Assembly (NCBI RefSeq): GCF_000015225.1
Contig: NC_008698.1
Location: forward strand, 660,001 to 692,000
Reading direction: 5' to 3'
Origin: Thermofilum pendens Hrk 5
Lineage (GTDB): Archaea > Thermoproteota > Thermoprotei > Thermofilales > Thermofilaceae
Length of the DNA: 32,000 bases
A program made the translations under genes and the position numbers. Shown here one piece after another: positions 1 through 32,000 of this stretch. Positions within the stretch are counted from its first letter, which is position 1. Every line of letters starts with the position of its first letter. The notes under the pieces were generated by a model that was not told the origin of the DNA, ran no database searches, and saw only the letters and a program-made list of their open reading frames with translations.

Positions 1-42
1 CATTATCCCGTCTAAGAGAGGGAAGATCGTGGTGAGAAGGGA

Positions 43-579
43 ATGAATGCACACGAAGCCTTGGCAGAGATTGCCGGAAAGATGTTCGGGGATAATGCCA
101 AGAAGGTGATGATGGTTCTCGCCAGTAACGTTGAGGTCTCCGACGAAGACCTGGCGAAGGACCTGAAAATGGATCCGCCCGAGCTTAGGAAGTTGCTCAA
201 TGATCTCTTCGAAGCGAGGCTCGTTAAGTACCGGAGAGCGCGCGACGAGAACATAGGTTGGTACAAGTACTACTGGCGTATAACCGATGAGCCGATCCAG
301 CAAATACTCAGTGATAGGAAGAGGCTTACGCTAAGTATTCTAGAAAAAGTGCTTTCGCTGGAGGAGAACTCCGAGACATACGTATGCCCTAAGTGCGGCA
401 CACGGTACACTGTGGATGAGGCGGAGAACAACAACTACACGTGCGAGGTATGCGGCGAGGTCCTCGAACCTTTCGACAACACGCACCGAGTCGAGAAACT
501 TAAGAGGGCGATCGAACTACTAGGAAACTGGGACCCCTCTCCAAAACAACAAGCATCGCGCGCCATCCCTCATGCATGA
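43..579 (+). CDS. tfe: Transcription factor E (TFIIE-alpha homologue)
   Basis: 178-aa ORF. The N-terminal winged-helix-like region (DLAKDLKMDPPELRKLLNDLFEARLVKYRR...WYKYYW) is followed by a CPKC...CEVC zinc ribbon, which is the archaeal TFE architecture. Confidence 0.85.
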   Translation: MNAHEALAEIAGKMFGDNAKKVMMVLASNVEVSDEDLAKDLKMDPPELRKLLNDLFEARLVKYRRARDENIGWYKYYWRITDEPIQQILSDRKRLTLSILEKVLSLEENSETYVCPKCGTRYTVDEAENNNYTCEVCGEVLEPFDNTHRVEKLKRAIELLGNWDPSPKQQASRAIPHA

Positions 580-743
580 ATGCGTCCGCGCGCGTCGATG
601 CCGTGTATAAAATGGGGGCCGGGCGCCTTTCCCTGGTGGTTTACCCTTATTCCTGCCCTGTCCTCAGCTTTCTAAACGCTCTTTCTCGCGCCTTCCTTAG
701 GCGTTCCAAGAGACGTTCTACATTTCGGCGGGCGCGCGCGAGT

Positions 744-775
744 AAAGTTATCTAGCCTTGGAAAAGTTATCCTAG
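744..775. repeat. Direct repeat AAAGTTATC(C)TAG x2 upstream of the HTH gene
   Basis: AAAGTTATC occurs exactly at 744-752 and 763-771 (19-bp register), each followed by (C)TAG. The pair lies about 65-95 nt upstream of ATG 840 and upstream of a TAATTTAA box at 806-813. Confidence 0.4.
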
Positions 776-839
776 TGCGCTTTTACTTTCGCCGAACATG
801 AAAGGTAATTTAACCCGGGTAATACGAAGGTAGTACGCT

Positions 840-1481
840 ATGTCTGATGAGCTGAGGAACGTACTGTCGAACCTTACGGATACCGAAAGAAGGATAGTAG
901 AGGTATACATGCAGAGGGGAGGCTCCGCGAAGGAAATTGCTAGTCTTCTGAATGTCTCCGAGAGAACAGTCTACAAGGCTCTCTACAAGTACAGGAAACT
1001 GGCGCTCGAGCAGGGAATAGACCCCTCCAACTTTTACCTCAGGAAGACAATTGCCGGCACGGCTGCTAAACCTGTACAGCAAGGCGTGCCCAGCGAACTC
1101 TTAGAGAGCATCAAGCAAGAGCTTGTCAGCGAGTTGGCAAAGATAGTCGAAGAAAGTGTACAGAGAGCTTTGAAGAGCATGCTCGAAGACCTAGTTGTTC
1201 CAAGGCAGGATCAACGGGCACCGGTGGAACCTGTTAAACCCGCCGTGCTGGAACCCCACTACGATCAAGTGCTGTACAGGCTGTCTGATGTGCTCGAAAA
1301 GCTCAACTACAACATTGAGAGGCTGGCGGAGAAAATAGACAGGCTGGACAGTTCGGGCACCGCTAAGGCGATAGCCCACGAACCCTACTCGTGGCAGGCT
1401 AAGCCTATAACCACCGAGGTCAGCATGCCCAGTTACGTGCAAGGAAACCCGTGGCTAGAAATACTGTCGAGGAGACAATGA
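840..1481 (+). CDS. Helix-turn-helix protein (sigma-70 region-4/LuxR-like HTH) with long helical C-terminal tail
   Basis: 213-aa ORF. The N-terminus LTDTERRIVEVYMQRGGSAKEIASLLNVSERTVYKALYKYRK matches the region-4/GerE-type HTH pattern, and the rest is charged and helical. A TAATTTAA box at 806-813 is centred about 30 nt upstream of the ATG. Confidence 0.65.
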   Translation: MSDELRNVLSNLTDTERRIVEVYMQRGGSAKEIASLLNVSERTVYKALYKYRKLALEQGIDPSNFYLRKTIAGTAAKPVQQGVPSELLESIKQELVSELAKIVEESVQRALKSMLEDLVVPRQDQRAPVEPVKPAVLEPHYDQVLYRLSDVLEKLNYNIERLAEKIDRLDSSGTAKAIAHEPYSWQAKPITTEVSMPSYVQGNPWLEILSRRQ

Positions 1482-1520
1482 AGGGTCTTTTTCCTTGGCT
1501 TTGTGTTCGGCGCTCTGGCA

Positions 1521-2252
1521 CTAGACCAGACCGGCGATCCTAAGCATCGCCACGAAGAACATTAGTACGGTTAACGCCAGGAGATCCAGGTAGGAGAACC
1601 TGAGCCTAACTAAACGCGTAGGCTTCACCCCGGAACCGTACCCGCGCGCTTCTAGCGCCTCTGCTATCATCATGCTCCTCCTAACTTCAAACACTATTAG
1701 AGGTACAAGTAGGTAGACGTAGTTCTTTATCCTCACGCGCAGTTTCCCCCTCTCTAGCTCTAGCCCCCTACTCCTCAAGGCGTCCATTACCAGTTGCACG
1801 TCTGTAGCTAGCGTTGGCACAAACCTGAACGACATTGTAATGAGCAGGGAGTAGTCCCTCGGCACGCCTATTTCTTCCAGCGAGAGAGCTAGCTCCTCGG
1901 GAGGCGTGGTCATGAAGAAGACGGAGAATGCCGACATGAGCGCTAGGAAGCGTAGCGCCATGGCGAACGAAGTTAAAGCACCTTGCGGTGTGGGTGCGAA
2001 GACGAAGTTTAGCAGGAATATCATCAGCAGGATGGGCAGGGAGCCTACGGCCCCTTTAACCAGCAACCTGCACCTACGGGCTAGGGTGGCGACCGCGAAT
2101 ACGGATGCGAGGACGATAACCTGTATCAGGGCACTGGAGGAGTACACGGAGAGAGCGGCCAGCGTAACGCTAATAGCGAAGCGCGTTCTGGGGTCGAGCC
2201 TGTCTACCGGTGTATCTTTCTTCACGGGCTTAAATGCTTCGAAGACCTCCAA
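1521..2252 (-). CDS. ecfT: ECF transporter transmembrane (T) component, CbiQ/EcfT family
   Basis: 243-aa polytopic membrane protein directly downstream of two ABC ATPase genes. It carries the C-terminal ARG-type coupling-helix signature (MIAEALEARGYG; DALRSRG) typical of EcfT/CbiQ. Confidence 0.8.
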   Translation of the reverse strand: MEVFEAFKPVKKDTPVDRLDPRTRFAISVTLAALSVYSSSALIQVIVLASVFAVATLARRCRLLVKGAVGSLPILLMIFLLNFVFAPTPQGALTSFAMALRFLALMSAFSVFFMTTPPEELALSLEEIGVPRDYSLLITMSFRFVPTLATDVQLVMDALRSRGLELERGKLRVRIKNYVYLLVPLIVFEVRRSMMIAEALEARGYGSGVKPTRLVRLRFSYLDLLALTVLMFFVAMLRIAGLV

Positions 2253-2258
2253 GGTGTC

Positions 2259-3134
2259 TCACCGCGTATTGCCCATGATTCTGCGTAAGTCGTTGAAGAG
2301 TTCCTCCGGGGACAGGTAGTCGTACCTTTCCAGGAGAGACTTTCCGTAGAGTGCACGCGCCACCCTAACTATTTGGGGGGGAACTAGGTTTGCCTTTCTG
2401 AGGACAGCGTAGTTCGCTAGTATCTTTCTGGGTTGCCCCTCGGCGATCACTTTTCCACCGGACATCACGACTATTCTGTCTACGTACGACGTCACGAATT
2501 CCACGTCGTGGGTCACGATTACAACAGTCTTACCCATGAGTCTCAGCAGGTTCATGGTTTGCGAGATCTTCTCCTTCTGTAGGTAGTCCTGGCCGGCCGT
2601 CGGCTCGTCTAGAACGAGCACCTCGGGGTCGTACGCCAGCACGGAGGCTAGCGCGAGCCGTCTTTTCTCACCCACGCTTAGGGAATAGGGAGACCTGTCC
2701 TTGTAGCGTTGCAGGTCGAGTATGTTGAGCGCCCACGCCACTCTTCTCTCGATGACGTCCTCGCTGTAGCCGAAGTTCCTTAAAGCGAAGGCGACTTCAT
2801 CGTACACTGTTTCCTCGAAGAGCTGGTGGTCAGGGTTTTGGAATACTATGCCCACTATTCTCGAGAGCTCTGCTACACTCTTCGTCCTGGTGTCAATCCC
2901 TTTGACCTTGACCGTGCCTTTGCTGGGCTTAAGGATGCCGTTAAAGTGCTTGATTAGGGTAGTTTTGCCCGCGCCGTTTTCCCCCATTATCGCGATGAAC
3001 TCCCCCCTTCTAACTTCGAGGGTCACTCCTCTCAGTGCTTCGTAACCCCCGGGGTAGGCGTAGTAGACGTCCTTGACCTCTATAATTGCTTCCTCCACGC
3101 CTTTCACCTCTCTGCACCCCCCTCCAGCAGCCAC
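2259..3134 (-). CDS. ecfA2: ECF transporter ATPase component (EcfA'/CbiO-type ABC ATPase)
   Basis: Walker A GENGAGKTT, ABC signature LSVGEKRR, Walker B VLVLDEPT, H-loop VTHD. An alternative start GTG at 3107 forms a GTGA overlap with the upstream stop (tcac at 3104-3107 on the + strand). Confidence 0.85.
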   Translation of the reverse strand: MAAGGGCREVKGVEEAIIEVKDVYYAYPGGYEALRGVTLEVRRGEFIAIMGENGAGKTTLIKHFNGILKPSKGTVKVKGIDTRTKSVAELSRIVGIVFQNPDHQLFEETVYDEVAFALRNFGYSEDVIERRVAWALNILDLQRYKDRSPYSLSVGEKRRLALASVLAYDPEVLVLDEPTAGQDYLQKEKISQTMNLLRLMGKTVVIVTHDVEFVTSYVDRIVVMSGGKVIAEGQPRKILANYAVLRKANLVPPQIVRVARALYGKSLLERYDYLSPEELFNDLRRIMGNTR

Positions 3135-3958
3135 CTAGCTACCTCTGTTGCTACGGTCTCGGGGACTAACCTGTTTACGTTGGGCGTGAAACCTGCGTCC
3201 TTCAGCTCCTCTAGTAGGCGCACAACGAACGGTGTACCAACGATGTGGCGAGCCTTGCTTACGGTATCGAGGGGGTCTCCGTCTGCGACTATTCTCCCGT
3301 CGAGCATGACGACAACACGTGTTGCGAACTGGAGAGCTATCTCCAGGCGGTGCTCTATGAGTATTGTGAGCATATTGTATTCCCTCGTTTTTTTCGCAAC
3401 AATCCCGAGGGTTCTCATAGCTGAGAGAGGATCCAGGTTCGCGGTGGGCTCGTCGAGGATAAGTATTCTCGGCTTCATCACCATGACGGAGGCCAAGGCG
3501 ACCTTTTGTTGCTGTCCACCGCTGAGCTCAAAGGGGGATCTGTGCCTAAGTTCCTCCAGGCCGTACTCCTTAAGCGTCTCATCGACTCTCCTGCGGATCT
3601 CCTCTGGGGGTATTCCGAGGTTCTCGAGTCCGAAGGCAAGCTCCCGCTCAACGCTGTTGAAGAACAGCTGGTTCTCAGGGTTCTGGAACATAAAGCCGAC
3701 GAGCCCGGCGAACTTCGGTGTAGGTGTTTTGCGTGGGTCAAGTCCGGCGATGCTGATGCGCCCGGTTAGTTCTCCGCCGTAAAAGTTCGGTATAAGCCCG
3801 TTGAAGATTCTAGCAAATGTGCTTTTACCGCACCCGCTGGGACCTACGAGGAGCACTAGTTCTCCGAAGTCTGCCTCGAAGTTTATGTCCCTGAGGGCAG
3901 GAGTGTCGGAGTCCGGGTACTTGTAGGAAACACCCTCCATGTAGACAGCGCTCTTCAT
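3104..3958 (-). CDS. ecfA1: ECF transporter ATPase component (EcfA/CbiO-type ABC ATPase)
   Basis: Walker A GPSGCGKST, signature LSGGQQQK, Walker B ILILDEPT, H-loop IEHR. It is first in the A-A'-T gene order. Confidence 0.85.
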   Translation of the reverse strand: MKSAVYMEGVSYKYPDSDTPALRDINFEADFGELVLLVGPSGCGKSTFARIFNGLIPNFYGGELTGRISIAGLDPRKTPTPKFAGLVGFMFQNPENQLFFNSVERELAFGLENLGIPPEEIRRRVDETLKEYGLEELRHRSPFELSGGQQQKVALASVMVMKPRILILDEPTANLDPLSAMRTLGIVAKKTREYNMLTILIEHRLEIALQFATRVVVMLDGRIVADGDPLDTVSKARHIVGTPFVVRLLEELKDAGFTPNVNRLVPETVATEVARWLLEGGAER

Positions 3959-3980
3959 ACAGCGCTCCTCGCTTGCGTTG

Positions 3981-5183
3981 TCAATGGGCGACTACTATCT
4001 TGATTACCATCCGGTGCCGGAGCTTCTCGCTGGCCGATACGCGTTGCCCAGTTCTCGCGTCTATGGCGAAGGAGAAGCGTCGCCCTATGTCTGTGTGGAT
4101 TTGGTATGCGAGGTCGCGCGCAGTGGCTTCTTTGCTCACGAGTAGGGCATCGGGTAGGACGTTTCCGTGGGAGTCCGAGAACTTCTTCTCGTTTTCAACG
4201 GGAAAAACCACGATCATACCCAGCTTTTCGAAAACCGCCGTATCTATGGCTTTCTGAACCCCCGTAGACCCCCACCTTTTCAACACTTTCTCCCTAATGT
4301 ACTCTAACGCTTTCTCTTGTTCCCTGGTAGGCTTTCCTACGATCTCGAAATCGGGGTCACCTGGGATGTACCTAATAAGCCCCGCCTTTTCGGCCTTCCT
4401 CAGCGCGAGCTCCGCCTCTGCCGATGTTGGTACAACGGTGTACCTGTCTCCCAGCTCCTTAGCCATGCGCTTTATGTTGTCCTCTGATACGTCGAGATCA
4501 GCCTTGTTGGCGGCTATGACCATCGGCTTGGCTTTTCGCATAACGTACTCCACGAGGTGCATGAGGTCTTCCCTCGTCCAGCTCGTCGCTTTCTTAGTCT
4601 TGAGCGACAGCTCCTCCAATGCTTTGTCCACCACGCCCACGTCGACGCCGAGCCCCGTGAACTTAGCGTAGAGCTCGTCGTACTTCTTTTGAAGGTCTAT
4701 CAGCTTGGAGATCTTCTCCCAGTCCCTAGAGACTACCTGTAGCATCCACATCGCGAACTCCTTTTCCAGGAAAAAGACGTCCTGGAGAGGGTCGTGTGTA
4801 CCGGGCGGGACGGGGCGTCCCTCCTCGTCCGTCCCCCCGCTTGCGTCAACCACGTGTATTAGAACGGGGGCGCGCCTCAGGTGGTCGAGGAACATGTTGC
4901 CGAGCCCCCTCCCCTCCCAGGCGCCGGGCACAAGCCCTGCGACGTCTATTAGCTCGACCGGTATGAAGCGCCACCCATCAATGCAGATAGAGTTCCTGGG
5001 GTTATCCTTCACGCCGAGCTCCTTGCATACACACTGGACCCTCACGTAACCCACGCCTACGTTGGGCTCGATGGTCGTGAAGGGGTAGGGTGCGCGTTTA
5101 ACGTCTATTAGTGTCGATGCGGCGAAGAACGTAGACTTCCCGGTGTTAGGCTTCCCCACTATGCCTACCTGAACGGTCATCAC
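3981..5183 (-). CDS. Obg-family GTPase (YchF/Ygr210-like) with C-terminal TGS domain
   Basis: G1 GKPNTGKST, G3 DVAGLV, G4 NKAD. The C-terminal about 70 aa (LLVSKEATARDLAYQIHTDIGRRF...KIVV) resembles a TGS domain. Confidence 0.8.
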   Translation of the reverse strand: MMTVQVGIVGKPNTGKSTFFAASTLIDVKRAPYPFTTIEPNVGVGYVRVQCVCKELGVKDNPRNSICIDGWRFIPVELIDVAGLVPGAWEGRGLGNMFLDHLRRAPVLIHVVDASGGTDEEGRPVPPGTHDPLQDVFFLEKEFAMWMLQVVSRDWEKISKLIDLQKKYDELYAKFTGLGVDVGVVDKALEELSLKTKKATSWTREDLMHLVEYVMRKAKPMVIAANKADLDVSEDNIKRMAKELGDRYTVVPTSAEAELALRKAEKAGLIRYIPGDPDFEIVGKPTREQEKALEYIREKVLKRWGSTGVQKAIDTAVFEKLGMIVVFPVENEKKFSDSHGNVLPDALLVSKEATARDLAYQIHTDIGRRFSFAIDARTGQRVSASEKLRHRMVIKIVVAH

Positions 5184-5243
5184 CTAACCCTGTAAAAGGC
5201 AGAATGAAATACCTTTTTACTGTTCCCTTTCACGATAGTTAGG

Positions 5244-6221
5244 ATGACCTGCGTACGAGTGTCGGGCTCTGGGTACTTCGCTCTCTCCATGCTTTACTGG
5301 CTTAGGAAGGTCTCGCCGCGATTAAGAGTTTACCTGGAGGGCTCCAGCCTCTCGGGTGTCTCCACCCCAAGGTCTCTGAGAATGCTTGCGCTCGGCGTAG
5401 AGGGACGTGAAGCGAGTATAGAGTCGTTGCTTCGGCTCTTCTACCCGGATCTCGCCTGGAAAAGTTCTCCGCTGGAACCATGCTACGAGGTAATCGTGGA
5501 AGAGCCGTCGGTTAACGGAGTGAAGCTTTCGAGCATCTACGCCGAAAATCACCGCTTAACACCGGGCACCGTTGCTCCTCCTTGCGCACAGGCGGCCCAG
5601 CTCGCTATATACGCGAGGAGGCTTGGGGCACCGTTAAGGCTACGCGGAAGAGTCGCAGAGGTCTTCGAGGAAGACGCTTTAAGCTTACTGAACAAGTTGC
5701 TGGGCAACTACGGGCTTTTAACCGAGGAACCTGGATCGGTTGATCGAAGCGCGTGCCTGCCCGGTTCTCTCGTCTTCAGGACACCGACCGGTGAAGAGGA
5801 GAGGTTCAGCGTTTACCCCTTCTTCGACGAGAACATCGAGCAGTATGCAGCCTACCTAGCTTTCAGAATAGCCGGGTACGAAGACCTGGTGGGACGGCCG
5901 GAGCCCCTGGTGCTGTTAGAGGATCCGGGGAACAACGTTCTACTTTACGTGTACGAGTCCCCAGGGGATACTTCTGTCAAGACGCAGGTGGAGGGTGGAT
6001 GGTGCAGGGTATCCGCCTCCAGCGATTCGAGGCGAGTAGCGGGGATTCAATGCTGTGCAGCTCCGCGCGTAGACTTATTTGAGAAGGTTTTCTCGCTACT
6101 CTTGGACGGACGAGACATCTGTAGCTTTATGCCGTTCCTGGCGGCTACGCGTTCACCGCTATTACGGGAAAGCAGGTACCTTAGGTCCCTGCTAGCTCTC
6201 TTCTTCAAGGTGTGCCTGTAG
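5244..6221 (+). CDS. Hypothetical protein (no recognisable domain)
   Basis: 325-aa ORF is the only long frame in this 1-kb interval, and the opposite strand has only a 76-aa ORF. I recognised no motif. Confidence 0.5.
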   Translation: MTCVRVSGSGYFALSMLYWLRKVSPRLRVYLEGSSLSGVSTPRSLRMLALGVEGREASIESLLRLFYPDLAWKSSPLEPCYEVIVEEPSVNGVKLSSIYAENHRLTPGTVAPPCAQAAQLAIYARRLGAPLRLRGRVAEVFEEDALSLLNKLLGNYGLLTEEPGSVDRSACLPGSLVFRTPTGEEERFSVYPFFDENIEQYAAYLAFRIAGYEDLVGRPEPLVLLEDPGNNVLLYVYESPGDTSVKTQVEGGWCRVSASSDSRRVAGIQCCAAPRVDLFEKVFSLLLDGRDICSFMPFLAATRSPLLRESRYLRSLLALFFKVCL

Positions 6222-6247
6222 CGCGCCGAGGGGTAAGGCTGCGGAGG

Positions 6248-7279
6248 CTAGCTACTAAGCTTCTCGATCTCGTCCCACCCGATCGGTACAGGTACACCCT
6301 TAGATGCCGACTCGAGGGCTTTGACCACGCATTTAAGTGCCACGTAGCCTGCTAGCCCGTCTACGCGCGGCTTTCCTCCCAGCTTTACGGCCTCTAGGAA
6401 GTCTATAAGCTCTGCCTTCAGGGGCTCTTCCTGGAGGTACGAGACTTCCACGTAGCTTTCTTCCGCGAAGACAGGCACTCTGAGAGAGTCTCGGGGGAGC
6501 TCCTGGACCCCTCTGTCCACCACTATCCTGCGTAGAATGTAGTCTACCCTTATCACAGAGTCGGGTAGCCTTATAGTGAGGCTCCTGTGCTTGTAGCTGG
6601 GAACAGTCCTCCAGCTCGCGCTCAGCGTTGCAATCCTCCTTTGAGAGTATTCGTAGAGTGCCGTGACTTCTACCTCGAAGGGGAAGTCTCCTCCGTCGAT
6701 CTTGTAGGCGAAAACTCTTCCCGGGGGCTCGCCGAGAAACATGTTCACAACGTCCACGTCGTGTACGAGCAGGTCATGGGCTACCCCGAGGTTAAGCGTA
6801 TATTCCCTCGCGGGCCCCGGGCCCAGCCTCTTCGACTCCATGCTTAGGATTTCTTTTCCGCGGACAGCCGCGTACGCCGCGCCAACCACAGGGTTAAACC
6901 TCTCTATGTGTCCTACGGCGAGCCTCCTTCCAAGCTTCCTCGATAGCTCCACGAGCCTGTACCCTTCGTCGAGGGTGGCCGCTAGCGGTTTTTCGACGAG
7001 CACATCGGCGTAGTTGAGTAGCTTCGAGGCCACTTCGAAGTGGTACACCGTAGGCACAGCGACGACTGCGGCGTCGAGGTCTTTCTCGTCTTTCACTAGC
7101 TCCTCGACCGAGGAGTAGTACGCGTCCACGGCGAACTGCTTTGCAACGCTACTCGCGCGAGCCTCGTCCGCATCTACTACCACGATTCTCCCAACAAGCG
7201 ACCCTCTAAGCGATGAAAGCACCCTGACGTGGTTTCTACCCCATCTCCCAACGCCCACTACGGCAACGTTCACACCCAT
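6248..7279 (-). CDS. Gfo/Idh/MocA-family NAD(P)-dependent oxidoreductase
   Basis: N-terminal Rossmann motif VAVVGVGRWGRNH, an EKPLA motif (LVEKPLAATL), and a C-terminal alpha/beta domain of typical family size (343 aa). Confidence 0.8.
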   Translation of the reverse strand: MGVNVAVVGVGRWGRNHVRVLSSLRGSLVGRIVVVDADEARASSVAKQFAVDAYYSSVEELVKDEKDLDAAVVAVPTVYHFEVASKLLNYADVLVEKPLAATLDEGYRLVELSRKLGRRLAVGHIERFNPVVGAAYAAVRGKEILSMESKRLGPGPAREYTLNLGVAHDLLVHDVDVVNMFLGEPPGRVFAYKIDGGDFPFEVEVTALYEYSQRRIATLSASWRTVPSYKHRSLTIRLPDSVIRVDYILRRIVVDRGVQELPRDSLRVPVFAEESYVEVSYLQEEPLKAELIDFLEAVKLGGKPRVDGLAGYVALKCVVKALESASKGVPVPIGWDEIEKLSS

Positions 7280-7410
7280 CGAGGTCGGATGGGCACGTTA
7301 CAAAGAAAAATGTGTTTCGCAACAGAAAAGGTGTGTGAGCATCGCACACGGAGGGTACAGCTACTTCTAGACCACGCCGCTCTTACATGGAATCATGCGC
7401 AACAGAAGAT

Positions 7411-7524
7411 GCCCCACCACGGCGCTTTCCCGGGGCCGCAGACCCCAGTACTCGCGACCGCGTCGGTGGCTTAGCTTCCGGGATCTGACGAGACCGGGCG
7501 TTGCCCACCGACTATGGGCGGGGC
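7411..7524 (-). rRNA. rrf: 5S ribosomal RNA (stand-alone; ends +/- about 5 nt)
   Basis: The minus-strand reading is GCCCCGCCCAUAGUCGGUGGGCAACGCCCGGUCUCGUCAGAUCCCGGAAGCUAAGCCACCGAC...GGUGGGGC. It contains the conserved CCCGGAAGNUAAGCC loop-C/helix-III motif. Helix I pairs GCCCCGCC with GGUGGGGC (8 bp, one G-U), and helix II pairs GUCGGUGG with CCACCGAC (8/8). The listed ORFs 7229..7474 and 7367..7549 are therefore spurious. Confidence 0.85.
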
Positions 7525-7547
7525 GTGAAAAGGCTTGCATGTCTAGC

Positions 7548-7561
7548 ATATAAGCATTTTT
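7548..7561 (-). promoter_or_regulatory. TATA box (TTATAT) plus A-rich BRE-like element for the 5S rRNA
   Basis: The minus strand reads AAAAATGCTTATATG. TTATAT (7553->7548) lies 24-29 nt upstream of the predicted 5S 5' end at 7524, which is canonical archaeal spacing. Confidence 0.65.
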
Positions 7562-7574
7562 ATGAAGTTTTAGG

Positions 7575-7580
7575 AAAAAA
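7575..7580 (-). terminator. T6 tract, candidate archaeal terminator downstream of the reductase gene
   Basis: The minus strand reads GGCATTTTTTCC about 32-37 nt after the TAA stop at 7612-7614. Oligo-T tracts are the usual archaeal termination signal. Confidence 0.35.
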
Positions 7581-7611
7581 TGCCGGGTTAAATTTCAATA
7601 CTTCGCGTGCT

Positions 7612-8775
7612 TTACGATAGAAGCGCTTTAGCTAGTTTAATGCTGAAGATGGGGTGTTTTAGAAGTTTCAACGCAACTGATGCTACGTTCTCTCCGTTTG
7701 CAAGGTTCACTACGTCTTGCGGGGAGAGGATTTCTGCCAGCTGGTTTAGCTCTTCGTCGGACATTTTCTCGATTGCGTGAAGCCCTTTGAGGCTGTCGCG
7801 TATTCTCTTGCCCCAGTACTCGTTGTAAAGCTTCTTGTACTCTTCGAGCCTCTTCTTCGAGAGGTCTCCCTCTGCGAGAGCCTTTGATGCTACCTCGGCT
7901 GCTATCTTCCCTCCGGCTATCGAGGTGTGTATGCCTCCCCCGGTAAGCGGGATGACCTGCCCGGCTGCCTCGCCTACGAGCATCGCGTGCTCGGATACTA
8001 TTTCGCTGAGCATGCCGCCTATGGTCACTGCCGCGCCTCTGAACTCGAGTATCCTCGCCTTCCCGAAGATGCTTGGATTGTTCTTTATGAACTTGTCTAG
8101 GTAAGCCTTCGGCGAAGCCCCCTGAACGCCTATCCCGACGTTCGCGAGCCTACCGTCTTTCGGGAAAATCCAGACGTAGCCTTTCGGCGCGACCTCGTTT
8201 CCTAGGAAGAAGTACGTCATGTCCGGGTCTTCGAGCTCCACGTTGGGCATAACGTACTGAACCGTCGGTATCACTCTCCTCTCTCCGGGCTTCTCGAGCC
8301 CGAGGGCTTTCGCCGTGTAGGAGAGGTATCCGTCAGCACCCACAAGTAGCCTTGCCTCCAACTCTACTGTGCGGGCTCTCACGGTCCAGTGCCCGTTTTT
8401 GAACACCACCTCTTTGACGGGCTCTTTCATGTATATGTCTGCGCCGTAGCTAGCGGCATACTCGCCCATCACCCTTAGGAAGTTTCTCTTATCGATCACG
8501 TAGCCTAGCTCTCCCTCCTCCTTTATGACGACCTTCCTCCCGTTCGGCGCTACAACGACAGCGCCTTTGATAGCGTGGGAGACGAACCTCTGCGTATCGG
8601 ATCTGTTTATCTCGGCGGTTTGAAGCACTCTCGCGCTTATCCCTTCTCCGCAGGGCTTCACGGCTAGCGTTTCGTTCTTCTCTAGAACGGCTACGCGGAA
8701 GCCTTTCGAGGCAAGTACTCTCGCAAACATCAGCCCGGCCGGTCCGGCGCCGACGACAGCCGCGTCGTACTGCAT
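7612..8775 (-). CDS. FAD-dependent geranylgeranyl reductase family protein (digeranylgeranylglycerophospholipid reductase-like)
   Basis: N-terminal dinucleotide fold DAAVVGAGPAGL...AVLEK, and a VGEAAGQVIPLTGGGIHTSIAGG motif corresponding to the GDAAG...GGGI signature of the GGR family. Length is 387 aa. Confidence 0.8.
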   Translation of the reverse strand: MQYDAAVVGAGPAGLMFARVLASKGFRVAVLEKNETLAVKPCGEGISARVLQTAEINRSDTQRFVSHAIKGAVVVAPNGRKVVIKEEGELGYVIDKRNFLRVMGEYAASYGADIYMKEPVKEVVFKNGHWTVRARTVELEARLLVGADGYLSYTAKALGLEKPGERRVIPTVQYVMPNVELEDPDMTYFFLGNEVAPKGYVWIFPKDGRLANVGIGVQGASPKAYLDKFIKNNPSIFGKARILEFRGAAVTIGGMLSEIVSEHAMLVGEAAGQVIPLTGGGIHTSIAGGKIAAEVASKALAEGDLSKKRLEEYKKLYNEYWGKRIRDSLKGLHAIEKMSDEELNQLAEILSPQDVVNLANGENVASVALKLLKHPIFSIKLAKALLS

Positions 8776-8820
8776 ACTCGGATCGGTATACTTTTTAAAC
8801 CGGGGGATATAAATTTTCCT

Positions 8821-9264
8821 TTGATGCTTATGGGGGAGAGTGGACTCTGGGAGGAGGTCGAGAAGAAGGTTTCGAGAGTAATTGAGGGTGTGGAGGCTAC
8901 TCTGAGGGAATTCGTGGAGCGCGAGAACTTATCCGTTGCAGACGCTAAGAGGATTCTCGAAGAACTGGCTCCTAGCTTCTCGCTACTCGCGAAGAAGGGC
9001 GTGCTGGAAGTTCTCTACACGCTGCTCCTCCTCGGTCCCCTCTCTTTCACCAGGATACTGGAATCCACAGGCCTCAACAGGCGTACGCTTTCGACTAGGT
9101 TGAAACAGCTACAATCGGAGGGGCTGGTAGTCAAGGTGCGCGAAGAGGGGGTCGAGGGTTCTTCGAGATATGCGCTCACAGAGGCTGGTAAGGCGACCGC
9201 CCTGCTTGCAATCCCGCTCATCTACTACATTTCGAAGCAGAAGAGGAGGGGCGACCTACGATAA
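8821..9264 (+). CDS. Winged-helix transcriptional regulator (HxlR/ArsR-like)
   Basis: KKGVLEVLYTLLLLGPLSFTRILESTGLNRRTLSTRLKQLQSEGLVVKV...RYALTEAGK follows the HxlR-type wHTH pattern. ATGs at 8824 and 8830 follow an ATATAAAT box at 8807-8814. The 3' end overlaps the convergent ATPase gene by 9 nt. Confidence 0.7.
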   Translation: MMLMGESGLWEEVEKKVSRVIEGVEATLREFVERENLSVADAKRILEELAPSFSLLAKKGVLEVLYTLLLLGPLSFTRILESTGLNRRTLSTRLKQLQSEGLVVKVREEGVEGSSRYALTEAGKATALLAIPLIYYISKQKRRGDLR

Positions 9265-10311
9265 CGCCGAAGAGTGTAGCTCGAGGTGGATCCTGCGGGG
9301 CCTGGGGTCTCCCTGCCTCACGAGGAGCGCGTTGCCCCGGGCGCTGTAGAGTAGGTGGTCGTAGTCGAGCCTCGTCAACTGCACCACGCGCGCAACGTCT
9401 AGGACGAAGCTCTCGGGGCCGGAGAGGACTACGAGGAAGCCCGCGAGCTGGTACACTCTTGGGTCCATCTCCCGGGGGAGCTGCGTTACTGCTAGTAACC
9501 CCCACCCGTACTTCCTAACTTGCTTGAATAGGGAGAGGATGTAGTCTTTGACTAAGTGGGCCTCTTCGAGTACTACCAGGTGCTCCAGTCTGTGTCTAGC
9601 ACCTTTAGTCCTCATGTAGCCTTCGAGGAGCAGTAAGAGTATCTGCGAGCTGAGGGCCAGGAACTCCCTCGAGACCAGCGCCGGGTAGTAGAAGTAAACG
9701 TCCCTAGTGAGCTCCGCGATCGATGCCCCCTCATTGGAGTGGATTCTCGACAGGTCGTCGTATATCCTGAGGAGGTTCGGATCCTCCTTGGACACTTTCT
9801 CGAAGAACTCTAGGCTTCCCTCCTCGAAGCACCTCTTTAGGATCTCCCTGAGGATGCTCCTATAGCCGGGAAAGCCGTAGATAGCCTCGATGTACCTGCT
9901 CAGCTCCGAGGCCAGCTCGCTGGCCCCCCACCCCGGCGCTTCGAGAACGTTCACCCTGAAGTCGCCGAGCCCGAAAGACCTCTCGAAGAGCTTCCTGTAA
10001 GTAGCCTCGGAGTGAGGGTCGATGACCCACGACGTGACGCCCAGCCTCCTCGCTTCGAGCATAATGTGCCTCGCTAGGCTCGACTTCCCGCTCCCAGTGG
10101 TCCCCAGGATGACCCCGTGCATATTCGGTAGCTTTTCGGGGTTCAAGTACACGTTTCTTCCTCTATCGTCCCTGCCCAGGAAGAGCCCCCCGCTTTCCTC
10201 CGAGGGTGGCAGGACTGCGAAGGGGCTTAGGATTGCGAGGTCTCCCGTTAGCGCGTAGATTCGCCTACCGGCGGCGGCTCGCAGTAACCTGTACGCCAAG
10301 CCCGAGGTCAT
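9256..10311 (-). CDS. Minimal VirB4/CedB/HerA-type P-loop translocation ATPase (ATPase domain only)
   Basis: The ORF track gives 9256..10437. An in-frame ATG at 10311 makes an ATGA stop/start overlap with the upstream gene (tcat at 10308-10311 on the + strand), so I start it there (351 aa). Motifs are Walker A GTTGSGKSS, Walker B-like HLVVLEEAH, then LLAVTQLP, which is the HerA/FtsK/VirB4 layout. Confidence 0.7.
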   Translation of the reverse strand: MTSGLAYRLLRAAAGRRIYALTGDLAILSPFAVLPPSEESGGLFLGRDDRGRNVYLNPEKLPNMHGVILGTTGSGKSSLARHIMLEARRLGVTSWVIDPHSEATYRKLFERSFGLGDFRVNVLEAPGWGASELASELSRYIEAIYGFPGYRSILREILKRCFEEGSLEFFEKVSKEDPNLLRIYDDLSRIHSNEGASIAELTRDVYFYYPALVSREFLALSSQILLLLLEGYMRTKGARHRLEHLVVLEEAHLVKDYILSLFKQVRKYGWGLLAVTQLPREMDPRVYQLAGFLVVLSGPESFVLDVARVVQLTRLDYDHLLYSARGNALLVRQGDPRPRRIHLELHSSALS

Positions 10312-11372
10312 AGCAACGCACCCAGCGAGAACAGGCTCTTCCTGAAAGAGAACCCAGCTGCGGCGAGCGTCCTCGCGGTGTCGGCAGGCGCTACGAGCAA
10401 GCCCTCCACGAGGTAAAGAGCTTCCTCTCTCTCCCACCGTCTACGGGCGGCCGCGAAGAACTTCGAGCTCTCGTGAATCCAGGACAGCTTGTCGAAAGCT
10501 GTACCGAACTCGTACGTCCTGTAGGCTTGAGTATCTATGCTACGCTCTAGCTCCGCGTCGGCTCGTTTCACGCGGAGGACAAGGAGCACGCTGTCCGCTA
10601 GGCTGTACACGAGTTGCGCCCGGGAGAAAACGTCGCTCATCGAGGTATACGTATAGAAGCTCGTCACGGAGTCCAGGGAAAACACCTCTCGGCCTTTTGG
10701 CACGGAGTAGCCCCTCATACCGTCGGGCAGAGAGGCCAGCAGTAGAGCTAGGGAGGCGGGGGCTAGGAAGGGTAACTTCCACAGCGCCACGACACCTCCG
10801 GTGAACGCGAGCACCCTTCTGAAGAGCCCGCCGCGCACCTCTCTCAGGAAGTCCGGCCTCAGCAAGGAGTATACCTCGCGTCCGCTCAGAGCCCTAAACG
10901 AGCAACCCGAAACTGCGAGAGCCCTCCTCACCCTTTCAAGCGAGCTGGCAACGACTTCTACTGCCCCTTCAAGCCTCTCGTCACACCCCCTCACTAAGAG
11001 GTAGTAGCTACCCGAGCGCACGACGAGGTAGTAGTCTGCGTTGCCGGCGAGCGCCAGCGTAAGTAGTCGGGACGCCGAGAACCAGAAGCCGCGCTCAACC
11101 ATATCGTAGACACCGTGCCTGCAGTCTACAACCTCGAACCCCGCGTAGAGGCAGACGAACCTCCCTACCTTTGCCCTGCAGTAGTTCTCCTCGGTCAAAA
11201 GCGGCGGCAAGGGGAAACCGCCGTGAACGAACACCTTCGCGACGGCGAACACTTCGGGGTATACCAGGAGAAGCCCGCTCGCTATCAGCAGCGCTCCGTA
11301 CGTCTTGGCTTCGCCGCCTTGCATGAAGAAAAACCCGGCGGCTATGAGAAGCCCGGCGAGCCTCCTACGCAC
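10308..11372 (-). CDS. Membrane-anchored protein, possible VirB3/VirB4 N-terminal-domain equivalent
   Basis: 354 aa with a GTG start that overlaps the upstream stop by 8 nt. It has two N-terminal TM helices (LAGLLIAAGFFFM; ALLIASGLLLVYPEVFAV), a soluble region, one more hydrophobic segment (GGVVALWKLPFLAPASLALLLASL), and a C-terminal region. It is translationally coupled (ATGA) to the ATPase. The functional assignment is inference only. Confidence 0.5.
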   Translation of the reverse strand: MRRRLAGLLIAAGFFFMQGGEAKTYGALLIASGLLLVYPEVFAVAKVFVHGGFPLPPLLTEENYCRAKVGRFVCLYAGFEVVDCRHGVYDMVERGFWFSASRLLTLALAGNADYYLVVRSGSYYLLVRGCDERLEGAVEVVASSLERVRRALAVSGCSFRALSGREVYSLLRPDFLREVRGGLFRRVLAFTGGVVALWKLPFLAPASLALLLASLPDGMRGYSVPKGREVFSLDSVTSFYTYTSMSDVFSRAQLVYSLADSVLLVLRVKRADAELERSIDTQAYRTYEFGTAFDKLSWIHESSKFFAAARRRWEREEALYLVEGLLVAPADTARTLAAAGFSFRKSLFSLGALL

Positions 11373-13962
11373 GGCTAGCCCCCTCTCGCCCCTCCCATTC
11401 CTTCTTTATCTTCTCCCAGAGGTTGCTCGGAGGACCCTTCTCGAGTAGGCTCAGCGGACTATCCGAGTAGAGTAGCTTCTTAATGTACCTGGCCTCCTTG
11501 CCCGCATACTCCTCGAGCCTGTCGAGGGCCTTTATCCTTAAAAGTGTGTTGATATTGGAGAGGAGCAACGGAGTGTCCGGTAGCACCAGCTCCTCCCTAA
11601 GCGCTTCGAGTGCGGCTTTATCCTTGACCACGTCTAGAACAGCGCTGCCAACCTCTCGCGCGCCTCGCGCCCTAGCGATCTTCGCCAGTATCTCGTCGAT
11701 AAGCTTTACCGCTCTTTCTCCGCCGGGCTTCGATAACAGCCTAGCCTTTGTTCTCTCTAGGTAGTGAGTGGCTACTTCTTTCATTGCCGGGAGGAGTATT
11801 TTGTCGTACTCCGGGAAGTACCTCGCTATGACCTCCTCGTTGTGGTACATCTTCCACGGCGGTAACCTTCTCAGCCTGTAGTCGTACCCTCTGAGCACCC
11901 AGGGTACCAGGCTGAGCCCGTCCCTAATCCTAACGCCTAGCCAGAAAGCCTCAGGGCTCGCCAGGGCTTTGCGTATAGCTTTGATCGCGAGGGAGCCCGG
12001 CTTCTGGCTGAGTACGTACTCGAGTTTCCCCAGCTTTTTGCCTAGCCTATCCAGTCTCTCGGCCCTGTCGGCACGCCACCTGTCCAGCTCGACTATGGCT
12101 AGGTTGTCGGCGATGGCTTTCCCCATGTGGAGCAGGGAGGGGATAGGCCTTTTCGACAGGTACTTCGGGACCTCCCTCAGAGACTTCTCGACTACTCTTC
12201 CAAGGATTCTAGACGGACTTCTAGGCCTCATCATTGATATCTCCAGGAGCATGATCTCCGAGGGCCTGTGCGCCCCCTCCTTCTTCGAGATTTGGGAGAG
12301 GAAGTACGCGAACGCGGGGCGTGAAGCGCTCCTTAAGGGAGCGGCGAGCGAGCCCAGGGTTCTCGTTAAGCTCGTCGAGGCGAGCCCCGCGGAGAGCAGG
12401 AGTAGCCCGGCGCCCACCGCTACTACGAGGAGGTACGCGTTGTACAGTGTCCCTGCAAGGTCTAGGATCCCTCCGAGCGCCTCCTCTACGCGCGTCCGGA
12501 GAGCCTCTACCTGTAGCCAGCTGGAGACAAAGGTGGGCGCCGAGCTCGCGTTCCAGGAGCCTAGCCCGTAGAACCTAACCCTCGGGGCGCCCTGATCGGA
12601 GGAGCCAGTGCAATTCCCCGTCCAGGTTCTAATGCGTACGCTGTAGGTCGTGAAGCTCGGCTTCTGCGTTTTCAGCAGTAGCTTGTCGAGCTTGTCGCTG
12701 GGGATACTAAGCGATAACCGCTTCACCCAGGCATTGTACGCTTCGACCCACGCTTCAAAGGCGCCTGCATCTATCTCCGAGCCGGGAGGACCGCCCCCCG
12801 CGACCGTGTACGAGAGGTACCAGCAGGATCTATTCCCCGCCGCCGCGCTTCCGTTCACGTAGAGGACGTCGAACCCTCCTCCCCTGGCGTAAAACTCGAA
12901 CTCCCGGAGCTCTGGTTGAAGCTCGAACTCAACCCACCCGTTACCCTCGGACGAGGGGCTCAGCGCGGAGGCGCCGTGATAGCCGACAACATGCCCCGAA
13001 GTCCCCCCACTACGGTGGATAACGTTGACGGGGAGCCACACGAGGAGAGTAATTGTGCAGTTGGGTTCTACACGTGTACGCGCAGGGCTTACGTAGCAGT
13101 TACAGAAGGAGCCCGGCGTTGGATCGAAGCAACAACCGTGGAGCGAGAAGTTCGCCCAGTAGTTGGCAACCCAGAGAAAGGTGTAGTTACCGGCGGGCAC
13201 CGGGACTCGCTCGCCGCTACGCGCTCTGAGCACGATTCTCGAGCCAGACGTGTCGGTCGCAGCAACGAGGACTACGTCGGGTATGCTCTTAAGGGAGAGG
13301 TCGCGAACGTCGAACTCGAAGTACCCTATCTCGCGTGTATAGTTGAGCGGGGGGAGCGGCGTCCCACAGTGCTTCACCCCGGAGAGGGAGAAGGGGAGGA
13401 TAACGGTAACCGTTACTAGCAGCGCGGCGATAGGCAGGGTGACTTTCCTGAGGCGGGGCACGGAGATAGAGAGTATCAGGGCCTTCGTGTAGTCCCTTAA
13501 TTGCAACGAAGCAACTAGAAGTGAATGGGCTACTCTTAGGAGGAGCCACGCGGTCCCCAGGATTGTGGCTATGTTCTCCAGGGGTCCTATCACTAAGTGT
13601 CTAACAGGGTCGAAGTACTGGAGGGCCTCGGAAGCCTCGGGAAGCCCCAGCGCTATAGCTAGGCTTACCGCCACGTCTACTACCGCCACTGCCCCTAGAG
13701 TGGAGAGGACGGACCTGTAATACGCCCACAGGCTCCTGGATAGGCTTTCAACGTGCCTAAAGGACTCATCGAGTGCCACCCTGGAGTAATAGGAGTAGAG
13801 CCCCAGAAGCGCTAGGGAGAGCGCCTGGAAGAGGGCTAGCTCTGCTACCTCTCTGGAGATGGCTGAGACGGCCTTGCTGCGCCTCTGCGTAGCGTAGTAG
13901 TAGAGCGTCTCGAAGGCTATGATTGCAATGGCGATCCCGGCCCACTCGGTGTCTCCAATCAT
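11365..13962 (-). CDS. Large (865 aa) membrane protein: polytopic N-terminus, Cys/N-glycosylation-sequon-rich ectodomain, TM helix, about 330-aa helical cytoplasmic tail
   Basis: The first about 200 aa contain several hydrophobic helices. The middle about 300 aa carry NYT, NYT, NFS, NCT, NGS, NRS, NCT and NAS sequons plus a Cys cluster (HGCCFDPTPGSFCNCY). A strong TM helix follows (AYLLVVAVGAGLLLLSAGLA), then a charged helical tail. ATGA overlap with the upstream gene at 13959-13962. Confidence 0.65.
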   Translation of the reverse strand: MIGDTEWAGIAIAIIAFETLYYYATQRRSKAVSAISREVAELALFQALSLALLGLYSYYSRVALDESFRHVESLSRSLWAYYRSVLSTLGAVAVVDVAVSLAIALGLPEASEALQYFDPVRHLVIGPLENIATILGTAWLLLRVAHSLLVASLQLRDYTKALILSISVPRLRKVTLPIAALLVTVTVILPFSLSGVKHCGTPLPPLNYTREIGYFEFDVRDLSLKSIPDVVLVAATDTSGSRIVLRARSGERVPVPAGNYTFLWVANYWANFSLHGCCFDPTPGSFCNCYVSPARTRVEPNCTITLLVWLPVNVIHRSGGTSGHVVGYHGASALSPSSEGNGWVEFELQPELREFEFYARGGGFDVLYVNGSAAAGNRSCWYLSYTVAGGGPPGSEIDAGAFEAWVEAYNAWVKRLSLSIPSDKLDKLLLKTQKPSFTTYSVRIRTWTGNCTGSSDQGAPRVRFYGLGSWNASSAPTFVSSWLQVEALRTRVEEALGGILDLAGTLYNAYLLVVAVGAGLLLLSAGLASTSLTRTLGSLAAPLRSASRPAFAYFLSQISKKEGAHRPSEIMLLEISMMRPRSPSRILGRVVEKSLREVPKYLSKRPIPSLLHMGKAIADNLAIVELDRWRADRAERLDRLGKKLGKLEYVLSQKPGSLAIKAIRKALASPEAFWLGVRIRDGLSLVPWVLRGYDYRLRRLPPWKMYHNEEVIARYFPEYDKILLPAMKEVATHYLERTKARLLSKPGGERAVKLIDEILAKIARARGAREVGSAVLDVVKDKAALEALREELVLPDTPLLLSNINTLLRIKALDRLEEYAGKEARYIKKLLYSDSPLSLLEKGPPSNLWEKIKKEWEGREGASRA

Positions 13963-14732
13963 ACCCTGACGAACCCGACGAATACTGAGTCGAAGGCCGA
14001 GGCGAGCCCCACGCCGCCTACAGTTGCGAGAGCGAAGGCTAGGGACGTGAGGGTCAGCGCCTTTCCCAGGAGCACAGCGTTCTCCCCGGCTACACCGGCT
14101 ACGTTGACCCAGTCAAGAGGGCTCGACGCGCTGGGAACCCTTACCCCTCTGAGTGCGTCTGATGTTACCTGGAGGGAGTATGCCATGGCTATCGCCGTGG
14201 AGAGGTAGATGGAGAGAAGCGAGGCTCCGAGTCTTCGAAGCCTGGGTATAGGCATTAGCGCCGCGCCGAACGCAAAGAGGTAGGGAGATACTATAGAGAA
14301 AGCCTCGGCAGCGAAAGAGAGATGCATATACACTATAGCTACTATTCCGAGCTCCGCGGTCGACCACCCGGTAGCGCCACCGAGGACGCTGGCTAGGGGG
14401 CTTGTCACAGGTGTACTTGCCAGCAGTGCTCTCTCGGCCTCGACGAACAAAACTGTATCGACGGCCTTCCTGCTGGCTTCCCAGAAGGTCTCGGAGGCTC
14501 TACGGGCGCACGCGCTGACGTCTGCGCTGCTCCAGAGGTTGAGCTGGACACCGGCTAGTGTTGCGATCTGCGAGGAAACGCCGAGTATCACGTGGACGAC
14601 GACCACGAAGGCCGCGCTGAGAGCAGCGTCTTCGAAGAACCTTAGGGACTCCGAACGCCGTCCCAAGAACCAGTAGAGAAGCCCCACCGCAGCGTAGAGA
14701 CCCGCGCCCACGGCAGCAGTCAGGGCTTCCAT
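13959..14732 (-). CDS. Polytopic membrane protein (about 6 TM), CedA/VirB6-like by size and topology
   Basis: 257 aa, almost entirely hydrophobic helices (e.g. AAVGAGLYAAVGLLYWFLG, AAFVVVVHVILGV, IVAIVYMHLSFAAEAF, LLSIYLSTAIAMAY, LTLTSLAFALATVGGVGLA). It lies 13 nt downstream of the pilin-like gene. The family assignment is inferred, not shown by alignment. Confidence 0.55.
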   Translation of the reverse strand: MEALTAAVGAGLYAAVGLLYWFLGRRSESLRFFEDAALSAAFVVVVHVILGVSSQIATLAGVQLNLWSSADVSACARRASETFWEASRKAVDTVLFVEAERALLASTPVTSPLASVLGGATGWSTAELGIVAIVYMHLSFAAEAFSIVSPYLFAFGAALMPIPRLRRLGASLLSIYLSTAIAMAYSLQVTSDALRGVRVPSASSPLDWVNVAGVAGENAVLLGKALTLTSLAFALATVGGVGLASAFDSVFVGFVRV

Positions 14733-14745
14733 TGGAAGTCATCCC

Positions 14746-15270
14746 TTAGGAGCCGGAAAGCGCCGAGAGTACTATCTGCCACCCCCTCTGGAGGAGAGAG
14801 TTCAGTATGTCCGCGACCTGGGAGACCTCCTGTATGCCGATACCCTTCATTATCTGAACCGAGAGGAAGATTATCGGGATAATGGCCAGAGTCTCGGCGG
14901 CTTTGAGGAACTTCCCCACAGCTAGGCTCCTCCCAAAACTCCCTCCGGTAAACCATGAGAGGAGCGCATCCACGATTATTAAGGCGAAGCCTATAATGCC
15001 GATGCCAAATGCTATTGCAAGGAAAACGGCGACGGCATCTCTGAACGGCCTAAAGATATTCGAAACAACCTCTTCGGCGCTCGTAAATGCGGTCGTCGAG
15101 GATTGCAAGACCAGTAGAAGGGCTACAGTCCGCGAGTCACCTCTCAGAACCCTCTCCAGGACTTTTCCCGCCTCGCGCCAACCAGCCTCTCCGTCTTCCC
15201 TGAGTCTCTTCACGTTGCGCATTACCCACTCCCAAACGATCTTCACAGCTAGAAGCCTCAGTGTCTTCAA
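14746..15270 (-). CDS. Two-helix hairpin membrane protein with long leader: candidate VirB2/TrbC/CedA1-like pilin
   Basis: 174 aa from TTG 15270 (alternative ATG at 15222). It has a charged N-terminal leader and a signal-like segment TVALLLVLQSSTTAFTSA. Two long hydrophobic helices follow (AVAVFLAIAFGIGIIGFALIIVDALL and AETLAIIPIIFLSVQIM), joined by a basic loop. It is the first gene of the operon. Confidence 0.5.
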   Translation of the reverse strand: MKTLRLLAVKIVWEWVMRNVKRLREDGEAGWREAGKVLERVLRGDSRTVALLLVLQSSTTAFTSAEEVVSNIFRPFRDAVAVFLAIAFGIGIIGFALIIVDALLSWFTGGSFGRSLAVGKFLKAAETLAIIPIIFLSVQIMKGIGIQEVSQVADILNSLLQRGWQIVLSALSGS

Positions 15271-15370
15271 GCGTAACCCCCGTTACTCTCTTCGAGTAAC
15301 TTTTAATGCGCTGGAATAGCGACCCGCGCCTTTTCCACGATAAAAGCTTGTGGAAAGGATGTGGGGGGCT
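15271..15370. promoter_or_regulatory. Divergent control region with two TATA-like boxes and two perfect palindromes
   Basis: GTTACTC-n5-GAGTAAC (15282-15300) sits between the minus-operon start (15270) and its TATA-like TTAAAAG (minus strand, complement of 15301-15307). TTCCAC-n11-GTGGAA (15333-15355) brackets GATAAAAGC (15339-15347), which lies about 27 nt upstream of ATG 15371. Confidence 0.55.
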
Positions 15371-16084
15371 ATGGCTGTTAGGGTGGCTTTTGTGAGTGGT
15401 TCGAAGGGGGGTACGGGTAAGAGTGTGCTTTCGAGCTTGGCTTCCTTCGAGCTCGCGTCTATGGGTAGGAAGGTCCTCCTAGTCGACCTCGGGGAGCTGG
15501 GTAGTAGTACGCAGCTGTGCCTCGCGGAGGACCCGGGACCCCCCTACCTCTCAGACTTCTTCCAGGGCAAGGCTTCCTGGCGGGATGTCATTGTGGCGAG
15601 CCCCTGGGAGAAGCTCTTCGTAGCGCCCTCCTCGAAGCAGCAGGGACCCGTGGACGCCGATAGCCTTGAGTACCTCTTGGAGGCTGTCGACGGGTACGTG
15701 GACTTCGTTGTTCTCGATATGCCGGCTTACCCGGGGACTCTCTACGACCCCGTAGCCGCCCTCGCCGAGGTACTCGCGCTGGTAATGAACCCCGACAAGC
15801 TCTCCTTCTCCGCTGTAGGCGGCTGGTACGTGGGCAGGGAGTTTGCTAGGAGGAAGCTGGCGCTACCGGTACTCAACAAGTACCACCCCGTGATGTCCCC
15901 CTGGCTTGACAGGCTACGCGAATACTTCGGAGCAGTTTTCACGGTAAGCTTCGACCCCGCGCTAACCTTCGCCTACACTGAGACGATAGCAGACGCCCAC
16001 AAACACCTCTCAAAGAAAACAAGAGAAGAAGTAAAGCTACTCGTACAAAGGCTCGACAAGCCTCTCTTGAAGGTGACGAGATGA
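15371..16084 (+). CDS. ParA/MinD-family (SIMIBI) ATPase
   Basis: Deviant Walker A GSKGGTGKS, then VLLVDLG, and Walker B-like FVVLDMPA. The track ORF starts at GTG 15350. I prefer ATG 15371 (MAVRVAFVSGSKGGTGKS), which gives the usual short N-terminus and fits a leaderless transcript from the TATA at 15339-15347. ATG 15359 is also possible. Confidence 0.75.
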   Translation: MAVRVAFVSGSKGGTGKSVLSSLASFELASMGRKVLLVDLGELGSSTQLCLAEDPGPPYLSDFFQGKASWRDVIVASPWEKLFVAPSSKQQGPVDADSLEYLLEAVDGYVDFVVLDMPAYPGTLYDPVAALAEVLALVMNPDKLSFSAVGGWYVGREFARRKLALPVLNKYHPVMSPWLDRLREYFGAVFTVSFDPALTFAYTETIADAHKHLSKKTREEVKLLVQRLDKPLLKVTR

Positions 16085-16437
16085 GCCAGCCCAGAAGACC
16101 TTTCGCCCAGCAGAGAGGCGAAGACGAGAGGCAAGGCAAGCCATCGCTACCAGTCCCGCGCGTAGAGGTAGAGGAGGCGCGCCCCCCGAAGCCCGCCGAC
16201 GCAGAAGAGGAGCTCGTTAGGCGCGGCGTGGAGGGTTTAAAGGCCGTATTGGACGCCGTAGGCCTGGACCCGGGAATAGCCGAGAAGGTTAAGGAGAAGC
16301 TCCGGAGCATAGCGGACGAGGTTGCGCGGATAAACGAAAGGATCAGCGCGCTGGAGCAGGAAAGAGGCAGGCTTCTCGCAGAGAGGGAGAGGCTTCTCAG
16401 GCTTCTCAAAGCTTTCTCAGAGGTGAGAGCACAGTGA
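16081..16437 (+). CDS. Small coiled-coil protein (disordered basic/acidic N-terminus, C-terminal heptad helix)
   Basis: 118 aa. ATGA overlap with the ParA stop at 16081-16084 and GTGA overlap with the next gene at 16434-16437. The C-terminus ADEVARINERISALEQERGRLLAERERLLRLLK is coiled-coil-like. Confidence 0.6.
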   Translation: MSQPRRPFAQQRGEDERQGKPSLPVPRVEVEEARPPKPADAEEELVRRGVEGLKAVLDAVGLDPGIAEKVKEKLRSIADEVARINERISALEQERGRLLAERERLLRLLKAFSEVRAQ

Positions 16438-17612
16438 GGCTTCCAAGGCTCTTCAGGGGGAACGCGAAGCGCGAAGAGGAGCTTGTAAGCGTAAGTGAAG
16501 CTCTGCCGCCGGACGCCAGGCTGGTAGACAAGAACGAGTTCGGCGCTCTCTTCATCAAGAACGACACTTTACTGGTTCTGCCCTTCAGGCGGCACGAGGT
16601 CTGGGGAGCTTTCGCGCCAATCTTTACAAGCAGTAAAGTGGAAGAAGCCTGGATCTTCGAGGGTAGAGGGGTCGTCACGCTACGCGGCGTCGGGAGGGTG
16701 AGCTTCCCGGCAGACTCGGTCCCGGACTCCTTAGAAGAGCTTGTAACCAGAATCATAGCGGCGAGCGGGGTGAACGTCTCCCTGAGGAATCCGAGAGGCG
16801 TAGCTGACATCGGAGAGTGGCGCGTAGCGATACAAGTCCAGTCAGGGGGTCAGCTCCACCTCGTCGCGACGCGAGTAACCAGCGTCCCTCCCCTCGAGGA
16901 GGTCGTCCCGCCCCTTCTCGCAACTAGGCTCGTGCTACTGCTGGTTCGCCCATCCACGGTCGTGATAACGGGGCCTCCGGGAAGCGGAAAAACCACCGTG
17001 CTCTCCGCGCTTGTAAAGGCGGTCGCGGACTTTTTCCCCTGGCTGCACATCGCGATAGTCGAGAAGTACAGGGAGCTCAGTTTCAGAGGGGGCTGGTTCA
17101 CGCAGGTAGTCTCGGAAAACCTAGCCGAGGGCGTTAGGTACGCTATGCGCTACCTCAGACCAGACCTCCTCGTTGTCGGGGAGATACTGGCCGAAGACTT
17201 TTGGAGCCTACTAGAGCCGACTCGCGCGGGCATCCCCACCGTGACGACCTTCCATGCGCCCTCGGCACAGAGAGCCCTCAAGTCTCTCTCGGATGCCCTT
17301 AGGGTTCACCTGGGGGGAGCGACGAACGTGCTCAACTACCTTGACGTCCTCGTAGTAACGTCTAAGGTTATAACGTCGAGCGGAGTCTCGAGGGGGGTAA
17401 GCGCGGTCTACCTTTCCGACGGGCAACGCCTAGTGCCGGTCTACCTCGAAGGGGAGCACGCCGAGGAGGATCTCTTCAAAAAGGCTCTGCCCGACAAGCT
17501 CTACGTGGGCGACCTAGTCAACGTAGAGAAGACTTTAAGAGAGAGGTTCAGGCCGGACGAAGCCCAAGCGAGCTTCCTAAAGGAGCTCGCGGCGCTTTCC
17601 CTTGAACGTTGA
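16434..17612 (+). CDS. VirB11/FlaI/PilT-superfamily secretion ATPase (divergent)
   Basis: Walker A VITGPPGSGKTT, Walker B region RPDLLVVGEI, His-box-like VTTFHA, and an N-terminal about 170-aa domain as in VirB11/GspE-type ATPases. The Asp-box position reads IVEKYREL, and GEI is followed by L rather than the usual R. Confidence 0.7.
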   Translation: MRLPRLFRGNAKREEELVSVSEALPPDARLVDKNEFGALFIKNDTLLVLPFRRHEVWGAFAPIFTSSKVEEAWIFEGRGVVTLRGVGRVSFPADSVPDSLEELVTRIIAASGVNVSLRNPRGVADIGEWRVAIQVQSGGQLHLVATRVTSVPPLEEVVPPLLATRLVLLLVRPSTVVITGPPGSGKTTVLSALVKAVADFFPWLHIAIVEKYRELSFRGGWFTQVVSENLAEGVRYAMRYLRPDLLVVGEILAEDFWSLLEPTRAGIPTVTTFHAPSAQRALKSLSDALRVHLGGATNVLNYLDVLVVTSKVITSSGVSRGVSAVYLSDGQRLVPVYLEGEHAEEDLFKKALPDKLYVGDLVNVEKTLRERFRPDEAQASFLKELAALSLER

Positions 17613-19017
17613 AGACTTCTTCAAGAAAGCAGGTCTGACGCCCCGCCCTTTACAGCTCGAGACGGCTAGGGAGCTCGCCTCCCAGCTACCCGGAAACGTC
17701 GGGCTCGAAGCGCCCCCCGGTTGGGGGAAGACTATCGCAGTCCTCGCGGCGCTAGCCTCCGCGGGCGCCCTCCCAGCGGTGTGGAGGGTCAGAACCTACC
17801 CGCAGGCGCGGAGGATCTCGGAAGACGTTGCCGTCGCGAACCTCAAGCCCTTCGTAGCTGGCGGCCGCGAGAGGACGTGCCCCCTCGCGGGCGAGTTGAG
17901 GGCTAACGTGCACCACTACTGCAGGTACCTGAAGCACAAGTGCCCCTACTTCAAGTTGCTCGTGGAGTCTCCGGTGCGACTAGGCTACGTGCCGTCGTAC
18001 GAAGACCTGCCACCCGAGGTCTGCCGCTACTACCTACAGGAGAACGTGGGAGCGGACGTCTACATAGCCACGTACAACACGGGGCTCAACTTCGGCGGAG
18101 TACAGACCGTGGTCGACGAGGCCCACAACGCCGTCTCGGTGCAGTCCATGCCACTCTCAAAACTGAGAGAGGGGCTAGCCGAGCTGGCACAAGTTGCCGG
18201 TAGCGAGGAGCTCCTCGACAAAGTCGAGAAGTTTGACGTCGTGACCAACGTCCGGGTATACCTAGAGGAGCTTACAGCCGCGCTCGTCGAGGCGCTTGAG
18301 AAGGGCGCAAGACCGAGAAGCGCACCCAAAGTGTTAAGCTTCATACGTGAGGCACCCTTCCTGTGGAGGGAGGGAGAGGAGGTCTACACGCTGAAAGTCT
18401 ACAGGCCTAGAGGGCCCTCGCTCTACGTATCGGCAACGCTCACCCCCGTGGCGCACGTATTCAACGTACCAGTGGTCTCAGTGCCGTGGCAGAAGAAATA
18501 CACGGCCGCCATTACCACGTGGCTCACAACGGCGTACAGAGAGTACGGACCACCCCTAGCCAGGGAGTACAACAACCTCCTGTTCTTCCTGAGGCGCTTT
18601 TTCGACAGGATACTCGTTTTCGCGACGTCAAGGGTCGCCAAGACCCTTTCAGCCGACACTACGAACCCTGAGGAATGGAACAGAGGCGTACTGTTGTTGT
18701 TATCCCACGGGAGGTACGCTGAAGGCGTAGACCTACCCGCCGACTGCGTCGTCATGGCGGGAGCCCCCTACCTACCCCCGTACGTGTCAGCAAGACTGGC
18801 GGCTGTGGGGCTAAAGCCGGACGACGTTGTGGCTATAACGACGGTGCAGAACGTGGGGCGGGCTACGAGGACGCCATCAGCGTCACCCTTCATCGTACTC
18901 GCCGATGAGCGCTACGCGCGCCTCTCGATCCCGTACTTCGACGTAGTTGAAGTTCACAGCTTGAAGGATCTCGAAGCAATAATCACCAAGCTGGTACGCG
19001 TACATGCCACGCAGTAG
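17602..19017 (+). CDS. Compact XPD/Rad3/DinG-family SF2 helicase with 4-Cys (Fe-S type) insertion
   Basis: 471 aa with a TTG start and an 11-nt overlap with the upstream gene. Motif I EAPPGWGKT, motif II VVDEAHN, motif III YVSATLTP, motif V GRYAEGVDLP, motif VI VQNVGRATRTP. Four Cys lie between motifs I and II (TC-x13-C-x6-C-x26-C), where the XPD Fe-S domain sits. Confidence 0.75.
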   Translation: MNVEDFFKKAGLTPRPLQLETARELASQLPGNVGLEAPPGWGKTIAVLAALASAGALPAVWRVRTYPQARRISEDVAVANLKPFVAGGRERTCPLAGELRANVHHYCRYLKHKCPYFKLLVESPVRLGYVPSYEDLPPEVCRYYLQENVGADVYIATYNTGLNFGGVQTVVDEAHNAVSVQSMPLSKLREGLAELAQVAGSEELLDKVEKFDVVTNVRVYLEELTAALVEALEKGARPRSAPKVLSFIREAPFLWREGEEVYTLKVYRPRGPSLYVSATLTPVAHVFNVPVVSVPWQKKYTAAITTWLTTAYREYGPPLAREYNNLLFFLRRFFDRILVFATSRVAKTLSADTTNPEEWNRGVLLLLSHGRYAEGVDLPADCVVMAGAPYLPPYVSARLAAVGLKPDDVVAITTVQNVGRATRTPSASPFIVLADERYARLSIPYFDVVEVHSLKDLEAIITKLVRVHATQ

Positions 19018-19034
19018 TCTATTCTCCGCAAACC

Positions 19035-19078
19035 ACGCGTGCGTCGTGCGCTATGCGAAAAGCATTTTTACGCGTGCG
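19035..19078. repeat. Direct repeat ACGCGTGCG x2 flanking a TATA-like box
   Basis: ACGCGTGCG occurs at 19035-19043 and 19070-19078, either side of AAAAGCATTTTT (19057-19069). It lies just upstream of ATG 19104. Confidence 0.4.
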
Positions 19079-19103
19079 AAAGGAGGCTTGGGTTAGGATC
19101 GAT

Positions 19104-19403
19104 ATGAGTAGCGACGGGTCTCTATGCATGGTTGAGGGTTGCTCGGCGGGGGCAGACATACTCTTAGAGGTCAGAGGCCAGCAACTACTTTTGTGTAAAA
19201 CGCACTTCAAGGATCTTGTCTCAAGGCTAGCGAAGGCGGCGGAGAAGGAGGGGAAAGCCTCTCTTCTAAGGTTGAAGGTTCAGAAAACCAGCGACGGGAA
19301 GGTCCGCCTGCTCATAAGGAGGAAGGTCTCAAGGGCTACGAAGAAGTCTGAGAGGAAGACACGCAAGAAGAGCAGAAAGAAGGGTAAATCGCGCTCGAAG
19401 TAA
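19104..19403 (+). CDS. Small protein with CCCH-type metal-binding motif and Lys/Arg-rich tail
   Basis: The track ORF is 19053..19403. I prefer ATG 19104 because the TATA-like box at about 19057-19069 lies inside the longer version. Sequence is MSSDGSLCMVEGC-x17-CKTH followed by ...RKVSRATKKSERKTRKKSRKKGKSRSK. Confidence 0.5.
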   Translation: MSSDGSLCMVEGCSAGADILLEVRGQQLLLCKTHFKDLVSRLAKAAEKEGKASLLRLKVQKTSDGKVRLLIRRKVSRATKKSERKTRKKSRKKGKSRSK

Positions 19404-19408
19404 CTTCG

Positions 19409-19906
19409 TCAGCTATGTAGCAACTCGAGTAGTTGTTCTAGCGTGCTCCTGATAGCGTTGTAGGCAGTCTCTCCTATCACGCCTCTCTCGAACGCTTTCT
19501 TCAAGGTCTCCTGCTTGGAGGCAACGTCCTCCTCCGTCAACCCTAGGGGTAGCCCTGCCCTCTTGCTGTGGGTGAGGCTCCTAAGCGTGAACTCTTCGAG
19601 CGCAACCCAGAGGCTCTCCACCTCCCCCCTAAGCTTTTCAACCTCCGACTCCAGCTCTCCTATCTTCTTCTCGGCCTTCTCCTTGTCCACAAGCCCCAGC
19701 TCGACTTTGAGCTTCAACTCTTCCAAGGCCTTGAGGTCGGACTCAAGCTTTGCCTTAAGCTCGCTCAGCTCGCTCAGGAGGTCCAGCTTCGACAACTCCC
19801 ATTCGCGGACGGCGGCCTTCACCGACTCCACGTACTCGCCCCAGAGGTCGTCGGCCTTGTCGTAGAGCCCTTTAAGCCTCTCTATTACAGGCGCCAGGCC
19901 ACTCAA
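19409..19906 (-). CDS. Coiled-coil protein with C-terminal SHOCT-like motif (paralogue of the upstream gene's C-terminal half)
   Basis: 165 aa. Heptad-rich centre with C-terminal LKKAFERGVIGETAYNAIRSTLEQLL (SHOCT-like G-h-I-x-E-x-Y). The N-terminal VIERLKGLYDKADDLWGEYVESVKAAVREWE aligns with LIERAGELARIWEEYDRAAREVVERWE in the upstream protein. Confidence 0.6.
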   Translation of the reverse strand: MSGLAPVIERLKGLYDKADDLWGEYVESVKAAVREWELSKLDLLSELSELKAKLESDLKALEELKLKVELGLVDKEKAEKKIGELESEVEKLRGEVESLWVALEEFTLRSLTHSKRAGLPLGLTEEDVASKQETLKKAFERGVIGETAYNAIRSTLEQLLELLHS

Positions 19907-19907
19907 C

Positions 19908-20690
19908 CTACTCCACCTCCTCCTTTATCTTTTCGAGGCGCTTAATCCTTTCCTCAAGCTCGCTCCTAAGCTTCTCGTAGACCTCCTCGGAAATACCGCC
20001 CGACTTAAACCTCTCCTCGAGCTTTGCGAGCGCCACCTTGAGCTTCGCTATCTCCGGCTTCACCTCGGCGACCTTTACCCTCTTGAAGTGCGGGAGAACA
20101 ACCCTGTCCAGGTCCGCCAACACCCTGCTAAGCTCCTCCCTCTCCTTGTTCTTCTCGGCGAGTCTCCTCTCGAGGCTTGCCTTCAACTCCCCATACTCCT
20201 CCTCGCCGATAACCCCTGACTCGCGCATTTTTTCAAGCCTCTCCAGCTCGTCGACGTACGCCGTTATCGTGGCATCCACCCCGGCGAGCTCTCTGGATAT
20301 CCTCTCCCTAACGTCCTCCCACCTCTCGACAACCTCCCTCGCAGCCCTGTCGTACTCTTCCCAAATTCTCGCCAGCTCTCCAGCCCTCTCAATCAGAGCC
20401 TCCGCCTCGGAGACCAAGCTTGCATGCTCCTCCGCAGCGACGGGGGGAGCCGGAGCGACGGCCGCAGTCTCCCGAGGAGTTTCCGGAGGCTTAGCCTCTA
20501 CGGGGACAACCACCTCTTCGGCTTTCGGCTTAGCCTCCTCAGCTTTCTTTGCCTGCTGGTAGTAAGGGCACTCCCAGTACTCGAGTAGGCATGGCATGAA
20601 CGCGGGATCGACTTCCGCTCCGCCAGCATACCTACAGTAGAACTTACCGCGCTGATCCTTGTAGAGCCCTGGGCAAACCTCCCTCGCCAT
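19908..20690 (-). CDS. 4-Cys N-terminal domain + Pro/Ala/Glu linker + coiled-coil with two SHOCT-like motifs
   Basis: The track ORF extends to 20738. I prefer ATG 20690 (MAREVCPGLY...) because an AAATATTA box on the minus strand lies about 30 nt upstream of it. Cys pattern is C-x12-C-x14-C-x6-C. SHOCT-like motifs are LEKMRESGVIGEEEYGELKASL and LEERFKSGGISEEVYEKLRSEL. Confidence 0.6.
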   Translation of the reverse strand: MAREVCPGLYKDQRGKFYCRYAGGAEVDPAFMPCLLEYWECPYYQQAKKAEEAKPKAEEVVVPVEAKPPETPRETAAVAPAPPVAAEEHASLVSEAEALIERAGELARIWEEYDRAAREVVERWEDVRERISRELAGVDATITAYVDELERLEKMRESGVIGEEEYGELKASLERRLAEKNKEREELSRVLADLDRVVLPHFKRVKVAEVKPEIAKLKVALAKLEERFKSGGISEEVYEKLRSELEERIKRLEKIKEEVE

Positions 20691-20845
20691 GCGACTCCTG
20701 ACTAAGACAGCATGCAATCTAATATTTGTAGCGCACACGAGGAGGGAGCCGGGCGACTCTTCCTGATCGTTTTCCGCTTAAAGGTCACGCGTACAAAAAA
20801 CCGATACCCTTAACTCTGAGGGGTTTTTCGTTTTGGCGAGGACGC

Positions 20846-21067
20846 ATGTCTGAGGCTTACTGCAAGTACTACGTCCACACGGCGCGCGGGCAGCGTTGCG
20901 CCTTTATAGGCGTACGCGAGTGGCGTTTAACATCGGAAAAGTACCTCGAGTTCTGCAAGAAGGGGGGCGCCGGGTGCCCGGTCCTCGCCAGTATAAACGC
21001 CCGTGTCGCGTCGCACGTGAACGGCTTCCTGAAGGTAGGTGAGAATGTCCTGTTTAAGGAAGGCTGA
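20846..21067 (+). CDS. Small 4-Cys protein (same Cys-domain pattern as the divergent neighbour)
   Basis: 73 aa, YCKYYVHTARGQRCAFIG...YLEFCKKGGAGCPVL = C-x11-C-x20-C-x6-C. It overlaps the start of the downstream membrane-protein gene, which suggests coupling. Confidence 0.45.
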   Translation: MSEAYCKYYVHTARGQRCAFIGVREWRLTSEKYLEFCKKGGAGCPVLASINARVASHVNGFLKVGENVLFKEG

Positions 21068-22505
21068 ATACCTCTACGCCCTGGGAGTCTCGTTGCTGGC
21101 CGGCGGGTGGGCGGCGAGGCTGTACCTCGACGGAAGGCTGGAGTATGCTTCTCCCGTGCTTCTGGCTTTACCCCTTCTCCTCTTGCTCTCCGTCTCAGCG
21201 AGCCTGAGGAGGTTTAGGGGCAAGCGTCTAGCGATAGTCGCGGCGACCTCCGCCTCTATTTCTGCCCCCGTGCTCCTCGTCTCGGCGGCTTTGTTGCAGA
21301 GCTACACCAAGGAGGGGCGCTACCCCTCCCCGTTTATAGACGAGATGCTCAGGAACATGGGGGACGGCTTCTTCCTAGTGGCGCTCGCCATCACGACCGC
21401 TGTCTCGGCGGCGAGCCTGGCGCTCTTCAAAGCCCTGGTAACCCCCGAGATCCGCGCATTCAGAAAGGAGGGCGGAAGACCCCTCGTAGAGGAGCTTGTC
21501 GAAGCCCCGCAGAACGCGTATGCCTACTCGGCTATCGTTGCAGGCCTACTGCTGGGGTACTTCCAGCCCCTATCACTCCCAGCCCTATCCGTCATGCCGG
21601 TCCTCCTCATGCAACCCCTGCCGATCCAGCTCTCAGCGTTTACAGGCTCCCTTCTAGCCTTCCTCGGGGTGAGCGTAGACCCCGTCCTAACAGTGGCGGC
21701 TCTCGCACTGTACACGGAGGCCTGGAAGCGCATCTGGGGCGTTAAGACGAGCAGGGGGGCCGCCGTGATCATAAGCGCCGGGCTCTACGTACTCGCCGGG
21801 ATGCTCTCGTTCTTCACGCTGTTCGGGGCAGGCTTCGTCTTTTACCAGGCTGTCTTCGCGGTCCTCGTCCTCGCGGCAGGCTACCTGTTAACATCGATGG
21901 AGGCGAGAGGCGTGCTCGCCACGCCCGCCATGGTACTCGCTCTCTCCAACCTATACTTGAGGGCCCCCCTCTCGCCGGTGAGCCTCGAGCCGCTCCTCCC
22001 CCTCGTAGTCGCCTCCTCGTGGATGGCGATACCGGCGTTCTACAGCGAGCTTTCATCGGAGGGGCTAGCAGAGGATGAGGAATGCTCCAGCCTACCCGTC
22101 CAGGCGATATCCGTAGCGGTCCCCGCAACACTGGTAACGCTGCTTTACCTCAGCACCGGCTACTCCCCCCAGGTCCTCCGCGTCTCCGCGCAACCGAGCT
22201 ACACCGTACTGAGCTACGCTTTGCCAGTAGTAGCCCTCCTAGCGTCCACCGTGCAACAGGTAGCCTCCAAGCGTGCAGTCCCCGGCCTCGTCGAACCCGC
22301 GCTCCTGATGTTCCTACACCCGGCGGGCCTGGCCTTCTCGTTACTCGTACCTAGGGAGGACGCCGCTCCGCTAGCCCTCGCCGCCGCACTTTTAGCCGTG
22401 CTCCACGTAGCCCTCTCGAAACACGGGAAAACGTACAGGGAGGTTGCCTCGCTGTTCATGGTCGGAGTAGCTCTAGGCGTGGTTGCACGTCTCCTCGCAG
22501 GCTAA
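21045..22505 (+). CDS. Large polytopic integral membrane protein (unknown family)
   Basis: About 486 aa from ATG 21045 (the track starts at GTG 21039). It is Ala/Leu/Val-rich, with more than 10 hydrophobic segments across the whole length. A GGTAGGTGA SD-like string lies immediately upstream. Confidence 0.65.
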   Translation: MSCLRKAEYLYALGVSLLAGGWAARLYLDGRLEYASPVLLALPLLLLLSVSASLRRFRGKRLAIVAATSASISAPVLLVSAALLQSYTKEGRYPSPFIDEMLRNMGDGFFLVALAITTAVSAASLALFKALVTPEIRAFRKEGGRPLVEELVEAPQNAYAYSAIVAGLLLGYFQPLSLPALSVMPVLLMQPLPIQLSAFTGSLLAFLGVSVDPVLTVAALALYTEAWKRIWGVKTSRGAAVIISAGLYVLAGMLSFFTLFGAGFVFYQAVFAVLVLAAGYLLTSMEARGVLATPAMVLALSNLYLRAPLSPVSLEPLLPLVVASSWMAIPAFYSELSSEGLAEDEECSSLPVQAISVAVPATLVTLLYLSTGYSPQVLRVSAQPSYTVLSYALPVVALLASTVQQVASKRAVPGLVEPALLMFLHPAGLAFSLLVPREDAAPLALAAALLAVLHVALSKHGKTYREVASLFMVGVALGVVARLLAG

Positions 22506-22590
22506 AGCTTAGACTGTCGCGATTCTCGGCAATCTCGTCGCGCGCTAAGCAAAAATACTTCGTAGTGTTTTAGGCTGTCGCGGGATAGGC

Positions 22591-22920
22591 ATGTTCATCA
22601 GAAGGGAAGACGCCGTTAGGGAGGCCTCTAGCTACCTCGTAAAAGCGATACTCGTCAACTCTATCGCAGTGTTCATACCGCCCCTCTACATATTCTTCTC
22701 TGGCCACATAGGTCCCGACACGATTGTGGCGCTGGCATTCCTTGCGGTCTCGATAGCATCCCTCCTCCTCATATACTACGTGCGCAGGGCTGTCGAGGAC
22801 TACTCCATATCGTCGGCTCTCAGCGTAGCCCCGCTTGCAGTAGCGCTCGGCTACGTAGGCGGGCTCGTTGTGACGGGTTTTCTCGTTCAGAAAGCTCAGA
22901 AGGCGCTGAAGACCGTTTAA
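22591..22920 (+). CDS. Small membrane protein (3 predicted TM helices)
   Basis: 109 aa with hydrophobic segments AILVNSIAVFIPPLYIFF, IVALAFLAVSIASLLLIYY and LAVALGYVGGLVVTGFLV. Confidence 0.5.
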   Translation: MFIRREDAVREASSYLVKAILVNSIAVFIPPLYIFFSGHIGPDTIVALAFLAVSIASLLLIYYVRRAVEDYSISSALSVAPLAVALGYVGGLVVTGFLVQKAQKALKTV

Positions 22921-22966
22921 AAGAAAAAATTTATCAATCGTCTAGGGGGAAAAGTCGGGGGTCGCC

Positions 22967-23440
22967 ATGTCCGGACAACAATCCGTGCAACCACCCGAGC
23001 CCATCGTGAACGCTGTGAAGCTACGCAGGTACGGCGGAGTCCCCCCTAGGCCTCTAAAGGTAGGCAGGGGTTTCAGCGAAGGAGAGGTTAAAGCCCTGGG
23101 GCTCACAGTAAAGGAAGCAAGGCTACTCGGCATCTACGTCGACGAGCGGAGAAAGACCGTGCACCCAGAGAACGTCGAGGCTCTGCGAAGCTGGCTCAAA
23201 GCACTCAAGGAGCACCTCGAGAGCGGGGGCGAGCTTCCTGAGCCAACGTTGCCGAAAAAGATCATCGTGAAGCCGGACATCCACAGGGTATTCAAGGGTA
23301 AAACGATGGCCGGGAGGAGGGCGCGCGGCCTTCTCTCGGTAAAGTACCGCTACACGCACCACTACAAGTGGAAGAAGAAGCAGCGCGAAAGGCTACTGAA
23401 GAAGAGGCACGAGGCTACGAGGCACAAAGGAGGAGACTAG
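22967..23440 (+). CDS. rpl13e: Ribosomal protein eL13 (L13e)
   Basis: 157 aa. PRPLKVGRGFSEGEVKALGL matches the eL13 core (..GRGFS/T..EL...G) and the C-terminus is basic. An A/T-rich box lies at 22924-22935 upstream. Confidence 0.65.
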   Translation: MSGQQSVQPPEPIVNAVKLRRYGGVPPRPLKVGRGFSEGEVKALGLTVKEARLLGIYVDERRKTVHPENVEALRSWLKALKEHLESGGELPEPTLPKKIIVKPDIHRVFKGKTMAGRRARGLLSVKYRYTHHYKWKKKQRERLLKKRHEATRHKGGD

Positions 23441-23462
23441 CCCACGCAACCGGGCACGTTAT

Positions 23463-23490
23463 AGAAGCTAGTATATTACGCCTAGCTTCT
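23463..23490. terminator. Perfect 9-bp inverted repeat (AGAAGCTAG-n10-CTAGCTTCT) between convergent genes
   Basis: Arms are at 23463-23471 and 23482-23490 with loop TATATTACGC. It sits between the eL13 stop (23440) and the stop of the minus-strand Zn-ribbon gene (23558). Confidence 0.35.
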
Positions 23491-23557
23491 AGCTCTTACA
23501 CCTTTCCACCAGGCTTCTCCGACAACACGAAGCTGACTAATGCTTCTGCAACGAGAC

Positions 23558-23746
23558 CTAGCGCAAGTCGCCTATATACTTCTTTACGTACTCCTCGACT
23601 ATCTTCTCCGAGTGCTCGATGACGAGCCTGGAGCCGCACTTAAAGCAGTAGTACTTTCCCTCTATCTTCGCGAAAACATCCCTGCTACCGCATACAGAGC
23701 ACCGAGGCTCCGGTCCCGCCACCCGGCTCTCCGAAGTAGCGCTCAT
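23558..23746 (-). CDS. Small zinc-ribbon protein
   Basis: 62 aa with CSVCG-x14-CFKCG (CxxC...CxxC). Confidence 0.5.
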   Translation of the reverse strand: MSATSESRVAGPEPRCSVCGSRDVFAKIEGKYYCFKCGSRLVIEHSEKIVEEYVKKYIGDLR

Positions 23747-23841
23747 AGCCTCAAACCTAGACGACCATCTCTGCCTAGGGATAAACGTTTCGTTCGTAAA
23801 GCTCCGGTAACTTTATAAGCTCTAGCTGGGCGAAGTGCTTG

Positions 23842-24183
23842 ATGTCCATACAGGTAAGAGGTCAAGGAAGAACGAGGTTCATGCAGCCCATCGAGCACCT
23901 CAGGAATCAGAGCGGGAAAGGAGTCTTCGTGAAGCTAAAGGATGGTAGCGAGTACATGGGGAAGTTGCGCATGACGGACGCCGCCATGAACCTAGTGCTA
24001 GACGACGCAAAGGAGCTCACAGAGACAAACAAGGTTGTCGCGCAGCTAGGCACCGTGTTCATACGTGGTAGCAACCTTCTCTTCGTGTCGCTGGAGCCTG
24101 AGAAAGTCACATTCTTCGAGCCCCAACAGGAGCAGCGGGGGCAGGCACGAGAGGAAGATATGAACGACAGTAATTCACAGTAA
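23842..24183 (+). CDS. Sm-like (LSm/SmAP) RNA-binding protein with C-terminal extension
   Basis: Sm1-like VFVKLKDGSEYMGKLRMTDAAMNLVLDDA and Sm2 VFIRGSNLLFVS. A TTTATAA box at 23812-23818 is centred 27 nt upstream of ATG 23842, consistent with a leaderless mRNA. The track starts at TTG 23839. Confidence 0.8.
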   Translation: MSIQVRGQGRTRFMQPIEHLRNQSGKGVFVKLKDGSEYMGKLRMTDAAMNLVLDDAKELTETNKVVAQLGTVFIRGSNLLFVSLEPEKVTFFEPQQEQRGQAREEDMNDSNSQ

Positions 24184-24218
24184 ACATTATAAGTTGACGG
24201 CAAGCCCCCCTGTTCTTG

Positions 24219-25439
24219 ATGAGCGCGAAGAACATAGTTGTTGAGAAATCGAGCTACATCCCGCCGAGCAGGCTCCCCGTAGAGATAGTGGAGCGGAAGG
24301 GGACGGGCCACCCAGACTACATTGCAGACTCCATTTCGGAGGCAGCGAGCAGGGAGCTATCAAGGTACTACCTAGAGCACTACGGGGCAATACTACACCA
24401 CAACCTCGACAAGGTTCTAGTCGTCGGGGGACAGTCTAGCCCCAGGTTCGGGGGCGGGGAGGTAGTCCAGCCCATATACATACTCGTATCCGGGAGAGCG
24501 ACCACGGAGGTAGTCTCGGAAGGAGGCAGGGAGAGCGTGCCCGTCGGCCCGATCATACTCAAGGCGACCCGCGACTGGATAAAGAGCAACATCAGGTTCC
24601 TGGACCCCGATACCCACGTCATCGTAGACTACAGGGTAGGCAAGGGCTCCGCAGACCTCGTGGACATATACAACCGCAGGGGGAGCTATCCCGGGGCGAA
24701 CGACACCTCGATGGGTATAGGCTACGCACCCCTCTCGCCGACCGAGAGAGCCGTCCTGGAGACCGAGAGGTTGCTGAACTCCGAGAAGGTTAAGAAGGAG
24801 CTACCGGCCGTCGGGGAGGACGTAAAGGTCATGGGGGTCAGGAAGGGCAACAAGCTAACGCTCACGGTCGCCATGGCCGTGATATCGAGGTTCGTCCACA
24901 GCACCGAGGAGTACCTCTCCCTGAAGGAGGAGGTGAAAAAGCTCGTAAAGGAGCACGCCGCTAGCATCACGGATCTAGACGTGGAAGTCTACGTAAACAC
25001 GGGCGACGACCCCTCCAGGGGGGACAAGGGAGGGCTCTACCTCACGGTCACGGGGACCTCGGCCGAGCACGGAGACGACGGGGCCACGGGGAGGGGTAAC
25101 AGGGCGAACGGGCTCATAACGCCCTTCAGACCTATGTCCCTGGAGGCGACCGCAGGCAAGAACCCCGTCAGCCACATAGGGAAGCTGTACAACGTCGTAG
25201 CTTTCCAGGCGGCAAGCGAGATATGCGGGTTAGACCACGTCAACGAGGTCTACATCAAGCTGATAAGCCAGATAGGGAAGCCGATAAACCAGCCTCTACT
25301 AGCCTACATAGCCATAAACGCCCCCGACGACGTCCTCGCCCGCGTAAAGCACCAGGCAGAGGAAGTTCTAGCAAAGCACCTAGACAGGATAAACGTGCTC
25401 TGGGAAAGCATACTGAAGGGAAACGTGTCCCTGTTCTAG
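24219..25439 (+). CDS. mat: Archaeal-type S-adenosylmethionine synthetase
   Basis: [36 protein letters not shown] and [11 protein letters not shown] match the archaeal MAT family pattern. Length is about 406 aa, with ATG at 24219 (the track starts at TTG 24216). Confidence 0.9.
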
Positions 25440-27424
25440 AGGCGCCCGGCGGAAAGCCCCTCCAACTCCCTCTTTCTCTGCAACCTGTAGTCCTCCAGGA
25501 GGCGCCTAAGCCTCTCCTTATCGGCGTCGCGCGAAGCAGTGGCGGCGCCGAGCGCTGTCTCGGCAGGCACGAAGACGAAGGGTCCAACCTCGGCTAAAGG
25601 CTTAACCTCTCCGAGGGCGACCGGAACCACGCCGAGCGGGAGCCTCTCGGCGGCCCCGCGCGCCGCCCCCTCGAAGAAGGCGATGAGATGAGAGCCCGGC
25701 GGCTTCAGCTCCTCGAGAACCCTCCTCAGGGAGTCGGACGGCAACTGCTTGTCAACGTAGACCGCCGGAACCCTCGCGGCGCCACGTTCGAGGACGTAGG
25801 AAAGCCTCACCGCGACTACCGCCTCCCCGGAGAGGTAGGAGAGCAACGCGTCGCCCAGGGACTCCAGCGCCCTCTCCTTTTCTGCTAGCTCCCTCCTGAA
25901 GGAGTCTAGCTCCGACTGGAGTAGCTCTATCCTCGCCCGGAGCTTCGCGTACTCCGACTCGAGGCCCCTCGCGACCTCCCTAGCCCTCAGCAGCCCCCTA
26001 AGCGCCTCCTCGCTCCTCCTAGCCCTCTCCTCCGCCTCCTCAAGCCTCCGCCTAAGCTCGACGTTCTCCCGGAGGAGCTCCGAGAGGGCGCGCCGTACCT
26101 CCTCCAGCTCCTCCTCGACCCTCCGGGGCTCCTCCGCCTCCTTCTGGAGCTCGATCCTCGGGATCTTCACCCCCACCTGCCTCCTCAGAGCCTCCTCGAC
26201 GGCGAGGGCCACGGGCTTACCCTTTACCGCGAGGAGCTTCGCCTCGTCCAGGGAGAACGGCACCCCGTACCTAGCAGCCTCCCTCTCCACCTCCTCGAAG
26301 AGCTCCCTGTAGGACAGGAAAGCCTTGTAGGCGGCGGCTAGGGAGTCCCTCTCGTGGGAAGTCCTAAGCCTCACCCCCTGCTGCCCCGCGGCCTCCAGCG
26401 CGAGCCTCCGCTTCTCCTCCACGCTCAGCGAGCGGCTGGGGACGTACAGCACGGCGCCGAGCGTCGACGCCAGCTTCTTCACGTAGGCGGGTGGAGGGTT
26501 AACGTCCGTCGCGACTATAGCCGGCCTCCCGAAGCCGTAGAGCTCCCTGACGAGCTGCCCCCTGCCGAGGAGCCTCCTGCTGTCGACCGCGAGCACCCTC
26601 CCGGAGAAGTCCAGCACGGCGAAGCCCGTGGCCATCCCCGGGTCGACGCCCACTATGAGGAGGCGCTCCTGGGAGAGCGCCCTGTGGAGCCTGGAGCCCA
26701 GGGGCCTGAACTCCACCCTATCCCTCCTCGCAGGCTCCACCCTGACGAAGAGGTCGTGCCCCTCCTCGCTCTTAACGACGCCGTTGAGTTCCTCGCGCGG
26801 CGCGTACACGATGAACGTCGCGCCGACGAGCCCCTCCCCGCTCTTCCTGGGGAAAACGTCGAAGTCGAGCCCCTTTCTCTGTAGCGCCTCCGCTATCTCC
26901 CTAACCTTCCGCTTCACGAGGACCTCGATGCCCCTCTTGAACCTCTCCCTGCTCATCCCTCCCTGCCCGGGCACCCTGCCGCGGCCAACGTGCACCACCG
27001 TCTCGTCGTGAAAGACGAGGACCTCGCTACCGACGCCGGCGTACGCGAGTAGGGCGCACGCCTCCGCCGTCCCGAGGGGGTCGAGCCTACCCCTACACAG
27101 CCCCGTAACGGCGCAGAGGGTCTCGACGCTAACCTCCTCGCCGTTGACGACTGTCACCTGGATCAGGCGCGGCGGCCTCCCCGGGAACAGCCTCAAGAAC
27201 TCCGCGAGCCCCTCCACGGTGGGCGCCAGCTCGAACACGTTGTCCAGCGCCAGCGCCTCGACCCCGCCCGAGGTGGCGAGCCTCACGACGTCCTCTAGGG
27301 AGGCTTCCCGAACCCTCTGCTCCACCCTGCCGTCCACCAGGAGCACGGCGGCGAAGAGGTGTTGCCTCCCGAGGGGAGAGCTACCCGGCAGTATATCCAG
27401 CCCTAGCACCCGCCTGAACGCCAC
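25436..27424 (-). CDS. Conserved archaeal protein of the COG2433/DUF460 type (RNase H-fold domain + long coiled coil)
   Basis: 662 aa. The central LLIVGVDPGMATGFAVLDFSGRVL...PAIVATDVNPPPAYVKKLA resembles the RuvC/YqgF-like core of DUF460 proteins. An Arg/Glu-rich coiled coil of about 110 aa follows. The family call is from memory of the pattern, not a search. Confidence 0.6.
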   Translation of the reverse strand: MAFRRVLGLDILPGSSPLGRQHLFAAVLLVDGRVEQRVREASLEDVVRLATSGGVEALALDNVFELAPTVEGLAEFLRLFPGRPPRLIQVTVVNGEEVSVETLCAVTGLCRGRLDPLGTAEACALLAYAGVGSEVLVFHDETVVHVGRGRVPGQGGMSRERFKRGIEVLVKRKVREIAEALQRKGLDFDVFPRKSGEGLVGATFIVYAPREELNGVVKSEEGHDLFVRVEPARRDRVEFRPLGSRLHRALSQERLLIVGVDPGMATGFAVLDFSGRVLAVDSRRLLGRGQLVRELYGFGRPAIVATDVNPPPAYVKKLASTLGAVLYVPSRSLSVEEKRRLALEAAGQQGVRLRTSHERDSLAAAYKAFLSYRELFEEVEREAARYGVPFSLDEAKLLAVKGKPVALAVEEALRRQVGVKIPRIELQKEAEEPRRVEEELEEVRRALSELLRENVELRRRLEEAEERARRSEEALRGLLRAREVARGLESEYAKLRARIELLQSELDSFRRELAEKERALESLGDALLSYLSGEAVVAVRLSYVLERGAARVPAVYVDKQLPSDSLRRVLEELKPPGSHLIAFFEGAARGAAERLPLGVVPVALGEVKPLAEVGPFVFVPAETALGAATASRDADKERLRRLLEDYRLQRKRELEGLSAGRL

Positions 27425-27490
27425 AGCCCCGACAAGAGTTAGCCCCCCGCTCCCCGATATATACCTGACGCGCGCTCGTGCCTTTTACCG

Positions 27491-28396
27491 CTAGGGAGCG
27501 GGCGCCCCGTGCTTGGCTAGCACGCTTTCTACTAGCCTCTTTGCGCGCTCGGCGGGGACTCCATACTTCCTGGAGAAGAACGAGGCGAGCCTTTCGAGGT
27601 CCCTCCTCAGGTAGAACCCCGCCGAGGGGTGGCTACTCGGGACCCACTGCGGCCAGTCTATGAGCACGGGCTTCTCGCCCTCCGCTACGAGGACGTTGTA
27701 CTCGCTGAGGTCCCCGTGGACAACCCCCGCCTCGTAAGCCTTCCCCACCTCCCCGACCGCGGCGGCGAGGAAGCCCTCAGGGTCTCCCAGCTCGGGCAGG
27801 GTGTAGAGCTCGACACCCTCGACGTAGCCAGCTACAACGACATGCCTGTTCCAGTCCACGGGTTCGGGGACGGATACGCCGCCCTTCCAGAGAATCCTCA
27901 ACGCCTCGAACTCGCTCTTTGCGGCTAGGCGCGCCTGGTAGAGCCACGAGACGTGCCTCTTGTCGGCGGCGTACCCCCTCACCCTTTTTGTCTTCCTGAA
28001 GCTCGTGCGGCCCGCCCTGTGGAACTTCACGGCGACAACCCTGCCGCCCGGAGTCTTCCCGAGGTACACCTCGCTCTCCTTGCCCTCCCCCTGGGGCGAG
28101 GTCGAAAGCTCGCTGAGAGTGCCCCTCTTCACGAGCACGTACAGGGCGAGCGCGTCGTACCCCCTCGTCGTCAGTATGTAACCCGTGAACGGCCCCCTGT
28201 ACCGCTGGACGAGCCCTAGGCCGTTGAGCCTTTTAAGCCTCTCCGCCGCGTAGTCGGCGTCGAGCCCCGAGATAGAGGCTACGAGCTCAACGTCGACGTA
28301 CTCGTGGTTAATCATACCCCTCTCCACGGCTACGAGCAACCGGTAATCGTCGAGCCTCAACACTTTGAGAGCTTCCACCGCGAACCTTACGCTCAC
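27491..28396 (-). CDS. rio2: RIO-type serine protein kinase Rio2 (N-terminal wHTH + RIO domain)
   Basis: N-terminal wHTH (LDDYRLLVAVERGM...LVQRY), then GEGKESEVY (P-loop), VAVKFHR (Lys), VHGDLSEYNVLV (catalytic loop) and IDWPQ (metal-binding loop). Confidence 0.85.
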   Translation of the reverse strand: MSVRFAVEALKVLRLDDYRLLVAVERGMINHEYVDVELVASISGLDADYAAERLKRLNGLGLVQRYRGPFTGYILTTRGYDALALYVLVKRGTLSELSTSPQGEGKESEVYLGKTPGGRVVAVKFHRAGRTSFRKTKRVRGYAADKRHVSWLYQARLAAKSEFEALRILWKGGVSVPEPVDWNRHVVVAGYVEGVELYTLPELGDPEGFLAAAVGEVGKAYEAGVVHGDLSEYNVLVAEGEKPVLIDWPQWVPSSHPSAGFYLRRDLERLASFFSRKYGVPAERAKRLVESVLAKHGAPAP

Positions 28397-28434
28397 AAAA
28401 GAAGCTCGCCGCGCGAATCTAAATCTTTACCGTC

Positions 28435-29151
28435 CTAGGGCCCGAGGAATGCTCCCAGCCCCGCCCTCCTGACCTCGATTATTACCGCGGACTTCACCGC
28501 GGGTAGGGAGACGTTGTAGACAGGGGTGGAGCCTATGTAGTCCCTGTGGACGACGCTCCTGTGGAGGTGCCCGTGGACTACGAGGTCAACCCCGGAGCCA
28601 GCGACTACGCCGGCGAGCCTAGCGGAGGACATCTCCTCCCAGAACCTCGGGTCCTCCCCCCTCAGCGTGCCGCACCTCGGCGGGTAGTGCGTGACGAGGA
28701 TCTTCAGCGAGCCGGAGGGGTGCGAGAGGAGCTCCCGGACCCTCTCGAGCCTAGCCTCGTACACGCCCCGTATACCCGGGACGTTCCTCTCCTGCCACCT
28801 GGTAGGCCTGTCCAGGACGCCCGGGGTGCCGACGATCCTGACGCGGGTACCCCCGACCTCCACGTCGACAGCCTCGTCCTCGAGCCACACGACCTCCGTG
28901 CACTCCTCCCTGATCCTACCCCTAACCTCCTCGAAGTCCTCGTTCCCGAAGGTACCGTAGGCCGGCACCCCCGGGAGGAACCGCCTCAGAACGGCTTCAA
29001 CCTGCCTGCAAGCCGCCCACTCCCCCCTCGCCACCACGTCCCCGGCGACGAGCACGAGCTCCACGCCTTCAAGCCTAAGCCTGCCGAGAGACTCCGCGAG
29101 CAACGAGACGTGCTTAGGCGCGTGTGTATCAGCGAACGCCAGAACCCTCAT
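28435..29151 (-). CDS. Calcineurin-like metallophosphoesterase
   Basis: Motifs FADTHA (DxH), AGDVV (GD), FGNED (GNH/E) and VHGHLH (GHxH) occur in canonical order. 238 aa. Confidence 0.75.
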   Translation of the reverse strand: MRVLAFADTHAPKHVSLLAESLGRLRLEGVELVLVAGDVVARGEWAACRQVEAVLRRFLPGVPAYGTFGNEDFEEVRGRIREECTEVVWLEDEAVDVEVGGTRVRIVGTPGVLDRPTRWQERNVPGIRGVYEARLERVRELLSHPSGSLKILVTHYPPRCGTLRGEDPRFWEEMSSARLAGVVAGSGVDLVVHGHLHRSVVHRDYIGSTPVYNVSLPAVKSAVIIEVRRAGLGAFLGP

Positions 29152-29669
29152 GTAGGCCCCCTCCTACGGTAGAAGTACACCGCGTCACCCGACGACTCCA
29201 CGACGCCCTCGAGCACGAGCCACCCCGGCACCTCCAGCCCCCCGGGCAGCAACCTTTCCTTCACGCTCACAACGAGCACACCCTCCGCCTTCACGAGGCC
29301 CGCGAGGACGCCCAGAGCCCCCGGAGCCTCGTGCACAGCTGTCACACACGCAACGCCGTCGAATGCCAACTCCCTAAACGGGGGCAACTGCATGTCCGCC
29401 TGCACCGCGTCGCAGAAACACCTACGCCGCGCCCTAAAAACTTCCAGCATACCCCGGCTAGAGTCGAGGCACACGTAGTAGGAGCCCCCCAGGAACTCCG
29501 AGAGAATACCCGTACCACACCCAGCGTCCAGCACGACAGGCAACCCCTTAAGCGCCGACGACGCCGCCAAGTTCTTCTTGTACTGCTCAGCCCCGTAAAG
29601 CTCCTCGTACACAGGCGCAAGCTCGTCGTAGCCCAAGCTCACGGCGAGAATAAAGGAAAACCAACACAT
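29148..29669 (-). CDS. Class I SAM-dependent methyltransferase
   Basis: Motif I VLDAGCGTG, with post-I and motif II-like elements (YVCLDSS; FDGVACV). ATGA overlap with the downstream phosphoesterase gene at 29148-29151. Confidence 0.7.
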   Translation of the reverse strand: MCWFSFILAVSLGYDELAPVYEELYGAEQYKKNLAASSALKGLPVVLDAGCGTGILSEFLGGSYYVCLDSSRGMLEVFRARRRCFCDAVQADMQLPPFRELAFDGVACVTAVHEAPGALGVLAGLVKAEGVLVVSVKERLLPGGLEVPGWLVLEGVVESSGDAVYFYRRRGPT

Positions 29670-29823
29670 ATTTCTGTCGCACGCGCGGAAACCCGGTGTT
29701 CCCGGAGGGGTATAGACTATGGGCTAAAAGGTATACGTTTACAGACGAGTTCTAAATCACAGAAAAAGTCGCCGATAAATACCCCGGGCCCCGCCAAAGC
29801 CCCGACCCCGAAAAGGGGGAAAG

Positions 29824-32000
29824 ATGCATATGAGTAGGAAAACCCTATTAGGAATACTGGCAGTACTCGCAATACTAGCACTAGCCGCAAACACATATGC
29901 CTACCCGGTTAAGAGCGCATACAACATACTCCAGCTTCCCAACGGACAGCCCTTCGCGAACCAGCAGGTAATAATTGTCTACTTCAACGAGACCGGGAAC
30001 TGTATACTTGCCTATGCTATAGGCACGACGGACTCCACCGGGAAGATAACACTCACAATCGCGCAGCCCGGCGGAGTGATAAACCAGCCGACTAGTGGTA
30101 CATACAACATGTCCGTCTTCTGGCAGGCCTACGGTAGAACATTCCTGCTTTACACCACAGGAAGTGGTCAAAGTGGAAACACAGTCCTGGGGCTTTTGAA
30201 TAGCACAATTACACTGAACTACATTTGGAACTTCACATTCCAAGCTGTAACCATGATTAACGGGCAAACGGTGCCTCTCTACTTCCAGGATCCTGAGGAT
30301 GCTACGAGGGCGGACGTAGCATACTTCGAGGTATACCTCTACGGTAAGACGGGCGCGCCCATATTCACCTCTGTCGGCGACAGTCAAGGAAAGTCTCAGG
30401 GCTGGGTTCTAGTTCCTATCTACGAGGTTAACATCAAGCCGACGCTTTCTCCTCAGTGCTACCACATTGAGAAGCAGTGGAACGTCGCGCTGTACAAGGA
30501 GGTGTACTGGCTACTCGACCAGGGACAAGGACAGAAGTTAAAGGTGCTCGTTGGGAAGGAGAACGTCACCCTCAGCTACGACTCTGCTACTGACACCTTA
30601 ACCGCGACTGTAAAGGACCTGGCAACAGGCACCACGTCCACCCAGACGTTCACGGATGCCGGCCATATAGGCACGCTTGTTGATAACGCGCACACGTTCC
30701 TTCTCCAGGTCGCTGTCAAGGATATATGCGGTAATTCGCTGAACAACTGGCAGAACCCACCGATAAGCATAGAGCTGACCTCGCCGAGCCTAGGCAAGCT
30801 CAGGGCAGGCAAAGCCAACCCGAGCGGAGTAGCGCCAGAGGAAGGCTATTCGTTTGGCGGTAGCGTCTACTTCTGGTTGCCGGACCTCACGCTGATCTAC
30901 AAGGAGAAGATGGGCATCGCCGCCGAAATAGGCGGAATCCAGGTATTCTCCGAAGCATTTAACACGACAACGACGGGTAGCATTACCTACACTAAACCCG
31001 TATCCTTCACCCCGTTCACTCTAACCGGAAGCAACGGAGTATACACTGCTACGATAAAGGTAAGCATCGTACCAACAAAGATAACGATCAAGACGAGCGG
31101 CCTCATAGCCGTTCAGCCGCTCCAGGGCGCTATCGTGCAGATAAGCCCACTTGTCGGCGACCCCAACACCTACACCGACGCTAACGGAAACGTGGCCCTA
31201 ATGCCGTTCCAGATAGTTGGAGGAGGAACTGTCGGCGACGGATCCGGGAAGCCGATAATCGTACGCTCGGGAGCGACGAACCCAGGCTACCTGCCCGTAC
31301 CCTACGGGCTGTGGAGCACCGGTAAAGTCTTCACGTACACTGTCCGCGTGCTCTGGGCGCTACCCGGCACCGAGTACTACGTCGACGTAACGCCGGACGC
31401 TAACACAATAGAGCTCAACCTGACGAAGGCCATTGAAACCGGATGCACGGTGCAGAGCTTCGTGCTGTTCGCTAAGGTGTACGTGGTCAACATGAAGGCC
31501 GTTGACCTCTGCAACAGGCCGATAACGAGTGCAGACGACCCCAACGCGACGCTTATACTCACGTACACAACGCCGGACGGGCAGACAGTCCAGTTCCCCG
31601 CAGGGCTCGGTAGCAACGGTACAACGTTCGCTGCTTTCGTACCTGGAGGAAGCTTCGCCGTCAAGCTGTTCTTCAAGGGAGTCCTCCTGGACCCCGTCTC
31701 CGGTCCTAACCCGCTCGTAGTAAGCGGGAACATCGGTAACATCAGTAAGGCTACCTACACGTTCCCGATAGGCGACTTAACGCTGAGGATCACGCCGTGG
31801 GACGTCAAAGAGCCGCTAGTCAACGTATCCGTGCTCCTAGAGTACTTCAAGGCAGGCGCTAGGACCTATTATGAGAGCCATGTAACAGGCTGCGACGGCA
31901 CGGTCACGTTCACCAAGGTGCCCTTCAAGGTCGCCGCGAACAGCAAGATAACCGTGACTATAACCACTAGGCCCGATACCCCGTACATACGCCACCCCAA
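29824..32000 (+). CDS. Large secreted, N-glycosylation-sequon-rich surface protein, 5' partial (possible S-layer or cell-surface glycoprotein)
   Basis: It is absent from the ORF track because it has no stop in the window. I translated frame 1 codon by codon from ATG 29824 (second ATG 29830) to 32000 without meeting a stop (more than 725 codons). The N-terminus MHMSRKTLLGILAVLAILALAANTYA/YP is signal-peptide-like. Sequons are NET, NMS, NST, NFT, NVT, NTT, NLT, NAT, NGT, NIS and NVS. Beta-sandwich-type motifs recur (TDSTGKITLTI, TDANGNVALMP, CDGTVTFTKV). Minus-strand ORFs 29881..30387, 30576..30818 and 31377..31742 are antisense shadows. Confidence 0.8.
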   Translation, partial: MHMSRKTLLGILAVLAILALAANTYAYPVKSAYNILQLPNGQPFANQQVIIVYFNETGNCILAYAIGTTDSTGKITLTIAQPGGVINQPTSGTYNMSVFWQAYGRTFLLYTTGSGQSGNTVLGLLNSTITLNYIWNFTFQAVTMINGQTVPLYFQDPEDATRADVAYFEVYLYGKTGAPIFTSVGDSQGKSQGWVLVPIYEVNIKPTLSPQCYHIEKQWNVALYKEVYWLLDQGQGQKLKVLVGKENVTLSYDSATDTLTATVKDLATGTTSTQTFTDAGHIGTLVDNAHTFLLQVAVKDICGNSLNNWQNPPISIELTSPSLGKLRAGKANPSGVAPEEGYSFGGSVYFWLPDLTLIYKEKMGIAAEIGGIQVFSEAFNTTTTGSITYTKPVSFTPFTLTGSNGVYTATIKVSIVPTKITIKTSGLIAVQPLQGAIVQISPLVGDPNTYTDANGNVALMPFQIVGGGTVGDGSGKPIIVRSGATNPGYLPVPYGLWSTGKVFTYTVRVLWALPGTEYYVDVTPDANTIELNLTKAIETGCTVQSFVLFAKVYVVNMKAVDLCNRPITSADDPNATLILTYTTPDGQTVQFPAGLGSNGTTFAAFVPGGSFAVKLFFKGVLLDPVSGPNPLVVSGNIGNISKATYTFPIGDLTLRITPWDVKEPLVNVSVLLEYFKAGARTYYESHVTGCDGTVTFTKVPFKVAANSKITVTITTRPDTPYIRHP

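Follow-up and report, generated by a model that had tools for sequence, protein, structure and literature searches.

Nine closely packed genes, arranged in two divergent operons, lie on the Thermofilum pendens chromosome at positions 9256-19017 of the window (the whole 32,000-nucleotide stretch of Thermofilum pendens Hrk 5 DNA that was analysed). They are best explained as encoding a T4SS-derived machine at the cell surface that is fixed in the chromosome, belongs to the Ced/Ted kind and is specific to Thermofilaceae, with a proposed handling of DNA by a helicase. We give this reading a probability of roughly 0.6, and no experiment has been done on the locus. The five-gene core encodes a leader-bearing two-helix pilin, a seven-helix protein, an extended paralog of the latter with an ectodomain and a cytoplasmic tail, and a split VirB4 ATPase. 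In the Thermofilum/Infirmifilum clade, this core shares what is inferred to be a promoter region with an operon for a ParA protein, a coiled-coil protein, a hexameric ATPase of the VirB11/DotB/PilT class, and a divergent XPD-family FeS helicase. If the reading is true, the XPD-like helicase may be the motor, missing until now, that unwinds DNA in archaeal DNA exchange.

All nine open reading frames of the initial annotation, which was made from sequence alone, were confirmed at their coordinates (Table 1). On the minus strand a 13-nt gap comes first, then overlaps of ATGA, 8 nt and ATGA; on the plus strand the genes overlap by ATGA, GTGA and 11 nt. Pfam and NCBIfam assigned the families DUF87/HerA-VirB4, ParA/MinD, T2SSE and Helicase_C_2, and four of the five minus-operon products are membrane proteins. 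The annotated genes, their order and their junctions in two diverging operons therefore held, whereas the guess at the host failed: it is T. pendens (Thermofilaceae), not a member of Desulfurococcales or Sulfolobales.

Table 1. Features of the locus, in window coordinates.
Feature	Position	Strand	Length	Remark
Pilin-like protein	14746-15270	minus	174 aa	
Seven-helix membrane protein	13959-14732	minus	257 aa	
Extended membrane paralog	11365-13962	minus	865 aa	
VirB4 N-terminal-domain protein	10308-11372	minus	354 aa	
VirB4-type ATPase	9256-10311	minus	351 aa	
Divergent control region	15271-15370			two opposed TATA-like boxes
ParA/MinD-family ATPase	15350-16084	plus		
Coiled-coil protein	16081-16437	plus	118 aa	
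VirB11/DotB/PilT-class ATPase	16434-17612	plus	392 aa	
XPD-like helicase	17602-19017	plus	471 aa	
HxlR/MarR-type winged-helix regulator	8821-9264	plus		Pfam HxlR 1.2e-6

Structure and sequence searches relate the minus operon to T4SSs. When the confident AlphaFold2 model of the 354-aa protein (pLDDT 89, pTM 0.82) was compared with the PDB by Foldseek, all top 14 matches were R388 TrwK/VirB4 (E 2.4e-4 to 5.7e-3, probability 0.99-1.00, query-normalised TM-score [TMq] 0.35-0.49), followed by unrelated flavoenzymes at E >= 1.4e-2. This protein, hydrophobic at its N-terminus and again at about 193-215, is by this specific fold match on a predicted model a separately encoded, membrane-anchored VirB4 N-terminal domain. 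The 351-aa ATPase, taken from the ATG at 10311 (the longest ORF extends to 10437), is 100% identical to the NCBI T. pendens protein and carries Walker A GTTGSGKS at 70, Walker B LVVLEEAH at 245 and RKYG at 266. It matches Pfam DUF87 at 1.5e-9, and its best NCBIfam models are VirB4-like CD1110 (3e-11), CedD (2.8e-9) and CedB (2.4e-8), versus 1e-3 for HerA; the matches to CedB and CedD are nevertheless weak (33 and 36 bits, where the cut-offs are 700 and 600). Its family profile also finds the VirB4 C-terminal domain 4ag5 in the PDB (4.8e-10). Both domains are fused in P0047 (749 aa) and four cluster mates (749-754 aa), with the N-terminal domain of P0047 recognised at E 4.4e-8 and its ATPase at 30% identity (E 2e-47). 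VirB4 is therefore split in T. pendens, the 354-aa protein and the 351-aa ATPase being one VirB4 encoded by two genes. Members of the core ATPase family came only from Thermofilaceae-type genomes. In lineages L002, L004, L006 and L007 the ATPase is an orphan gene amid housekeeping genes, a point against the preferred reading.

Of the remaining core proteins, the pilin and the VirB6-like protein are assigned on weaker support. The pilin gene is the first of the minus operon, directly upstream of the VirB6-like gene. Its product has a long leader with a predicted signal-peptidase site near TAFTSA/EE, and in the mature protein of about 110 aa two hydrophobic helices, seen in the hydropathy profile, are joined by a basic GGSFGRS loop. 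An alignment of orthologs from eight lineages shows that the mature hairpin is conserved and the leader varies, from a short Sec-type signal peptide in L003, L014, L015 and L016 to a long leader in the Thermofilum/Infirmifilum clade. No sequence match was found in Pfam or the PDB, and a pilin precursor of the VirB2/TedC kind remains a possibility that rests on sequence features only, without structural comparison with TedC or CedA1. The 257-aa protein is modelled with 7 helices (AlphaFold2 pLDDT 82, pTM 0.75), and VirB6 has been described as seven long helices (PMC9259494). Foldseek against the PDB placed R388 TrwJ/VirB5-TrwI/VirB6 stalk chains at ranks 1, 3, 18 and 22, none of them significant (E >= 0.21, TM 0.24-0.32). 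The protein is thus a tentative candidate, predicted by model, for a VirB6/TedA-like channel or pilus base. The first ~200 residues of the 865-aa protein form a membrane domain paralogous to it (hhalign probability 97.5%, E 8e-12, 178 columns), and the two families have a P-x-P-R-L-R-K motif in common. Next comes an ectodomain of ~300 aa, whose 8 N-glycosylation sequons, all at residues 207-471, imply that it is glycosylated, and then a further transmembrane segment (~502-532) and a charged helical C-terminal domain of ~330 aa. No Pfam match was found for the 865-aa protein.

In the plus operon, the ParA-family protein has a deviant Walker A (SKGGTGKS) and matches Pfam AAA_31 (2.9e-8) and ParA (1.5e-6), both above cut-offs, and NCBIfam MinD_arch (1.2e-11); a VirC1-like role is possible. 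ParA and the helicase are the constant part of this operon (L018, L036, L029 and L058). The 118-aa protein, disordered at its N-terminus and ending in a coiled coil, gave only weak coiled-coil matches in Pfam and NCBIfam. Its orthologs accompany the VirB11-class ATPase everywhere (L001, L017, L034, L040, L045, L052 and L060), and both genes are missing in L018 and L036; it could be an adaptor, although its function is unknown. The 392-aa protein is, by profile and motifs, a secretion ATPase of the VirB11/DotB/PilT class. It has Walker A GPPGSGKT at 180, LLVVGEI at 245 and a His box TFH at 272, and matches Pfam T2SSE at 6.1e-12. The best NCBIfam models are TrbB_P (7.5e-11) and VirB11 (2.6e-9), both far below cut-offs, and in the PDB its family profile finds DotB (5.1e-9), A. 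fulgidus GspE2 (2.8e-8), PilT, CpaF and VirB11-like proteins (9.8e-5). No T2SSF platform gene is present at the locus.

The last gene of the operon encodes a compact, divergent XPD/Rad3-family SF2 helicase with a four-cysteine insertion of the 4Fe-4S type, as profile and motifs show. Pfam Helicase_C_2 is matched at 28.5 bits (cut-off 25.3), and the family profile finds S. acidocaldarius XPD 3crv over nearly its full length (4.1e-18), in addition to T. acidophilum, human and yeast XPD. A search with the single sequence returns no PDB chain at E <= 1, and the protein is therefore not a close XPD ortholog. Invariant residues include Q18, APPGxGKT, C93/C107/C114/C141, DEAHN, SAT, EGV in SEGVD, and QxxGRxxR. 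Like archaeal XPD (S. acidocaldarius 3crv, T. acidophilum 4a15), it is a member of that SF2 family, has all the helicase motifs, and carries the four-cysteine insertion between motifs I and II and a helical insertion of ~100 aa between motifs II and III, at the site of the Arch domain. In contrast to archaeal XPD, it is ~80-150 aa shorter, is so divergent that only the family profile detects the relationship, and has T4SS-type ATPase genes as neighbours instead of standing alone as a repair gene. Scanning metagenome contigs for the motifs gave 42 helicase loci, which together with the window and earlier loci make 22 lineages at 70% identity. Seven of these lineages adjoin the split-VirB4 operon. 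In other Thermofilaceae-like lineages (5-6 of the 22), the same helicase family directly adjoins P-loop ATPases with CedD as the best NCBIfam model (up to 1.7e-44), and a T4SS-type ATPase gene of one form or the other is thus the neighbour in ~12-13 of 22. In Sulfolobales, experiments have shown that DNA import needs CedD (PMC11823120, PMC11868833).

The two operons are separated by 79 bp according to ORF limits, or by ~100-150 bp when internal ATG starts are used. The ParA start is probably the ATG at 15371, because the N-terminus of the L001 ortholog matches a start at M8. TATA-like boxes face both ways: the pilin operon has the reverse complement of TTTTAAT at ~15303-15310, the ParA operon ATAAAAG at 15341-15347. 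In an alignment of seven orthologous intergenic regions both places keep A/T-rich boxes, and the positions of both boxes recur in six orthologous loci. We infer from them a compact promoter region that serves both directions.

The same nine genes recur as a block in Infirmifilum lucidum (L001) and on metagenome contigs L017, L040, L045 and L060, of which L040, L045 and L060 end before the final minus-operon genes; the arrangement is therefore not due to chance. Wherever a lineage offers enough sequence, the five-gene core is conserved. At least seven helicase lineages, all of the Thermofilum/Infirmifilum clade, have the plus operon linked to the core, and the linkage occurs only in that clade, while deeper Thermofilaceae lineages (L003, L015 and L016) have the core without an adjoining plus operon. 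The flanks are syntenic across genera, with HxlR and geranylgeranyl reductase genes on one side, and the locus is accordingly chromosomal.

Most claims of the initial annotation survived these results. The likeness of the minus operon to Ced and T4SSs held on the VirB4 fold and the CedB/CedD/VirB4 scores, with only weak support for its VirB6 and pilin parts; the two-helix pilin-like protein held, from sequence features alone, on its cleavable leader and hydrophobic helices. The six transmembrane segments given to the 257-aa protein became seven helices in the model, and the large ectodomain of the 865-aa protein was upheld, with the paralogy of its N-terminus added. The VirB4/HerA-type ATPase was refined to a VirB4 C-terminal domain by NCBIfam scores and the fused relative, and the separate "membrane-anchored protein" to the other half of the same VirB4. 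Family searches upheld the ParA-type, coiled-coil (weakly matched) and VirB11-like proteins, and the XPD-family candidate stood as a divergent member. Two outcomes would have refuted the proposal, namely placement of the pilin-like, membrane and ATPase proteins in families unrelated to VirB2/VirB6/VirB4-Ced, or a plus operon never linked to the minus operon elsewhere. Neither occurred: the VirB4 placement was found, and linkage is real and recurs in other genomes, though it is not universal. The view of the locus as domesticated rather than plasmid-borne held as well, as discussed below. The claim that a helicase/ParA/VirB11 module with a Ced-like apparatus was undescribed held only in part. 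Two papers already describe ParA/VirC1-like, HerA-like (TedD) and Rad50 genes as neighbours of Ted genes (PMC9905601, PMC11823120), and the ParA has been interpreted as VirC1-like (PMC9905601). Those two papers mention no VirB11-class ATPase or XPD-like helicase beside Ted genes; the searchable literature also held no account of the split VirB4, and within that scope this split, the VirB11-class ATPase and the association with the helicase are new here.

Among characterised systems, this one is nearer to Ted than to Ced in style. The judgement rests on the signal peptide of the pilin, the presence of a ParA and a host related to Thermoproteales, and not on direct sequence or profile comparison with Ted proteins. 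Ted of Thermoproteaceae, for example in Pyrobaculum calidifontis, comprises TedA/TedB/TedC with TedD, ParA and Rad50 nearby (PMC9905601, PMC11823120). Both are chromosomal, domesticated T4SS derivatives of related crenarchaeal lineages, with a pilin bearing a cleavable signal peptide, a VirB6-like membrane protein, a VirB4-like ATPase and a ParA/VirC1-like gene at the locus, and without relaxase or integrase. Unlike Ted, T. pendens has VirB4 in two genes, a second, extended VirB6-like paralog with an ectodomain, and a core ATPase family detected only in Thermofilaceae-type genomes, and its VirB11/DotB/PilT-class ATPase, coiled-coil protein and XPD-like helicase replace the Rad50 and HerA-like (TedD) neighbours. 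Ced of Sulfolobales, Desulfurococcales and Acidilobales (CedA, CedA1, CedA2, CedB, CedD and CedE; PMC11868833, PMC11823120) is likewise chromosomal and has the same building plan of a pilin, a polytopic membrane protein and FtsK/HerA-superfamily ATPases. Its paralogous CedA/CedE channel proteins parallel the 257-aa protein and the 865-aa N-terminus, and CedB and CedD each have only part of the VirB4 N-terminal domain, another division of VirB4. However, the CedB/CedD matches of the T. pendens ATPase are weak, the Ced pilin is unprocessed, no ParA, VirB11-class or XPD-like genes are reported at Ced loci, and Ced works with Ups pili, none of which were seen at this locus. Bacterial conjugative T4SSs (R388 Trw, Agrobacterium VirB-VirD4; PMC9259494) share the VirB4 N-terminal-domain fold and motor, a seven-helix VirB6-like protein, a two-helix pilin with a leader, a VirB11-class ATPase and a VirC1-like ParA; extended VirB6 proteins with large extra domains are also known in bacteria. 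In contrast, the T. pendens locus is chromosomal and vertically inherited, lacks VirB5, VirB7, VirB8, VirB9, VirB10, VirD4, relaxase, oriT and a VirB3 gene as such, and has an SF2 XPD-like helicase where bacteria use SF1 relaxase-helicases such as TraI.

In the mechanism we propose, the split VirB4 would drive extraction of the pilin from the membrane, and the pilin would then be built into a conjugative-type pilus or conduit on the VirB6-like base, with the ectodomain of the 865-aa paralog touching the partner cell. The VirB11-class ATPase would dock beneath VirB4, and ParA may position the DNA substrate in a VirC1-like role. The XPD family translocates 5'->3'; the XPD-like helicase would unwind chromosomal DNA so that single strands are fed to or taken from the channel, standing in for the relaxase-helicase of bacterial conjugation. 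The direction of transfer is left open (import as in Ced, export, or both). Passage of DNA through the machine, rather than of protein or of nothing at all, is itself only inferred.

The rival that survives best, although unlikely, is that the minus operon is a T4SS-derived apparatus for pili, adhesion or protein export without DNA transfer, and that the plus operon is unrelated, with a divergent XPD-type repair helicase and a ParA and secretion ATPase of some other process. In its favour, the plus operon does not adjoin the core in the deeper lineages, many helicase loci lie amid housekeeping genes without an adjoining transfer gene (NrdD/NrdG with PheRS is one common context), IMG names the helicase family ERCC-2, and bacterial T4SSs include protein secretors and adhesive pili. 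The helicase might indeed be a repair enzyme in an incidental neighbourhood, and the presence of a canonical XPD in T. pendens is unchecked. Against this, a T4SS-type ATPase beside the helicase in two forms and over half of the lineages is hard to obtain by chance for a rare family, and a promoter region of ~100 bp is common to both operons in all Thermofilum/Infirmifilum-clade loci. Furthermore, the failure of the single sequence to find any PDB XPD makes it far more divergent than a housekeeping ortholog, and the closest characterised systems, Ced and Ted, both move DNA.

The other alternatives are very unlikely. That the block is left over from an integrated conjugative plasmid or ICE, and is not the domesticated host system we prefer, is suggested by the normal carriage of T4SS genes on mobile elements, by a block GC content (0.58-0.61) slightly above that of the left flank (0.54-0.57), and by differences in locus composition between lineages. 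However, the 32 kb contain no integrase, transposase, tRNA or replication gene. The same flanks (HxlR, geranylgeranyl reductase and GFO/IDH oxidoreductase) are shared by Thermofilum, Infirmifilum and several MAG lineages, with proteins 55-60% identical, which indicates vertical descent. No viral relatives of the helicase or the VirB4 N-terminal-domain protein, no plasmid relatives of the latter and no archaeal plasmid relatives of the 351-aa ATPase were found; the ATPase has only two weak bacterial plasmid matches.

A type IV-pilus/Tad-like system would make ParA a TadZ/CpaE, the T2SSE ATPase a TadA/CpaF, the 257-aa protein a TadB/C platform and the 174-aa protein its pilin. The weak NCBIfam matches of ParA to CpaE_hom_Actino (1.9e-7) and of the 392-aa ATPase to the TadA-type 'heli_sec_ATPase' TIGR03819 (4.8e-8), and CpaF among the PDB profile matches of the latter, point this way. 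An actinobacterial 'helicase/secretion neighbourhood' is known, with a CpaE-like protein (TIGR03815), a TadA-like ATPase (TIGR03819) and a DEAH-box helicase, and a role in conjugal transfer has been proposed for it. It resembles our locus in the recurrent placing of a ParA/CpaE-like protein, a T2SSE-family ATPase and an SF2 helicase beside membrane and pilin genes. It differs in being bacterial, in its Tad (type IV pilus) platform of TadB/C and TadE-like pilins in place of VirB4/VirB6, and in a helicase from another SF2 family, and the T. pendens matches are far below the NCBIfam cut-offs. Moreover, the membrane-operon motor is VirB4-type and has a VirB4 N-terminal domain as partner, the 257-aa model has no GspF/PilC/TadB protein among its top 50 PDB matches and its sequence no T2SSF Pfam match, the pilin carries two transmembrane helices behind a leader that is long or of Sec type, rather than a class III signal peptide and a single N-terminal helix, and the T2SSE gene is dispensable in L018 and L036, where the membrane operon is intact. 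Lastly, the locus might have nothing to do with secretion and be a HerA-type module for repair or defence with partners in the membrane. This is suggested by the best PDB matches of the ATPase profile (HerA, some defence-associated, 6.6e-13) and by the Pfam name of DUF87, 'Helicase HerA central domain', but no HAS-barrel, NurA, Sir2 or other effector partner is present, the N-terminal partner has the VirB4 fold, fused P0047 scores CedB (2e-20), CedD (2e-20), VirB4-like (1e-17) and TraC (5.8e-14) above HerA (3.6e-10), and most of the operon encodes membrane proteins.

Beside the T4SS-derived machine, the HxlR/MarR-type protein is a conserved neighbour and might regulate the locus, a role that is only inferred. 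It is absent in L017 and found at the equivalent site in L001, L005, L011, L018 and L036. In T. pendens its gene is convergent with that of the 351-aa ATPase and overlaps its end.

VirB4 is divided between two adjacent genes in the Thermofilum pendens locus, with a 354-aa protein supplying the N-terminal domain (VirB4-N) and a 351-aa ATPase the C-terminal motor (VirB4-C). The ATPase is a member of the FtsK/HerA/VirB4 superfamily (Pfam DUF87, 1.5e-9) and carries Walker A, Walker B and RKYG motifs. It is 100% identical to a T. pendens protein at NCBI, which assigns the window to this species and not to Desulfurococcales or Sulfolobales. The NCBIfam ranking is led by VirB4-like CD1110 (3e-11), CedD and CedB, all ahead of HerA, and every curated equivalog cut-off is missed by far (CedB 33.1 bits against 700; CedD 36.2 bits against 600). 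In the PDB, a family profile of 15 sequences finds HerA structures (6.6e-13) and 4ag5, the C-terminal domain of VirB4 (4.8e-10), at comparable strength. The protein thus qualifies as a VirB4-type C-terminal P-loop motor, but since HerA scores alike, the motor domain by itself does not tell the two apart.

The 354-aa protein, which the initial annotation described only as membrane-anchored, has no match in sequence or profile searches of Pfam, NCBIfam or PDB, and an exhaustive HMMER search with it recovered only 18 representatives. One of these, P0047 (749 aa), represents a cluster whose five proteins (749-754 aa) derive from independent data sets, and it unites the products of the two adjacent genes in a natural fusion: residues 70-343 correspond to the 354-aa protein and residues 394-747 to the window ATPase (30% identity, E 2e-47). 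The fused protein scores best with CedB and CedD (2e-20, 73 bits each), followed by VirB4-like (1e-17), TraC (5.8e-14) and HerA (3.6e-10). Furthermore, an AlphaFold2 model of the 354-aa protein built from 16 sequences (pLDDT 89, pTM 0.82) was compared with the PDB using Foldseek. The 14 best matches all come from TrwK/VirB4 of the R388 T4SS, with E-values between 2.4e-4 and 5.7e-3, probabilities of 0.99-1.00 and a TMq of at most 0.49; the next entries, beginning at E 1.4e-2, are flavoenzymes without relation to VirB4. By its predicted structure, the protein is the VirB4-specific N-terminal domain. This fold and the natural fusion together establish that VirB4 is split in the window, its N and C domains lying not in a single polypeptide but in two genes joined by an ATGA overlap.

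The arrangement echoes the Ced system, in which the VirB4 N-terminal domain is divided between CedB and CedD, each holding a different part of it (PMC11868833). It represents a third mode of archaeal VirB4 division, a clean N-terminal/C-terminal split with the natural fusion as proof. An hhalign comparison of the 354-aa family with the N-terminus of the 609-aa CedB-like protein P0027 was not significant (probability 1.5%).

Two further proteins of the minus operon are of the channel type. Sequence and profile searches of the PDB with the 257-aa family found nothing, and AlphaFold gives a confident seven-helix model (pLDDT 82, pTM 0.75); VirB6 has been described as having seven long helices (PMC9259494). 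Foldseek returned no significant PDB match for this model, with R388 TrwJ/VirB5-TrwI/VirB6 stalk chains at ranks 1, 3, 18 and 22 and no GspF/PilC/TadB platform protein among the best 50. The 257-aa protein is therefore probably VirB6-like, an assignment that rests on a predicted model and remains structurally unproven. Homology to it extends over the first ~200 residues of the 865-aa protein (hhalign 97.5%, E 8e-12), after which come a ~300-aa ectodomain containing all eight N-glycosylation sequons, one further transmembrane segment and a ~330-aa charged cytoplasmic domain. There are, in other words, two channel-type paralogs in the locus, of which one is extended, and they parallel the CedA/CedE pair of Ced. 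Extended VirB6 proteins also occur in bacteria, and the pair parallels these as well.

In an alignment of eight orthologs of the 174-aa pilin candidate, the leader varies and a mature part of ~110 aa is conserved, consisting of two hydrophobic helices with a W-x-x-G-G-S-F-G-R-S loop between them that is kept in 8 lineages. The candidates of loci L003, L014, L015 and L016 have a short Sec-type signal peptide (~22 aa) with an A-x-A-like site at its end; the leader of the Thermofilum/Infirmifilum clade is ~65 aa long and lysine/arginine-rich, which recalls the long leaders of bacterial VirB2 and TraA. TedC is cleaved by signal peptidase I and CedA1 is not cleaved (PMC9905601), and the window protein, with its leader and two-helix hairpin, follows the VirB2/TedC pattern. 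This fit is inferred from sequence alone, without structural comparison, and assembly is likewise an inference. Neither sequence nor profile searches matched the candidate to PDB pilins, and an hhalign comparison between the pilin family and the N-terminus of the 257-aa family, which probed the relation of CedA1 to CedA that Beltran et al. reported, was not significant (probability 19%).

The nine ORFs and junctions proposed initially held as described. Minus-strand genes are joined, in order, by a 13-nt gap, an ATGA overlap, an 8-nt overlap and a further ATGA overlap, and plus-strand genes by ATGA, GTGA and 11-nt overlaps. Between the divergent operons lie two opposed A/T-rich TATA-like boxes ~35 bp apart, and six orthologous loci likewise have A/T-rich boxes at the two positions. 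The remainder of the window is housekeeping in nature (TFIIE-alpha, ECF transporter, GTPases, 5S rRNA, geranylgeranyl reductase, L13e, Sm protein, SAM synthetase, RIO kinase), and no integrase, transposase or tRNA gene was found in the 32 kb. A chromosomal locus with a ParA/VirC1-like gene, syntenic flanks and neither relaxase nor integrase matches the Ted type in its layout.

Positions of the features discussed (window coordinates unless a related locus is named)
Feature	Position	Strand	Content or context
5S rRNA gene	7409-7525	minus	Rfam, 64.7 bits; between GFO/IDH oxidoreductase and geranylgeranyl reductase genes
HxlR/MarR-type regulator gene	8821-9264		convergent with the VirB4-C gene, 9-nt overlap
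Membrane-machine operon	15270-9256	minus	174-aa pilin candidate, 257-aa, 865-aa, VirB4-N, VirB4-C
Likely ParA start	15371	plus	ATG, matching the starts of orthologs
ParA operon	15350-19017	plus	ParA, 118-aa coiled-coil protein, 392-aa ATPase, 471-aa helicase
Genes beyond the helicase	19053-22505		Cys-pair protein of 116 aa whose tail is rich in lysine/arginine; coiled-coil proteins of 165 and 276 aa (weak GvpG/SHOCT/CdvA-like matches); 488-aa polytopic membrane protein without Pfam match
GC-rich stretch	25400-29000		GC 0.63-0.68 against about 0.55-0.60 elsewhere; 662-aa DUF460 protein with long coiled-coil region, RIO2 kinase, metallophosphoesterase
CedD-like ATPase/helicase pair	L035:8032-10987
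Small W-F-T-V-motif proteins	L019:4789-5337
Small W-F-T-V-motif proteins	L030:4082-5361
Small W-F-T-V-motif proteins	L022:3764-4258
Fused 749-aa VirB4-like gene (P0054) and neighbours	L061:4261-7778		divergent beside a RadA/Rad51 recombinase gene

The first plus-operon product has the deviant Walker A motif SKGGTGKS and passes the Pfam cut-offs for AAA_31 (34.3; cut-off 27) and ParA (28.3; cut-off 27.1), which places it in the ParA/MinD group. A VirC1-like role is suggested only by analogy, as specific relatedness to VirC1 has not been established. The 392-aa ATPase scores 45.3 bits with Pfam T2SSE, above the 24.9 cut-off, and its best NCBIfam models, TrbB_P (41.9 against 304.6) and VirB11 (36.5 against 250), both remain below theirs. 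Its family profile finds in the PDB, in order, DotB, archaeal GspE2, PilT, CpaF and VirB11-like structures. No T2SSF gene is present in the locus, and the ATPase adjoins the T4SS operon in only part of the clade. It is best described as a VirB11/DotB/PilT-class ATPase whose identity as VirB11 is unproven.

ATPase loci were sought with a degenerate DNA motif covering RQGDPRP near the C-terminus, which yielded nine genome contigs, all Thermofilaceae-type. All lineages whose sequence suffices (L001, L003, L014, L015, L016, L017 and L018) have the five-gene core (pilin, 257-aa type, extended paralog, VirB4-N and VirB4-C). Besides T. pendens, Infirmifilum lucidum (L001) and four metagenome contigs show the complete nine-gene arrangement: L017, plus L040, L045 and L060, whose sequence stops at a contig end before the final minus-operon genes. 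Beside the ATPase, the HxlR-geranylgeranyl reductase flank recurs in L001, L005, L011, L018 and L036, and L017 has the reductase without HxlR; on the helicase side, the flank of Thermofilum differs from that of Infirmifilum. A Thermofilum sp. lineage (L018, L011, L036, L029, L058) has only ParA and helicase on the plus side, and in the deeper lineages L003, L015 and L016 the genes around the core are unrelated ones, topoisomerase VI and OMP decarboxylase among them. The plus operon, variable and not found beside the core in deeper lineages, is thus a clade-specific addition whose constant parts are ParA and helicase. The proposed linkage of the two operons therefore held in part: they are linked in the Thermofilum/Infirmifilum clade but not universally. 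As for mobile elements, a scan of viral contigs revealed no relatives of the helicase or VirB4-N, tblastn found none of VirB4-N in plasmids, and the ATPase had only two weak plasmid matches, both bacterial.

The 471-aa protein belongs to the XPD/Rad3/DinG-type FeS helicase family. It exceeds the Pfam Helicase_C_2 cut-off (28.5 bits; cut-off 25.3), and a four-sequence profile matches S. acidocaldarius, T. acidophilum, human and yeast XPD in the PDB at ~1e-18 to 1e-12 over nearly the full length. Throughout the family the SF2 motifs are all invariant, as are four cysteines that lie between motifs I and II; 5'->3' polarity and the FeS cluster itself are inferred. The TIGR00604 rad3 cut-off is missed (18.6 vs 247). 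With the single sequence as query, no PDB chain is retrieved at E <= 1, which indicates a divergent paralog-like family rather than a close XPD ortholog.

Helicase loci were sought in metagenomes with a degenerate motif covering helicase motif VI and the following LAD-x-R, and the 42 loci obtained, together with the window and earlier loci, form 22 lineages at 70% identity. Named cluster members are Thermofilum sp., Thermoproteales and Thermoprotei MAGs (IMG label ERCC-2). The split-VirB4 operon adjoins the helicase in seven of the 22 lineages, and a P-loop ATPase does so in 5-6 further ones (L019, L020, L022/L030, L028/L054, L035/L059, L043/L053), in most cases immediately upstream and co-directional, and downstream in L020 and L022/L030. 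Six of these ATPases were run against NCBIfam, and each matched CedD best (1.7e-44 in L028, 7e-11 to 2.7e-5 in the others). The pairs, often 1-100 nt apart, come from Thermofilaceae-like or Thermoprotei metagenome lineages, and L022 and L053 have, a few genes off, another ATPase (600-670 aa) from this superfamily. In the other lineages the helicase lies amid housekeeping genes (NrdD/NrdG, PheRS) or on a contig too short to judge. CedD is required for Sulfolobales DNA import and has been proposed to be VirD4-like (PMC11823120); neither 2025 Ced paper mentions an XPD-like helicase. The strongest case for the plus operon working with the membrane machine is that one helicase family adjoins T4SS-type ATPases of two different kinds. 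Just upstream of CedD-like ATPase/helicase pairs there are also recurrent small soluble proteins that lack a Pfam match and carry a W-F-T-V-x-K/R-x-P-like motif at the N-terminus.

A bolder reading, which we consider possible but less likely than not, is that this helicase family is the dedicated unwinding motor of archaeal Ced/Ted-type DNA exchange, replacing the missing relaxase-helicase and partnering each lineage's own translocating ATPase; with no separate canonical XPD established in T. pendens, a repair role is an alternative. Its partners would be split VirB4, the VirB11-class ATPase and ParA in Thermofilum/Infirmifilum and CedD-like ATPases elsewhere. If true, the Thermofilum locus would hold the most complete conjugation-like gene set of any known chromosomal archaeal system.

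A possible mechanism can be drawn for the whole locus. The VirB4-C motor would be anchored by VirB4-N, and split VirB4 would drive the extraction of processed pilin from the membrane, with the two VirB6-like paralogs forming the base on which pilin assembles and the putatively glycosylated ectodomain of the 865-aa protein touching the partner cell. The VirB11-class ATPase may dock under VirB4, ParA may position the substrate in VirC1 fashion, and the XPD-like helicase would unwind DNA into the single strand that, as Beltran et al. argue, passes these narrow pili. All of this is inferred, has no experimental evidence and leaves the direction of transfer open. Readings of the locus as a Tad/type IV pilus, as an ICE remnant and as a HerA defence module were considered and rejected.

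Domesticated conjugation machines other than archaeal Ced and Ted are, to our knowledge, not known. Three points are stated to be unknown for these systems: how the DNA to be moved becomes single-stranded, by which proteins it is processed and which ATPase drives export (PMC9905601, PMC11868833). Ted loci have been published for five Thermoproteaceae genera, Thermofilum not among them (PMC9905601); Wu et al. score Thermofilales as "CedD and VirB4", the supplements of the two 2025 Ced papers hold no Thermofilum data, and the 2014 'dark matter' paper leaves Thermofilum unmentioned. The Ced/Ted kind of system and its ParA, HerA-like/TedD and Rad50 neighbours were already known. Absent from the literature searched are the Thermofilaceae locus as defined here, the clean division of VirB4 and its natural fusion, the longer VirB6-like paralog, and the association of a VirB11-class ATPase and, recurrently, a helicase with such loci. 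Ced/Ted-type systems are thereby extended to Thermofilaceae with a defined gene set. The XPD-like helicase, tied to T4SS-type ATPases in two independent ways, is a testable candidate for these roles, as are ParA and the VirB11-class ATPase, which form one bidirectional unit with the membrane machine; proteins of a hyperthermophile should suit biochemistry and cryo-EM.

Several minor observations concern the surroundings and relatives of the locus. The HxlR/MarR-type regulator gene is kept at its place in most Thermofilum/Infirmifilum-clade loci and is missing in L017. The genes beyond the helicase are syntenic with the helicase end in L017, L034, L037, L038 and L040, not in Infirmifilum. P0054, the fused relative in L061, has a uracil-DNA glycosylase gene near and no adjacent pilin or channel genes; its position next to RadA/Rad51 could be a coincidence or could point to a link between DNA import and recombination. 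In one Thermofilaceae sub-lineage (L002, L004, L006, L007), a VirB4-C-type ATPase is an orphan amid housekeeping genes, 38-40% identical and placed between NOG1 GTPase and eIF5A genes without VirB4-N or membrane genes nearby, and the MAG JALSNQ01 contains a second, partial copy of a VirB4-C-type ATPase.
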